From an uncultured Gemmatimonadales bacterium (GTDB lineage: Bacteria; Gemmatimonadota; Gemmatimonadetes; Gemmatimonadales; GWC2-71-9), in NCBI GenBank assembly GCA_963825055.1, contig CAWGSK010000011.1:96001-160000 (forward strand): a DNA stretch of 64,000 nucleotides, given 5' to 3'. Made by a program: the position numbers and the translations under genes. This document shows positions 1 through 64,000 of this stretch, in pieces. Numbering within the stretch: the stretch's first letter is position 1; every line of letters starts with the position of its first letter. The notes beneath the pieces were generated by a model. The model was not told where the DNA came from. It made no database searches and saw only the letters and a list, made by a program, of their open reading frames with translations.

Positions 1-477
1 TGGAATCGACCGACCAGGTCACGGTCCCGCCGGCGGCGACATCTGCCGTGCCGGGATTGAACGCAAAGTTCACCGCGGTGACACCGATGGCGGAGGAGGC
101 AACCCGCACAAGGACTGTCATACTGTCCGTCTTCGTCACGCCGGCGGCCGTCGCGGAGGCGAGGATCCAGGTGGTACCCGCGGCTATTCCGGTGACCAGC
201 CCCGACCCGTCAACGGCAGCCACGGCAGCGTTGCGGATCTGGAACGTCGGCGTGACCGACATGGGGGCACCGTGCTGGTCCTTCGCCGTGACACTGAGGC
301 TGACCGTGCTCCCCGGACCAGCCGAATAGATCCCGCTGGAGACGGGGCTCACGGCAATCGACGTCAGGATGGGCAGGTCAGGTTCGGTCCCCCCCCCCCG
401 GAGTCGCCGCCACCGCAGGCGGCAAGGACGGTCAGGCAGGCGGGAAACAATAGCGAACGGCCGGTCGGGCTGTACAT
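1..477 (-). CDS. Lipoprotein with Ig-like (Big_2) domain followed by the start of a cupredoxin/plastocyanin-like domain; runs off the window edge; frameshift in a G11 run
   Basis: Manual minus-strand translation from ATG 477 gives MYSPTGRSLLFPACLTVLAACGGGDSGGG (lipobox LAAC). After a frame change at the C11 run (389-399) it reads TEPDLPILTSIAVSP...VAAVDGSGLVTGIAAGTTWILASA...NFAFNPGTADVAAGGTVTW. Not in the ORF track. Confidence 0.7.
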
Positions 478-619
478 GGTTCACCTCAGCGCAGGGAGTG
501 GGCGGCAAGTCGCCAGGAACGCCACAACTGGGCCGGGCCAACGTTCCGGCGATCCCCACGCTACTTCCGGAGGGATAGACGACGGTTAGTTTCCGGTCAA
601 TTCACCTGGACATACCGGC

Positions 620-3521
620 ATGTACCTCCTGCGTACCCTCGGCGCCTCTGGCCTGTGGCGGATTTCGACCCCCGTCGAGGCCATTAATTCGTACCGAAGT
701 GCGCTCGCCATCCTGATCATCCTGGCCACCGACGGACCCGTGACCCGGGATCGCCTCATGGCCCTGCTGTGGCCCGAGAGCGACACCGACCGGGCACGGG
801 GCTCACTGAAGCAGACGCTGCATGTCCTCCGTCGCCAGACGGAGGGACCTCCGGTCGTCCTCGGGCGGTCGACTCTCCACCTGAACACCGACGCACTCAC
901 CAGCGACGTGGCGTCGTTCCGGGCCGCCTTGGACACGGGAGATCATGCGGCGGCCGTGGCCCGGTACGGGGGCCCCTTCCTTGACGGCACCCACCTCGGC
1001 GCTTCCCGCGAGCTCCAGCAATGGGTGGACAGCCGGCGGGAGGCGCTCTCGTCCGGTTATCGCCAGGCACTCCGGCAGCTCGTGGAAGCCGCCGAGGACA
1101 CCGGCAATGCCGAGGAAGCGGTTCGGCTCTGGCGGCGCATCCAGGCGGAAGACCCGTACGACGATGTGGTATCGCTGCGCCTGATGCGAGCCCTGGCTGC
1201 CGCCGGACAACGCGCCGCGGCGTTGCGGCACTTCGCTGCCTACGAAGTGCTGCTCCGGGAAGAGGTGGGCCTCACACCCTCGACCGGCGTGCTGTCCTTC
1301 GCCGGGCAATTGCGACAGAGGGAAGCGGAGGGAGTGTCCGATTCGCCGCCGGAGCGTCTGCGTCCGCCACCCCCGCCGCCGTGCCAGCAGCAACACCTGG
1401 GAGTCGGCGCCGCTGGCCGGTAGTGGCGGCCGTTCTGGTCACACTCGCCATCGTGCTGGCCGTCGGTCTGAGCGTACGAGACGATGATGCGCCGGTCGCA
1501 GTGGATGCCGACCTCGTGGCGATCGCGCCGTTCGAGACGCCGGATACCACCCTGCTCGTCTGGGGGGAGGGACTGGCCGACATCCTGGGGCAGTCGCTCG
1601 ACGGCGCTGGCCCGCTCCGCACCGTGGCCCCATCCGTCGCGATTCGCCGCTGGGAAGGGAGGGCCGACCGCCCCTCTGCCGACCGACTGGGCCACCGGAC
1701 TGGGGCCGGCATCGTTGTTGTCGGCCAGCTGGTCCGACTTGGCCCTGATTCAGTCCGCGTGCGCGCAACCATCCTGGACCGGACGTCCCGGACGGAGACA
1801 GCTGACATCGAGGTGGCCGGGGAGGAAACCCGGATGGGACAACTGTCCGACTCGCTGACTGTCCATATTCTCCGGGCCTTGGGCCGCCATCGCGCGGTCG
1901 GATCGGTCCAGAACGTCTCGATCACCTCCCGGTCGCTTCCGGCGCTGAAGGCCTTCCTCCGGGGAGAACAGTTCTACCGCCGCGGGGATGCGGATTCCGC
2001 GCTCGCCGAATACGATCGGGCCATTGCCGCGGACAGCACCTTTGCCCTCGCCCTCCGGCGCATGGGATGGCTGATCGGATCCGGCACGCCGTCCTCCGGC
2101 CGATACGAACCGCAGCAGTCGTACATCCGTCGCGCCGTACGGTGGAACCGCGGACTCTCGACCCGCGACAGCGTCCTGCTGACCGGCGACTCCCTCCGGC
2201 TGCACTATCTCGACGCCAGCACGGTCGAGGAATTCATCAGCGGCTACTGGCGGTCAGTCCAGAGCCTGGAGTTGCTGGCAAGACGGTATCCCGAGGATCC
2301 GGCCATCTGGTATGACCTCGCCGAGCGACGCATCCACGCCCCTCCACCACTGGGCGGCTTCGCGGGCCCGGCGCTCGAGGCGTTCGAACGGACGATTGCG
2401 CTCGATTCGGCATTCGCGCCTGCCTACATGCACATACCGCGACTCGCGCTCCAGCTCGGTCGGGACTCGACGGCTGCGGGCTACGCCAGCCGCTACCGGC
2501 GCCAGCACCTTGAGGAATCCTTTGCCCGGCGATCCAGCTTCTCAGTGACATTCTGTCGGCCGGCGGGCTCGACCGCCCCAGCATCCGGGAGGAGGTCCGG
2601 GAGGCGAGCCTGGCCAAGCTGGAGTGGACCGGCGCCGACCACCTCCGCTGGTGGACCGACAGCGGAGAGGCGGCCGTCTCGGTGCTCCGTGAGCTGGTCG
2701 AGGGAAACCACTCGGCCCACGGCGCAGACCAGGAAACGCGGGATCCGCTGCTTCAACGGCAGAGACTGGCCATGCTGCTGGCGTTCCGGGGCCATCTCTC
2801 GGAAGCGGCCACGACGGATGCGCAACTACTGGCGGACGAGGAAGCGTCTTCCTTTTCCGCGGTATTCGACCCGTTCCTGGACCTGGCATTGTTCGGTGTA
2901 ATCGCGGATTCCCAGGCACGGCGAACATTCGCCCGTGCCTGGTCGCCCGATGCGGACTGGGCGGTGGGACGACCGCTTCCGCGCCCCCCTCGCTTCCTGG
3001 CCGGCCTGCCCTGGTGGTATGCCAAAGGCGATACGGTTTCCCTGATCCGGCTGATGGAGCGCGCCATCACCACAGGCGAACGAGGCTCTCCGGTCGCAGT
3101 CCTTCGCGCCAGGTACTACGGGAGCTCCGCGGCGGCCTATCTCGCCCTGCTGCGCGGGGACTCGGCCCGGGCCACGCAGGGCTTCAGCGCCGTCCCCGAT
3201 ACTCTGTGCATCGTTGCAGATTGCCTGCCTGAAAAGATCCTGCTGGCTAAGCTTCTCGACGCGAGGGGCGATCATGACCGGGCCACGGCCCTCCTCGATC
3301 AATGGTTCCAGACTATGGAGGCCCGCCCCCTGATCGTGCTGCTCGCCCTGGAGCGCGGACGGATCGCCGAGCGCCTGGGGGATTCCCACGGCGCAGTGCG
3401 GCACTATCGCTTCGTGCTTGAAGCATGGCAGCGGCCTGACCCGCGGCTGGAAGGATATGTGGCGTTTGCACGTGAGGGGCTGCGCCGGGTCGCCGCCGAA
3501 CGGGACCGGAACGCTCCCTGA
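620..3521 (+). CDS. SARP/BTAD-domain transcriptional activator with TM segment, TolB-like domain and TPRs; split by two frameshifts (~1350, ~2510)
   Basis: ORF 620-1423 has a wHTH+BTAD (RDRLMALLWPESDTDRARGSLKQTLHVLRR; DPYDD..LMRALAAAGQRAAALRHF). ORF 1021-2901 has a TM segment, VAIAPF and TPR (AIAADSTFALA). ORF 2682-3521 has C-terminal TPRs. Confidence 0.8.
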
Positions 3522-3703
3522 CCGTGCGGGGCATGAGGGTTGCCGCCGGTGTCGCCCGGCACACCCGCCTCCGGCTGGCAGAGACCTCGCACCCATGGTG
3601 GCGCCCGCGCCTGGGATTTCCCGGACCGCTTGTCCCGCTACTCAATGCAGATTCCGGCCATCCCGCCGGCCATCCCTGCACGATCCCCTGGAGCGGACCG
3701 CCC

Positions 3704-6700
3704 ATGAAACGCGTGACCTTCACCTGCGTCCTGCTGGCGATTGCGTGCACCGCCCTTGCCGGCTGGCAGGCCAGCGCGCAGGCCGTGACTCCCTGCTGCA
3801 CCATCACGCTCCATGTCAGGGTACCGGAGGGCACGGGACCCGTGTACCTGGCCGGCAGCTTACCGTCACTCGGCCCCTGGCGTCCGGACGGGCTCCTGCT
3901 CGACGGCAGGGGGCGAAGCCGCACCGGCCACATGACAGTGCCTCCCGGAACGACGTTCGAGTACAAGTTCACCCTCGGCACATGGGAGCGCGAAGCGCTG
4001 ACACATGCCGGCATCGTTCCGCCGAACCATCGGCTCATGGTCCAGCGTGACACGACCGTGCGCCACGTGATAGAGAACTTCAAGAAGGGACAGGAGGCAT
4101 ACATCGCGGACTGGCAGGGCTCCGGGGTCAAGGGTCGCCTGGTCTACTGGATCGACGTGGCCTCCAGGTTCCTCGGACCCACGCGCAACGTGGAGATCTG
4201 GCTGCCCCCGGGCTACGACACGGATACCACCCGGCGTTACCCTGTGCTTTACATGCACGACGGCCAGAACCTGTTCGATCCACGTATCGCGAATACGGGA
4301 ACTGACTGGGGCGTGGATGAGGCCATCACCCGTCTGGTCGAGCAGGGAACAATCCCGCCGGTAATCGTGGTCGGGGTCTGGAACACCAGCGAACGCCTCC
4401 GTGAGTACTCACCGTGGGACGGTGCCCCGGGCTATGCAAGGTTCCTCATCGAGGAACTGATGCCACGCGTGAACCGGGAGTTCCGCACCCTGACAGGGCC
4501 CGGGCATACGGGGGTCATGGGCTCCTCGCTTGGCGGGCTTCTCTCCTTCTATCTGGTGACCCGTCACCCGGACGTGTTTGGCGCCTGCGGGTGCGAATCC
4601 ACCTCGTTCCAGCTCTCGGAGGCGGTCATCGCGCGGTTCCTTCCGACCGCGGTTTCCAGCTCCCAGCCGGACACGACACCGTACATCATTCGTGACATCG
4701 CGAACGGTTTCCAGGCGCCGCCCGGCATCCGGATGCGTTTCGACTACGGCTCGCTCGAGGATTCGTCCTTCACGCCCGCGCACCAGGCCGTCCGCCGCTG
4801 GCTCCTGGGCCAGGGGCTGGTGGAGGGCCGTGATTTCGTGGTCCGGCAGTACGCGGGCGCCAGGCACAACGAGGCATCATGGCGCGCCCGGCTGGAAGAC
4901 CCGCTCCGGTTCATGTTCGGGGCACCCGGCCGAGATGTGAACCTCGACGTGCCGGCGTGGTCGAAGGACGCCATCTGGTACCAGATCTTCGCCGAGCGCT
5001 TCCGGAACGGTGACACGTCGAACGACCCGACCGCGCACGACATCCAGGGGTTCTCGGGGGACTCCGTGCCGCCGGGATGGGCGGTCACGCCGTGGTCGCA
5101 TGACTGGTACGCGCTCGACCCCTGGGCCCGGCAGGCCGGGATGGATTTCAACGGCGAAATCCAGTTCCGTCGCTACGGCGGCGACCTCCAGGGCGTGCTC
5201 GACAAGCTGGACTACCTCCAGCGCCTTGGCGTCACCGCACTCTACTTCAACCCGCTCAATGACGCCCCCTCGCTTCACAAGTACGACGCCCGGAACTATC
5301 GCCACATCGACCGGAACTTCGGCCCCGACCCGCGGGGTGACGAGGCGCTGATGGCGACGGAACGGCCGGACGACCCCGCCACATGGACGTGGACGGCCGC
5401 CGATACGCTCTTCCTCACCGTCGTGCGGGAAGCGCATCGCCGCGGCATGAAGGTGATCCTGGACTACTCGTGGAATCACACCGGCATCATGTTCTGGGCA
5501 TGGCAGAACATCCTCGACCGGCAGGCTGCGTCGCTGTATGCCAACTGGTACATGGTGGAGCGGTTCGACGACCCCGCGACGCCGGACACGAATGAATTCG
5601 CCTACCGCGGCTGGGCCGGCGTGCCATGGCTTCCGGAGTTGAAGAAGATCGGCCGGCCCGACGGGCTCACGAAGGGCCCGATCCCCGGAAACCTCGTGCC
5701 GGCGGTGAAGCAGCTGATCTTCGATGTGTCGCGGCGCTGGCTGGACCCGGATGGAAACGGCGACCCATCCGACGGCATCGACGGCTTCCGGCTGGATGTC
5801 GCGGAGATGGTACCACTGGGCTTCTGGCGGGACTACCGGCGGTTCGTCCGGAGCATCAATCCCGAGGCATACCTGGTCGGCGAGATCTGGTGGGACCAGT
5901 GGCCGGACACGTACTACGATCCGTCCCCCTGGCTCCAGGGGGACGTCTTCGACGCGGTCATGAACTACCGCTGGTACCTCCCGACCCGTGGGTTCTTCGC
6001 CCGGACCCATCCATCCCTCACCGCCACGCAGTACGCTGCCAGGCTTGATGCCCTGGGCGCCGGTATCGATTCCGCGAGCCAGCGGGCCATGATGAACCTG
6101 ACGGCGAGCCACGACACGCCACGCTTCAGCACCTCCATCTACAACCCCGGCCGGTACAAGGTGCACAACCGGGCCTGGGAAGACTCCACGTATCGCATTG
6201 ACCGGCCCGACGGGCGCACCCGCGAGATTCAACGGATGATCCTGGCCCAGCAGTTCACCTGGATCGGGGCGCCGCACATCTGGAACGGTGACGAGGTGGG
6301 CATGTGGGGCGCGGACGATCCGGACGAACGGAAGCCAATGGTCTGGGCCGACCTCTCCTACGAGAACGAGCGAATGGACCCGCTCGGCCGACCCCGGCGG
6401 CCCGATCGCGTCGCTCCCGACACGGCGCTCTACAACACGTACCGCACCCTGATCGCGCTCCGGAAGGCCAATCTCCCACTCTTCGTTAACGGGAGCGTGT
6501 CCTGGCTCCTCACCGACGACGCCCGGAACCTGCTCGTGTACGCGCGCCAGCTGGACGGCCGCCGGGCGATCGTCGCTTTCAATGCCTCGGACTCTCCGCA
6601 GGACATCACCGTGAAGGCCGGCGGCCGGTTCCGCATGGTCTTCCCCGCGGGCGCCGTCACCTCAACGCAGGGCGGCCAGCTCCGCGCCCGGCTTCCAGCC

Positions 6701-6730
6701 CGATCGGCCAGGGTGTGGATCAACGAATGA
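3704..6730 (+). CDS. Secreted fusion: CBM20 + alpha/beta-hydrolase (putative esterase) + GH13 neopullulanase/cyclomaltodextrinase-like
   Basis: Signal peptide MKRVTFTCVLLA. CBM20 motifs VYLAGSLPSLGPW and FEYKFTLGTW. Esterase motifs YPVLYMHDGQNLF, GSSLGG and HNEASW. GH13 motifs AIWYQIFAERFRNGD, YGGDLQGV, DGFRLDVA, LVGEIW and SHDTPR. Confidence 0.9.
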   Translation: MKRVTFTCVLLAIACTALAGWQASAQAVTPCCTITLHVRVPEGTGPVYLAGSLPSLGPWRPDGLLLDGRGRSRTGHMTVPPGTTFEYKFTLGTWEREALTHAGIVPPNHRLMVQRDTTVRHVIENFKKGQEAYIADWQGSGVKGRLVYWIDVASRFLGPTRNVEIWLPPGYDTDTTRRYPVLYMHDGQNLFDPRIANTGTDWGVDEAITRLVEQGTIPPVIVVGVWNTSERLREYSPWDGAPGYARFLIEELMPRVNREFRTLTGPGHTGVMGSSLGGLLSFYLVTRHPDVFGACGCESTSFQLSEAVIARFLPTAVSSSQPDTTPYIIRDIANGFQAPPGIRMRFDYGSLEDSSFTPAHQAVRRWLLGQGLVEGRDFVVRQYAGARHNEASWRARLEDPLRFMFGAPGRDVNLDVPAWSKDAIWYQIFAERFRNGDTSNDPTAHDIQGFSGDSVPPGWAVTPWSHDWYALDPWARQAGMDFNGEIQFRRYGGDLQGVLDKLDYLQRLGVTALYFNPLNDAPSLHKYDARNYRHIDRNFGPDPRGDEALMATERPDDPATWTWTAADTLFLTVVREAHRRGMKVILDYSWNHTGIMFWAWQNILDRQAASLYANWYMVERFDDPATPDTNEFAYRGWAGVPWLPELKKIGRPDGLTKGPIPGNLVPAVKQLIFDVSRRWLDPDGNGDPSDGIDGFRLDVAEMVPLGFWRDYRRFVRSINPEAYLVGEIWWDQWPDTYYDPSPWLQGDVFDAVMNYRWYLPTRGFFARTHPSLTATQYAARLDALGAGIDSASQRAMMNLTASHDTPRFSTSIYNPGRYKVHNRAWEDSTYRIDRPDGRTREIQRMILAQQFTWIGAPHIWNGDEVGMWGADDPDERKPMVWADLSYENERMDPLGRPRRPDRVAPDTALYNTYRTLIALRKANLPLFVNGSVSWLLTDDARNLLVYARQLDGRRAIVAFNASDSPQDITVKAGGRFRMVFPAGAVTSTQGGQLRARLPARSARVWINE

Positions 6731-9346
6731 CACCCATGAAGCGGCGTGACTTCGTGAAGGGCACGGCCGTGACGGCCGCCCTCTCGGCGCTCCCAGCCCT
6801 GGCGGCTCCCTGGCCGGTTTCCCGTGGCGATGGCCCCACCCGACCCGGGTTCAACCGGGACTGGCGCTTCCACCTCGGCGATGCGCCGGGCGCGGAGCTG
6901 GCCGCCTTTGACGACAGCGCCTGGGGCGCCGCGACCCTCCCGCACACCGCCCGGATCGAGAGCGTGGTCACCGGACCGCCGGGAAGCGGCACGTACCAGT
7001 GGCAGGGCACCTGCTGGTACCGCCGGCACTTCACGCTGGACCGAAAGGATGCCGGCCAGAAGGTGTTCCTGCATTTCGAGGGCGCCATGAACGTGGCGGA
7101 CCTCTGGCTCAACGGGGACCACCTGGGGCGCCACCGGGGAGGCTGGCTCCCGTTCGCTTTCGACATTTCCTCTCGGGTCAGGGCCGGCGACAACGTCCTC
7201 TCGGTGCGGCTCGACAACCGGGACGACCCGGTGACCGGCCCCAAGCCGCTCGACCAGCTGGACTTCAACTCCTATCACGGGATCTACCGGAACGCGCACC
7301 TGGTCCTCAAGGACACGCTGTACATCACCGATCCGATCCTCGCGGACCAGCCTGCGGGCGGCGGGCTCTTCGTCACCTTCCCTGATGTTTCAAAGGACGC
7401 TGCGACCGTGCGGGTGCAGGTGCATGTCCGGAACGACGGCTCCACCGCGCGCCGATTCAGGGTGCGGACGATGCTCCGGCACGATGACCGAGTGGCGGCC
7501 GAGGGCGGCTCCGGCATCGTGGAGCTGGCACCGGGGGAAGACCGGCACGTGGTGCAGGAAGTCCGGGTGAAGTCACCCGCGCTCTGGAGCCCGCGCCGGC
7601 CGGAACTCCATACCGTCCAGGCCGAGGTGGTGGAGGATGGCGCGGTGGTGGACATCGTGACGGCCCGCATCGGGATCCGCCGGATCGAGATGTCTACGGA
7701 GGGATTCCGGGTCAACGGCGAGCCGATGTTCCTCCGCGGCACCAACCGGCACCAGGAGTACCCGTACGTGGGCTACGCGCTGTCCGACGAGGCCCAGTAC
7801 CGTGACGCCAGGAAGATCAAGGAAGCCGGCTTCGACTATATCCGTCTGTCGCACTACGCCCACGCTCCCGCCTTCATGGATGCCTGTGACGAGCTGGGGC
7901 TCGTGGTCATGGACTGCATTCCCGGGTGGCAGTTCTTCAACCGGGAGGACCCTGCTTTTACCCGGCTCCAGTATGCCAACTGTCGCCGGCTCATCCGGCG
8001 GGACCGGAATCATCCCTGTGTGATCCTGTGGGAGGTCTCGCTCAACGAGACGGGCATGCCACCGGAGTTCGTCAGGACCACGCACGCCATCGCGCACGAG
8101 GAATACCCGGGGGACCAGTGTTACACCTGCGGCTGGATGCGGGGGTACGACGTCTTCATCCAGGCCCGCCAGCACGGCGGATGCCGCGACGTCACCGACG
8201 TGCCGTGCGTGGTGAGCGAGTATGGCGACTGGGAATATTATGCCCAGAACGCCGGGCTGAACCAGCAGACATGGGCCGACCTGGCGCCCGACGCGGCCAA
8301 CAGCCGGCAGCTCCGCTGGCACGGGGAGGCCGGGTTGCTCCAGCAGGCCACCAACTTCCAGGAAGCGCACAACGACAACCGGAAGACCATCGCCTTCGCC
8401 GACGGCCTGTGGGTCATGTACGACTACAACCGGGGCTATGCGCCGGACATCGAGTCATCCGGCTGCATGGACCTCTTCAGGATCGCGAAGCCCTCATACC
8501 ACCTCTTCAGGAGCCAGCGCGACCCTGGCGAGCGGTTCGTGACCGCCTCCACGGGCCCGATGGTGTTCATCGCCAGCGACTGGACGCCCGACTCCCCGCG
8601 GGAGGTCCGCGTCTTCAGCAACTGCGAGGAGGTGGTACTGACCCTGAACGGGGCGCGGGTGGATCGGCGGAAGCCCGACACGGACCGGCTCTCGACGGAC
8701 CTGGCCCATCCGCCGTTCACGTTCACCCTCGAACGGTTTACGCCAGGCACGCTGCAGGCGACGGGCTATGTCGGCGAGCGCGCGGTGGCCCGGCATGCCG
8801 TGCGGACGCCGGGAGCGGTGGAGCGGCTGGAACTCGCGCTGGACGAGAACGGACGTCCGTTCGCCCGCGGGGGAAAAGACGTGGCGTTCCTGTACGCGGC
8901 ACTCCGGGACGCGCACGGCACCGTCGTGCCGGGCGCGTGGGAGAACGTCTTCTTCGGGGTGACCGGTCCGGTGGAGCTGGTGGGCGCCAATCCCTTCTCT
9001 TCAGAGGCTGGTATCGCGAGCATCCTGCTGCAGGCACCGGCGGCCGGACCGCGTGCGACGGTGCATGCCCTCGCCATCCTGCGGGACGGGGACCAGGCCC
9101 GCATCCTCCACGGCAGCTTGAGCGTGGGCCGGGGGGGCCGGCCCCGTGGAGATCCGGGTCACCACGGACGGCAGCGCGCCCGGAACCGATTCCGACCTCT
9201 ACCGGGCGCCCTTCGCGGCCCCCGGCCGGGTGCGGGCCGCGCTCCATGCCAGGGGGAAACGGATCGTCGAGGCGGATACGGAAGCTTCCCGGTTCCGTAT
9301 CCCCGGCAGCACCGCCAAGAAGTATGAGGTATATGTAAATAGTTAA
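6727..9346 (+). CDS. Tat-exported GH2 beta-galactosidase/beta-glycosidase; C-terminal Fn3-associated domain frameshifted (~9135); true end obscured by the A-rich block
   Basis: Tat motif KRRDFVK. GH2 motifs FLHFEGAM, LRGTNRHQEYP, IRLSHY, RDRNHPCVILWEVSLNE and VSEYG. ORF 9146-9346 (EIRVTTDGSAP..SDLYRAPF) continues the protein after a G run. Confidence 0.88.
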
Positions 9347-11230
9347 GAGAGAGAGAAGTTAGAGAAAAAAAGAATAAAAAGAAAAAAGATTAAAATAATA
9401 GAATGATGAAAAATATAAGATATGTTGTGCTAAAAATTATATTATAAATGTATTATATAGCAAATATGCGCATCGAAATATTTATACATACGATAAGATA
9501 AATAACAAATACAAAGATGCGAGTGAAAAAGAAGATATGATAAAAAAAAAGAGAAATAAAAATGAAGCAATGATAAAATTGAAAAAAATTATTCTATAGA
9601 AAAATATGATTCTCGTTTCGTGATCTGAAGATATCACTCTAGACATGCTATACGCCATGTTAGATAATCAAATAAGTTGACTAGACAAAAGAATAAATAG
9701 AAAATTTAAAAGGAAAAATGAGAAAAGATATACAAATAAACTATAAAAAAAACTATAAATTTTTATTATTTTTATATAAAATTATAGATTATACTCTCTA
9801 ACATATAATTATAATTATTCGCTAACCTAAAATATAATAAATAAAAATAATAATAATAATAAAAAAATAAATATGATAATATTAGATAATTAGATACTAT
9901 ATAAACCAATAGATAATTTTCTACTCGACTAATAATAATTTATATTACTACTATCCTCTCCCCTTAAAATAAATTCTATCCAAATAAATACTATATAAAT
10001 AAACTAACACGAACTAAAATTTCTACAATAAAAACAAAAAAAAAAAAAAATACGACAAATAAAAAAATATATAATCCACGACATATTTACTCAAAAATAA
10101 TAATACTAAAAATAAATAAAAACAAAGATTAACAAAAAAATAAATACTACCCTAATAATACAACTCGATAAAACATAACCGATAACGATATTTACTGACA
10201 AAGATATACGAACATCTTATACTAAGAAAAAGAGAAGAAAAAAGATATAGATTATGAGAAAATATAAGATAAAAAAAAGATAAAAAATGAGATAATTATA
10301 TAAGTTGATTCTCTTCCAAATAATATTTACATACATGAAAGAATATATCACCGCTTTCCGTTATTCTTCTATATAAAAATAAAAAAAGAAAAAAAAAGAA
10401 TAGAAGATAAAAGAGATAATGATAGACACTAACCAATTACCTAAAGAAAAACATAAGATAATATAAAAAAATGAAGAGAGAGAAAAAATAAACTTTCATC
10501 TAATAAATATAAGATGATAATAAAACTATATGTCTATGTGCCGTAATCCCCGGCAGCAACCGCCCCGGATTTAGATGATAATTTATGAATACTACTATTT
10601 ATTATTTTAGATGATATTTCTACCTTATTCTCCAAATATAATAATAAATATAACTATATATAATTTACACTAAAAAGATATATTATATATAATGATATTA
10701 TTATATAACTATTCATATGATTCTTCCAATTAAAAAAAAAAAATATTATAAGAGAAGATAATAGAAAAAAATAAAATAATAACTAAAGATAAGTTAGAAA
10801 ATTTATAACTATTCCAAAAAAATTAATAAAAAAGAATATATATTATAAAAATAATTACTATAATAATATAAATTACTACTTTCCCACCAACTACTAATCT
10901 TCCAAAATAAGAAAAATAATATAACTATAAAATCTCCAATAATGATAATCGATAACACTTAAGATTCTATCCTAAAACACAAATAATATTAAACGATACT
11001 ATGCTTACCCCCAATAAAAAAACGATAAATCCTCAACAAATAATAAACATAAAAAAAACCCTAAAAATCAAAAAAAAAGACAACGATAAAAAATAACAAA
11101 TAAAATTCCAAAAAAAAAAAAAAAAAAAAAGATTACTATGATACTATAATAAGATACTATGACTATATACAACGATACTAATACACCACATGCTAACCCG
11201 ATAAAGCTAAAGCGATAAAAAGCATTCCCC
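9317..11230. other. A-rich low-complexity block; probable base-calling or assembly artefact
   Basis: Abrupt switch from high GC to an A-dominated sequence with poly-A runs (21 A at 11110-11130) and no ORF of 60 aa or more. It contains an A-inserted echo (10541-10564) of flanking 9295-9316 and grades into garbled coding sequence. Confidence 0.75.
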
Positions 11231-11690
11231 CGTCTCGATGCGCTAGCCTACGACGACCTACGTGCCATCGCTCACCGACGCCTGCGCCGAACGATGGATG
11301 AGCTAGCGACCACGACCCTTTACACGAGGCCTACCTCAAGCAAAAGAGACACGCCAACGACAGAGGCAGAGCCGCGCTAACTACTACGCCTACGCCTCCC
11401 GGGCCATGCGCCACATCCTGGTCGAATACGCTCGGCGGAGCTACGCGCAGCGCCGCGTGACGACGCCTCCGTCACCCTGCACGAGAACGCGATATCTAGG
11501 GCGAAAGGCGCTGATGACGTGCTCGGCAACGACGAAGCGATAACCGACTGGCGAGCGCCATCCGCGCATGGCGCAGATCGTGGAACCCGACTACGACGGG
11601 CTCCGTCGAAGAATAGTAGAGGCGCTGCAGACCTCGGTGCGGACCGTCGAGCGTGAATGTACCCGGCTAAATATACCTGCTGGAGGACCT
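11230..11690 (+). pseudogene. ECF-type RNA polymerase sigma factor (kinase-associated type), heavily frameshifted
   Basis: Fragments across frames: YDDLRAIAHRRLRR, HEAYLK, RAMRHILVEYARR, VTLHEN, MAQIVE, EALQTSVRTVERE. It lies directly upstream of a Ser/Thr kinase. Confidence 0.75.
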
Positions 11691-14315
11691 GCGAGGCGAC
11701 GAGTACAGCTGACCGGCGCTCTGGCGGCGCTGGGACGATGTCGATCGCCTGCTCACACGTGCGCTCGATCAGATACCCGAGACGCGCGTCGGCTAGGTCG
11801 AGCGCCGGAGAGGGCAGATACGGAACTGTGGAACTGGTGCTGAGGCTGCTCAACCGCAGCGGGTACGGCGACGAGCAGTACATGGCACCGGCCGTCGCAA
11901 TGGTGCGTGCCGTGCTGGATACGGATACGGACGCGGACGACCTGCCACCCGACGCGACGATCGATCGCTATCGCATCATCGGTCGACTCGGTCGCGGCGG
12001 CATGGCGACTGTGTATCGAGCCGAGCGGTCGGATGGCAGCTACGAGCAGCAGGTGGCGCTGAAGGTACTGCGGCGTGGCGTGGACACGACAGACCTGATC
12101 CGGCGCTTCCTGGTCGAACGGCAGATACTCTCGTCGCTCACTCACCCCAACATCGCCCGCATCCTCGACGGCGGCTCCACGGGCGATGGTCGACCGCCCT
12201 GGTCATGGAGCTCGTCCCGGGCGAGCCAATCACAGCATGGGCCGATGCACACCGGCTTTCTGTCCCCGCGAGGCTGCGCGTTCCTCAGGTATCGATGCGT
12301 GCTATGCCCACCAGCAGCTCGTGGTCCACCGCGACCTCAAGCCTCGAATACCTGGTAGACGAGACCGGCCGGGTTAAGCTGCTCGACTACGGCATTGCAA
12401 AACTGCTTGACGCTGACGGAGACCACACCGACGTGGGCGCGCGACCTCAGACGCCCCACTACGCCAGCCCGGAGCAGCTCGAGGGCGACGGATCACGACG
12501 GCCACTGACGTTTATCAGCTAGGCCTGCTGCTCCGGGAGCTGCTCACCGGCCTGCGGCCGGTGAGACCTGATCTACGCACCGGGGCGACCACGGCGCGCA
12601 TGAGCGCCTCCGTCCTTGACCCCGGCGCAGGCGCTGCCTCACCGGCAGCCCGTGCCATCCAGCGTGGCACTACTCCGGCACGGTTACGCCGGCGCCTCGT
12701 CGGAGATCTCGACCTGATCGTGGCCAAGGCACTCCGCGTTGAGCCTGAACTGCGCTATGCCTCGGCCGACGAGTTCGCCGCCGACCTCCGCCGCCACCTG
12801 CGGGGGCTCCCGATCCAGGCCCATCCCGAGTCGGCCCGGTACCTGGCGCGCAAGTTCATCACCCGACACCGGTGGTTCATTCCTGCCGTTGGGGCGCTTG
12901 CCATCGGAACCGCGCTGTACGTCGGGACTGTCGTCGATCATAACCGACGCCTGGAGCGGGAGCGCGACGCCGCTACTGCCGCTTCGCTGCTCGCCCGGGA
13001 GACCCGGGACTTTCTCGTCGGGATGTTCCAGAGTCCGGACCCGTTCACGCGGCCGATCCCGAGCGAGGGCGACGGATCACGGTGGTCGAGGCCCTCGCGA
13101 TCGGCAGGGACCGCCTGGAAGAGGACTTCGCCGACCAGCCGGCGTTGCGGGCGGCGTTACTGTCGACGATCGGCCAGGTCCTGACGAGGCTGGACCAGAC
13201 CGATGCCGCGTACGAGATGCTGGACGAGGCCATGGCGACGCGGATCCGGGTGGGCGATACCACGTCGGTGCAGTTTGCGGACAATCTGGGGGATGTGGGC
13301 TATCTCCTGATCGGCACGGGACTCCACGACTCCGCCCTGGTCCTGCTCGAACGGCAGGTCGCGCTCGAACGCCACCGGACTCCCCTCGACGGTGAGCGCC
13401 TCGGCCAGGCCCTGCTGGCTCTGGCCATGGGCGAGGCGAGGCGGAACCCGATCCGCGCGGCCGACCTCACGGACGATGCGGTTGCGCAATTGCGAATCGC
13501 CGGAAGCGATCGTCTCGGTGAGGCACTGCGCCAGGCGGCGGACCGATTCCGCGATGGCAATCGCCTGGAAGTGTCGGAGCGGTTCGCTCGCGAAGCGCTT
13601 GACCTCGACCTCGCCCGGGAGGGCCCCGACGCGCTGCACACCGCCATGGCAAAGCATACCCTCGGAGAGACACTCGGGCTCCGCGGGCAGATCGACGAGG
13701 CCCGGATCCTGATCCGGTCGGCCATCGTGGTGTTCGACAGCATGCTGGGCCGGGATCACGCGTTCACCATGGCTGCGCGCAACAACCTTGCAATCGTCGC
13801 CATTAACGCCGGCGCCTTCCCCGAAGCGGAGGCGAGTTATCGCGAACTCCTTGGGGGCCGGCGGGCACGCTATGGGGAGCGCAGCGCCCGATGGCAGGCA
13901 CCTACCAGAATCTCGCCGTGGCCGTCGCGGGTCAGGGGCGTTACGCCGAGGCCGATAGTCTCACCCGGCTGGCGGAAGGGATCTACCGGAATGTGCTCCC
14001 GGCAGGGTCGATCGTTATCGCGTTCCCGATGCTCACGCGCGCGAGATCCTCCTGACCGGTGGCGATGCCATCGGGGCGGCGCAGGCGGCCCGCGGCGCGG
14101 CGGCCCTGCTGCGCGGGCACGTCCCGACCAACCACCCTGCCGCGATCATGGCCGATTGCCGGCTGGGTCGGGCCACCGCCCGGCTGGGTGACACCGTCAG
14201 GGCTCTGGCACTGCTCGACTCTGCCGTCAGCCGGCTACGGACGGCTGAGGGGGTCCGTGGCCCGCAACAGGCGGAATGCCGGGATGCGCTGGCGGCCCTC
14301 ACTCGAGCGCCCTGA
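11690..14315 (+). CDS. Ser/Thr protein kinase with TM segment and TPR repeats; multiple frameshifts; start approximate
   Basis: YRIIGRLGRGGMATVYRAERSDGSYEQQVALKVL, ERQILSSLTHPNIARILDGG, VHRDLKP, VKLLDYGIAKLL, TPHYASPEQ, GDLDLIVAKALRVEPELRYASA. TPRs in ORF 13082-14191. Stop TGA at 14313-14315. Confidence 0.85.
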
Positions 14316-14435
14316 AGGGGTCCACCCGGAGGTGACCCTCGAGAACCGGGGAGCGGGATGGCGGGGTCCGACCATGGATGACGTTGAATCAGGGAAGCAA
14401 GCTTCCCGACGATCACGTCAGCCAAGGGGATCTTC

Positions 14436-15755
14436 ATGTCACCCACCAGCCTCCTGTCCCGGGCACTCCGCGGCGCGCTGTTCCTCATCCTCGCCACCAT
14501 GGGGATGCCCCGTCCCGCAAGCGCTCAAATATTCAAGAAGCTCAAGAAGGCCGCCCAGAATGCCGCCGAGTCGGAACTGGTCAGTCAGGTCGACCAAGCG
14601 GTGCGGGACAAGGTCCGTTGTGTCTTCGACGATCTTGAATGCATCCGGAACGCCGAGGCCCAAGGGCAGGAAGCGGTGCTGACCGACGACAGCGGCCAGG
14701 TTCTGCTGGATCAGGAGGGTCAGCCCGTGTCGGATCCCGACCTCGGCGCGGACCTGGCGGGGGAAAACCGGCGTACCATGCTGCCGGGGGAGGGCGCGTG
14801 GTCCAACTACGATTTCCAGCCTGGCGACAGTGTGCTGGTCTTCGACGACTTCACCGGGGACAGTGTCGGTGATTTCCCGCGCCGGTTCGAGCTGATCGAG
14901 GGCAACTTCGAGGTCGTGGAATGGAACGGGGCGCGTTATCTCCGCGCGACCTCGTACGGTGTTCTCGCCATTCCGCTGCCTGGGACGCTGCCGGACCGAT
15001 TCACGCTCGAGTTCAGCGCCAGCATCCAGCACGGCAACGGATTTGTCCGTGTTACCCCCGGCCGGGCGTTCTGGGGGCCCGCCCGTACGTATCAGGGCAC
15101 GGCGATTTCAGTCGAGCGCGGACGAGCCGGATACCTGCCGGTATCGGGCGGCGGCCCCAGGATACTCACGAAGTTCGAATCCACCCGGGTTACCGCAACG
15201 GTGGCACCGATCCGGGTGATGGCTGATGGGAGTCACATGAAGATGTACCTCGGCGAAGTGCGGGTGGCCAACGCCCCAAACGCCGTCTTTCCACGTGGAG
15301 ACACGCTGTTCCTCGCGGTCGGCACCGCCAGCGAGCAGTCACCGATCCTGATAGGACCCCTCCGGATCGCGGCCGGCGGCCGTGATCTGTATGATCGTCT
15401 GGCGCGAGACGGCCGGGCGGCAACACAGGGCATCCTCTTCGCGACCAACAGCGCGCGCATCCGACCCGAGTCGACCCCCACACTCGACGAAATCGCTACC
15501 ATGCTGCGCGAGCATCCCGCGTTGCGCATCGCGATCGAGGGACACACCGACAGCCAGGGCACCGCGGAATTCAACCAGGCGCTGTCCGAACGCCGTGCCG
15601 CGGCAGTGGTCGCGTACCTTACCGGGCCGATGGGCATCGAGCCGGCCCGACTCGAGTCAGCGGGGTTCGGGGAGTCCAGCCCGGCCGCTTCCAACGACAC
15701 GCCTGAAGGAATGCAACAGAACCGGCGGGTGGAACTGGTGCGACTTGGGAGCTGA
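14436..15755 (+). CDS. OmpA-family protein with an extended N-terminal domain
   Basis: Signal peptide; C-terminal OmpA domain GILFATNSARI...IEGHTDSQG..NQALSERRAAAV...NRRVE. Confidence 0.9.
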   Translation: MSPTSLLSRALRGALFLILATMGMPRPASAQIFKKLKKAAQNAAESELVSQVDQAVRDKVRCVFDDLECIRNAEAQGQEAVLTDDSGQVLLDQEGQPVSDPDLGADLAGENRRTMLPGEGAWSNYDFQPGDSVLVFDDFTGDSVGDFPRRFELIEGNFEVVEWNGARYLRATSYGVLAIPLPGTLPDRFTLEFSASIQHGNGFVRVTPGRAFWGPARTYQGTAISVERGRAGYLPVSGGGPRILTKFESTRVTATVAPIRVMADGSHMKMYLGEVRVANAPNAVFPRGDTLFLAVGTASEQSPILIGPLRIAAGGRDLYDRLARDGRAATQGILFATNSARIRPESTPTLDEIATMLREHPALRIAIEGHTDSQGTAEFNQALSERRAAAVVAYLTGPMGIEPARLESAGFGESSPAASNDTPEGMQQNRRVELVRLGS

Positions 15756-15806
15756 GGACTGCCAGCGTGCGACGGGCCTGGACCGCGAGCGGGTGACCGG
15801 AGCAGC

Positions 15807-16845
15807 TCAGGAAACCCTGAAGGCGTAGACGGTCGTTTCCCGCAGGGTCTCGCCCGGGCGGAGAATCGTGCCGGGGAAGCGGGTGGTGGACGGCGTCCGG
15901 GTAGTGCTGTGTTTCCAGGCACAGGCCGGCGTGCGCCCCGTATGGCCGCCCCCCTTTCCCCGTCAGTGTCCCATCCAGGAAGTTGCCGGTGTACAGCTGC
16001 ACGCCGGGCTGCGTCGTCCGCACGTCCATGACCCGTCCGCTCTCCGGATCAAAGAGCCGTCCCGCGTGCACCAGCCCCGGCCCGTCACGGTCGATCACGA
16101 AATTATGGTCATATCCCCTGCGGGAGCCGGTCAATGCGTCCCAGCGCGCGCCGATGAGGGCCGGGCGGGTGAAGTCGAAGGGGGTGCCCTGCACCGGCAG
16201 GAGTTCCCCGGTCGGGACTCCCGTGGCATCCACCGGGGTATAGCGGGATGCCCGGAGCGACAGCTCATGATTCAGGACGTCGCCCGAGCAGGCGAGGTTG
16301 AAATACGCGTGGTTAGTGAGGTTGACCGGCGTGGGGCGATCTGTCCGGGCGGTATAGTCGATGACCAGCTCGTCCTCCGCCGTCAGTGCCACGACCACCT
16401 CCACCTCGAGCCGCCCCGGATAGCCCTCGTCCCCGTCGGGGCTGACATGTACCAGCCGGATCGCGGGATCGGAGCCGGGCAGCGCCTCCCCCCGCCAGAG
16501 GGCCTTGTCGAACCCATGGCGACCGCCGTGCAGGTGGTTGGGGCCGTCGTTCCGGGCGAGGGTGTACGTGCGCCCGTCGAGATCGAAGGTGCCGCCGGCA
16601 ATCCGGTTGGCGACCCGCCCGACCGTGCTGCCGAAGTAGGGATGGCCCGCGAGATAGGAGGCGAGGTCGTCGAACCCCAGGACGACGTCACCGATCGTGC
16701 CGTTCCTGTCGGGTACGTGCAGTTCGGTGAGCGTGGCACCGTAGTCGCTTATCCGGGCGACCAGACCATGGAGGTTGGTGAGGCTGAAAACTCGGGCCGC
16801 CCGCCCATCGGGCAGGTGACCGAAGGCGGTGGCCTCGACGCTCAC
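15807..16845 (-). CDS. galM: Aldose 1-epimerase (mutarotase); frameshift near the C-terminus (~15885)
   Basis: YFGSTVGRVANRI, NHLHGG, GDEGYPG, NLTNHAYFNL, YDHNF, QLYTGNFL, CLETQHYPD. The true end FPGTILRPGETLRETTVYAFRVS* is in another frame. Confidence 0.9.
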
Positions 16846-18509
16846 GGCGTGGAGAGAAGGACCAGCGGGAATGGGGTGTCCAGCACGGCGGCGCCGCCCC
16901 GCACCGTCACCCGTGTCCCGGAATAGCTGTCCACCAGGACCGCGCCGTCGGGGAACGTGCCGTACAGCGGTATTGTCTTCATGCCCGGCGCCAGGTCGAG
17001 CGCCACCAGCACGCGATCGGTGCCGCCCCCGGCGTCGAGGGTCCGGCTGAAGAGGAAGGGCGACGTCCGGAGCGTCCGGTGCACACCCGCCCCGACGGCG
17101 GGATGCGCCCGCCGGAACCGGCCCAGGCGGCGCCAGTGCTCGAGGACCGCCCGGCCGGCACCCGCGGTATCCCCCCAGTTCATCATTGATCGGAGGTTCG
17201 CGTCGCCCTCCGCCCCGGGAATGACAAGGGGACGGGCCAACTCGTCTCCGTAATAGACCTGGGCTCCACCCGGCGCGAGCAGGAGGCGGGTCCCGGCTCC
17301 CATCGGATCCCGGCGGTCCCGGTCATAGGGGCCGCCGTCATCGTGCGAGCTCACGTAGTTGAGCAGCGCGACGCGGTCGAGCGCCCCGCCGTGCAGGTCC
17401 GACGAGTACCGGGTATACAGGCTGTCAAGCGGGCCGCGCGCCACGGCCTTGAACTCGAAGTTGATCAGCGCGTCATATCCATTCGCGAAGAAGTCTACCT
17501 GGCGGTCCCCGAAATCGTACTGGCGCCCCGTTGCGGGGGACCAGCCGTAGACCTCCCCCACCATGTAGAACGGGAGGTCGTCGAGGCCGTTGTCCGGGTG
17601 AGCCCGCTTCCAGTCGGCAAACGCGACTTCCGCCTCCGCCCGCAGTTCAGCGCTCACCGACGGCTCGAAGTGCTTGGCGGTGTCCACCCGGTAGCCATCG
17701 AACCCCACCTCGCGGACCCAGTCGGTCAGCCACTTGATGATGTACCAGCGCGGCGCGCGGGGATGGCCCGTCCGCTTGAAGAACGCGTCCAGTTCCGCCA
17801 CCTCGCGATCGCGGCGTCCCTCGCGATCCCATTTCGCGACAAGCCAGCCGGGCAGGGCGACCGGCTCGTCCCGTTCCGTCCGGACGTCCGGCAGGTTCCG
17901 CACGAGGGTGCAGGTCACCGTGGTGATATAGCTCCGGTAGGTACACTGCGGGCTGGTGCGCACCCAGTCGTCGGGCCACGCCGGCTCGTCGGGCGTCTGT
18001 GGCCCCACGTGGTTGATGATGGCATCCATCAGGACCCGCATGCCATGACGGTGCGCCACGTCCACCACGTCGCGCAGGTCGTCCATGGTGCCGAGCGCGG
18101 GGTCCACGGCGGTCCAGTCGCGAGTCCAGTATCCGTGGAAGGCGTACGTCTTCCCGGTTCCCTCATCGACGCCGGGGTGGATCTGTTCGACGAAGGGTGT
18201 CAGCCAGATGGCGTCGACGCCCAGGCTGTCGAACCAGCCCGCCTCGATTCGCTCCCTGAGCCCGCGCAGGTCTCCGCCCTCGAAATTGCGCAGCTTCATG
18301 CCGTCGTGCGCCCGGCCGAGCGCGTGGTCGTTGCCCGTGTCGCCGTTGGCGAACCGGTCGGTCAGCAGGAAGTAGACGGTAGCCGCGTTCCAGAACGTGG
18401 CTGGTTGCCCCACCGGCGCAGGCGCGAGGTCCGGCGGGGGCGCGGATGTGCACGCACCCCCAAGGGACGCGAGGCCGGTCAGGACGACTGCGGAAATCCG
18501 GGATGCCAT
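16842..18509 (-). CDS. GH13 alpha-amylase lipoprotein (MalS-like catalytic domain)
   Basis: Lipobox GGAC; VYFLLTDRFANGD, FHGYWTRDW, DGYRVDTAKH, VGEVY, SSHDD. Confidence 0.9.
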   Translation of the reverse strand: MASRISAVVLTGLASLGGACTSAPPPDLAPAPVGQPATFWNAATVYFLLTDRFANGDTGNDHALGRAHDGMKLRNFEGGDLRGLRERIEAGWFDSLGVDAIWLTPFVEQIHPGVDEGTGKTYAFHGYWTRDWTAVDPALGTMDDLRDVVDVAHRHGMRVLMDAIINHVGPQTPDEPAWPDDWVRTSPQCTYRSYITTVTCTLVRNLPDVRTERDEPVALPGWLVAKWDREGRRDREVAELDAFFKRTGHPRAPRWYIIKWLTDWVREVGFDGYRVDTAKHFEPSVSAELRAEAEVAFADWKRAHPDNGLDDLPFYMVGEVYGWSPATGRQYDFGDRQVDFFANGYDALINFEFKAVARGPLDSLYTRYSSDLHGGALDRVALLNYVSSHDDGGPYDRDRRDPMGAGTRLLLAPGGAQVYYGDELARPLVIPGAEGDANLRSMMNWGDTAGAGRAVLEHWRRLGRFRRAHPAVGAGVHRTLRTSPFLFSRTLDAGGGTDRVLVALDLAPGMKTIPLYGTFPDGAVLVDSYSGTRVTVRGGAAVLDTPFPLVLLSTP

Positions 18510-20062
18510 GTGTCGCGTTCCGGTTCGTCCCTGTCCTCGACCCGGAGGGTGAGGAGCGCCGCGAGCAGGAGCGATGCGCCCCCGACCGCGAGGGCGTAGA
18601 TCGCCTCTCCGCTGAAGAACCTCGCCACGATGAAGCCGAGCAGTGCGGCGGCGACAATCTGCGGAATCACGATGAAGAAATTGAAGACCCCCATGTAGTA
18701 CCCCATCTTCGACGGCGGCAGCGCCCCGGTCAGGATGGCGTACGGCATGGCGAGGATGCTGGCCCAGGCGATGCCCACGCCCACCATGGAGAGCAGCAGG
18801 AGTTTCGGGTCGTGAAGCAGCAGGATGGACAGCAGCCCCAGGGCCCCGAACGTGAGGCAGACGGCGTGCGCGACCCGCCGGTTGGTGCGCCGGGCCAGGA
18901 CCGGGATGAGGAACGCCACCACCGCCGCGACGCCATTGTACGCGGCAAACCCGACCCCGACCCAGTTGGCTCCATCATTATAGAGGCGGCTGGTGGTGTC
19001 GCTGGTGCCGTACAGGTGGGCGGTCACGGCGGGTGTGGTGTAGATCCACATGGCGAAGAGGGCGAACCACGAGAAGAACTGGACCCAGGCCAGCTGTTTC
19101 ATGGTGCGCGGCATGTCCTGGAAGTCGTTCAGGATGGTGACGAACCCGTTGTCGTACCGCCCGCCCCGCTGCATCATGCCGCTCACGATGAGTAACAGCC
19201 CCACCACCCCGATGCCCGCCGAGAGTATCAGCACCTGGTACAGGGCGGCAATCCCCAGCCAGGCGCTGAGCGCCCCGCCGACGACGAGCAGCGTCAGGCC
19301 CAGCCGGATCTGTCGCGACCCGTTCTGCGTAAAGGCTTCGGGGCTTCGTCGCTCCGGCACGATGTGTTCGCGCTCCTGGTTGTCAGCGAAGCTGGCCATC
19401 TCCCGCGGGGAGTACTCGTGCGAGCGGAGCACCGTCCAGAGCACGGCCAGGAAGAACACCACCGCCCCGAAATAGAATGACCACCGCACCGAGTCCGGAA
19501 TCATGTGGGGGGGCGCCTCGTTGCTCACCCCGAACATCTTGGTGAGCACCCACGGCAGGAGGGAGGCCGCGACGGCACCGGTGCCGATCAGGAAACTCTG
19601 CATCGCGAACCCGGTGGTACGCTGCGACGACGGCAGGTTGTCACCGACGAACGCCCGGAACGGCTCCATCGAGATATTGATGGAGGCGTCCATCATCCAG
19701 AGCATCCCCGCCGCCACCCAGAGGGTCGGTGAGTTCGGCATCAGGACCAGGGCCAGCGATGCCAGCACCGCCCCGGTCAGGAAGTACGGCCGGCGCCGCC
19801 CCAGCCCGTTCCAGGTCCGGTCGCTCAGGTAGCCCACGATGGGCTGCACGACGAGGCCCGTGACCGGCGCGGCGATCCAGAGCAGCGGGATGTTTTCGAC
19901 CTTTGCCCCCAGCGTCTCGAAGATCCGGCTCACGTTCGCGTTCTGCAGCGCGAAGCCGATCTGGATGCCAAGGAAGCCGAAACTCATGTTCCAGATTTCC
20001 CAGAATGAGAGCCGGGGTTTCGGCCGGACGGCGGCGGCGGCGCTGGCGGCGCGTGATCCCAT
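18479..20062 (-). CDS. MFS maltose/maltodextrin transporter (MalT/SLC45-like)
   Basis: LSFWEIWNMSFGFLGIQIGFALQNANVSRIF, SDRTWNGLGRRRPYF, DASINISMEPFRAFVGD, KMGYYMGVFNFFIVIPQ; about 12 TM segments. Confidence 0.9.
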   Translation of the reverse strand: MGSRAASAAAAVRPKPRLSFWEIWNMSFGFLGIQIGFALQNANVSRIFETLGAKVENIPLLWIAAPVTGLVVQPIVGYLSDRTWNGLGRRRPYFLTGAVLASLALVLMPNSPTLWVAAGMLWMMDASINISMEPFRAFVGDNLPSSQRTTGFAMQSFLIGTGAVAASLLPWVLTKMFGVSNEAPPHMIPDSVRWSFYFGAVVFFLAVLWTVLRSHEYSPREMASFADNQEREHIVPERRSPEAFTQNGSRQIRLGLTLLVVGGALSAWLGIAALYQVLILSAGIGVVGLLLIVSGMMQRGGRYDNGFVTILNDFQDMPRTMKQLAWVQFFSWFALFAMWIYTTPAVTAHLYGTSDTTSRLYNDGANWVGVGFAAYNGVAAVVAFLIPVLARRTNRRVAHAVCLTFGALGLLSILLLHDPKLLLLSMVGVGIAWASILAMPYAILTGALPPSKMGYYMGVFNFFIVIPQIVAAALLGFIVARFFSGEAIYALAVGGASLLLAALLTLRVEDRDEPERDTWHPGFPQSS

Positions 20063-20128
20063 TGGATGACTCAGGGAAGAAGGAAAAGGGACGAGGGAAC
20101 CGGAGCCGGAAACGTCCGCCCGGTTCCG

Positions 20129-22174
20129 CTACTCAGCCGGGTGGATCCGGACGGCCTGGCCGCCGCCCGGCGCCAGCACCACATGCAGCATGGATGTGCT
20201 GGTGACCGGCTGGCTGCTGATCGTCACCGGGAGCGGGTTGTCGAGCCAGTGTGCGCCCGGACCGTCGGCGTAGACCTCCGCCACGTACCGGCGGCCCGGA
20301 TCGAGGAACGAGAGCGGGACGTCGAACGTGCGCGGCTCTTCATCGGTGATGGCCCCCAGGAACCAGGTCGCCTTGCCGCGCTCCCGGCGGGCCACCACGA
20401 CATAGTCACCGATCCGGCCCGCGATGACCCGGGTGGTATCCCAGTCCACCGCCACGTCGCGGATGAACTGGAAGGCGGGCTGGCCCTCGTAATTCTCCGG
20501 GAGGTCGGCTGCCATCTGGAGCGGGGAATAGAGCACCACATAGAGCGCCAGCTGCTTGGCCAGCGTGGTGCGAACGCGGGCATCCTGCGGCCGCCGGGGC
20601 GCCCCGCCGCTCGTCTCAAGGATGTCGAAGATCCCCGGCGTGTAATCCATGGGACCCGCCAGCAGGCGGGTGAAGAACAGGATGGTCTCGTGCTCCGGCG
20701 GGTTGCCGCCGTCCCCGCTCCAGGCGTTGTACTCCTGCCCGCGCGCGCCCTCCCGGGTCATCATGTTGGGCCAGGTCCGCCGCTCTCCCGTGGGGTGCAT
20801 CGGTTCGTGAACGTCGAGCATGATACCGTATTCCGCCGCCTTCTCGATGACGTGGCGGTAGTGCCGGACCATGTACTGCGAGTAGTGCGAGTGCCCCTCG
20901 GTGGTCAGGTCGGTGACGTATCCTGACTTGATCGCGTCAAGGCCGAGCGAATGGTACAGCGCATAAGCGCTGTCGAGCTGCCGCTCGTAATTCCGGACAC
21001 CCCCGGACGTTTCATTGTGGACGATGAGACGGATGCCCTTCTCATGGGCGTAGGCGGCAACGGCGGCGAGATCGTAGTCGGGATAGGACTGCGTGAACGA
21101 GAACGCGTCCCGGTTGGCAATCCAGTCCCCGTCCCATCCCGTGTTCCAGCCCTCCACCAGCACGCCACCGAACCCGTTCGCGGCGGCGAAGTCGATGTAG
21201 CGCTTCGTGTTCCCGGTGGTGGCTCCGTGCTTCGGCCCGGAGTGCCACGTCATCGAGTTGATGTGCATCCCCCACCAGATGCCGACGTACTTCATCGGGT
21301 GGATCCAGTCCGTGTTCGCGATCCGGCTGGGTGGGTTCAGGTTGAGCCCGAGGAGGGAGGGAGAAAGGTCCTCGGGCCGGTCGGCCACCTGGATGGTACG
21401 CCAGGGGGTCTCGAACGGGGTATGCCCCGTGACCTTGGAGCCGTCGGCCATCGGCGCCAGCGCGGCCCGCAGTATCCGGCTCTCCCCCCGGGTGCCGGTC
21501 AGGAACATCCGCGCGTAGTCCACGAGATTGGCCTCATGGATCACCAGGTAGGTCCTGCCGTCCTGCGACTCGATCGTGAGGGGGGTCTGGACACTGTCCA
21601 GGCGGCTGACCGGGCCGGAGGTGTACAGCATCTCGGAGCGGTCCTTCCGGGGCCAGTCGGAGGGAATGGACCAGGCCCGGCCGTTGTCGGCCAGGTTGAA
21701 CTCGGTCAGTTCGTCCTGGATGGTGAACGCGCCCAGCCCGGGCTGTCCGGGAAGCTCATAGCGGAACCCCAGCCCATCGTCGAAGACCCGGAACCGGACC
21801 GTGAACTCCCGGAGGGGTGCGGCGACTTCCCGCACGGTCACCGCCAGCTCGCGGTGGTGGTCCCGCACCCGGCGAACTTCACCCCATGGCTGGGTCCACC
21901 ATTCGTCATGCTCCGCCGGCCGGAACGACTTGACGATGTGGAGCCCGCTCCCCAGGGGCGCGGCTCCCCGGAACGTGAAGCCGAGGCGGGAGGGCAGGAT
22001 GACCGGCCGGCCGTCCCGGGCAAGACTGTACACAAGTTCACCCTCCCGGAGCGCCACGGTCACCTGGTTCCGGCCGTCCGGAGACGCGACGGTGGCCTCC
22101 TGGCCCCGCAGGTCGAGGGGCCCAACCAGGAGGACGGCCTGCAGCGACAGCGCGATGAGGGCTGGACGGCCCAT
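20129..22174 (-). CDS. susB: GH97 alpha-glucosidase (SusB-like)
   Basis: KYVGIWWGMH, KRYIDFAAANG, VLVEGWNTGW, HNETSG, HEPMHPTG, TREGARGQEYNAW, FTRLLAGPMDYTPG, PLQMAADLPENY. Confidence 0.9.
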   Translation of the reverse strand: MGRPALIALSLQAVLLVGPLDLRGQEATVASPDGRNQVTVALREGELVYSLARDGRPVILPSRLGFTFRGAAPLGSGLHIVKSFRPAEHDEWWTQPWGEVRRVRDHHRELAVTVREVAAPLREFTVRFRVFDDGLGFRYELPGQPGLGAFTIQDELTEFNLADNGRAWSIPSDWPRKDRSEMLYTSGPVSRLDSVQTPLTIESQDGRTYLVIHEANLVDYARMFLTGTRGESRILRAALAPMADGSKVTGHTPFETPWRTIQVADRPEDLSPSLLGLNLNPPSRIANTDWIHPMKYVGIWWGMHINSMTWHSGPKHGATTGNTKRYIDFAAANGFGGVLVEGWNTGWDGDWIANRDAFSFTQSYPDYDLAAVAAYAHEKGIRLIVHNETSGGVRNYERQLDSAYALYHSLGLDAIKSGYVTDLTTEGHSHYSQYMVRHYRHVIEKAAEYGIMLDVHEPMHPTGERRTWPNMMTREGARGQEYNAWSGDGGNPPEHETILFFTRLLAGPMDYTPGIFDILETSGGAPRRPQDARVRTTLAKQLALYVVLYSPLQMAADLPENYEGQPAFQFIRDVAVDWDTTRVIAGRIGDYVVVARRERGKATWFLGAITDEEPRTFDVPLSFLDPGRRYVAEVYADGPGAHWLDNPLPVTISSQPVTSTSMLHVVLAPGGGQAVRIHPAE

Positions 22175-22358
22175 GAGAAACCCGGAGGTGGAGGGGTTCG
22201 TGAAATTAGGCCGTCGGCCGCCGGGCCGCCAGCAGGGTCTTGCGCTTCCGTTCACCTTTCCCGTATATGTGGGCGGCGGCGGGCGGCCGGAGCGGCTGAT
22301 ACACCCGCCGAGGCTGCTCCAGGGCCCCCCATCCGACCATTCCTCAGGAACACCGACC

Positions 22359-24068
22359 GTGCACCAGATCCAGCTCGGCTCGATCGACTACGCCATCCTG
22401 ATCGTTTATTTCGCCTTCGTCCTCGGCATCGGCTTTGTGCTGCGCCGGTACGTGCGGAGCAGCGAGGACTTCTTCCTCTCGGGCCGGTCGATCCCCACGT
22501 GGATTGCCGGCCTCGCTTTCCTGTCCGCCAACCTCGGCGCGCAGGAGGTGATCGGCATGGCAGCGTCGGGCGCCAAGTACGGGATCATGACCAGCCACTT
22601 CTACTGGGTGGGGGCCATCCCCGCGATGGTCTTCGTGGGCGTGTTCATGATGCCGTTCTACTATGGCTCCAAGGCCCGGTCGGTGCCGGAATATCTGCGG
22701 CTCCGGTTCGACGAGAAGACCCGCGGTTTCAACGCGATGACGTTCGCCGCGATGACGGTGCTGTCGTCCGGCATCTCGATGTACGCCCTGGCCAAACTGC
22801 TCGAGCTCATCCTGGGGTGGAACTTCCACGCCAGCGTGGTCGTGTCCGCGGCTATCGTCCTGGTGTATATCCTGCTGGGGGGACTCACCTCCGCGATCTA
22901 CAACGAGGTGCTGCAGTTCTTCCTCATCGTCCTCGGCTTCCTGCCGCTGGTACTGCTCGGCCTCAAGGACGTCGGCGGATGGTCCGGCCTGACCGCCAAG
23001 CTGGCCCCCGTGGCCACGGACGCCGGCTATGCCCCTGGTGCCTGGACCGAGTCCTGGCAACACCTCGGGTCCGCGAGCGCCAACCCGATGGGCGTCGAAT
23101 GGTTCGGAATGATCATGGGGCTGGGCTTCGTGCTCTCCTTCGGGTACTGGTGCACCGACTTCCTCGTGGTGCAGCGCGCCATGGCCGCCGAGTCCATGAA
23201 TGCGGCCCGGCGGACCCCACTGGTGGCGGCCTTCCCCAAGATGCTGTTTCCCTTCCTCGTGATCCTGCCGGGGATGATCGCCATTGCGCTGCATGCGCAG
23301 AGCGGCGGCCTGCTGCCGATCGGGGCGGACGGCAATCCTGAATACAACCTGGCGATCCCGGTGCTGCTCGCGCACTACCTGCCGACCGGGCTCCTGGGCC
23401 TGGGCCTCACGGCACTCATGGCCTCCTTCATGTCGGGCATGGCGGGCAACGTGACGGCATTCAATACGGTCTGGACCTACGACATCTACCAGTCGTACAT
23501 CCGCCCGGGCCAGTCCGACCGGCACTACCTCTGGATGGGGCACACGGCCACCGTGTTCGGCATCCTCCTGAGCATCCTGGCGGCATATGCCACCACGAAG
23601 TTCAACAACATCATGGACATGCTCCAGCTGGTGTTCGCGTTCGTCAACGCCCCCCTCTTCGCGACTTTCCTGCTGGGGATGTTCTGGCGGCGCGCCACCG
23701 GTCACGGGGCGTTCTTCGGCCTCCTCCTCGGCACGGTCGGCGCCGCCGTCCATCATGGCCTGACCCTGCCCGCCGGCTCCACGCCCGGGATCAAGGGGGC
23801 CTTCCTCGGTGCCACCCTGCATACCTACCCGAGCGAGATGGCGCAGAACTTCTGGACGGCGATCTTCGCATGGTCCATCTGCTTCTTCGCCACGATCATC
23901 ATTTCGCTGGTGACCCGAAGCCCGCGCACCGATGAGGACCTGACGGGCCTGGTGTACTCCCTCACCCCCCGCGAGGTGGATCGTCACCTTGCCTGGTACC
24001 GGCGCCCCGCGACCCTCGGACTGCTGGTGCTGGCCTGTACGCTCGTGCTCAACATCATTTTCTGGTAA
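22359..24068 (+). CDS. Sodium:solute symporter (SSS family)
   Basis: EDFFLSGRSIP, SANLGAQEVIGMAASGAKYG, SVPEYLRLRF, GYWCTDFLVVQRAMAA; many TM segments; GTG start with AGGA RBS. Confidence 0.92.
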   Translation: MHQIQLGSIDYAILIVYFAFVLGIGFVLRRYVRSSEDFFLSGRSIPTWIAGLAFLSANLGAQEVIGMAASGAKYGIMTSHFYWVGAIPAMVFVGVFMMPFYYGSKARSVPEYLRLRFDEKTRGFNAMTFAAMTVLSSGISMYALAKLLELILGWNFHASVVVSAAIVLVYILLGGLTSAIYNEVLQFFLIVLGFLPLVLLGLKDVGGWSGLTAKLAPVATDAGYAPGAWTESWQHLGSASANPMGVEWFGMIMGLGFVLSFGYWCTDFLVVQRAMAAESMNAARRTPLVAAFPKMLFPFLVILPGMIAIALHAQSGGLLPIGADGNPEYNLAIPVLLAHYLPTGLLGLGLTALMASFMSGMAGNVTAFNTVWTYDIYQSYIRPGQSDRHYLWMGHTATVFGILLSILAAYATTKFNNIMDMLQLVFAFVNAPLFATFLLGMFWRRATGHGAFFGLLLGTVGAAVHHGLTLPAGSTPGIKGAFLGATLHTYPSEMAQNFWTAIFAWSICFFATIIISLVTRSPRTDEDLTGLVYSLTPREVDRHLAWYRRPATLGLLVLACTLVLNIIFW

Positions 24069-24073
24069 CCGCC

Positions 24074-24295
24074 ATGAACCTGGACCTGCGCCTGCCTCTG
24101 GGACTGATGTTCACGGTCTTCGGTGCGCTGCTCACCGGCTTCGGGCTGGTTGGCAACAAGGCGATCTATGAACGCTCGCTGGGCATCAACGTGAACCTGT
24201 GGTGGGGCCTGGTGTTGCTCGCCTTCGGGCTCCTCATGCTGGCCCTGGCCGCCCGAGGCAGGGGCCGCATCCCACCCCCAGTCGACAAGGGCTGA
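24074..24295 (+). CDS. Small 2-TM membrane protein, probable symporter accessory subunit
   Basis: 73 aa, two hydrophobic helices, LDLRLPLG and INVNLWWG motifs, 5 bp downstream of the SSS gene. Confidence 0.75.
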   Translation: MNLDLRLPLGLMFTVFGALLTGFGLVGNKAIYERSLGINVNLWWGLVLLAFGLLMLALAARGRGRIPPPVDKG

Positions 24296-24387
24296 CCCCG
24301 CCCATCGGCTGGCGCACAGGAGAGCGGCGCGGCATATTCGAACTGCCCCGGCAGTATCACCGGGTCATGCCGTCCAGGGAGTCCCCC

Positions 24388-24777
24388 ATGCGCATCCATC
24401 CGCGGTTGCTCATTCCTGCCATGCTCGTGCTCGTCGCTGCCTGCCACCACGGAATCAGCGAGGAGGACCAGGCCCCGCAACCGGAACTCCCGCCGGTCAG
24501 AATCGAGGTCATCAACAACTTCGCCCTCCCAGTGGAGATCTATGCCTCGGGCCAGGGAACGACCCGCCGCCTCGGCTTGGTCTACCCCGGCATGAGAGGC
24601 AGCTTCGATCTCCCACAGGGCCTGATCGGTTACGGATCGACCGAACTCCACGCCCTGCCAACGAATGGGGACAAGCTCTTCCGCTCAGGCCCCCTGCTGC
24701 TCTCCCCCGGGGCCTTCGTGGAATTCCGGGTCTCGCCGCAGATCTTCAACAGCACCGTCTCGGTCCACGCGCCCTGA
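24388..24777 (+). CDS. Hypothetical lipoprotein
   Basis: MRIHPRLLIPAMLVLVAAC lipobox; beta-rich body (VRIEVINNFALPVEIYA). Confidence 0.65.
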   Translation: MRIHPRLLIPAMLVLVAACHHGISEEDQAPQPELPPVRIEVINNFALPVEIYASGQGTTRRLGLVYPGMRGSFDLPQGLIGYGSTELHALPTNGDKLFRSGPLLLSPGAFVEFRVSPQIFNSTVSVHAP

Positions 24778-24789
24778 GCGGCCCCGCTT

Positions 24790-26169
24790 TCAGTCCCCCG
24801 GGGGCCTGAGTACCAGGGCGCCATACCCCGGTAGAGCGACCTCATCTCCCTCCTGCACGGACCCGGTCAGAAGATCCCGCGCGCCGGCCACGCGCTCTCC
24901 CTGCACGGTGAACCGGGCCTGCGCGGCCCGCGCGTTCACCAGGACCAGCACCGCCCCCCGTCGATAGGCGATGATATCCGCCGGAGCGCTTGTCCCCACA
25001 GACTGAAGCGCGCCGGTCAGCAGGTCGGGGACGCTCCGTGACAGGTCAATCACCTTCCGGTAGAAGGCCCGCGCTTCACCGGCGCCGGCCCGGTCCCAGT
25101 CCACGGGGTCCCGCTCGAAGAGGCGGAGCACCTGCGGGCTCTCGATCGCCTGGCCGTTGTAAAGCAGCGGGCGGCCGGGCAGCAGCGCCATGGCCACGAA
25201 GGCCGCCCGGGCGCCCGCCGGCCCGTTGAACAGGATCAGTGGCGGAGCATCCCAGGCGGTCTCATCGTGGTTGGTGGTGAACCGGAGCCGCATGCCTCCG
25301 GCCGGCATCCCGGCCAGGTCAGCCACCTCGGCCGAGGCGAGACTGTCCGCCCGCGCACCCTTCCAGACCTGCTTCAGCCGCCGGTAGGTATCCCACGCAT
25401 AGGTCAGGTCGAACCCGCGCCGATGTGCCTCCATGTCGCCCGTCTCCGCCAGGAGGAGAATCTCCCGCGGGACGGAGGCCCGCAGCGCGGGGATGACCTC
25501 GCTCCAGTAATCCCACGGCACCCCCCGCGTCACGTCCACCCGGAAGCCGTCCACGTCGAACTCCACGAGCCAGCGCCGCATGGCATGGGTCATGGCCTGC
25601 CGGAGCGCGGGATTGTCGTAGTCGAGCTCGGCGACGTCGGTCCAGTCGGTCGGGTTGTTGTTCTCGTCCCGCGCGGGAATGAGGCCACCCTCGGCATTGC
25701 GGACGAAATAGTCAGGATGCTCGCTGACCCAGACAGCATCCCAGGCGGTGTGGTTCGGCACCCAGTCGAGAATCACCTTCATACCGCGGGCATGCACGGC
25801 GTCCACCAGCGCGCGGAAGTCGTCTTCGGTCCCGAAGTCGGGATTGATCGCCGAATAGTCACGCACAGCGTAGGGCGAACCGAGCGTCCCCTTGCGGTGC
25901 TCCACGCCGATGGGGAAGATCGGCATGAGCCAGAGCGTGTTGGCGCCCGTCGCCGAGATCCGGTCCAGCCCGTTCGTCACACCGCGAAAGTCGCCCCCGG
26001 CGGAGAAATCGCGCACGAAGACTTCGTAGATCGCGCTCCGCGCGACCCAGCCCGTGTCGGAGGCCGTGCCAGTGGCGCTCGTGGCGGCCGGGGAGCGGTG
26101 CGGGGGAGAGGCGTTGCAACCCACGGCCAGCAGGAGGACGAGGGAACTGAGGGCGTGACGGGATCGCAT
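24790..26169 (-). CDS. GH13 alpha-amylase family lipoprotein
   Basis: Lipobox AVGC; AIYEVFVRDFS, GSPYAVRDY, LDWVPNHTAWD, DGFRVDV, LLAE, TNHDE. Confidence 0.9.
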   Translation of the reverse strand: MRSRHALSSLVLLLAVGCNASPPHRSPAATSATGTASDTGWVARSAIYEVFVRDFSAGGDFRGVTNGLDRISATGANTLWLMPIFPIGVEHRKGTLGSPYAVRDYSAINPDFGTEDDFRALVDAVHARGMKVILDWVPNHTAWDAVWVSEHPDYFVRNAEGGLIPARDENNNPTDWTDVAELDYDNPALRQAMTHAMRRWLVEFDVDGFRVDVTRGVPWDYWSEVIPALRASVPREILLLAETGDMEAHRRGFDLTYAWDTYRRLKQVWKGARADSLASAEVADLAGMPAGGMRLRFTTNHDETAWDAPPLILFNGPAGARAAFVAMALLPGRPLLYNGQAIESPQVLRLFERDPVDWDRAGAGEARAFYRKVIDLSRSVPDLLTGALQSVGTSAPADIIAYRRGAVLVLVNARAAQARFTVQGERVAGARDLLTGSVQEGDEVALPGYGALVLRPPGD

Positions 26170-26205
26170 GAAACAGTTCTCCCTGCGTGTTGTGGACGGA
26201 AAACT

Positions 26206-27819
26206 TTACGGACGGCTGCCCAGGTCGATCGCGAATGCGGTGCGGGGGGCCAGCTGTAGGTTGATCGCGCCGGAGGCATCCACGGTTCCCGCGGTCCCGA
26301 GGCAGATCCCGGTGCCGGCACCGCCGGTCAGGCGGTCACAATAGGAACCCGGCGTCAAGCCCGTGGGGATGGTGGCCGTGATGACAGTGTCCTCCATATT
26401 GATGGCCACGAACCCACGGTCCCCCCGCGAAAAGGCGATGGCATTTCGCCCGTCATCCCACCAGAGACTGACGGCAGTGCCGGCGACCACCCGCCGGAAA
26501 GCCACCATGGACCGGAGGGCCGGGTCGCGATGCTCGCAGACCCACTGCCCGGGGGTCGCACTCTCGAGGCTCGCGGCGCAGGTGACGTTGTTCGTGTTCC
26601 CGAGGCCGTCGGAGGGCGGCCCGACTGCGTTGCCCGCGGGACAGGTGAACGCGTAGCTCGATAGGATGGACGGATAGCCGTAGGGCTGGGCCAGCATCCA
26701 CACGTTCGCCAGCCGGAACACATCCCCATCGTGGTAGCCCAGGCCGCAGTTGTGCTGTGTGTCATGATTCTGGAGGAAGACGACAGCCTTGTCCGCGGGC
26801 ATCAGCCCCCAGGCGGCGGGCGAGAAGCGGCTGCCGGGAGGACCGTTGGGGTTGAGCTGGGCGATGTACTGCCCGCCCGTCCCGAGAAACTTGTCGGCGA
26901 CGCCGGAGAAGGTGAACTCGGTGATGTCCGCCGCCGCCCCGGAGCGATAGCCGGCCCCGTAGTAGTCCGACGGCCCGACGGCCTCCCCCGCTCCCCCACT
27001 CACCTCGAGATAATAGTACGGGATCGCGTGCCCCTCCGCGGTCATCGTGGAATCGACCGTGGCCAGGATTTCGTCCAGTTCCGCCTGCTGGATGTGCTTC
27101 GCGGCGTCGATCCGGAAGCCTGCCACGCCGAGCCGGGCCAGTCCGCTCAGGTAGGCGGCAATCTTCGCCCGGACAGAGGGCGATCCGGTGTCGAGGTCGG
27201 GGAGGGAGAACAGTTCGCACTCCTGCACCGTCGCGGCGTCCTGGTAGTTGTCCAGGGCACAGGGCGGGTGGAAGTCGCCGGGACTGTAGAGGCCCGGGTA
27301 GGAGTACTTCGAATACGCCGTGCCATTGCTGCCCGTGCCCGGACTCGGGAAGTTGGTCATGTGGTTGATGACCGCATCCACGTAGATCCCGACCCCCACC
27401 GCCCGGCAGCGCTGCACCATGTTTGCAAATTCCGTCCCGGTGCCGGAGCGGCTCCGGGCGAGACTGTAGCTCACCGGCTGGTAGCGCTCGCTCCAGGGGT
27501 AGTTGGGCGGCTCGAGGCTGTGCTCCTGGGGCGGGGAGACCTGCACGGCCGCAACGCCGGCCGGACCGAGGACCTGCTCGCACTCGGTCGCGATATCGGG
27601 CCACTTCCATTCGAAGAGATGCACGAACACGTCCCCGGCCGCGGCATGCCCGCTGGGCCGGTAGGTGGCCGGCAGGGTCGGCCGTCCGGAAGGAGGCTGG
27701 CCCGTAGACGGTGGCCCCCCCGGGTCCCCGCAGGCCAGAAAGGCAGCCGCGAGCAGGGCCCCGGAAAGGCCACAGCCCCGCCGCCACGAGGGCGGCGGGG
27801 CTGCGGGAAGAAGGTTCAT
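26206..27819 (-). CDS. GH13 alpha-amylase lipoprotein, actinobacterial/animal-like type
   Basis: Lipobox FLAC; VFVHLFEWKW, VQVSPPQE, WSERYQPVSY, VDAVINHM, AGFRIDAAKH, FLQNHDTQ, WVCEHR, AIAFSRGDRGFVAIN. Confidence 0.9.
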   Translation of the reverse strand: MNLLPAAPPPSWRRGCGLSGALLAAAFLACGDPGGPPSTGQPPSGRPTLPATYRPSGHAAAGDVFVHLFEWKWPDIATECEQVLGPAGVAAVQVSPPQEHSLEPPNYPWSERYQPVSYSLARSRSGTGTEFANMVQRCRAVGVGIYVDAVINHMTNFPSPGTGSNGTAYSKYSYPGLYSPGDFHPPCALDNYQDAATVQECELFSLPDLDTGSPSVRAKIAAYLSGLARLGVAGFRIDAAKHIQQAELDEILATVDSTMTAEGHAIPYYYLEVSGGAGEAVGPSDYYGAGYRSGAAADITEFTFSGVADKFLGTGGQYIAQLNPNGPPGSRFSPAAWGLMPADKAVVFLQNHDTQHNCGLGYHDGDVFRLANVWMLAQPYGYPSILSSYAFTCPAGNAVGPPSDGLGNTNNVTCAASLESATPGQWVCEHRDPALRSMVAFRRVVAGTAVSLWWDDGRNAIAFSRGDRGFVAINMEDTVITATIPTGLTPGSYCDRLTGGAGTGICLGTAGTVDASGAINLQLAPRTAFAIDLGSRP

Positions 27820-27836
27820 ATTCTTGCGTCGCGGGC

Positions 27837-29408
27837 TCAGTAGCCCGGGTTCTGGACCAGGTTCGGATTGGCCGACAGCTCCGTGACCGGAATCGGGTAG
27901 AGCTCGAGATGCGGGTCCGTCGACTGCCCGGCCGCCGTCCCGCCCTTCCAGGCCCACAGGTAGCTGCTGCCGCTGAACTGCCCGAAGCGGATCAGGTCGC
28001 TCCGGCGCTGAGCCTCCCAGAGCAGTTCCCGCCCCCGCTCATCCAGGACGAACTGCAGGGTCAGCTCGGGCGCGGTGATGTCGCCGCTGTTGTCCCCGTA
28101 CGCCCGCTGACGAAGCGCGTTCACATAGCCGAGGGCCGTGGTGCCGCTCCCGCCACCACCGCGGAGGAACGCCTCGGCATAGATCAGGTAAGCATCGGCC
28201 AGGCGGAACATCGGGAAGTCCGTGTCCGCGAACGAAATATTGGAGCCAACGCCACCCGTGGACGTCACGTTCTGGTACTTCGGTGCCGCGATACCCTCGG
28301 CAAAGTTGGAGAGCGAGGTGATCGCGACCGTCTGGTTGGTGGTGAAGAAGTACGACTGGCGCGTGTCACCGGCGGCATAGAGGTTGTACGCCTCGGGCCG
28401 CAGCCGGATACCCCACCAGCAGCCGTCAATGCCGTAGACGGCCGGGTCCATGGTATTGCCGCAGGAGGCATGAGTCAGGAAGGTCGTGCCCCCATAGCTC
28501 TGCGCGTGCTGGCCGTCCTGGATGATCGGGAAGATGATCTCCGGGGAGGTGTTGTTGTCGGCCAGAAAGATGTCCTGGTAGTTGTCATCGAGTGTGAATG
28601 GACCCGCGATGGCCGCCTGGGCCGCCGTCAGGGCCTCCGCATAGTGCGGCGTCCCGGTGTAGACCTCGGCGTTCAGGTACACGTGGGCCAGGAGCATGGA
28701 GGCCGCGGCGTCAGTCGCCCGGCCGTACGTTCCCGCTCCGGCAACCGGCAGCTGGCTCTGGATGCTGGTGAGTTCGCTGACGACGAAGTCGTAAATTTCC
28801 GACCGCGTGGCCTGCTCCGGCGGGGTCGACCCCAGCGGGAAGTTCTCGTCCACCAGAGGGATATTCCCGATCAGGTCGAGCCCGTGCCAGTAGGCCAGGG
28901 CGCGGAGGAAGCGGGCCTCGGCGCGGAAGGTGCCGATGTCGGTCCGCAGCTTCCCGCTGACGCCCCGCTCATCGAGCTTGGCGTCGGTGGTCTGGCGAAG
29001 GAACTCGTTCGCCAGGGCCACCTCGAAGTAGATCCGGGAATACATGCCCGAAACAAACGGGTTCGAGGAGCCCCAGACCATGGTGTTCAACTCGGGCAGG
29101 CCCTGGTCGCCCCAGGCGATCACGGCCTCGTCGGTCGGGAGCTCCTGGAGTTCCCAGTACAGTCGCATGTACTGGGAGAAGCCCTCGTCGGTGATGCTCT
29201 GGATGTCACCATCACCGGCCGGGCCCTGCTGGCCGCTCACGGCGAATCCGGCGTAGATCTTGGCCAGGAAGGCCCGGTAGGACCCCTGGTCTGTGAAAAT
29301 ATTGGTCTCCGTCACGGTGCTGGTCGGAGCCACCGTCGGGTCGGTACAGGCGGCCAGGCCCAGCAGCAGGGCGGCGCCGGTGGCGACCATGTGGATACGG
29401 CGGTTCAT
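27837..29408 (-). CDS. susD: RagB/SusD-family outer-membrane substrate-binding lipoprotein (starch-SusD-like)
   Basis: Lipobox LAAC; QELPTDEAVIAWGD, AEARFLRALAYW, DFPMFRLADAYLIYAEA, LDERGRELLWEAQRRSDLIRFG, NPNLVQNPGY. Confidence 0.93.
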   Translation of the reverse strand: MNRRIHMVATGAALLLGLAACTDPTVAPTSTVTETNIFTDQGSYRAFLAKIYAGFAVSGQQGPAGDGDIQSITDEGFSQYMRLYWELQELPTDEAVIAWGDQGLPELNTMVWGSSNPFVSGMYSRIYFEVALANEFLRQTTDAKLDERGVSGKLRTDIGTFRAEARFLRALAYWHGLDLIGNIPLVDENFPLGSTPPEQATRSEIYDFVVSELTSIQSQLPVAGAGTYGRATDAAASMLLAHVYLNAEVYTGTPHYAEALTAAQAAIAGPFTLDDNYQDIFLADNNTSPEIIFPIIQDGQHAQSYGGTTFLTHASCGNTMDPAVYGIDGCWWGIRLRPEAYNLYAAGDTRQSYFFTTNQTVAITSLSNFAEGIAAPKYQNVTSTGGVGSNISFADTDFPMFRLADAYLIYAEAFLRGGGGSGTTALGYVNALRQRAYGDNSGDITAPELTLQFVLDERGRELLWEAQRRSDLIRFGQFSGSSYLWAWKGGTAAGQSTDPHLELYPIPVTELSANPNLVQNPGY

Positions 29409-29452
29409 GTTCCTGTCCTTTCTCGAATGCTCGAGAGCCATGGGGGCGTTGC

Positions 29453-32400
29453 CTAGAACCGGAGGGTCAGCCCACCCGTGAAGGTGCGCGACCGCGGATA
29501 GATGTTGTTGTCGATCCCGTTGAGGCCGGACGTCGGGTCGACGCCGCTGTATCCGGTGATCGTTAACGCGTTCTGGATGGTCCCGAACACGCGCGCCGGG
29601 ATCCCGCTGTAGTTGAACGAGTACCCGAGCGTGATGTTGTCCATCCGGAGGAAGGACGCATCCTCCACGTAGACGTCCGAGAAGTACTGGGGGGTCACAA
29701 ACCCGGTCTCGAGCACCGAGGCGTGCAGGTTGTACGGCGATCCCCGGGTGACCTCGGAATAGGTCCCGAGGTTGGACGCCACGTTGTTGTAGACGTAGTT
29801 CCCGAAGTAGGCCCGGAGCGTGAACCCGAGATCCCACTTGTTGTACGTAAGGTAGGAGGAGTGGCCGAACTGCCACTTCGGCGCCGGATCGTGGAACGGC
29901 CGGAGGTCGTTCTGGTTGATGATGCCGTCCGCGTTCTGGTCCTTGTACAGGTCCTGCTCGTTGATGGTCCCGTCGTTGTTCACGTCAGCGTAGATGGGGT
30001 TGCCGCTCGCATCGCGGATGTGCTCATATACGTAGAACGAGTTGACCGGCACGCCGGGAGTGAGCACCTGGATGGTGGAACCCACGCCGCCCGCGATGCC
30101 GCCCGTCAGGATCTGCTGGGCCCCACTCCCGAACGGGTTGATGGTGGTGAGTTCGTTGGAGTTGTGGGCCGCGGTGAAGTCAGCCGTCCAGCCCAGCCGC
30201 CCGCCCGTGCCCTCCATCACGCGAGCGCTCAGGCTGAACTCGACCCCGCGATTCCGCATGCTCCCGATGTTGGTCGTGACGAAGTCGCCGAGGTTCGTAC
30301 CGGCGGCCACGGGAACCCGGAAAATCATGTCCGAGGTCTTCTTGTCATAGACGTCGATCGCGCCGGTGAAGCGCTGGTCCTTGAACCCGAAGTCGATGCC
30401 CAGGTTCCAGGACCGGGTGGCCTCCCACTTGATGTTCGGGTCCACCGCGCTGGGGCGGATCGTCGTGAAGAAGGAATCGGCAAACGCATACTGCGCCTGC
30501 GAGTTGCCCACCGTGTAGGTCGAGTACTGCAGGTAGTTGCCGAAGGACTGGTTGCCCGTCCGCGCCCAGGAAGCGCGAAGCTTCAGGTCCGAGACCGAGG
30601 TGTACTTCTGCATGAATGGCTCGGACGACACCCGCCACGCCACGGCAACGGACGGGAAGGTGCCCCACTGCCGGCCTTCGCCGAAGCGGGATGACCCGTC
30701 ACGCCGGAGGCTGACATTGGCCAGGTACCGGTCATTGATGTCGTAGTTCACCCGCCCGAAGAACGAGATCAACTTGCTGTCCTGCACGTTGAGGGCGTTC
30801 TGGACCGTGCGGGCTGTCGGGATCCCGTCCGTCCCCAGCAGGTCCGTGCTGAGGCCGCTCTCCAGGAACGTGGGATACTCGGCGTGGGCCTTGGAGTAGG
30901 AATACCCCGCCGTGAGGTCCAGGTTGCCCGGCCCCACCGTCCGCGGCACTGCGTAGGCGAGGTAGCCTTCCAGCACCGTGTTGAGCGAGGTGGGGTTTGT
31001 CCGGAACAGCGTGCCATCGGAACCGTTCTTGATCTGGCTGTGCAGGACACTCGGCGTGAACGTCGTCTGGTCCACCTTGGTGACGTCGTAACCCAGGCTC
31101 AGGTTTGCCGCGAGCCCGTCCACCCAGGGAAGGCGATACTCCGACTGGATGTTGCCGATGCTGCGGAAAGTCGTGCTCTTGTCCTTCGCGAGCGCCAGGA
31201 TGGCCACGGGGTTGTCCGCCGACTGGATGCCGCCGGTCCAGTCGAAGTAGCCGGTGGGGGTGGTCGAGTCGTAGATCGGCTGGGTCGGCCCCATCTGCGC
31301 GGCATTGGACAGCACGCCGCCGGGGGTAAACTCGTCGGCCGACCGTGCTCCGCGCAGGTTGACCTTCAGGCTCAGGCGGTCATCCATCAGGCGCTGGTTG
31401 TAGTTCGCGCCCAGGGTCAGGCGCTTGGCCTCGGAGCCCTGAATAACGCCCCTCTGGTCCAGGAAGTTGGCGGAGAACCGGTAGTTGCTGCTGCTGCCGG
31501 CACCGGAGACGGCCAGGTTCTGTTCCTGGCCGAAGGCCGTCCGGTCCACCGCCCCGAACCAGTCGGTGTTCGCGGCCTGCAGCTGGCTCGAGTTCGAAGG
31601 GGCATACTGGTCCACCGCGGCCTTGAACTGCGCGGCGTTCAGCATGTCGGGGAGCCGGGTGACGGACGACGCGGAGAAGCTCCCGCTGTATTCCACCCGC
31701 GGCGCCTGGTTGGCCTCGCCCTTCTTGGTGGTGATCAGCACGACGCCGTTCGCGGCGTTCGCCCCGTAGATCGCCGCCGCCGAGGCATCCCGGAGCACCG
31801 TGATGCTGGCAACGTCGTCGGCATTGAGGAAGTTGAGCGGGTCACGGCCACCGGACAGTCCACCCCCGGCGCCGGAGCCGCCGACCGGCATCCCGTCGAT
31901 CACGATCAGGGGCTCGCTGCTCGCGTTGATGGAGGTCTGCCCGCGGATCCGGATCGACTTGCCGCCGCCCGGCTCGTTGTTGTCCACCACCTGCACGCCG
32001 GCCACCTTGTTCTGGATCAGCTCGGTGGGGGTAATCACCCGGCCGGTGTTGAACTCGTCCGCCGTCACGCTGGTGACGGCGCCAGTGATGTTGCCGGCCG
32101 CCTGCTCACCATAGCCGACCACCACGATCTCGGCCAGGTTGATCGCCCGGCGCGTGAGGGTGAGGTCGAGCTGGAGCGCCTGGCCGGACGCCACTGTCAC
32201 CACCTGGGACATCGGCTCGTAGCCGACCATACGCGTATAAAGCGTGTCTGTGCCGGCGGGAACGCCGGGCAGGACATAGCCCCCGTCCGCCTTGCTGACG
32301 GCCACCCGGCCGGCATATGTGATCGTGGCACCCTGCACAGCCCGCTGCGAGGTGCCGTCCATGACCCGGCCGGAAATGCTGGTCGTTTCCTGCGCCTGAG

Positions 32401-32458
32401 CCGAAGTGATCCAGCATGTCACGAGGATCAACCCGACAAGAATGCGTAGCCGCCTCAT
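29453..32458 (-). CDS. susC: SusC/RagA-family TonB-dependent outer-membrane transporter
   Basis: N-terminal carboxypeptidase-regulatory-like domain; EIVVVGYG, ITVLRDASAAAIYGANAANGVVLITTKKG, RRDGSSRFG, LKLRASW, IKWEAT, VEDASFLRMDNITLGY; C-terminal F. Confidence 0.95.
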   Translation of the reverse strand: MRRLRILVGLILVTCWITSAQAQETTSISGRVMDGTSQRAVQGATITYAGRVAVSKADGGYVLPGVPAGTDTLYTRMVGYEPMSQVVTVASGQALQLDLTLTRRAINLAEIVVVGYGEQAAGNITGAVTSVTADEFNTGRVITPTELIQNKVAGVQVVDNNEPGGGKSIRIRGQTSINASSEPLIVIDGMPVGGSGAGGGLSGGRDPLNFLNADDVASITVLRDASAAAIYGANAANGVVLITTKKGEANQAPRVEYSGSFSASSVTRLPDMLNAAQFKAAVDQYAPSNSSQLQAANTDWFGAVDRTAFGQEQNLAVSGAGSSSNYRFSANFLDQRGVIQGSEAKRLTLGANYNQRLMDDRLSLKVNLRGARSADEFTPGGVLSNAAQMGPTQPIYDSTTPTGYFDWTGGIQSADNPVAILALAKDKSTTFRSIGNIQSEYRLPWVDGLAANLSLGYDVTKVDQTTFTPSVLHSQIKNGSDGTLFRTNPTSLNTVLEGYLAYAVPRTVGPGNLDLTAGYSYSKAHAEYPTFLESGLSTDLLGTDGIPTARTVQNALNVQDSKLISFFGRVNYDINDRYLANVSLRRDGSSRFGEGRQWGTFPSVAVAWRVSSEPFMQKYTSVSDLKLRASWARTGNQSFGNYLQYSTYTVGNSQAQYAFADSFFTTIRPSAVDPNIKWEATRSWNLGIDFGFKDQRFTGAIDVYDKKTSDMIFRVPVAAGTNLGDFVTTNIGSMRNRGVEFSLSARVMEGTGGRLGWTADFTAAHNSNELTTINPFGSGAQQILTGGIAGGVGSTIQVLTPGVPVNSFYVYEHIRDASGNPIYADVNNDGTINEQDLYKDQNADGIINQNDLRPFHDPAPKWQFGHSSYLTYNKWDLGFTLRAYFGNYVYNNVASNLGTYSEVTRGSPYNLHASVLETGFVTPQYFSDVYVEDASFLRMDNITLGYSFNYSGIPARVFGTIQNALTITGYSGVDPTSGLNGIDNNIYPRSRTFTGGLTLRF

Positions 32459-32849
32459 ATCCTTCGTCCTTTCAAACTGGGCTACAACAAAGGCCTCGAT
32501 CATGGGAGATCGAGGCCTGGGGAACCAGGGATGGCACCGTAACCGACATGCGACACATCCGCCCTGCCGGCAGACCGGCAACGCGATGGGGGCCCCATGC
32601 GTACTGCCCCGAACGGAACATTGAATCCTGCATGGGCAACCGTGGAGAAAGGACGGCCAGCTACGGATGTACCGGGGCACACGAGGACGAACACGCCCCC
32701 TCGAGCCTCGGCGGTGGCGACTGTCTGGGATCGCGGGACGCCCGGCACCTCCGCCTCCTGGGTGACGCCCGTATGACAACATTCTTGCGCCCGGTACCGG
32801 ACCCGTCAAGACCCTGTCCCAAGCGTTGTACGGGGGAAGGGAAACCCTG

Positions 32850-33441
32850 ATGCGGCTACGCCACAGTGGAATGAACGGACGGCGCCCCTGGCGGGAAGCG
32901 GCCAGTCGCCCGCCCGCTAGCAAGGGGTGACGGGCGGGCCGCCCGCCCTCGGCCAAACTGCCCTTCATGGGCCACCCCCGGCGTTACCCCCCGGGACCGG
33001 CGGAGCCGGCACCGGGGGGGCTCAACCCTGAAGCGGTTGACTGAGACGGCCCCACCCGGCGAATTGTACGGCATCCATCGTCGGACAGGTTGAGATTGGT
33101 GAACGCGTTGGAGCACTTCTCCGCCGGGGCCGGTTCCAGACATGACCGTAACTCGCCAGCGTGACCTGCCGTACTCCGGCAGTTCCCATCAGTTCGTCGG
33201 CGCCGACAGCGGCGATACCGGATCATCTCGCGCCTTTCTCCTCGAGGCGACTCCCCGGTCGCGGCGACCCGGCCGACGCACCACCATCCCACGACGAGGT
33301 ACAGTTCATCAGGGAGCCTGCCCCGGGATACGCTCCCGAGTTCGTGGTGCGACGGTCGAGGCGTCGTCACCACGAGGAATCCAGGCGCACGGATGACATC
33401 CTGACGTCATCAAGGCCGGGAATTCCCCCGCTTTATCGCAT
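32850..33441 (-). pseudogene. GT2 glycosyltransferase (polyprenol-phosphate sugar synthase-like), heavily degraded; 3' end approximate
   Basis: Minus-strand fragments in shifting frames occur in canonical GT2 order: ATG 33441, DVIRA, (V)DDAST, SNAFTNLNLSD, NRFRVEP (cf. NRFGFEPE), GSLAEG. Confidence 0.6.
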
Positions 33442-34727
33442 GGGATCGACGGAGATGCGAGGCAGGCGCCGGTCACGCGGCGGGTGCTTCTTCCCGGCGA
33501 GCCTGCGGGAGCCGCGTCGCACCACGGCCCCCGCCACCAGGACAAGCAGCAGGGGCTGGAAGGCTCGCTCGGCGCGCTCCGCGTGCGGCAGCGCATGCAG
33601 CTGGGTCGCATAGATCAGGATCGCATGATGGGGAGCAGCCGGCGCCGCTCCCTCCAGGGACGGATCACCGCGACCAAGGCCAGGATCGGGAGCGCGCGCG
33701 CCAGCATGACCTGCACGCCGCCCGGGGCCCGACAGCCGGCCTGTCGCAGCGCCCCGAGCGAAAAGCCGTTCATTGCTCCAATCTGCGTTGGGATCGACGA
33801 CCCAGAAAGTGACCACCTTCTCGGCGGCGTACCGAAGATTGGTGAACGGTTCACTCCGAATCGACCGGATCGCGCGGGCGGTCCACCAGCGGTCTCCCTC
33901 GACGGTGGTCGGGTTGTGCTCGCGCCAGCCGGGACCGTAGATCACCTCGCCCCATACCGCCGGTACGTGTAGCCCTGGTCGCGCAACAGGTGGTAATACT
34001 CCGGGCTCCCCTGCCAGAGGAAGGCGTTGCTGGTGGCCAGGGGGAACCACGCATCGTACCGAATGCGGTTGCGGACAAGCCAGGGACTCACGATCAGCAG
34101 GGTCGCCGCCAGGATCGGGCCATGCTCGCCGGGCTCCGTGAGGCCGAGGGCAAGCGGTGCTGGAGCACGAGGAAAGGGGGAGGAACGGGATCTTCGGCGT
34201 ATGTAGTGCTGATCCTGACAGAGCCCACCCACAGGAAGCGGCCTCTCGTCGGCTCGCAGGCATGCGGAGCGAGCGCACGATGAGGACCAGCGGGGTAAAC
34301 AGGATTTCGCTCAGGAGGTGGAGTGACTGGTGGATGAGGACGTAGCTGAACGCCGCCACCAGGGCGGCCGTCAGGCCGGCGATGTGCCGAACACCCGGCG
34401 ACCGAGATGCCAGGTCACACCACTGACCGGCGCCGGGGACGGCCTGGACGTAGCGGAGGGCATGATAGGACGTGCCGGTCAGCCAGTGGACCGCGGCTAC
34501 CCACAGGGGGTAGAGCGGCACCCGGCCCACCCAGGTGTAGCCCTGTCCGGCCAGCAATTCCGGCGCGGTGGTGTTGCAACCGGGCGCCCCGATGAGCCAC
34601 GCCGTATTGTCCGGCTGGCGCTGATTGAACCACCAGGCCGCGAAGAGGCGGATCAGCAGCGCCAGCACGACCAGAACCCCGGCCACCCTGCGGCAGGCGA
34701 CCGGGTCATGCCGACCTGCTTCACCAT
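33433..34727 (-). CDS. GT-C fold membrane glycosyltransferase (ArnT/PMT_2-like); multiple frameshifts
   Basis: Hydrophobic fragments RVPLYPLWVAAVHWLTG..ALRYVQA, LLSEILFTPL, SPWLVRNRIRYDAWFPLATSNAFLWQG, AIRSIRSEP..LRYAAEKV. Confidence 0.7.
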
Positions 34728-34930
34728 GGCCCGGAGATTCACGCAGATCGCCTGCCGGCTGGGATGCGGGAGACTAGCTGTCGGCCGCGGCCTCGGCAAG
34801 CAGGCGGGGCGTCCGTCCGGCTCCTTGCGCCGCCGCCAGGCAGGCATGCCTTGTCACCTGGACCTGATCGTGCCGAGATTGCGACCTTGAAGTCCTGCCT
34901 TCCTCCGATCCCATCCATGGGGAGAGGACG

Positions 34931-36337
34931 ATGCAGATGGTCAGGCCACCAGCCTCGATTCCCGCCGCCGCCCTGGATGCCTTGAGCGCCCGGGTCAAGG
35001 GGCCGGTCCTCCCGCCGGGGGACACCGGCTTCGAGGAATCCCGGACGGTCTGGAACGCCATGATCGACCGGACACCGGCCATCGTCCTACGCTGCCTCGG
35101 CAATGCGGACGTGATTGCCGGCATCCACTTCGCGCGGGAGCACGGGCTCCTCCTCTGCATCAAGGGCGGCGGCCACAATATCGCCGGGCTGGCCACGGCG
35201 GATGGGGCCCTGATGCTGGACCTGTCGCTGATGCGGGGCGTCTGGGTGGAGGCGGAGAAGAGGCTCGCTCACGCGCAGGGAGGGTGCCTGCTGGGCGACG
35301 TGGATCGTGAAACCCAGGTGCATGGCCTGGCCACCGTCCTGGGGTTCGTCTCCGCCACCGGCATCGCCGGGCTCACCCTCGGCGGCGGGTTCGGTTACCT
35401 GACCCGTCGCTGGGGGTGGACGACCGACAATGTGACGGGAATGGATGTCGTCACCGCGGACGGCAGGCTCGTCCGGGCAAGTGAGAAGGAGAATGCCGAC
35501 CTCTTCTGGGGCCTGCGGGGCGGTGGCGGCAACTTCGGGGTGGTGACCGGGATCGACTATACCCTCTATCCCGTCGGCCCCGAGGTCGTCGGGGGCCTGG
35601 TCGCGTGGCCCGCCGCCGATGCGGCAGGCGTCCTCGAGCTGTACCGGAACCTCGCCGCCTCGGCGCCCCCTGAACTCACCCTCGTCACCCTCATGCGGCC
35701 CGCCCCACCCGCGCCCTGGCTGCCGAAGGAGATTCACGGGAAACCCATCGTAGCCATCCTCGCGTGCTACAGCGGCGACCCTGCGACGGGTGAGAAGGTC
35801 GTGGCGCCGATCAAGGCGTTCGGCACTCCCGTCGGGGATGTGCTGGTCCGCCGGCCCTACGCCCAGCTTCAGGGACTCCTGGACGGGACCCAGCCGAAGG
35901 GGCGGCGCTACTACTGGAAGAGCGAGTACCTTCCGGACATCGCGCCGGAACTGTGCGAGAAGTTCATGGCCCACGCCACGAAATTCCGGTCGCCGCACTC
36001 GGCTTTGATCCTGTTCCAGATCGAGGGCGCCCTCAACCGGCTCCCCAACGACCACTCCGCCGTCGGCAATCGCGATGCGCGCTACGTCATCAACATTGGC
36101 GGGGCCTGGGAGCAGGCGTCGGATGACGAGGCCAACCTGGCCTGGGCCCGGGACGCGTGGAATGACACGAAGGAATTCTCGACCGGCGGGACCTACATCA
36201 ACTTCCTGACCCAGGACGAGGGCCCGGAACGGATCGCGGCGGCGCTCGGCGGGAACATGGCGCGCCTGCAGGAGGTGAAGGCGAAGTGGGATCCGGAGAA
36301 TGTGTTCCGGACAAACCGGAACATCCGTCCCGCCTGA
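34931..36337 (+). CDS. FAD-binding oxidoreductase, berberine-bridge-enzyme (BBE) family
   Basis: WNAMIDRTPA, KGGGHNIAG (FAD His), TGIAGLTLGGGFG, DLFWGLRGGGGNFGVVT, YINF, KAKWDPENVFRTNRNI. Confidence 0.92.
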   Translation: MQMVRPPASIPAAALDALSARVKGPVLPPGDTGFEESRTVWNAMIDRTPAIVLRCLGNADVIAGIHFAREHGLLLCIKGGGHNIAGLATADGALMLDLSLMRGVWVEAEKRLAHAQGGCLLGDVDRETQVHGLATVLGFVSATGIAGLTLGGGFGYLTRRWGWTTDNVTGMDVVTADGRLVRASEKENADLFWGLRGGGGNFGVVTGIDYTLYPVGPEVVGGLVAWPAADAAGVLELYRNLAASAPPELTLVTLMRPAPPAPWLPKEIHGKPIVAILACYSGDPATGEKVVAPIKAFGTPVGDVLVRRPYAQLQGLLDGTQPKGRRYYWKSEYLPDIAPELCEKFMAHATKFRSPHSALILFQIEGALNRLPNDHSAVGNRDARYVINIGGAWEQASDDEANLAWARDAWNDTKEFSTGGTYINFLTQDEGPERIAAALGGNMARLQEVKAKWDPENVFRTNRNIRPA

Positions 36338-36473
36338 GCGGGGCGCCAGCGCCACCCATGGCCGATCTGACCTTCCTTCGGCGCAGCCGCTCGATTACTG
36401 GTACGACAAAGACGATCCGCCCGATCCGCCCGCCATACCCGCGGGTCATCCTTCCACCTGCGGAGCGTGCACC

Positions 36474-38213
36474 ATGCGGACTCTGACCCTCTCGCTCATC
36501 TCGCTCGCCGTGGTCGGTGGGGGAATGGCCCTGGCGTTCGGCGAAGCTTCGCCGGCTCCCGGCGCGGCCACCCCGGCGGCGGACGGTTTCCAGTGGTTCC
36601 TCGCGCTCTCGGGGCCCCACGGAGCCGATGCCGGGGACGACCTGGCCATTGACGAGGAGGGGAACCTGTTCGTCGCGGGCTATCAGGGTGGGCTCGACAT
36701 GGACGCCGACGGCACGGTGGACCTGCCTGGCGACCAGGCTGATCCCGTCTTCTTCAAGTTCAGCCAGCGTCCGACGGGCAAGGGCGTCAAGCTCCAGTGG
36801 GTCCGGTCGCCGTCCTCGCCGGGATTCAACATGTCGAATTCGATCGCCCCCGACCGGCAGGGCGGCGCCTATGCGCTCGGCAGGTTTCGCGAGACCATCA
36901 CCTTCAGCCCCACCCTGACGTTGCAGGGCGGGGGCCAGAACGACGCGTTCCTGGCGCGCTACGGCAAGGATGGCGACGTGCTCTGGGCGAGGGCCTTCGG
37001 CGGCGCCGGCCAGGACGCGCTGTCACGTGTGGCCAGCGATGCCGCGGGGAACGCCTATGTAGTGGGCTGGGGCGAGGGCTCCTTCCCCCTCGATGAGCAC
37101 GGCGCGCGCTTTCGCGCGGGCCGTGGGACGGCCATGGTCATCGCCTCGTACGATCCCGAGGGAACCATTCGCTGGGCGCACGTGGTGGACGCCCCGGCAC
37201 ACGCCATCATTGTCGAGGTGGCACCCGATGGTGAGGTGGTGGTCACCGGTGAGACGGAGGGAGCAATCGACTTCGATGGCGACGGGACGGTCGACGTTCC
37301 CGCGCCGGCCATGCGTGACGGGTTCGTCGCCCGGTTCGGCCCCGACGGGACATTCCGGGGCGCCTGGGCGCTGGCGCCCGGCCCGGGGTTCATCGCTTTC
37401 GCAGCGAACGGGGACGTCTTCCTGCTGGGCATCATGGGCAACCAGGCCGTGAAGCGGTACGGCCCGGCCGACTTCGATGGTGACGGAACACCTGACGTGC
37501 CAACGAAGGGCGACGGGAAGGGCGGCGGGTGGATTGCCCGCTACGGCCGCGACGGGACGCTGCGGTGGGTCCGGTCATATGTCCTGGAGCGCCCCACGGA
37601 CCTGGTGACATACGGAGACCGGCTGGTCATGACCGGCGGATACCACGGCATCCTCGATCTCGATGAGGACGGCGTGCCGGAGCGGGTCGACCAGACGGTC
37701 GACGCCTCGCTCGAATCCGAGATTGCGATCCTCGTCCTCTCGGGGGAGGACGGCACCCCGGAGCAGGTCTTCACGGCGCCGGGCCCGGGAAGGGATATGG
37801 CGGCCGCCGGAGGGTTCCTGCCTGGCCAGCCGGTCCTGCTCGTGACAGGATACGTCCAGCTCACCGCGGACTTTACCGGCGACGGGAAGGACGGTGAGGG
37901 CTGGGCGAAGTGCGAGGCACTGGGAGACATCTTCGTAGCCAGCTACCGGCTGGGCGAGGAGCCCCGGATCCACCTGGCGGCGACACGGAAGGAGATTTCG
38001 GGTACAGGCTTCGAGTCAAGGCTGACGTGGACGGGGCTCACGTCCGCGAAGGTGGACGTATACCGCAACGGCACCCTGCTGGCCACGGTCGCCGACACCG
38101 GCGGCTACGTCGACATGATTCCCCACGGGGCCCAGGGGCGAAAGGCGCCCACCTACCGTGTCTGCGAGGCCGGCACCCAACGCTGCTCGAGGAAAGCCAG
38201 CGCGGAGTTCTGA
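36474..38213 (+). CDS. Secreted SBBP-type beta-propeller protein with DxDxDG loops and a C-terminal Ig/Fn3-like domain
   Basis: Signal peptide; repeats DAFLARYGKDGDVLWARAFGG and DAAGNAYVVG; five DxDxDG-like motifs; tail RLTWTG..VDVYRNG..TYRVCEAGTQRCS. Confidence 0.8.
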   Translation: MRTLTLSLISLAVVGGGMALAFGEASPAPGAATPAADGFQWFLALSGPHGADAGDDLAIDEEGNLFVAGYQGGLDMDADGTVDLPGDQADPVFFKFSQRPTGKGVKLQWVRSPSSPGFNMSNSIAPDRQGGAYALGRFRETITFSPTLTLQGGGQNDAFLARYGKDGDVLWARAFGGAGQDALSRVASDAAGNAYVVGWGEGSFPLDEHGARFRAGRGTAMVIASYDPEGTIRWAHVVDAPAHAIIVEVAPDGEVVVTGETEGAIDFDGDGTVDVPAPAMRDGFVARFGPDGTFRGAWALAPGPGFIAFAANGDVFLLGIMGNQAVKRYGPADFDGDGTPDVPTKGDGKGGGWIARYGRDGTLRWVRSYVLERPTDLVTYGDRLVMTGGYHGILDLDEDGVPERVDQTVDASLESEIAILVLSGEDGTPEQVFTAPGPGRDMAAAGGFLPGQPVLLVTGYVQLTADFTGDGKDGEGWAKCEALGDIFVASYRLGEEPRIHLAATRKEISGTGFESRLTWTGLTSAKVDVYRNGTLLATVADTGGYVDMIPHGAQGRKAPTYRVCEAGTQRCSRKASAEF

Positions 38214-38240
38214 CAGTCCCTCACCATTCAGGAGGACCGT

Positions 38241-38510
38241 ATGCGGCTCAGCCCGAAGGCACTCGCCATCTCCCTCGGCGTGATGTGGGGACTTGGCGTC
38301 CTGTGTGTAGGCCTCGCCCACCAGATCTGGCCCGGCTATGGCGGCGCCTTCCTCGACCTGATGGCCTCGATCTATCCCGGATACCATCCCGGCGGTATGG
38401 GGGCGGTCATCGTCGCGGCGCTTTACGCCCTGGTGGACGGCGCGGTGGGCGGGCTGGTGCTGGCGTGGGTCTACAACGGGGCGGCCGGGATGGCAGGTTC
38501 CGTGGCATAA
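38241..38510 (+). CDS. Small membrane protein (family often auto-annotated as holin-like)
   Basis: 89 aa, hydrophobic helices, ASIYPGY and DGAVGG..AWVYN motifs, strong RBS AGGAGG. Confidence 0.7.
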   Translation: MRLSPKALAISLGVMWGLGVLCVGLAHQIWPGYGGAFLDLMASIYPGYHPGGMGAVIVAALYALVDGAVGGLVLAWVYNGAAGMAGSVA

Positions 38511-38514
38511 ACGG

Positions 38515-38967
38515 TCAGGGCGCGCCATCCAGGAACACGGCGCGCCGCTCCGCCCAGGCGGTGCCGAGCGCTTCGAGCACTTCCTCGTCCAGGACTGCCT
38601 CCGCCATGGGGAAGGCGACCCGCTCTTCCTTCGCGAAATGCTCGCGGGCTAGCGCGACCGCCTCGAGCAACGCCGCACGCGCCGTGTCCTGCTTCGCGCT
38701 CACCTGTGCCCGGTCCAGCAACGCGGCGATGCGCTGGTGCTCGTCTTCCATGGTGGCCAGGAGCCCCACGTCCGCCCCGGCTTCCGCCATCCGGCGGAAG
38801 AGTACCTCGTCCTCCAGCCTGGCGTGCGAGATGAGTGCCGCCGCCAGGAGGGCGGCCTGCTCCCGGATCTGGTGCTCGTCAGTCCCGTGCGGCAGGTCCG
38901 CTTCAAGGCGATCGAACTGGGCGTAGAAGGCGCCGTGCTCGCCCAGCAGGGCATCCGTCATTTTCAT
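38515..38967 (-). CDS. Hemerythrin-domain protein
   Basis: LLGEH, HARLEDEVLF, MEDEHQRI, EHFAKEERVAFP (HHE pattern); ATGA overlap with the upstream dehydrogenase. Confidence 0.88.
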   Translation of the reverse strand: MKMTDALLGEHGAFYAQFDRLEADLPHGTDEHQIREQAALLAAALISHARLEDEVLFRRMAEAGADVGLLATMEDEHQRIAALLDRAQVSAKQDTARAALLEAVALAREHFAKEERVAFPMAEAVLDEEVLEALGTAWAERRAVFLDGAP

Positions 38968-39986
38968 GGCGTCACCACCACGCGAATCGCATTCCCGCCC
39001 CGAAGCTCGTCGAACGCCTCCGCGATACGGTCGAGCGGATAGCGGTGTGTCACGAGCTCCTCCAGCCGCACACCGCCCTGCCGCACCATCTCGATGGCCC
39101 GCGGGTAGTCCACCGGCCGGCAACCCAGGGAACCGAGTACCGTGATCTCCCGGAACATCACCCGTCCTGCGTTGAGCGGCAGCGTCTCGGGGCTGTATCC
39201 GACCAGCACGACACGACCGCCGGTCCGGACACCATTGAGCGCCAGTTCCTGGGTCGCCGCCCGGCCCACCGCCTCGAACGCGACATCGGCGCCCCCGCCG
39301 GTAAGGTGACGGATCTCGCGATCCACCCGGGACGCACCGCCGGAATTGAGGGTCGCCACGGCGCCGAACCGGCGCGCCGCATCCAGCTTGAGGTCATTCA
39401 CGTCCACGGCGATCACCCTGCCTCCCAGCGCGGTGGCAATCTGGACCAGGCTCAGGCCCACGCCCCCACACCCGATCACCAGCACCCAGTCGCCGGGCAC
39501 CACCCGGCCACGCCGCACCACGGCGTGGAACGGCGTGGTCACCGCGTCGGCGATGATGGAACCCTCCACCAGGGGCACGTCGTCCGGGAGCGGGAACACG
39601 TCCTTTGCCGGCACGGCGATGAACTCCGCGAAGCCGCCGTCGATGTGGTTCCCCAGCATCCGGCTGTTTTCGCAGATGTTCTCCCGCCCGGAACGGCACA
39701 GTGTGCAGTACCCGCACGACAGCACTGCGGGGATCAGCACACGATCCCCCTCCGCGAGGGCCGACACGCCGTCGCCCACGCCGGCCACCGTGCCGGCCAC
39801 TTCGTGGCCAAGGATGACGGGAGGCGGCTTGAAGGTCGGCGTGCCGTGGTCGATATAGTGGAGGTCGGTGTGGCAGACGCCGCATCCCGCCACCGCAATG
39901 AGCACCTCGCCGGGCCCGGCCACCGGCGTGGTGACTTCCTCCAGCTCGAGCGGCTGGTGCGCGGCATGAAACACGGCGGCCTTCAC
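38964..39986 (-). CDS. had: Zn-dependent dehydrogenase, probably 6-hydroxycyclohex-1-ene-1-carbonyl-CoA dehydrogenase
   Basis: GCGVCHTD, LGHE, CGYCTLCRSGRENIC, GCGGVG, GSLGCRPVDYP; position in the bcr operon. Confidence 0.8.
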   Translation of the reverse strand: MKAAVFHAAHQPLELEEVTTPVAGPGEVLIAVAGCGVCHTDLHYIDHGTPTFKPPPVILGHEVAGTVAGVGDGVSALAEGDRVLIPAVLSCGYCTLCRSGRENICENSRMLGNHIDGGFAEFIAVPAKDVFPLPDDVPLVEGSIIADAVTTPFHAVVRRGRVVPGDWVLVIGCGGVGLSLVQIATALGGRVIAVDVNDLKLDAARRFGAVATLNSGGASRVDREIRHLTGGGADVAFEAVGRAATQELALNGVRTGGRVVLVGYSPETLPLNAGRVMFREITVLGSLGCRPVDYPRAIEMVRQGGVRLEELVTHRYPLDRIAEAFDELRGGNAIRVVVTP

Positions 39987-40222
39987 GGCGCCCTCCTGGA
40001 GTAGATGATGCGGAACAGGTCGAAGGCGAGGCGGCAGTCGCCGCATTCCTCCCGAAGGTCGGCTGGCCCCGGGCGCTCAAGGCGCACCTCGAACCCCAAC
40101 TCCCGGTAGAGCCGTACCGACTCGGCCAGGCGATCCCCCGCGGCCATGAAGCGCCGCGTCCATCCTTCCGCCTCCGGCCCCGGCGGCTGGAGCGGCTCGA
40201 ACACCGGCAGCGGCCGGCCCAT
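39983..40222 (-). CDS. Small hypothetical protein with a CxxC motif
   Basis: 79 aa, GWTRRFMA..RLAESVRLYRELGFEVRLE..ECGDC..IYSR; overlaps both neighbours. Confidence 0.75.
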   Translation of the reverse strand: MGRPLPVFEPLQPPGPEAEGWTRRFMAAGDRLAESVRLYRELGFEVRLERPGPADLREECGDCRLAFDLFRIIYSRRAP

Positions 40223-41031
40223 CAGGCCGCCGCGGTCGCGCCGCGTTTGGCCAGCCGGTCCCGGCCGAGGATGGCCGCGCCGATCGCGGCGGTGAACTGG
40301 GCGAGCGGCTCCGCCGGCACGTTGACCTCGATGCCGAGCTGGTCGTGCAGCACCTGCGCCATGGTGGGGAAACGCAGGATCCCGCCGACCAGGGTGACCT
40401 CCGGCTCCAGCTTCACGCGCTTGAGCAGCTGGACGCAGCGCGTGACCAGGGACACCATGGCACCGTGCACAATGTCGGCGGGGAGGCGGCCCGTGGAGAC
40501 GTGATTGATGACTTCCGACTCCGCGAAGACCGCGCAGACTCCTGAGATTGCCGCCGCGTCCGCGGAGGCAGCGGCCAGGGCACCGATCTGCGCGGTGCCA
40601 TAACCGAGGTAGCGCGCCGTCTTCTCCAGGAACGCGCCCGTGCCGGCGGCGCACTTGTCGTTGAGGCGGAAGGACATCACCCGGCCACGTCCATCGATCC
40701 GGCTGGCCTTCATCGTCTGTCCACCCACGTCCAGGATCGTGTGGGTTCCGGGAAAGAAGTAGTGGGCCCCGCGCCCCTGCGCGGTCAGGTCGGTGGCCTG
40801 AAGGTCGCGGAAGGGAACCTGGTAACGGCCTGCGCCGGTGCTCACCAGGATATCGACGTCGTCCCGGGTGGCTCCCGCGTGGCGCAGCACCGCCGCCCAG
40901 GTCTCGCCGGCGACCTCCTCGAGCTTGAATCCCGTGGGCTGCATGGCCGTGGCCACGAGGGCGCCGTCCGCGCCGAGGAGTGCTGCCTTGGTATACGTCG
41001 ATCCGACGTCGATGCCACCGGTGAGGTTCAT
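40222..41031 (-). CDS. bcrD: Benzoyl-CoA reductase ATPase subunit D (BadG/BcrD-type activase)
   Basis: [46 protein letters not shown]. Confidence 0.82.
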
Positions 41032-41846
41032 GGCGTCACCCCCGCGCGTGAGGCCGCGGGCACCCCTGCCAGGACACGGTCCATGGCGAAGAGGGCCGCG
41101 CCGAGCGCGCCCATGTAGTGCGAGTCTTCGCCGACCTGCAGCGTGGTCCCGAGCAGTTCGTTAAGCACGGCCACCATCGCGATGTTCCGTGCCACCCCGC
41201 CCGTGAAAGTGACGGTTTCCTCCACCCCGACCCGCGTGAGCAGCGAACGCGAACGTGCGGCGATGGACCGGTGCACCCCCATCAGGATGTCCTCCAGTTT
41301 CTTCCCCTTGGCCGCCCAGGCGAGCACCTCCGACTCGGCGAACACCGTACAGGTGGTGGAGATCTTGACCGGCCGCTGGGCCCGCAGGGCGATCCCGCCA
41401 AGTTCGTCGAGCGGGATCTCCAGCGCGAAGGATGCCGCCTGCAGGAACCGTCCGGTCCCGGCGGCGCACTTGTCGTTCATGCAGAAGTCGAGAACGTCCC
41501 CATTCTCGCCCACGCGGATGGCCTTGGTGTCCTGCCCGCCCATGTCCAGGACTGTGCGCGTGCCGGGAAACAACTGCACCGCCCCGCGGGCATGGCAGCT
41601 GATCTCGGTGACCTGGTCGTGGCCGAAGGTCACCTTGTAGCGCCCGTACCCGGTGCCGATCACGTATCCGACCTCCGCCTCCCGGACCACGGCATCATCG
41701 AGCGCGGCCTGGAATGCCTCCTCCGCCGCGTGGACCACATTGGCGCCGGTCATGATCAGCGACCGTCCGCGGATGCGGCCAGCCTCGTCCACGATTACGG
41801 CCTTGGTCTGGGTGGAGCCGACGTCCACTCCGCCTGCGTACGGCAT
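41028..41846 (-). CDS. bcrA: Benzoyl-CoA reductase ATPase subunit A (BadF/BcrA-type activase, short form)
   Basis: [68 protein letters not shown]. Confidence 0.82.
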
Positions 41847-41857
41847 CGTTCCTCCGT

Positions 41858-43147
41858 TCACCCCGCGGCGGCGGTGCGCAGCCGACGGGAGTTGAGGCCC
41901 TCGAAAAAGGCATCGATCCTGTTCTTGAGCTGCGCCTCCGACACCACCCGGCGGTCCATCATGTCCGACTCGATGTAGAGGCACTGCACGTCCCGCTCCC
42001 GCATCACGGCTTTCCGGCTGCCGGCCAGTCCGGTGGAGACGGTGCGGCAGCTCTTGACCGGGTGGTAGACGATGCCGTCCGCCCGGGCAAGGTCCACCTC
42101 CGCGATAAGCTGGCGGTCCTGGAAGAGCATGGCGTCCCCCGCGTGGCCGATGCCCCGGAGGATGCCCTCGGCGAGGCTCGACAGCGGCCGCTCGAGGTCG
42201 TACTGGAAGCCCAGGTCCAGCCCGCCCGCGGCGAACCAGAGGTACGTGGACCCCACGAACACCCCGCCCCGGTCGGCGAACATCTCATGGAAGCGCCGGA
42301 AGATCGGGTAACACGGCACGCCCACGAACAGCAGGCGATGCTGCTCGTCCTCCAGGGCGCCGATGCCCCGGTCGACCTTGTACTCGATCTCCTCGACCAG
42401 CCGCTCGAAATACTCCGCCCCCTCGCGGGTACCACGGAGCGCGTTCAGGACGCCGAGATAGATCGTGCCGTCCACCAGGGCGTTGAACGGGGCCGGCGTG
42501 GCCCGGTTGAGCTCGAGGATCCGCTTCCACGATGTCGCCATCCGGTTGGTGTAGCCCAGCACTTCCACCAGGCGCTCGAGGTCCAGCGTCCGGCCGGTGA
42601 GCGTGGTGCAGGTATCGATGAGCTCGCAGAGCTGGTGCTCGAGGTACTGGAGGTCCTGCTCCCGCGGGGCGGTGGCGCTGTTCGACTCCCCCGCTGAGCG
42701 TGAGCCCGGGATGTCCAGGGTGAACATGGGAATCCGGTAGTGGCGCTCCCAGAACTCGGCCCACTTCACGTAGGTGTTGCACGCGTTCGTGGCCAGGGCC
42801 AGTGAGGGCTTCGGGATCCGCCCCATCGGATGCTGCCCGCCGCGGAGCTGGACCGCCACGTCGGCCTTCACGTATCCGCAGATGTCCGGCGAGTAGCCGT
42901 AGTCCTCGGCCTCGCCGAGGTATTCGTGGGCCACGTGCCGCACCGCGGTCTGGAGCGAGTTGATCTCCGGGAACACCAGGTGCATCTCGAAGGCGCGCAG
43001 GATCTCCGCCAGGCTGCCCATGACAAAGACATAGGCCGCCGGCTCGCCCCGTTCGGCGGCGGCGTCCAGCCGGTGGAACCACTCCCGCATGAGCGCCGCG
43101 CCCTCCCGCGCCCCGCGTCCCACGGTGTCCAGCGGCCCTGCCGTCAC
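41858..43147 (-). CDS. bcrB: Benzoyl-CoA reductase subunit B (2-hydroxyacyl-CoA dehydratase family)
   Basis: [68 protein letters not shown]; resembles Thauera BcrB as recalled. Confidence 0.85.
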
Positions 43148-43157
43148 GACAACCTCC

Positions 43158-44333
43158 TCAGTTGAACAGGATGCTTTCCACGAAGGTTTCGAGCTGAAGC
43201 TGCAGCTGGTCGAAGCCAGACATCTTCTCCTCGAACTCCGTGATGAAGTAGGGAATCCCCTCTCCGTCCAGGGCCTTGGCGTAGGCCACCTGCTCGTCCA
43301 GCCCCGGTTCGCACATCTTGGCCGCGGCCAGGATGGCTGCCTCCGCCTGTGCGCCCCGCAGGCGCCGCAGGAGCATCTCCTCCTTGGGCTTCCGCGTGTC
43401 GTGCTGCACCGGGCTGTACGAGGATCCCTCCAGGTAGGCCGTCGCCAGGGCGCCCAGGGGATCGCCGTCGGGATGCACATCATCGATCAGGAACCGCAGG
43501 CCGATCAGCAGGTCGTCATCGACCACGTAGCACGACTGGCTGATCATCGACAGCAGGTCCAGCGGCGGCTGCTCACAGAACCCGCCCTCCAACACGACCC
43601 GGATGCGGTCCTGCTGACGGGCCGTCCGCGCCCGCAGCTGCGGGAGGAGCGACCGGAGCAGGAGATTGTGTTCCTCCCGGGGAATGAGCCCGCCGATCGA
43701 GACGAGGACGTAGGCCTGGTCCACGGGAAGCAGCCACGGCGTCTCCCGCTTGATGGCGTACAGGTCGCGGATCAGGCGGCGGTTCTCGTTGAAGACGGCG
43801 ATCGCCCGGCGCAGGTCGTCCCCGCTCGCCCGGCGTCCGGCCACGGCCTCGAGGTCCTGCAGGACGCGAGCATACTCCTGCCGGAGGTAGGTCGGCGCCC
43901 CGGACGAGTTGGGATTCTGCGGCAGGTAGAGGATCTGCGCCGGGTAGGTGAAGTTCCGCGACCAGACACCGGCGAGGTTCCGCGCTGCGTCGCAGATCGG
44001 GTGCGTCACGAAGAAGTCGAGCGGCAGGCGCCCGTCCAGGGCCACCTCCAGCGAACTGCGGAGGATGGAGCAGAGATAGGAGCCGAAATGGGAGTCGGCC
44101 TGCCGCATTTCGACCGGGGCGCCCCGCACCTTCACCGGCAGCATGCCGACGGCGTGCGCGAGTTCCTCCGGGAAGTACACCTGGAAGTGCCCCAGGACCT
44201 TCCCGCCCCGCTCCTTCCACGCATGAACGGTCGGGAACTCCGGATCCTCCACCAGGTCGCGGCAGGCACCCAGTGCGGCATCGAGGGGCAGCGCCGCCAC
44301 CGCGGCCACGTCAAACACAGTCGTGGTGCTCAT
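43158..44333 (-). CDS. bcrC: Benzoyl-CoA reductase subunit C
   Basis: SYLCSILRS, ICDAARNL, FNENRRL, PREEHN, GGFCEQPPL, CYVVDDD, KMCEP, ETFVESI; resembles Thauera BcrC as recalled. Confidence 0.87.
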   Translation of the reverse strand: MSTTTVFDVAAVAALPLDAALGACRDLVEDPEFPTVHAWKERGGKVLGHFQVYFPEELAHAVGMLPVKVRGAPVEMRQADSHFGSYLCSILRSSLEVALDGRLPLDFFVTHPICDAARNLAGVWSRNFTYPAQILYLPQNPNSSGAPTYLRQEYARVLQDLEAVAGRRASGDDLRRAIAVFNENRRLIRDLYAIKRETPWLLPVDQAYVLVSIGGLIPREEHNLLLRSLLPQLRARTARQQDRIRVVLEGGFCEQPPLDLLSMISQSCYVVDDDLLIGLRFLIDDVHPDGDPLGALATAYLEGSSYSPVQHDTRKPKEEMLLRRLRGAQAEAAILAAAKMCEPGLDEQVAYAKALDGEGIPYFITEFEEKMSGFDQLQLQLETFVESILFN

Positions 44334-45097
44334 CCCGCCTCCTTCCATGCGGGAGCGCGTTTCTCCAGAAACGCTGCCAGCCCCTCCCGGGTATCGTCCA
44401 GTTCCATCAGTTCGTTCCGGTAGATCGCCTCCGCCCCGGCCAGGGCCCCGGAAAGGGAAAGCTCCAGCCCGGCATCCACCGCCCGCTTGGCGACGCGGAG
44501 GGCGGGCCCGCTCAACGCGAGCAGGTCCTGCACATAGGCGTCGGCCTTCGCGGCAAAGTCGTCCGCCGGCCAGGCCTGGGTCGCGAGGCCCAGCCGGGCC
44601 GCTTCCTCCCCGGTCAGCGTGCGGCCCGTCAGTATCAGGTCGAGGGCGCGCTGGCGACCGACCATGCGGGGGAGCAGCGCGGCGGCGAGTGGCGGGAACA
44701 CCGCCAGCCGGATCTCGGGAAGGCCCAGTTTCGCGTCGGCGCGGGCGAGAACGATGTCGCAGGCCAGTGCCAGCTCGCATCCGCCGCCCAGGGCGGCACC
44801 CTGGACGACCGCCACGGTCGGCATGTCCAGGGCCATGATGACACCGACCACCTGGTGGAACGCCTCGAGCATCCGCCCGACCCGCTCCGGCGTGTGGTCG
44901 GCGACGTCCACCCCGGCGGAAAACGCCTTCCCCGCGCCGGTGATGGTGAGCACACGGATCGCGCGGTCATTTACCACGGTTCGCAGGCAGGCCGTCACGG
45001 CCTCCAGGGTTTCGATGTCGAGCACGTTGACCGGCGGGCGGTCCAGCACCAGCCGACCCAGCCCCCCGTCATGCTCGAGCCGAACGTTCGCGCTCAC
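44330..45097 (-). CDS. dch: Enoyl-CoA hydratase, probably cyclohexa-1,5-diene-1-carbonyl-CoA hydratase
   Basis: LDRPPVNVLD, AFSAGVDVADH, ALGGGCELA, GLPEIRLAVFPP, YRNELM..D..EGLAAFLEKR; operon context. Confidence 0.82.
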   Translation of the reverse strand: MSANVRLEHDGGLGRLVLDRPPVNVLDIETLEAVTACLRTVVNDRAIRVLTITGAGKAFSAGVDVADHTPERVGRMLEAFHQVVGVIMALDMPTVAVVQGAALGGGCELALACDIVLARADAKLGLPEIRLAVFPPLAAALLPRMVGRQRALDLILTGRTLTGEEAARLGLATQAWPADDFAAKADAYVQDLLALSGPALRVAKRAVDAGLELSLSGALAGAEAIYRNELMELDDTREGLAAFLEKRAPAWKEAG

Positions 45098-46194
45098 GGG
45101 AGGGCCGGCACGGCGTCCTGGGCCATGGAGGCTCCACAGGAACCGCAGAAGGCGAACCCCGTGGGAATCCCCTGCGCGCCGCACGCGGTGCAGTCGGCCT
45201 CGTAGGGACCCCAGACGAATTCGCTCGATCCGCCCGCCGCCGCGCGTTCGCGCAACTCGAGGTAGCGGGCCGGGCGCTTCTCGACGAACGCCCGCATCCC
45301 CTCCCAGGGCTCGAACGTGGTGTAATGGGTGGAGAGCCAGTCGCGCGCATGGCCGATGGTCTGGTGCCAGGCGAGTTCCTTCCAGAAGTTCACCTGCTGC
45401 TTGGTGTAGCGCTGGCACTCGGGGAACTGCTGCAGCAGCTGGCGTACCAGGTCTGCCACGGCCTCGTCCAGCTTCGCGAGGCTGATGCCGTACCCGTCCG
45501 TGCCCTTCTCCGCCTTCCTGATCTCCTCCGGCGTGGCGCCGGTGATGAACTCCCCGTTCCGTGTCACTGACGGCGCCACCCGGTTGACCAGCCCCCACTC
45601 CAGCGCCTGCGGGGCGCTCACCCGGTTGTTGAGCAGCAGCATCTCACGGGCACGGCGGTCGCCGATATGAATCGGGAGCCACTGGGTCGCCCCCCCGGCA
45701 GCGACGCTGCCGACCCGGGTTCCCACCTGGCTGATCCAGGCATGCTCTGCGATGACGGCAAGGTCGCACGCGAGCTGCGACTCGTTGCCCCCACCCACCG
45801 CCATGCCGTTGATCCGCGCGATCACGGGCTTGCCGGCGTTGACGAGCGACTCGATCCAGGCGCGGAAGAGGCCCATGTACTTCCAGTAATCGCGCGGCCG
45901 GGCGGTGTAGGCCTCTTCGTATTCCTTTACGTCGCCGCCGGTGCAGAAGGCCCGGTGCCCGCTGCCCGTCACCACGATGACGCCGACGGTATCATCGAAC
46001 GCGGCGTCCTGGACCGCCGTGGCGAGCTCGCGCAGGGCGCGCGTGCTGTAGGCGTTGTAGTTGTGCGGACGGTTGATAGTCACGGTCGCGACCCAGTCCG
46101 CCTTCCGGTACTCGATCTCGGCAAAGCCGAAGGAGGCAGGGTCGCGGGATTCGAACTCACGCATGGGCGGATCCTCCGGGGCGGGACGGACCAT
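45094..46194 (-). CDS. oah: 6-oxocyclohex-1-ene-1-carbonyl-CoA hydrolase (ring-opening crotonase) with a C-terminal Zn ribbon
   Basis: YNAYST, AFCTGGDVKEY..Y..P.DY..YM.LF, GSVAAGGAT, LDEAV..L..FPEC, ARDWL; tail CTAC-x11-CGSC. Alternative start at 46164. Confidence 0.82.
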   Translation of the reverse strand: MVRPAPEDPPMREFESRDPASFGFAEIEYRKADWVATVTINRPHNYNAYSTRALRELATAVQDAAFDDTVGVIVVTGSGHRAFCTGGDVKEYEEAYTARPRDYWKYMGLFRAWIESLVNAGKPVIARINGMAVGGGNESQLACDLAVIAEHAWISQVGTRVGSVAAGGATQWLPIHIGDRRAREMLLLNNRVSAPQALEWGLVNRVAPSVTRNGEFITGATPEEIRKAEKGTDGYGISLAKLDEAVADLVRQLLQQFPECQRYTKQQVNFWKELAWHQTIGHARDWLSTHYTTFEPWEGMRAFVEKRPARYLELRERAAAGGSSEFVWGPYEADCTACGAQGIPTGFAFCGSCGASMAQDAVPALP

Positions 46195-47087
46195 CAGGCC
46201 GCGTCCAGGGCGGCGTCCCCCTCGCGGCAGACCTCCGCGACGTACCGCTCCGCCGGTTCGGCAAGCACGTCGTGGTAGGTCTCGAAGAGCTTCGCGGCAG
46301 CCTCGCCGTTCCACCCATCGGGCAGCAGGGGACGGGGAAGGAATGGATCATCCATCGGGAAGGCGCGATACTCGTGCACCAGCAGGAAGCGACGCCGGAA
46401 GCAATCGGCCGGCGCGGTACACGGGCTGTGGATACCGGCGCGCGCGCCGGAGAGTCCGCACTGCCGGCAGTGCTCCAGGGCCGCGCGCCAGTGGTCCAGG
46501 AATGCGGCGTAGCGCCGGTTCAGCGCCGCCAGGTCCCAGCACTGCCTCACCAGGGCCGCCGCGTCGGCAAAGCCCTCGTGCGAGCCGCGGAACAGCTCGA
46601 GATGTTTCTCGACCTTGAGGTCGGTGGCGATAGCGCGAACCTCGGCCCGGACATCATGGGGCGAGATCCATACGCCGTTCGAGAGGGAACCGAAGCCGAG
46701 CCAGGCGAGGCGCGTACGGAGGGAGTCGCGGCGGCGGCGGCGCGATTCGGGGATCGAGAACGTCACGACCGACCACTGCCCGTCCCAGGCCTCGTGGGCC
46801 GAAGGGTGGTAGATCCGCTCCCGGCCCGACTCGAGGAGTGCCCGGCCCTTGCGGGTAAGTCCGTAGGCGCTCCGGGTTCCGTACCGCTCGACCGTGAGCC
46901 AGCCCTTCCGCGCCATGCGCGACAGGACCGTACGCGTTGCCGTGTCAGACAGGCCGAGGCCACCCAGCAGCGTGATGAGCGCGCCGGTCGAGACCGGCTC
47001 ATCCCGCCCGAGGAGATAGTCCCCGTAGAGGGTGAACACCAGGTCCTGCGAACGCGGGCTCGACGGGGCGACGGCTGATTGTTTCAT
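46194..47087 (-). CDS. paaX: PaaX-family transcriptional repressor with a Cys-rich insertion
   Basis: SQDLVFTLYGDY, RTVLSRMARKGWL, WDGQW, RDSLRTRLAWLGFGSLSNGVWISP, CWDLAAL, LVHEYRAFPMDDPFLPRPLLPDGWNG. Confidence 0.9.
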   Translation of the reverse strand: MKQSAVAPSSPRSQDLVFTLYGDYLLGRDEPVSTGALITLLGGLGLSDTATRTVLSRMARKGWLTVERYGTRSAYGLTRKGRALLESGRERIYHPSAHEAWDGQWSVVTFSIPESRRRRRDSLRTRLAWLGFGSLSNGVWISPHDVRAEVRAIATDLKVEKHLELFRGSHEGFADAAALVRQCWDLAALNRRYAAFLDHWRAALEHCRQCGLSGARAGIHSPCTAPADCFRRRFLLVHEYRAFPMDDPFLPRPLLPDGWNGEAAAKLFETYHDVLAEPAERYVAEVCREGDAALDAA

Positions 47088-47137
47088 TTTGTGGACGCTC
47101 GTCCAGGGACAGCTATATAGCACTATTGCTACGACCG

Positions 47138-47166
47138 AGAATATAGTGACATATTAGCTCTGTCAA
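47138..47166 (-). promoter_or_regulatory. sigma70 promoter of the paaX-bcr operon, overlapped by a TGACA-N9-TGTCA palindrome
   Basis: Minus strand TTGACA (47166-47161), 17 nt spacer, TATTCT (47143-47138); palindrome at 47147-47165; AT-rich island in a GC-rich background. Confidence 0.75.
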
Positions 47167-47217
47167 GAGCGGCCGGCCCGGGCGCCGTGCCAGCGGTACC
47201 GTCATGGAGGGAGTGTC

Positions 47218-47670
47218 ATGTCGCTGTATTTCGAGGACTTCACCGTCGGTCGTGAGTTCACGTCTCCCCCGGTCCAAGTGACCGACGAGGATATCCGTCG
47301 CTTCGCTGACCTGTCCGGCGACCACAATTCGCTCCACCTGGACCCTGAGGCCGCACGCGCCGCGGGCTTTCCCGGCACGGTGGCCCATGGCGTGCTCGGC
47401 ATCGCCCTGGCCACGGGCCTGGCCAGCCGGATGGAGTTGACGCGGCGGTCCCTGGTGGCCCTGGTCGGGATCACGTGGCGGTTTCGCATGCCGGTATTTC
47501 CCGGGGACCGGCTCACGCTTCACCTCCGGGTGGCTGCCCGCCGTCCCACCAGCCGAGCCGGCACGGGAGTGGTCACCCTCGCCGCCGAGTTGCGCAACCA
47601 GCGGGGCGAGGTGGCGCAGGAGGGGGAATTCCGGGAACTGCTCCGGGAGCGCACAACCCGCACTTCGTGA
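47218..47670 (+). CDS. MaoC/PaaZ-like (R)-specific enoyl-CoA hydratase
   Basis: LYFEDFTVG, FADLSGDHNSLHLD, VAHG, WRFRMPVFPGD; RBS GGAGGG. Confidence 0.9.
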   Translation: MSLYFEDFTVGREFTSPPVQVTDEDIRRFADLSGDHNSLHLDPEAARAAGFPGTVAHGVLGIALATGLASRMELTRRSLVALVGITWRFRMPVFPGDRLTLHLRVAARRPTSRAGTGVVTLAAELRNQRGEVAQEGEFRELLRERTTRTS

Positions 47671-47748
47671 AGCCGCCCCGCGTCCCACCCGCAGTGGCGT
47701 TCCCCGGACACCGCGCTTCAGCCACGATGCCCGGGGGAGCAGGTCACC

Positions 47749-48132
47749 TCAGTCCAGCAGTTCCCGGGGCACATTGCCGCCGTTGGAGGCAATCCTGGCG
47801 AGCACCATCTTGTGCAGCCACATGTTCATCGTGGCCGAATCCTTCATCAACTCCGGCGGACAGCCCATTTCCTTCGCCAGCTCCTGCCGCGCCTCGTAGC
47901 TGCTGTCCATGTCGAGCAGCTTGAGCAGGTCCACGATGGAGGTCCGCCAGTTCAGTTTCTGGGGCGTGTGCGCCGCCCGCTCCTCCAACTGCGAGACGAC
48001 ATCCACCAGCGGCACCGTCCGGGGGCGCGACGGTTCTGCCGGGGCCGTTGCCGTCGTCCCCGCGGGAGGGGCGACGGCATCGTCCTTCTTCTCCAGGCCC
48101 AGCTTGCCGAGAATCTTGTCGAATAGTCCCAT
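47749..48132 (-). CDS. DUF3597-family protein
   Basis: MGLFDKIL..., KLNWRTSIVDLLKLLDMDSSYEARQELAKE, DSATMNMWLHK, NGGNVP. Confidence 0.85.
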   Translation of the reverse strand: MGLFDKILGKLGLEKKDDAVAPPAGTTATAPAEPSRPRTVPLVDVVSQLEERAAHTPQKLNWRTSIVDLLKLLDMDSSYEARQELAKEMGCPPELMKDSATMNMWLHKMVLARIASNGGNVPRELLD

Positions 48133-48300
48133 GGAACTCTCCCAGGTGTCGTTGCGAATGGCCCGCCGGCCCGCACGGCCGGCCAACCCTTTCCAGCGAA
48201 CGATACCGGCCGCGGCCCCGGATCACCGTGACCTGGATTCCCTCCTCCGGGCGGGGGCCTCGTTTGCTCGACACGTGATGCCCGGCGATCTTTCCCGGTC

Positions 48301-48999
48301 ATGACACAGCGACGCTACAGCCAAGAAGAAGTCGCCGCGATCTTCGAGCGGGCGGCCGAGGCGCAGCACACCACCCGGCGGGCCCTTCCACCTGGCGAGG
48401 GCATGACGCTGGCGGACCTGCAGGAGATCGGCAGCGAGGTCGGCATTCCGGCGGAACTGGTGGCGGAGGCGGCCCGACGCCTCGACCACCCAATGCAGCC
48501 CGAGTCGCGCCGGTTTCTGGGCCTGCCCGTCGGGGTCGGGCGGACGGTCGAACTCGACCGCAGGCTCACGGAAGGGGAATGGGAGCAGCTTGTCGTGGAC
48601 TTGCGCGAGACGTTCGATGCGAAGGGGCGGGTGAGTTCCGAGGGCTCGTTCCGGCAGTGGACGAACGGCAACCTGCAGGTGCTGGTCGAACCGACGGGCA
48701 CCGGCCATCGTGTCCGGATGCGCACGCTTCACGGCAACGCACGCGGCATGATGATGGGAGGCATAACGATGGCAGGGCTGGCAGCTGTGCTGTCGGGCGT
48801 CACCGTCCTGACCGGCACCCCGGCCACCGACCCCTCGTCGCTCGCGGTCCTGGCCAGCCTCGGGGCCGTGCTCCTGGGGGGCGGTGCGGTGCGGATACCG
48901 GGCTGGGCGCGCCGGCGGCGGCGGCAGATGGACGCCATCGCGGCGCGAATTGAACGGCTGGCATTGGCCCCTCCGGCTGAAACTGACCGCGGCATCTGA
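48301..48999 (+). CDS. Hypothetical membrane protein
   Basis: RRYSQEEVAAIFERAAE, GMTLADLQEIGSEVGI; two C-terminal TM segments. Confidence 0.75.
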   Translation: MTQRRYSQEEVAAIFERAAEAQHTTRRALPPGEGMTLADLQEIGSEVGIPAELVAEAARRLDHPMQPESRRFLGLPVGVGRTVELDRRLTEGEWEQLVVDLRETFDAKGRVSSEGSFRQWTNGNLQVLVEPTGTGHRVRMRTLHGNARGMMMGGITMAGLAAVLSGVTVLTGTPATDPSSLAVLASLGAVLLGGGAVRIPGWARRRRRQMDAIAARIERLALAPPAETDRGI

Positions 49000-49026
49000 G
49001 GAGAGTCGCCAACTCCGGGGGTGGAC

Positions 49027-49574
49027 ATGGAACCGATCCTGAACCGCGACCTCCTGCGGACAACGACTGCTTCGGGTGCGGCCTGGAAAATCCTGCCGGC
49101 CTTCGCATCGAGGTGCGGCGCAACCCCGAGGCGGCAGACCGGCTGGTGGCGAGCTTAACCCCCGCGGCGCACATGGTCGGCTTTGCGGGCATCACGCATG
49201 GCGGAATCCTCTACAGCGCGCTCGATTGCCTTTCCACCTGGACCGCAACGCTGCTGGGGCCCAACCGCCACGCCGGCTGGCTGCTGCGAAGCGCGCGGAC
49301 GACGTATCACCGCCCGGCTCACATCGGAAAGCCGTTGAGACTGCATGGATGGATTACGGAGTGCGGCGGGGAATGGGGTCCTGCCATGGTGCACACCGAG
49401 GCCCGGTCGGAAGCCGGCGAGTTGTGCGTCGAGGCGGATTTCAAGGTGGTGCCGCCGGCCTCGGAAAAGCTGGCGCGCGTGGCCGGCCACGAGACGTTAC
49501 CGGAGAACTGGCGCGACTTCCTCTCCTCCGGCGCCCGACCAACCGTCAGAACCCAGCCACCGATCGAGGGGTGA
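49027..49574 (+). CDS. PaaI-family (hotdog) thioesterase; frameshift near the 5' end
   Basis: DNDCFGCGLENPAGLRI and GFAGITHGGILYSALD; ATG 49027 is out of frame with the body. Confidence 0.8.
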
Positions 49575-49608
49575 AACAAGAACCCCCGGCGCAGCTGCGT
49601 CGGGGGTG

Positions 49609-49660
49609 TCGGGAAGATACTAACCCTCAAGCACTAATCACGACCCACTAAATCACCAGT
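49609..49660 (+). repeat. Dispersed ~50 bp repeat, copy A
   Basis: tcgggaagat..aagcactaatcac..cactaaatcaccag matches 53984-54033 (about 44/51 positions by eye); preceded by a hairpin at 49582-49607. Confidence 0.75.
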
Positions 49661-49662
49661 CA

Positions 49663-50790
49663 CTATCCCCCCGCCGTCGCCATCTCCGTCTCCATCTCCA
49701 CATCGTCCGGCATCATGCCCTCGCCGAGCTGCCGCAGTACCCTCAGGTGCGACCGCACGGCACCAAGGAAGGTCTCGTTCTCGTGATACGGCATCCCGTG
49801 CTTGAGGGCCACGGAACGGACGATTTCGGAAATTTCGGGATAATGAACGCTGCAGACCCTGGGGAAGAGATGGTGCTCGATCTGGTAGTTCAGGCCGCCG
49901 ACATACCAGGTAAGGAGACGGTTCTTGCGGCCGAAGTTGGCGGTCGTTTCCATCTCGTGCACCATCCACGCCTGTTCCATGTTGCCAGCCTCGTCCGGGG
50001 TGGGGTGGGCGGTTTGCTCCACCACATGCGCGAGCTGGAAGACGATACCGAGAATCAGGCCCGCCGTCAGGTGCATGGCGAGCCATCCCACAAGCACCTG
50101 CCACCATGCCACGTTCAGGACCAGCATCGGGATCGCCAGCGACCATCCGTAGTAGAGGGCCTTGAACCCGATGAGAATGGCGACTTCGCTCCGGGGGTGC
50201 CGTTCCGAGTGGTACGGGCCGCCATCCGAGCGCAGGAAATACTTGAAGTCCTTGATCGTCACCCATACCAAGGTCGAGAGGCTGTAGGCGGCAAGCGCGT
50301 ACCACTGCTGGTAGCGGTGGATGGGGCGGTACGCTGAGCGGGGAGAGAGGCGCAGGTATGGGGAGACTTCGAGGTCGCCGTCCACTCCCTGGATGTTCGT
50401 GTAGGTGTGGTGGACGATGTTGTGCGTCATCTTCCACATGTAGCCGTTGGCGCCGAGGATGTCGAACGAAAAGCCGAGCAGGCGGTTGATCCAGGGTTTG
50501 CTCGAGTAGGCACCGTGCAGCGCGTCGTGGGCCACCGCGAAGCCGATGCCCGCCATCCCCACGCCCATCACCAGGCACAGGCCAAGCATCCCGAGGGGAG
50601 AAAAGAGCCCGGACAGAATGAGGGCGTACGCTCCGAAAAACACGGTGAAAAGCGACACGGTCTTGGTGACCATCCGCCAGTCACCCCTGGTGCGCCCCCC
50701 AAGGGCCTCGAAATGAAGCGCGACCTGCTGCTTCATCTCCCTCATGAATTCTGCGGGATTCCGGTTGGGAAATCGGGCAGTGGTAGCCAT
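49663..50790 (-). CDS. Membrane fatty-acid (acyl-CoA/acyl-lipid) desaturase
   Basis: Three His boxes HDALH, HNIVHHTYTN and QIEHHLFP; FQLAHVVE. Confidence 0.93.
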   Translation of the reverse strand: MATTARFPNRNPAEFMREMKQQVALHFEALGGRTRGDWRMVTKTVSLFTVFFGAYALILSGLFSPLGMLGLCLVMGVGMAGIGFAVAHDALHGAYSSKPWINRLLGFSFDILGANGYMWKMTHNIVHHTYTNIQGVDGDLEVSPYLRLSPRSAYRPIHRYQQWYALAAYSLSTLVWVTIKDFKYFLRSDGGPYHSERHPRSEVAILIGFKALYYGWSLAIPMLVLNVAWWQVLVGWLAMHLTAGLILGIVFQLAHVVEQTAHPTPDEAGNMEQAWMVHEMETTANFGRKNRLLTWYVGGLNYQIEHHLFPRVCSVHYPEISEIVRSVALKHGMPYHENETFLGAVRSHLRVLRQLGEGMMPDDVEMETEMATAGG

Positions 50791-51255
50791 GTGTTCGGTT
50801 CGCCTGTGGGACATGGCCTGAGATGCACAATGCCCGGTGGTAGAGGAGTGCCGGCAGTATACCGACACGCGGTTAAAGATAGCATGCAGTACGCCGATTT
50901 GAAGGCGTCTCTCGTCGCGGTGCAGTGGTGGCGAGCTTCACACTATGACGACAACCCATTACGCTCTCATGCGTTATGGCAACAGCCCGTAAAGACAGCT
51001 CCACCCGTTTCGATAAATTCGCCGGCTCCTTAAGCGCTGATGGAGCGGTTGCTGGACAAACTGGAGAACCATCCTTCAGCACACGCAGGGGGACAACCCT
51101 CCAGGCTTCGGCCATGCGTTCAACCTCAGTTACGGTCGGCACTTCACCACGGCGGGCCGCGCCTGGCCGTCCCGCGGGTGGCCTGTGACGAGGCCACTGC
51201 CTGCCGGGACCGGGAGGACCGGGGCCTTGTCTGGCCGCCTGGCCGGGGTTGGCCA

Positions 51256-51284
51256 TTGTGCAAAGGGGCTGGGGTTGCTATCTT
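51256..51284 (+). promoter_or_regulatory. Putative sigma70 promoter for cspA, implying a long 5' UTR
   Basis: TTGTGC-17 nt-TATCTT with an extended -10 TGn, about 225 nt upstream of the cspA ATG. Confidence 0.5.
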
Positions 51285-51509
51285 GATGTCGCGACCGCAC
51301 CCATCCGGGTGCACAGTTTCCAGCGGACACAGGCGGAGGGCTGGCACACGCCGGCCCTCTTTTGTATTCGGATCGCAACCGGCCTCGGACAAATGTTCCG
51401 AGCCGTGGAAACGAGGCCCTGTCGTGAGGCCGAGGTCACGACGCACAGTAGTCGGCACGTACGGCATACGACCGCACTCCGATTACAACACACCAAGGAG
51501 CAGGTCAGT

Positions 51510-51722
51510 ATGCGTACCACCGGCACCGTGAAGTGGTTCAACGACGCGAAGGGTTTCGGGTTCATCACGCCCGAGGACGGCCAGAAGGACTGTTTCGTCC
51601 ATCATTCGGCGATCCAGGCCCAGGGCTTCAAGTCCCTCACCGAGGGCGAGCGCGTCGAGTTCGACATCGTCCAGGGCCAGAAGGGCCCCGCGGCGGAGAA
51701 CGTCGTTCGTCTGGGCGCCTGA
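51510..51722 (+). CDS. cspA: Cold-shock protein
   Basis: [56 protein letters not shown]. Confidence 0.97.
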
Positions 51723-51818
51723 GCGTTCCCGCTCACTCGTCAGTCGCATGACGATGCAGGCCGGCTCGCCCATCGGGCGGGCCGGCCTCATCATTTGGAC
51801 CGTGCATTGGGAGGTAAC

Positions 51819-52016
51819 ATGATCGAAGTCACCCTGTCCGATTCGGACAAGATCGAATATGCCCTGAAGGCGTTCCGGCGAAAGGTGCAGCGCTCCGGAA
51901 TCCTCAAGGAGCTGCGGGCCCGCCGGCATTACCTGAAACCGAGCATGGCCCGCAAGCTCAAGCTGGCGGCGGCGCTGCGCCGCAAGCGGCGCAAGCCGCG
52001 GACGCGGGAGCGCTAG
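51819..52016 (+). CDS. rpsU: 30S ribosomal protein S21
   Basis: IEYALKAFRRKVQRSGILKELRARRHYLKPS; RBS GGAGGT. Confidence 0.92.
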   Translation: MIEVTLSDSDKIEYALKAFRRKVQRSGILKELRARRHYLKPSMARKLKLAAALRRKRRKPRTRER

Positions 52017-52019
52017 ACC

Positions 52020-53315
52020 TCAGCCCGACCGCCGCCGGCGTGGACGACGCGCCGGGGCGGCGGACTGCCGGGCGGCTGCCGCGGCGCGGCGCTCCGCGTT
52101 CGCCTTCGCCCGCAACCGATCCTCCGCCTTCCGGGCCCGGATCTCCCTGATCCGCTCGCCGAGCGGCACCTCCAGGCTCGCACCCGCTGACGGCGTGTAG
52201 TCGAAGTCCGGTACCGTCACCCTCGCCAGTCGGCTCCCCACCGCGCGCTCGATCGCCCGCAGCAGGCTTTCCTCGTCCGCCGCCACCAACGTGAACGCCT
52301 CCCCCGTTGCCTCAGCCCGGGCCGTCCGCCCCACCCGGTGGATGTAGTCATCCGGTACCTTCGGCACATCGAAATTCACCACGTGCCCGAGCGCCTCGAC
52401 ATCGATGCCGCGCGCCGCGATGTCCGTCGCCACGAGTACCCGGAACTCTCCCGCCTTGAATCCGGCCAGGGCCGCCGTGCGCTGCGCCTGTGACCGGTTG
52501 CCGTGAATACGTTCCGCCCTGACCCCCGCGCGCACCAGCGCCTTCGTGAGCCGGTCGGCCCGGTGCTTGGTCCGGGTGAAGACCAGGGCCTCATTCAGGT
52601 CGCCGCGTTCCAGCAGGTGGACGAGGAGGCCGGCCTTCCGCTCCTGCGGCACCGGATAGACGGCCTGGGTGATGCCGGTGGCCGGCGCAGCCTTGCGCTG
52701 CAGCTGGATGCGCGACGGGTTGCGGAGCAGCTCGCGGGTGAGGGCGGCGATCGGCCCGGGCATCGTGGCGCTGAAGAACAGCGTCTGACGCTCCGCGGGC
52801 AGGTGCCGGATGATGCGTTTCACATCCGGGAGGAAGCCCATGTCGAGCATCCGGTCCGCCTCATCGAGGACGAAATGTTCCACCATGTCCAGTTTCGCAT
52901 AATCGTACTGGAGGTGGTCCAGCAGACGACCCGGCGTTGCGATCAGCACGTTGGCCTGCCGACGGAAGGCGGTCTCCTGCGGGCCCATGCCCACGCCGCC
53001 AAAGATGGCGGCCGCAGTGACGGGCGTGTGACGCGTGAGGTCCTTGAGGTCAGCCAGCACCTGGGCCGCGAGTTCGCGGGTCGGCGTGAGCACCAGCGCG
53101 CGAGTGCCCCGACGGGGGCTGGCGAGGAGCTGGTGCAGGATCGGAAGAAGGAACGCGGCCGTCTTGCCGCTGCCGGTCATGGCGCAGGCGAGCACGTCGC
53201 CGCCCTGCATCGCAGGCGGGATCGCCTCCGACTGGATGGGCGTGGGTCTGGTGTATCCCAGGTCCTCGATGCCGCGAAGAAGACCGGGGTGAAGTTCAAG
53301 ACTGCTGAAAGGCAC
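52020..53315 (-). CDS. rhlE: DEAD-box RNA helicase (RhlE-like)
   Basis: PTPIQ, TGSGKT, PTRELA, TPGRLLD, DEAD, SAT, ARGID, HRVGRTAR. Confidence 0.93.
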   Translation of the reverse strand: MPFSSLELHPGLLRGIEDLGYTRPTPIQSEAIPPAMQGGDVLACAMTGSGKTAAFLLPILHQLLASPRRGTRALVLTPTRELAAQVLADLKDLTRHTPVTAAAIFGGVGMGPQETAFRRQANVLIATPGRLLDHLQYDYAKLDMVEHFVLDEADRMLDMGFLPDVKRIIRHLPAERQTLFFSATMPGPIAALTRELLRNPSRIQLQRKAAPATGITQAVYPVPQERKAGLLVHLLERGDLNEALVFTRTKHRADRLTKALVRAGVRAERIHGNRSQAQRTAALAGFKAGEFRVLVATDIAARGIDVEALGHVVNFDVPKVPDDYIHRVGRTARAEATGEAFTLVAADEESLLRAIERAVGSRLARVTVPDFDYTPSAGASLEVPLGERIREIRARKAEDRLRAKANAERRAAAAARQSAAPARRPRRRRSG

Positions 53316-53725
53316 AAATATCCTGTCGTCAGGCAGCACGATACGGCCGACGGAATGCCGGGGTGCCGGACTGCTACACAGCGCACATATGGTGAAGGGA
53401 GTCCTGCGGAACCGCCTGGTGCGCGGGGGCGGTACGGGTCAGAAGCCCAGCCCCCGACTGCGGGGAAGGATAGTCATGGAGGCCCCCTGGCGCCATGGGT
53501 GGGTGTCGGGTGCCGGGGGATCGGGTATCACCGCCACTCCCCACCCCTGCTCCCTGCTCCCCATTTCCTGACTAACTAATTATCTCACAGACACTTACAC
53601 ATCCACCGCCGGCCCCGTATGCATCTCCCCACTGGACGAGCCTCCGGCCACAGGTAGGTTAAATCACGAGGCGGCTGAATCTACCCGGCCTCCCCACCCG
53701 CCTCTCGTGTACCGGACAGGAACAC

Positions 53726-53878
53726 ATGCTCGAACTGCAAGTCCTCGGGACGCTCGACATGTCGGGCGACACGGATCACGCGCAAGCACTCGAGCGCTAC
53801 GCGGGCGATCTCCTCCCCGCGGTGGCACGAGCGTACTCCACCCGGTGGCGGAGTGGCAACTGCAGAAAAAAGAGATGA
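53726..53878 (+). pseudogene. Internally deleted and truncated BTAD/SARP regulator remnant
   Basis: 50-aa mini-ORF MLELQVLGTLDM-SGDTDHAQALERYAGDLLP...: a SARP N-terminal strand fused directly to the BTAD start; compare GDHAAAVARYGGPFL in the gene at 620. Confidence 0.55.
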
Positions 53879-53943
53879 GAGCAGGATGGTTCAAGGAGGA
53901 CATCAGGGTGACACTACGGGGCCGCTGATCCCGAGTGGAAGGT

Positions 53944-53964
53944 CCGGCGGTGAAACACCGCCGG
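53944..53964. terminator. GC hairpin, possible terminator
   Basis: ccggcggtg-aaa-caccgccgg is a perfect 9-bp inverted repeat; there is no clear U-tract. Confidence 0.4.
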
Positions 53965-53983
53965 AACCGCCGGGAATCGAGAA

Positions 53984-54033
53984 TCGGGAAGATCCCAACC
54001 CCGAAGCACTAATCACTAACCACTAATCACCAG
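53984..54033 (+). repeat. Dispersed ~50 bp repeat, copy B
   Basis: Direct-orientation match to 49609-49660. Confidence 0.75.
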
Positions 54034-54086
54034 ACATTACTCCCCAGTCACCACCCCCTACCCCTTCCCCGATCACCAGCCACCGG

Positions 54087-54147
54087 TCACTATTCACTAG
54101 TCACTAGTCACTAGTCACTAGTCACTAGTCACTATTCGCTATTCGCT
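54087..54147. repeat. Heptamer tandem repeat (TCACTAG)n
   Basis: tcactat (tcactag)x5 tcactat tcgctat tcgct. Confidence 0.95.
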
Positions 54148-54170
54148 TCTCGCATTCTCCGGAGACTCTC

Positions 54171-55121
54171 ATGGCCGGCCAGAAGACCATCGTCGTCGTC
54201 GGCGCCACGGGCGCGCAGGGCGGCGGCCTCGCGCGCGCGATCCTGGACAACCCTGATGGACCCTTCCGCCTTCGCGCCCTGACCCGCAAGCCCGGATCCG
54301 CGCGGGCCCGGGAACTCGCCGGACGCGGCGCCGATGTCGTACAGGCGGACCTGGATGACCAGAACAGCCTTGCGAAGGCGTTCAGCGGGGCCTGGGGCGC
54401 CTACTGCGTCACGAACTACTGGGAACACATGGACCCGGAGAAGGAAACGACACAGGGAAAGCATCTTGCCGCCGCGGCGGCGGAGGCAGGCCTCCAGCAC
54501 GCCATCTGGTCCACCTTCGAGGACACCCGCGAGCGCGTCCCCCTCGATGACGACCGGATGCCTACGCTCATGGGGAAGTACAAGGTCCCCCACTTCGACG
54601 CTAAGGCGATGGCGAACCACTTCTTCACCGATGCCGGCGTCCCCACGACGTTCTTGCTCACGTCGTTCTACTGGGACAACATGATCCACTTCGGTACCGG
54701 ACCACAGCGCGGCCCGGACGGGGTGCTGACCCTCACCATGCCCATGGGCGAGGGGAAGCTGCCCGGCATCGCGGCGGGCGACATCGGCGGCTGCGCGTAC
54801 GGCATCTTCGGGAAGCGTGACCACTACGTGGGAAAGACCGTGGGGATCGCAGGCGAGCAGCTGACCGGCGCCGCGATGGCTGCCGGCCTGACCGAAGTCC
54901 TCGGTGAGGAGGTCCGCTACAACGCCATCCCGGCCGACGTCTACCGCGGGTTCGGTTTCCCGGGCGCGGACGACATGGGCAACATGTTTCAGTACAAGCG
55001 GGATTTCAACGAGGAGTACTGCCGCGTCCGGAGCGTGGAGGAGTCACGGGAGCTGAACCCGCGGCTCCAGACGTATCGGGACTGGCTTTCCCGCCACGCG
55101 AAGCAAATACCGCTCGGCTGA
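54171..55121 (+). CDS. NmrA/HSCARG-family NAD(P)-binding protein
   Basis: IVVVGATGAQGGG, RALTRKP, VTNYWE, VPHFDAK, FGFPGADDMGNMF. Confidence 0.92.
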   Translation: MAGQKTIVVVGATGAQGGGLARAILDNPDGPFRLRALTRKPGSARARELAGRGADVVQADLDDQNSLAKAFSGAWGAYCVTNYWEHMDPEKETTQGKHLAAAAAEAGLQHAIWSTFEDTRERVPLDDDRMPTLMGKYKVPHFDAKAMANHFFTDAGVPTTFLLTSFYWDNMIHFGTGPQRGPDGVLTLTMPMGEGKLPGIAAGDIGGCAYGIFGKRDHYVGKTVGIAGEQLTGAAMAAGLTEVLGEEVRYNAIPADVYRGFGFPGADDMGNMFQYKRDFNEEYCRVRSVEESRELNPRLQTYRDWLSRHAKQIPLG

Positions 55122-55214
55122 CCGGTGCGCCCGGCGCCGGGCCCTCTCTGGCGCCGGACGCCCCCGGCCCCTACCGTGCAGCGTTACCCACTCCCCATAC
55201 CCAAGGATGGCACC

Positions 55215-55631
55215 ATGCGTATCAGGGCCCTGAGCGTTCTCGCCACCGGCGCATGCCTGCTGGCCGGATGCTATCATGCCACCATCACCACCGGTGCCAC
55301 GCCGTCGAGCGTGACCATCGACCACAAGTGGGCCTCAAGCTGGATCTACGGGCTCGTGCCGCCCGCCACGGTGGAGACGGCACAACAGTGCCCCGCCGGC
55401 GTCGCCAGGGTGGAAACGCGACTCAGTTTCCTCAACCAGCTGGTCGGCCTGCTCACCATCGGGATCTACACGCCGATGGACATCCGTGTCACCTGCGCGG
55501 AGGAGGCCCCGATGGAGAGCGCGATTCTCCTCCAGGATGCGGACCCCGCAACGTGGGCAGGTGCGCTGGACGAGGCCGCGCTGCGGTCACGCGTGGCCCG
55601 GCGCCCCGTGTATATCGTGGCTGGAGAGTAA
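55215..55631 (+). CDS. Bor/Iss-family lipoprotein
   Basis: LLAGCYHATITTG, WIYGLVPP, CPAGVARVET..SFLN..LTIGIYTP...VTC. Confidence 0.82.
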   Translation: MRIRALSVLATGACLLAGCYHATITTGATPSSVTIDHKWASSWIYGLVPPATVETAQQCPAGVARVETRLSFLNQLVGLLTIGIYTPMDIRVTCAEEAPMESAILLQDADPATWAGALDEAALRSRVARRPVYIVAGE

Positions 55632-55637
55632 GAAGCC

Positions 55638-58600
55638 CTATGGCGTGGCGGGCTCCCCGGCCAGCCGCGCCATCCGGGTCTTGACCTGGGTCACCATGGG
55701 CTGGAGCTCCGTGTCGGCGTTTTTCCAGAGATCGGTGAAGCGACCGTAGTAATCAAGGGCCTTTGTACGATCGCCGCGCTGCTCGTGCATCTCGCCCATC
55801 CGGCGGAGAATCATCGCACGGTATTGCGCATCATCGCCGAGTCTCCCGGTCGAGGGAACCGTGAGAAATTCCTCATAAGTGGCAATAGCGGAATCCGGCG
55901 AGCCTGCGCGGTCCCAGGCCTCGGCCAGTTCCCAGAGCAGGCAGGTCCCGCAGTGGTTCTCCTCGCGGTACCGCGTGATCGTCCGGATGGCGGATTCCGG
56001 CCTGCCCTCGGCCAGGTCGATCCAGCTGCCGACCAGTTCCAGGGCCTCCTCTGTCCGGCGAACTGCGGCCGTGTCGGCAACCCGCCGGTATTCATCCATC
56101 AACTGCCGGGCCCGCTCGGGACGGCCAACAGTCGCGAAGAGGTACGCCGCCCCAATGTAGTTGCGGTCTTCGGGCTTCGTCCTGAGCTGAACTTCCCGGC
56201 GCCAGAGATCCTCGAGCCGTTGGTCGGCATCGGCCGGCGCATGTCCCAGGTTCAGCTGCCGCTCGAAGTCATCGAACTTCCGGCCATTCTCCAGCCACGC
56301 GTCGGAACGCTCGACCCCCCGTACCTTGCGGAACATTTCCCCGGCCCGCTCACCCCACTGCCGGCTCTCCTGCAGCCGCCCCCACGCCTCGTACACGCTG
56401 GAGAGCCGGGCATAGAGGCCTGCCTGGATCCCACTGCCCGCCGGAACGGAGTCCCGGACGAGGAGGGCGATCCGCTCGATCTCCGGAAAGTCGGAACGGG
56501 CCACGGCCAGGGTGATCGGCATGGTCTGCCGCAACGGAGCGGAGGGGAAGGAATCGTCCAGCAACCTGAGGGTTGATTCCGCGGCCGCGAACCTTCCCTG
56601 CCGCGCCTGGACGCTGGCCAGGTTGGCATATGCGAGCGCTCCGGTCCCTCCCGCCGCGATGACCCGCCGTTCGGCCGCCTCGGCTTCCGCATACCGCCCC
56701 TGGTTGCTGTACACCAGCCCGATGTTGTTCAGCGCCGTCATGTCCTCGGGGTATTTATCGAGCAGGCTGCGGTAGGCATCGATGGCCAGGACGGGTTCAT
56801 CAGTCACGAGCCAGTGGTAGGTCGCCACCACCTGAAGCCGTTCCCGCTCGCCCAGCCGGTCACGGAGGGTGTAGGCCCGGGTCGCCGCCGAGTCCGACAA
56901 CTCGCCCTGGGCGGCGTTGCTGGCGAAGGCGGCGAGACGGCGCCATGCCATGGCGAAATTGCTGTCGAGCGCCACGGCCTGGCGCAGCAACTCCACTGCC
57001 CGGCGGTAGTCCTGCTCATTCGTGCCGACCTTGGTCGCCTGGGTGTAAAGGCGCAGCGCCTCCGTGGAGCGCGTGGTGATACGCTCCAGCGGCGCGTCGG
57101 CGCGTACGTCCCGGAGTGATTCGCCAATCCGCTCGCGAAGGGCGGCGGAGAGCCGGTCGACCGCTCCCACCACGTCCTCGGGCGCATTGGCGGTTTCCCG
57201 CCCCGCGAAGAGCGCGTCGCCCGAGCCCGCGGCGACCAGGCGGGTCGAGATGATGAACCCGTTGCCGAGGGTGCGGACATCGCCCGTCACGTAGGCCTTG
57301 ATACCTTCGCGGGTGGCGATTTCCCGCGCAAGGGGCTCGCCGATGGCGCTGTCGCCGCGCTCCATCCGCCGGAGCACCTCCAGCACCTGGGACGGCTCCA
57401 TGAGGTTGATCGCGCGAGACTCCGAGAGGTCGATCCGGAACAGCTCGGTAATCGTGCTGCCGAGGGTGCTGTCGGCCGTACGATTGTCGAAGTCGGCGAG
57501 CAGCAGCCGGTCCTCGCCGCTCAGCACGCCCGAGGCGAGCAGGGTCCCCACCGGGCCGATGCCGAGGAGACGCATGGCCATGTAGACGCCCGTGGCGAGG
57601 GCAAGCACCCCGAAAGCCGCCCCCCCGCCCCACAACGCCTTCCGCCAGGTCGCAAGCCCCGGGAGCCCGGTCGGAGTCGCGGCGTACGTACCCGTCATCC
57701 GCGCCATGGCCCGCTGGCGCTCGTGGCGGGCGGTGATCATCATGATCGGCACACCCGCGGCCATCAGGGCCACCGCGCCGGGGAAGACCCATCCCGGCAA
57801 GCCGAGCTGCATCATCAGGAAGTACGCAACGCCGAGCACCGCGACCGCGGCCAGAGCGTAAAGGCCCAGCACCCGCACCGGGTGGCTCTTCCGGTAATCG
57901 TGCTCCGCACTCACTGCCGGCACCGGAACCGTGCCCGTGGGAGTCATCCCGCCGGTCGGGGTCATCAGTCCGCCGAGGGCCGGCATCAGTTCGTCGGCCG
58001 TCTGCCACCGGTCAGCCGGGCGCTTCTCCAGGCAGCGCATGACGAGGTCCGCCATGGCGGGCGGCACTGCCGGCCGGCGCCGGATGAGCGGCTCCGGTGT
58101 CTGGGTCACGTGCGCGGCGAGGACGGACTGCGGGGTCGGACCAGTGAACGGCGGCAGTCCGGTGAGCATCTCGTACGCCAGGGCCCCGACCGCGTAGATG
58201 TCGGCGCGGTGATCCGTGTGCGGATCGGCCGCGGCCTGTTCGGGCGACATGTAGGCCGGGGTGCCCAGCGCGACCCCGAGCGACGTGAGGGAGGAACCGC
58301 CCTCGCCGCTCGAGGCGCTGACCGCCTTGGCCACCCCGAAGTCGGTCACCAGGGCGTGGTTGCCCGCCAGCATCACGTTGTCCGGCTTGATGTCGCGGTG
58401 GACCACGCCGCGCTTGTGGGCGGCGGCGAGCGCATCCACGACGTCGCGGAGGATCCTGGCGGCCTCGGTGATGGGCAGTTCGCCCTCGCGGGCCAGCCGG
58501 GCCCGGAGGGACTCGCCCTCGATGTACGGCATGACGTAATACAGCAGGTCGCCGGCGGCGCCGGCGGTGAGGAGCGGGACGATGTGCGGGTGCTGGAGCG

Positions 58601-58805
58601 ACGCCGCCAGCCGGATCTCGCGCTGGAACCGTTCCCGGTTCACCCCCGCGGACATGTCCGGCGGGAGCACCTTGATCACCACCTGGCGGCCGAGCTCGAC
58701 TTCCTCGGCGAGGAAGACACGGCTCATGCCACCGCCGCCCAGCTCCTTGATGAGCCGGTAGGTCGGTGCCAGGGCATCGTTCAGCCGGGCAAACAGATCG
58801 TCCAT
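55638..58805 (-). CDS. Ser/Thr kinase with 3 TM segments, a TolB_N-like domain and TPRs
   Basis: ELGGGGMSRVF, VVIKVL, HRDIKPDN, DFGVAKA, GTPAYMSPEQ; intact ORF. Confidence 0.93.
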   Translation of the reverse strand: MDDLFARLNDALAPTYRLIKELGGGGMSRVFLAEEVELGRQVVIKVLPPDMSAGVNRERFQREIRLAASLQHPHIVPLLTAGAAGDLLYYVMPYIEGESLRARLAREGELPITEAARILRDVVDALAAAHKRGVVHRDIKPDNVMLAGNHALVTDFGVAKAVSASSGEGGSSLTSLGVALGTPAYMSPEQAAADPHTDHRADIYAVGALAYEMLTGLPPFTGPTPQSVLAAHVTQTPEPLIRRRPAVPPAMADLVMRCLEKRPADRWQTADELMPALGGLMTPTGGMTPTGTVPVPAVSAEHDYRKSHPVRVLGLYALAAVAVLGVAYFLMMQLGLPGWVFPGAVALMAAGVPIMMITARHERQRAMARMTGTYAATPTGLPGLATWRKALWGGGAAFGVLALATGVYMAMRLLGIGPVGTLLASGVLSGEDRLLLADFDNRTADSTLGSTITELFRIDLSESRAINLMEPSQVLEVLRRMERGDSAIGEPLAREIATREGIKAYVTGDVRTLGNGFIISTRLVAAGSGDALFAGRETANAPEDVVGAVDRLSAALRERIGESLRDVRADAPLERITTRSTEALRLYTQATKVGTNEQDYRRAVELLRQAVALDSNFAMAWRRLAAFASNAAQGELSDSAATRAYTLRDRLGERERLQVVATYHWLVTDEPVLAIDAYRSLLDKYPEDMTALNNIGLVYSNQGRYAEAEAAERRVIAAGGTGALAYANLASVQARQGRFAAAESTLRLLDDSFPSAPLRQTMPITLAVARSDFPEIERIALLVRDSVPAGSGIQAGLYARLSSVYEAWGRLQESRQWGERAGEMFRKVRGVERSDAWLENGRKFDDFERQLNLGHAPADADQRLEDLWRREVQLRTKPEDRNYIGAAYLFATVGRPERARQLMDEYRRVADTAAVRRTEEALELVGSWIDLAEGRPESAIRTITRYREENHCGTCLLWELAEAWDRAGSPDSAIATYEEFLTVPSTGRLGDDAQYRAMILRRMGEMHEQRGDRTKALDYYGRFTDLWKNADTELQPMVTQVKTRMARLAGEPATP

Positions 58806-59035
58806 GGGTCCTGGTGGTGGGAGGTCCTGCAAGATACGCGATTCGGCCGGCGGCGCGAACGGCAACTGGCCCCCAGGGGTCCATTGCCCTATCGTTGACG
58901 GGCACCTTTCCCGTACACGATACGACATCCAGCCCGGGACTCGCGCCTCCGGCTGGACGACCCGGCGCCACCGCTGCGGCCCATGCCGCGGCAAGCTCCG
59001 GGCTTTCCTGCACCTGCGCCTCGGGAGAATCGCCA

Positions 59036-61742
59036 GTGTCTGAAACGATCGGCAGGCTTGGGACGGCCCTCGCCGGCCGGTACGCGATCGAGCGCGAGGT
59101 CGGGGCCGGCGGCATGGCCACCGTCTACCTGGCGCATGACGTCCGGCATGACCGCCGGGTCGCCCTGAAGGTGCTGCGCCCGGAGCTTGCGGCGGTCATC
59201 GGGGCGGAGCGCTTCCTGGCCGAGATCAAGACCACGGCGAACCTCCAGCATCCGCATATTCTGGCTCTCTTCGATTCGGGCGAGGCCGACGGCTTTCTGT
59301 TCTATGTGATGCCGTTCATCGAAGGAGAGAGCCTGCGCGACCGGCTCACCCGCGAGACCCAGCTCCCCATCGCCGATGCCGTCCGGATTACAACGGAGGT
59401 GGCGAGCGCACTCGACTATGCCCACCGCCATGGCGTGATCCATCGCGACATCAAGCCGGAGAATATCCTGCTCCACGACGGACAGGCCCTGGTGTCGGAC
59501 TTCGGCATTGCGCTCGCGGTCAGCAGCGCCGGCAGTACCCGGATGACCGAAACCGGCATGAGCCTCGGCACGCCGTTCTACATGTCGCCGGAGCAGGCGA
59601 TGGGGGAGCGCGAAATCACCGCGCGGAGCGACGTCTATGCGCTGGGCGCCGTGCTCTACGAGATGCTGACCGGGGAGCCGCCGTTCACCGGCCCGACGGC
59701 GCAGGCGATCATCGCCAAGGTCGTTACCGAAGAACCCCGCCCCCTGATGCCCAAGCGGCATACGATCCCCCCGCACCTCGAGGCGGCCGTGCTGACCGCG
59801 CTCGAGAAACTGGCTGCCGACCGGTTCGCCAGCGCCGCGGAGTTTGCGGCGGCCCTTAAGGATCCGGGTTACCGCGGGGCGACGGCCACCCTGGCCGTGC
59901 CGGCGGCTGCGGCCCGGGCCGCCCGGCGCCCGGCAGGGCACCCGCTCGTGGTGGCCGCGGCACTCGATGGCCGGCCTGGTGCTCGGCGCCGGGCTCCTCG
60001 CGTTACTCCGCCCCCGCCCCCGGCCCCAGGTCATCCGCTATGGCCTGTCCATGCCGGCGTCACAGGCACCCGATCCAGCCTGGGGTGCCGTCCCTTCACC
60101 CGACGGCTCACGGATTGCCTACGTGGGGGCTGCGGACAAGCAGCTCTGGATCAAGGATCGCGACCGGTACGAGGCCCGGCCGCTCGCGGGCTCGTATGGC
60201 GCGGTCAATTTCACATGGTCGCCGGACGGCGAGTGGATCGCCTTCCTGTCCGGGCGCGAGGTACGGAAGCTGCCGATCATGGGCGGGGCCCCGGTCACCA
60301 TCGCCGACTCCGCGTCGGGAAACACCGGGCTGGCCTGGCTGGATGACGGGACCATCGTCTACATCCGCGCCGGGGGTACCGGATTCCGGCGCGTACCCGC
60401 AAGCGGCGGGGGCTCGACCGAGATCTACGCCGACAGCGGGAACCTCGAGAAGGTCACTCCCCTGCCGGACAGTCGAGGGGTGCTCTTCATCCGGTGCAGC
60501 GGGAGCTGCGTCACCTCGCAGGAACTGTGGGCCCTCGACCTGCGCAACGGAACGGCGCACCAGGTCCTGCCGGGCATTGCCTTCGGACAGTACCTGCGGA
60601 CCGGCCATCTCATGGCCATCCGGCGCGACGGCGCGATGTTCGTGGTGCCGTTCGACCGGAAGCGGCTGCTCACGACCGGATCGCCGATCCCCGTCGTCGA
60701 CAGCATCTCCGTGGTGAACGGCGTGCTCCCGCTGGTCGCGGTGTCCGCGAATGGCACGCTGGTCATGCGGCAGGGCGCGGCGCTCTCCCTCCTGCAATGG
60801 TACCAGATGGTCTGGATCGACCGCACCGGCCGCGAAACCGATGTCGACCCCTCCTGGCGGTTCCGGTTCACCAACTACGGCGCCAACTACGGCTGGTCCC
60901 TGTCGCCGGACGGGACTCGACTCGCCATCGGCCTCTTCACCGATGCCGGGGACGACATCTGGGTGAAACAGCTGCCCCGGGGCCCCCTGTCCCGGGTGTC
61001 CTATGACAGCGCCTCGGAATTCCGCCCCCGCTGGATGCCCGACGGACGCAGTGTGATGTTCGGCTCCAATCGCCAGGGAACACAGGGGATCGGGGGGCTG
61101 TACATGCGGCGCGCGGACGGGACGGGAGAGGACTCCCTGCTCCGGCGCGCACCGGCGGGCATCTTCGAGGCCGACTGGTCCCCGGACCGGACGTGGCTGC
61201 TCTTCCGCACCGGCGGCACGATCGGCCTCTCGGGAGGCCGCGACATCGTCGGCCTGCGCCCCGGTATCGACAGTGCACCGGTGCCGGTGGTCGCGACCAG
61301 ATACGACGAAGAAGCCATCGCGATTTCACCGAACGGTCGCTGGCTGGCGTATGAGTCGAACGAGACGGGCCGGACCGAGATCTTCATCCGGCCGTTCCCG
61401 AACACCCAGGCCGGCAAGCGGCAGGTCTCCAACGGCGGGGGCGTGGCGCCGCTCTGGAGCCGGAACGCCCGGGAGCTGTTCTATCTCAGCCCCACCCGCG
61501 ACATGATGGCGGTGAGTGTTGCAGGAACGGACGAGCCGCAGCTCGGCGAGCGGCAGACCCTGTTTCACCTGGACGACCGGATCTACATGTCCAACTCAGA
61601 GTTCTACACGCCGTACGATGTCGCGCCCGACGGCCGCTTCATCATGGCCCGCAACGTGACCGAGGCCTCGAAGATCGAGGTGCCGCTGATCGTGGTCGAG
61701 AACTGGTTCGAGGAACTGCGCCAGAAGACCCGCGGCCAGTAG
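59036..61742 (+). CDS. Ser/Thr kinase with TM segment and TolB/PD40 beta-propeller; frameshift(s) at ~59930-59970
   Basis: GAGGMATVYLA, HRDIKPEN, DFGIALA, GTPFYMSPEQ; ORF 59844-61742 has SPDG repeats and ends IVVENWFEEL. Confidence 0.9.
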
Positions 61743-61762
61743 ACGCCGCGGCCGGCACGCCT

Positions 61763-62059
61763 TCACCCCCCGGCCACGGCGCCGACAATCAGGAACGGCT
61801 CCTCCCCCCGCACCACCGCTTCCGGCATCGGCGCGTCGGCATCTTCATGCGACAAGTCCCGGGCGCACGCGAAAAACCGGAGGAACGGCCGGCGCTTTCC
61901 GCTGGACTGGTCGCGAATCGTACCCCGCAGCACGGGATAGCGCGCCTCCAGCGCGTCCAGGATGGCGGCGCGGGTGACCGGCGCGGCCAGATCCAGTTCG
62001 ACCTCGCCCTGAATCTGTGCGAGCGCCTGGAGCGGGTAGGGCAGTCCGACCCGGATCAC
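61763..62059 (-). CDS. MoaD/ThiS-family ubiquitin-like protein
   Basis: 98 aa beta-grasp-like protein ending AVAGG; GTGA overlap with the upstream gene. Confidence 0.88.
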
Positions 62060-63174
62060 GACGGCAGCGTCTGCACTTCGACCGAGAGCACGGCCGGCAG
62101 GTCCCGCACAATCGGCTCCCAGCTGTCCCCGGCGTCGGCGGACGCGTACACCTGGCCGCCGGTAGTACCGAAGTAGATCCCGCAGTCATCCAGGGTATCG
62201 ACAGCCATCGCGTCCCGCAGCACGTTCACGTAGCAGTCCTGCTGGGGCAGCCCCTTCGTGAGCGCCTCCCACTCGTTGCCTCCCGCCCTGCTCCGGTACA
62301 CGCGCAACTTCCCTTCGGGCGGATAGTGCTCGCTGTCGCTCTTGATGGGAACGACGTACACGGTCTCGGGCTCATGGGCATGAATGCCGATGGGGAATCC
62401 GAAGTCGCTGGGCAGGTTGCCGCTCACTTCATGCCACGAATCGCCGGCATCGTCGCTCCGCATGACATCCCAGTGCTTCTGCATGAAGAGCACGTTCGGC
62501 CGGGACGGATGCATGGCGATCCGGTGCACACAGTGGCCCACTTCGGCCTCGGGCTCCGGCATGAACTCCGAGCGGAGCCCACGGTTGATGGGGGTCCAGG
62601 TCTTCCCGGCGTCATCCGTCCGGAACGCGCCGGCCGCCGAGATCGCGATGAAGATGCGGTCAGGCCTGGAGGGATCGAGCAGGATGGTGTGCAGGCACAT
62701 GCCGCCGGCGCCGGGCTGCCACCGGGGCCCCGACCCGTGCTTCCTCAGGCCGGAGACTTCTTCCCAGGAGGTGCCGCCGTCCGTCGTCCGGAAAAGGGCA
62801 GCGTCCTCCACCCCGGCATAGACGATGTCGGGATCGGTCAAGGCGGGCTCGAAGTGCCACACCCGCTTGAACTCCCACGGATGCGGAGTACCGTCGTACC
62901 ACTGGTGGGTCCCGGGAACGCCATCGTACGCGAATTCGTTACCGACCGTCTCCCAGGTCTTTCCGCCATCGCTCGACCGCTGCACGACCTGGCCGAACCA
63001 CCCGCTGCTCTGGGAGGCGTACAGCCGGTCAGGATCAGCCGGAGACCCCTTCACGTGGTAAATCTCCCAGCCGGGAAAATGCGGCCCGCTCACCTTCCAG
63101 TCCCTCCGCCGTCCGTCCGCCTCCAGAATGAATGCCCCCTTGCGTGTCCCAACCAGCAACCGGACCCGGCTCAT
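62056..63174 (-). CDS. BNR/Asp-box (WD40/YVTN, sialidase-like) beta-propeller protein
   Basis: [10 protein letters not shown]; Asp boxes [40 protein letters not shown]; no signal peptide. Confidence 0.88.
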
Positions 63175-63366
63175 GCTGCCTCCTGTTCTTTTTGGTGGGC
63201 GCCCCGTGGGCGCACGTCGCGCTCGTCCCGCTCCCCTTCGACGATCGGCGGCCTCCCGAATCGACATGGCGCCGCGCGCGCCGGCCGTGAGGCCAATACG
63301 GGGTGCCATGGGCGGGGCCCGGATGATACGTTGCGATGGCCAACCCTGACCAGCAGCCGGGCATGC

Positions 63367-63864
63367 ATGGACGTTCAGCTCCGCAGTATCCTCCTGGGAA
63401 CTTCCGGGCTGGGCGTCGTGGCCGCCATCTCCCTGGCCCTGGCCCGATCCGGCCCGCACCCTGAGCACCGCGGGCCATTCGCGACCGTGCGACGCCTTGG
63501 GTGGCTCGCGGTGGCGGCCCAGGCGCTGCACTTCGGGGAGGAATGGCTCGGCGGGTTTCCCGACCGGTTCCCCGCCCTGCTCGGGCTTGCCGCGTGGCCT
63601 CCGGGATTCTTCGTGACGCTCAACCTGGCATGGCTCGCGGCCTGGATCCTGGCCCTCGTACGGCCCCGCGCGTGGCCCGGATTCACACTGTTCGCCCTCT
63701 GGTTCCTGGCCCTCGCCGGCATCGTGAACGGGGTCGCGCATCCCATGCTGGCTCTGGCCGGCGGCGGCTACTTCCCGGGCCTCTGGACATCCCTGCTCGT
63801 TGGACCAGCCGGGGTGCTCCTCCTGCTGGCCCTCGGCCGGCATCGAAGCACGGTCGCAACCTGA
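63367..63864 (+). CDS. HXXEE-domain membrane protein
   Basis: [24 protein letters not shown]; multiple TM segments. Confidence 0.82.
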
Positions 63865-63915
63865 CCGGTCAGGCCTGATCGAGACACCCCCGCAACCCTT
63901 ACCTGGAGACCAGCA

Positions 63916-64000
63916 ATGAGACGTGTCCCTGCCGCATCCGGGCTCATCCTCGCGGCCTTGGCGACGGCCGCCTGCCAGTCCACGGATCGTGATGCCGTCG
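63916..64000 (+). CDS. Start of a lipoprotein, truncated by the window edge
   Basis: [27 protein letters not shown] lipobox. Confidence 0.55.

What the first reader, a model, noticed from the sequence alone, without database searches (positions are those of the whole stretch)
38515..47166. Complete PaaX-led class I benzoyl-CoA reductase operon with apparent O2/redox accessories, in a Gemmatimonadota-like genome
Seen: ten co-oriented genes, paaX-oah-dch-bcrC-bcrB-bcrA-bcrD-orf79-had-hemerythrin, mostly coupled by ATGA/GTGA/TGATG overlaps and driven by one consensus promoter. Known: BcrABCD, Dch, Had and Oah form the ATP-dependent anaerobic dearomatisation route of Thauera/Rhodopseudomonas/Azoarcus. 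Regulators there are BadR/BadM/AadR or BzdR, whereas PaaX is best known from aerobic phenylacetate operons. Inference: this is a distinct operon architecture that gives anaerobic ring reduction to a lineage mostly cultured as aerobes. It also carries four extra metal-binding elements, listed separately below.
Basis: partly seen in the sequence, partly recalled or inferred. Interest (0 to 1): 0.85.

Follow-up and report, generated by a model that had tools for sequence, protein, structure and literature searches.

The report
PaaX-controlled anaerobic ring-reduction operon
A Gemmatimonadota genome carries an intact ten-gene operon that likely breaks aromatic rings without oxygen using a known ATP-driven enzyme type, here likely switched by a repressor from the aerobic phenylacetate family through a predicted DNA binding site, and carrying a small conserved gene whose job is unknown.

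Summary
The operon is real and at the stated coordinates. All four reductase subunits are closest to the solved 3-methylbenzoyl-CoA reductase MbdONPQ (MBR type; E 1e-83 to 1e-158). They do not match Thauera BcrABCD or the dehydratases. Cluster cysteines and the catalytic Glu are conserved. The reductase is common: 48 of 300 sampled phylum genomes. This scan reported it before on other DNA, including another Gemmatimonadota genome.

New here:
(1) A 44-bp palindrome over the promoter, the predicted PaaX operator. It tracks PaaX-led operons and is absent from 14 of 14 TetR-led ones. PaaX-led is the minority form (10 of 48).
(2) orf79 co-occurs tightly with the reductase (both in 44 of 300 genomes, orf79 alone in 1). 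It has an invariant CxxC and no family or fold match.
(3) The 'hemerythrin' has the YtfE/RIC di-iron ligand set.

O2/redox roles for the accessories are untested, and two of the four PaaX insert cysteines occur in only 18 of 49 homologs. The host encodes oxidases plus NirK-like, Nor-like and NosZ enzymes, so anaerobic ring reduction is no paradox. Verdict: new variant of a known kind, interest 0.42.

The parts
47138..47166 (-). sigma70-like promoter (TTGACA, 17 nt, TATTCT)
   Evidence: 1 found, 0.6 expected; similar pattern in 26 of 48 upstream regions
47113..47156 (.). predicted PaaX operator, 44-bp palindrome overlapping the -10 box
   Evidence: top site in the genome (50.7 bits) with a matrix trained without the window; held-out tests
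47077..47120 (.). second, weaker operator-like site 36 bp downstream, over the paaX start codon
   Evidence: 21.1 bits, second in the genome but barely above AT-rich background (20.3); tandem site scores 27.8-48 in close relatives
46194..47087 (-). PaaX-family repressor, 297 aa, with a short Cys-containing insert
   Evidence: three PaaX Pfam domains over cut-off; TIGR02277 225 < 264.55; PDB 8a39 E 1e-31
45094..46194 (-). Oah-like ring-opening hydrolase with C-terminal CxxC-x11-CxxC (putative zinc ribbon)
   Evidence: TIGR03200 best hit, 190.6 < 464.45; 34% to an over-cut-off Oah; four Cys in 50 of 51 homologs
44330..45097 (-). Dch-like dienoyl-CoA hydratase
   Evidence: TIGR03189 best hit, 177.4 < 292.5
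43158..44333 (-). MbdN-like (BcrC) subunit, predicted single [4Fe-4S] on C88/C114/C341
   Evidence: 9g87_B E 8.9e-158 against HadC 3.7e-38 and BzdN 1.3e-28; three Cys in 68 of 68
41858..43147 (-). MbdO-like (BcrB) catalytic subunit, C90/C123/C367 and E61
   Evidence: 9g87_A E 1.9e-138 against HadB 1.9e-30 and BzdO 1.9e-26; conservation
41028..41846 (-). MbdQ-like ATPase subunit, 272 aa, C127/C166
   Evidence: 9gai_D E 1.9e-114; Cys in 77 of 77
40222..41031 (-). MbdP-like ATPase subunit, 269 aa, C127/C166
   Evidence: 9gai_C E 2.5e-83; Cys in 72 of 72
39983..40222 (-). orf79: conserved reductase-linked protein of no known family, invariant CxxC
   Evidence: W21 R24 G43 C60 C63 Y74 R76 invariant in 62 sequences; co-occurrence; no Pfam or NCBIfam hit
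38964..39986 (-). Had-like zinc alcohol dehydrogenase
   Evidence: TIGR03201 best hit, 256.9 < 338.65; zinc ligands in 58 of 58
38515..38967 (-). hemerythrin-like di-iron domain with YtfE/RIC-type ligands H11 H48 E52 H77 H110 E114
   Evidence: PF01814; invariant in 23 of 23; best PDB match YtfE E 8e-9, DcrH 6e-3; ligand list in PMC9268430
47218..47670 (+). divergent MaoC-like hydratase sharing the promoter region
   Evidence: PF01575; in 27 of 53 loci with enough upstream DNA

Best explanation
This is an intact ten-gene operon whose four reductase subunits are closest to the solved MBR-type reductase MbdONPQ, and it likely dearomatises benzoyl-CoA or a simple substituted aroyl-CoA without oxygen, under a PaaX-family repressor predicted to bind a conserved palindrome over the promoter. 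Shown: gene order, family assignments, conserved cluster ligands, distribution, and the palindrome's link to PaaX. Inferred from the characterised enzymes: reduced ferredoxin passes electrons to the [4Fe-4S] cluster bridging the two ATPase subunits, one ATP is hydrolysed per electron, and electrons move through the C-subunit cluster to the B-subunit cluster, where Glu61 assists formation of the cyclic 1,5-dienoyl-CoA. Dch, Had and Oah would then hydrate, oxidise and open the ring to a 3-hydroxypimeloyl-CoA. An aroyl-CoA would release PaaX from the operator. No ferredoxin or ligase gene is in the operon; two small ferredoxins and a 2-oxoacid:ferredoxin oxidoreductase cluster elsewhere in the genome are candidate electron suppliers. 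orf79 is most likely an accessory of the reductase, and the di-iron protein most likely an Fe-S repair or NO-handling helper; both roles are untested.
For: All four subunits hit Mbd chains best by wide margins; B is about 50% identical to MbdO by my hand count, against 32-33% to two over-cut-off BcrB. In a 112-row tree B lies with those BcrB across a branch of SH-aLRT 100 from 72 rows best matching dehydratase or BzdO models, yet in its own clade. BzdO ligands Cys95/128/380, Glu65 and Tyr97 (PMC11971306) map to C90/C123/C367, E61 and Y92 (E61 by offset, as that alignment starts at residue 70), conserved in 74-78 of 78 homologs with gaps as the only exceptions. Locus L079 pairs the same reductase clade and orf79 with Oah and Had over their cut-offs (558 > 464, 471 > 339). 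The nine-gene core is in 31 of 43 fully covered loci. Operator evidence. A benzoate-CoA ligase family gene is over cut-off in 4 of 5 reductase-bearing relatives, with two partial matches in the fifth. The genome has clade II NosZ over cut-off, a NirK-like gene, a Nor-like gene beside NorQ and several heme-copper oxidases.
Against: No activity or expression data. None of the Bcr, Bzd, Oah, Dch, Had or PaaX models reaches cut-off. BzdO His131 is Tyr126 here (78 of 78) and Phe in MbdO, so the BzdO mechanism transfers only in part. No benzoate-CoA ligase over cut-off and no family III CoA-transferase were found in this 87% complete genome, so the source of the aroyl-CoA is unseen. No Nar or Nap was found among 3 molybdopterin matches (two of them assigned by my reading). 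MbdO itself is not in the tree, the tree was a quick search without bootstrap, and none of the 72 outgroup rows is over a curated cut-off. Three PaaX homologs (48-53% identity) in genomes without a reductase hit lack the palindrome, and two training sites score weakly (15 and 16 bits).
Confidence: 0.85

Rival explanations
1. Same chemistry, but the physiological substrate is a substituted or unusual aroyl-CoA (methyl, hydroxy, halo, amino or heteroaromatic) rather than benzoyl-CoA; the divergent Dch, Had and zinc-ribbon Oah would be adapted to it. This refines the main reading rather than excluding it.
For: The closest enzyme is the 3-methylbenzoyl-CoA reductase; Oah, Dch and Had all fall below the benzoate-type cut-offs; Oah is 34% identical to a canonical Oah and has an extra Cys4 tail; no benzoate-CoA ligase was found in this genome.
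Against: The same reductase clade sits with canonical Oah and Had in L079; 4 of 5 relatives have a benzoate-CoA ligase family gene over cut-off; no peripheral pathway gene is linked.
Confidence: 0.3
2. The accessories make the pathway resilient to O2 or NO: orf79 shields, matures or feeds the exposed ATPase cluster and the RIC-like protein repairs damaged clusters, so the reductase survives oxic-anoxic shifts.
For: orf79 and the reductase are both present in 44 of 300 genomes, reductase alone in 4, orf79 alone in 1; invariant CxxC; YtfE-type ligands; a hemerythrin-like domain in 46 of 61 loci, also in a TetR-led operon; an ScdA_N/DUF2249 gene next to it in L040; the host makes and reduces NO by gene content.
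Against: No functional data. The function of YtfE itself is disputed (iron donor or nitrite reductase; search listing). orf79 is missing from 4 of 61 loci and the di-iron gene from 15 of 61. Kin are not independent in the co-occurrence count.
Confidence: 0.22
3. PaaX is only an autoregulated passenger, and the palindrome is bound by another factor or is promoter conservation.
For: No binding was measured; the site overlaps the promoter; the seed was read off the training sequences; three PaaX homologs elsewhere lack it.
Against: In split operons the site stands both before the reductase genes (L038 51.2, L046 47.8, L065 32.4, L074 35.4, L134 35.5) and before the distant paaX (35.5, 23.3, 14.5, 20.5; 13.1 in L139); it is absent from 14 of 14 TetR-led regions (at most 1.5).
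Confidence: 0.1
4. B and C are a 2-hydroxyacyl-CoA dehydratase with its activator, acting in amino-acid fermentation.
For: Same Pfam families (PF06050, PF01869); HadBC models score E 1e-41 and 1e-45; some sources label homologs as dehydratases.
Against: Scores to Mbd exceed those to Had by more than 100 orders of magnitude for B and C; tree split of 100; two different ATPase subunits; Oah/Dch/Had neighbours.
Confidence: 0.03

Closest known systems
MBR-type class I benzoyl-CoA reductase MbdONPQ (3-methylbenzoyl-CoA reductase; PDB 9g87, 9gai, 9gal, 9gba) and the mbd cluster of Azoarcus/Aromatoleum sp. CIB
   Same: Best PDB match for all four subunits; two short ATPases of about 270 aa; three-Cys N subunit; matching active-site motifs; ring-opening enzymes in the same operon (PMC4424350 passages).
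   Different: The mbd cluster is controlled by the TetR protein MbdR and includes ligase, transporter and lower-pathway genes. Here the regulator is PaaX-family, no ferredoxin or ligase is linked, and orf79 and a RIC-like gene are present. Whether the mbd cluster has an orf79 homolog could not be tested.
BCR-type BcrABCD of Thauera aromatica (TIGR02259-02263)
   Same: Same overall pathway; BcrB and BcrC are the best NCBIfam models for B and C; same side of the deep tree split.
   Different: All scores are far below cut-off; 32-33% identity to over-cut-off BcrB; A lacks the long N-terminal part of BcrA.
BZD-type BzdNOPQ of Aromatoleum sp. CIB (PDB 8s02)
   Same: Catalytic Cys triad, Glu and Tyr conserved; short ATPase subunits.
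   Different: Only 3 of the 6 double-cubane cysteines of BzdN align (PMC11971306); His131 is replaced; E-values of 1e-26 to 1e-28 only.
PaaX repressor of aerobic phenylacetate catabolism (E. coli; PDB 8a39)
   Same: All three PaaX domains; leads its own transcript; long palindromic operator over the promoter (E. coli TGATTC-N27-GAATCA, PMC9493321).
   Different: Below the TIGR02277 cut-off; different half-sites with a 22-nt spacer and a conserved central dyad; linked to an anaerobic reductase, whereas PMC13186573 reports paaX rarely outside phenylacetate-ligase contexts.
RIC/YtfE di-iron proteins
   Same: His/His-x3-Glu/His/His-x3-Glu ligand set; best PDB match.
   Different: No fused ScdA N-terminal domain; weak similarity (E 8e-9); iron binding untested.

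Membership tests
MBR-type class I BCR | All four subunits closest to MbdO/N/Q/P | tested here: met
MBR-type class I BCR | Cluster ligands: 3 Cys in B, 3 Cys in C, 2 Cys in each ATPase; catalytic Glu | tested here: met
MBR-type class I BCR | One clade with MbdO in a tree | tested here: inconclusive
   MbdO was not available as a stored sequence; placement inferred from scores: 465 bits for B, 345 bits for clade member P0149
MBR-type class I BCR | ATP-dependent aroyl-CoA reduction by a permanent heterotetramer | not testable with these tools
   needs an anaerobic assay
BCR-type (Thauera) BcrABCD | TIGR02259/02260/02261/02263 cut-offs and a long BcrA | tested here: not met
   207.5/578, 198.8/486.55, 133.9/312.85, 257.6/421.15; A is 272 aa
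BZD-type BCR | Six-Cys double-cubane N subunit; TIGR03190-03192 cut-offs | tested here: not met
2-hydroxyacyl-CoA dehydratase HadBC | NF052455/NF052456 cut-offs; grouping with dehydratase-like rows | tested here: not met
Oah/Dch/Had equivalogs | TIGR03200/03189/03201 cut-offs | tested here: not met
   best hits but below cut-off; works-like reading kept on context
PaaX family | PaaX, PaaX_M and PaaX_C domains | tested here: met
PaaX equivalog (phenylacetate repressor) | TIGR02277 cut-off | tested here: not met
   225.1 < 264.55
PaaX family | Binds the operator and is released by an aryl-CoA | not testable with these tools
   operator predicted only
RIC/YtfE di-iron domain | Four His and two bridging Glu ligands | tested here: met
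   the first His lies outside the printed alignment and is matched by pattern
O2-binding hemerythrin | Five His, Glu and Asp ligand set (recalled, not from a call); TIGR02481 cut-off | tested here: not met
   only four invariant His; 25.2 < 51.75

The most novel reading that the evidence does not exclude
orf79 is an unrecognised fifth component of a large MBR clade: a new-family CxxC protein that protects, matures or delivers electrons to the ATPase cluster, working with a stand-alone RIC-like repair protein so that an enzymatic Birch reductase persists in facultative bacteria exposed to O2 and NO, under a PaaX-family regulon with its own operator.
Probability: 0.22. Interest if true: 0.72.

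Novelty: new variant of a known kind. Interest (0 to 1): 0.42.

Why it matters
It implies that about one in six sampled Gemmatimonadota genomes (48 of 300) could dearomatise rings anaerobically, and that standard Bcr/Bzd models miss them because they fall below cut-off. It extends PaaX-family control to an anaerobic pathway and gives an exact site to test. It also names orf79 as a candidate helper for producing or stabilising these oxygen-sensitive reductases, which are of interest as biocatalysts. The core chemistry is already known and structurally solved, so the surprise is moderate.

Tried and rejected
- Complex prediction of orf79 with A, D and C: verdict 'no answer'; not used for or against binding.
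- orf79 fold: model pLDDT 79, pTM 0.63; no Foldseek match at E 0.001 or better; best Z 3.8 among 48,161 chains; atlas hits only unnamed clusters under 0.9. This shows neither a new fold nor a function.
- Oah tail in the atlas: low-scoring unnamed clusters only.
- Sequencing runs: no RNA holder listed.
- Plasmids: no Oah match at 1e-40; 7 records with B-like matches at 23-26% identity.
- Metagenome scan with the orf79 alignment could not run, so orf79 neighbourhoods outside genome collections are unchecked.
- The PaaX Cys insert as a general redox sensor: not supported (C207 35, C210 18, C223 18, C229 34 of 49).
- A wider PaaX regulon in this genome: no site beyond the two at this promoter rises above AT-rich background, and none lies within about 1.5 kb of five ligase genes of relatives.
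- Recent horizontal import: GC matches the genome and the nearest tree neighbours are Gemmatimonadales.
- Tiedt et al. 2018 is not held; only its title was seen, in a reference list.
Full report
Observation. Seven of nine junctions overlap by 1 or 4 nt; two have 10-11 nt gaps. The promoter TTGACA-17-TATTCT (47166-47138) is the only consensus hit in 10 kb, against 0.6 expected; a similar pattern occurs in 26 of 48 paaX upstream regions. GC matches the genome. RpoB places the genome in Gemmatimonadota, nearest a Gemmatimonadales genome at 82% (4 of 5 genomes matched).

Reductase type. NCBIfam gives BcrB and BcrC as best models, but all Bcr and Bzd models are far below cut-off. In the PDB, B, C, A and D hit 3-methylbenzoyl-CoA reductase MbdO, MbdN, MbdQ and MbdP at E 1.9e-138, 8.9e-158, 1.9e-114 and 2.5e-83. 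The next non-Mbd hits are dehydratase or activator chains at 1.9e-30, 3.7e-38, 2.1e-61 and 1.5e-45. B is about 50% identical to MbdO (216 of 431 columns, my hand count) and 32-33% to two proteins over the BcrB cut-off. I built a tree from B, 23 of the 79 locus homologs and 88 near-full-length proteins of the 150 listed, dropping fragments and one fusion. B groups with the two true BcrB across a branch of SH-aLRT 100 from 72 rows whose best model is HadB or BzdO, but within its own clade. Limits: quick search, no bootstrap, midpoint root, no authentic MbdO, HadB or BzdO row. Fuchs et al. 2025 (PMC11971306; parts 1-4 of 8 read) define BCR, MBR and BZD types and list the BzdO ligands. C90, C123, C367, E61 and Y92 correspond to them and are conserved in 74-78 of 78 homologs. 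His131 is not conserved: Tyr here, Phe in MbdO. Subunit C keeps three of BzdN's six cysteines, as MbdN does. Each ATPase has two invariant cysteines.

Pathway context. Oah, Dch and Had are best hits but below cut-off. In locus L079 the same reductase clade and orf79 sit beside an Oah and a Had over cut-off, which ties this clade to ring dearomatisation. The window Oah aligns with that Oah at 34% and adds a four-Cys tail present in 50 of 51 homologs, the exception being L079. The genome has a 2-oxoacid:ferredoxin oxidoreductase cluster with a flavin/Fe-S partner, two small ferredoxins, six COX1-family matches (one beside NorQ, one short), a NirK-like gene below cut-off and clade II NosZ over cut-off. 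No benzoate-CoA ligase over cut-off, family III CoA-transferase, Nar or Nap was found in this 87% complete assembly; 4 of 5 reductase-bearing relatives have the ligase family over cut-off. A BoxB-like cluster on contig C13 suggests a parallel aerobic route.

Distribution. The genome scan kept 79 loci from 101 confirmed matches; 65 of 79 titles are Gemmatimonadota, 9 Chloroflexota and 5 others. Of 43 loci covering both flanks, 31 have the nine-gene core and 27 also a hemerythrin-like domain, using score thresholds I chose. That set is biased to close relatives. In an even sample of 300 other phylum genomes, 48 have B at E 1e-100 or better and 13 have this PaaX at E 1e-50 or better, 10 of them among the 48. 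I fetched 16 of the 48 reductase regions, 15 chosen for lacking PaaX: 14 are TetR-led, one shows no regulator, and one is from a PaaX genome. The characterised mbd operon is also TetR-controlled (PMC4424350, passages). PaaX-led is therefore the minority form of a module with an exchangeable regulator.

Operator. Upstream regions of 48 paaX genes share a 44-bp palindrome with TGTCAC-like half-sites 22 nt apart and a central ACG-N2-CGT dyad. 46 of 48 match at least 17 of 28 seed positions, against 4 of 960 shuffles; palindrome correlation is 0.88 against at most 0.52 in 2000 column shuffles. The seed came from those sequences, so the held-out tests matter more. A matrix trained without the window ranks 47113-47156 first in the genome (50.7) and an adjacent site second (21.1; background up to 20.3). 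Split operons carry it before the reductase genes (L038, L046, L065, L074: 32-51; L134: 35.5) and before the distant paaX (L101-L104: 14.5-35.5; L139: 13.1); G045 has it at 39.2. All 14 TetR-led regions score 1.5 or less, as do L078, L079 (no PaaX match in its genome), L031 and L053. Against: three PaaX homologs in genomes without a reductase hit lack it. E. coli PaaX binds TGATTC-N27-GAATCA (PMC9493321, passages), a similar layout with a different sequence. Binding is predicted, not shown.

Accessories. orf79 and B are both present in 44 of the 300 genomes, B alone in 4, orf79 alone in 1, neither in 251; kin are not independent. It is kept in loci that lack had (L038, L079), so it belongs to the reductase. 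Seven residues including CxxC are invariant in 62 sequences. It has no family hit. The di-iron protein has four His and two Glu invariant in 23 of 23 and matches YtfE best (ligands in PMC9268430, passages). The PaaX cysteine insert is only partly conserved. None of this shows an O2 or redox role.

Literature and earlier notes. Searches listed no paper describing a PaaX-led reductase operon or MBR-type enzymes in Gemmatimonadota. Most hits were seen as listings only, the library lacks most subscription journals, and no supplements were read; genome tables in supplements may list such genes. Passages read: PMC10936416 (12 of 40 Krumholzibacteriota MAGs have all four bcr subunits), PMC11704145 (class I BCR in many sediment phyla; one Gemmatimonadota MAG with aromatic mineralisation genes, pathway not seen), bioRxiv 10.1101/2025.11.25.690425, PMC13186573 (paaX rarely outside phenylacetate contexts). 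No paper for the Mbd structures was listed. This scan had already called MBR-type operons in other genomes, including a Gemmatimonadota; I reached the MBR reading before that look-up. Look-ups for orf79 and for the operator returned nothing.

Verdict. A real, native operon of a known enzyme type in a new regulatory arrangement, with a testable operator and one tightly linked unknown gene. New variant of a known kind; interest 0.42.

Noticed in passing
window 9320-12300: About 3 kb of low-GC (38%), A-rich low-complexity sequence inside a 68% GC contig, starting at the end of a glycoside-hydrolase-like gene; similar AT-rich patches on contigs C34 and C7. Looks like an assembly or base-calling artefact.
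   Followed up: partly
G000:C13:163152-171532 (L090): TetR-led cluster with a short BoxB-like di-iron protein (217 < 499 bits), crotonases, aldehyde dehydrogenase and thiolase: a likely aerobic aryl-CoA route in the same genome; also noted earlier as e1-8358780.
   Followed up: partly
G000:C13:302952-312078 (L092): Three-gene 2-oxoacid:ferredoxin oxidoreductase cluster in tandem duplicate, the first beta copy shorter; a real duplication or an assembly artefact.
   Followed up: partly
G000:C12:22195-28433, C12:126603-129627, C24:23280-26304: Several multiheme cytochromes with 7-19 CxxCH motifs; one pair appears on two contigs with the same lengths.
   Followed up: no
L136-L138: PaaX homologs (48-53% identity) in genomes without a reductase hit and without the palindrome, beside transporter-like and unknown genes; regulon unknown.
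   Followed up: partly
window 38241-38510 (+): 89-aa membrane protein converging on the operon end; scores just over the NCBIfam holin_4 cut-off (70.8 against 70) with no phage context; beside 1 of 79 homologous loci.
   Followed up: no
L031, L053: Deeper-branching members of the reductase clade (50-51% identity) lack paaX, oah, dch, had and orf79 but have a hemerythrin-like gene; they may act on another substrate.
   Followed up: no
L040:13597-14052: DUF2249 plus ScdA_N gene facing the hemerythrin-like gene, i.e. the two halves of a RIC protein side by side; seen in one locus only.
   Followed up: partly
window 32400-34700: Fragmented ORFs of a membrane glycosyltransferase-like gene, apparently frameshifted (label from my reading).
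   Followed up: no
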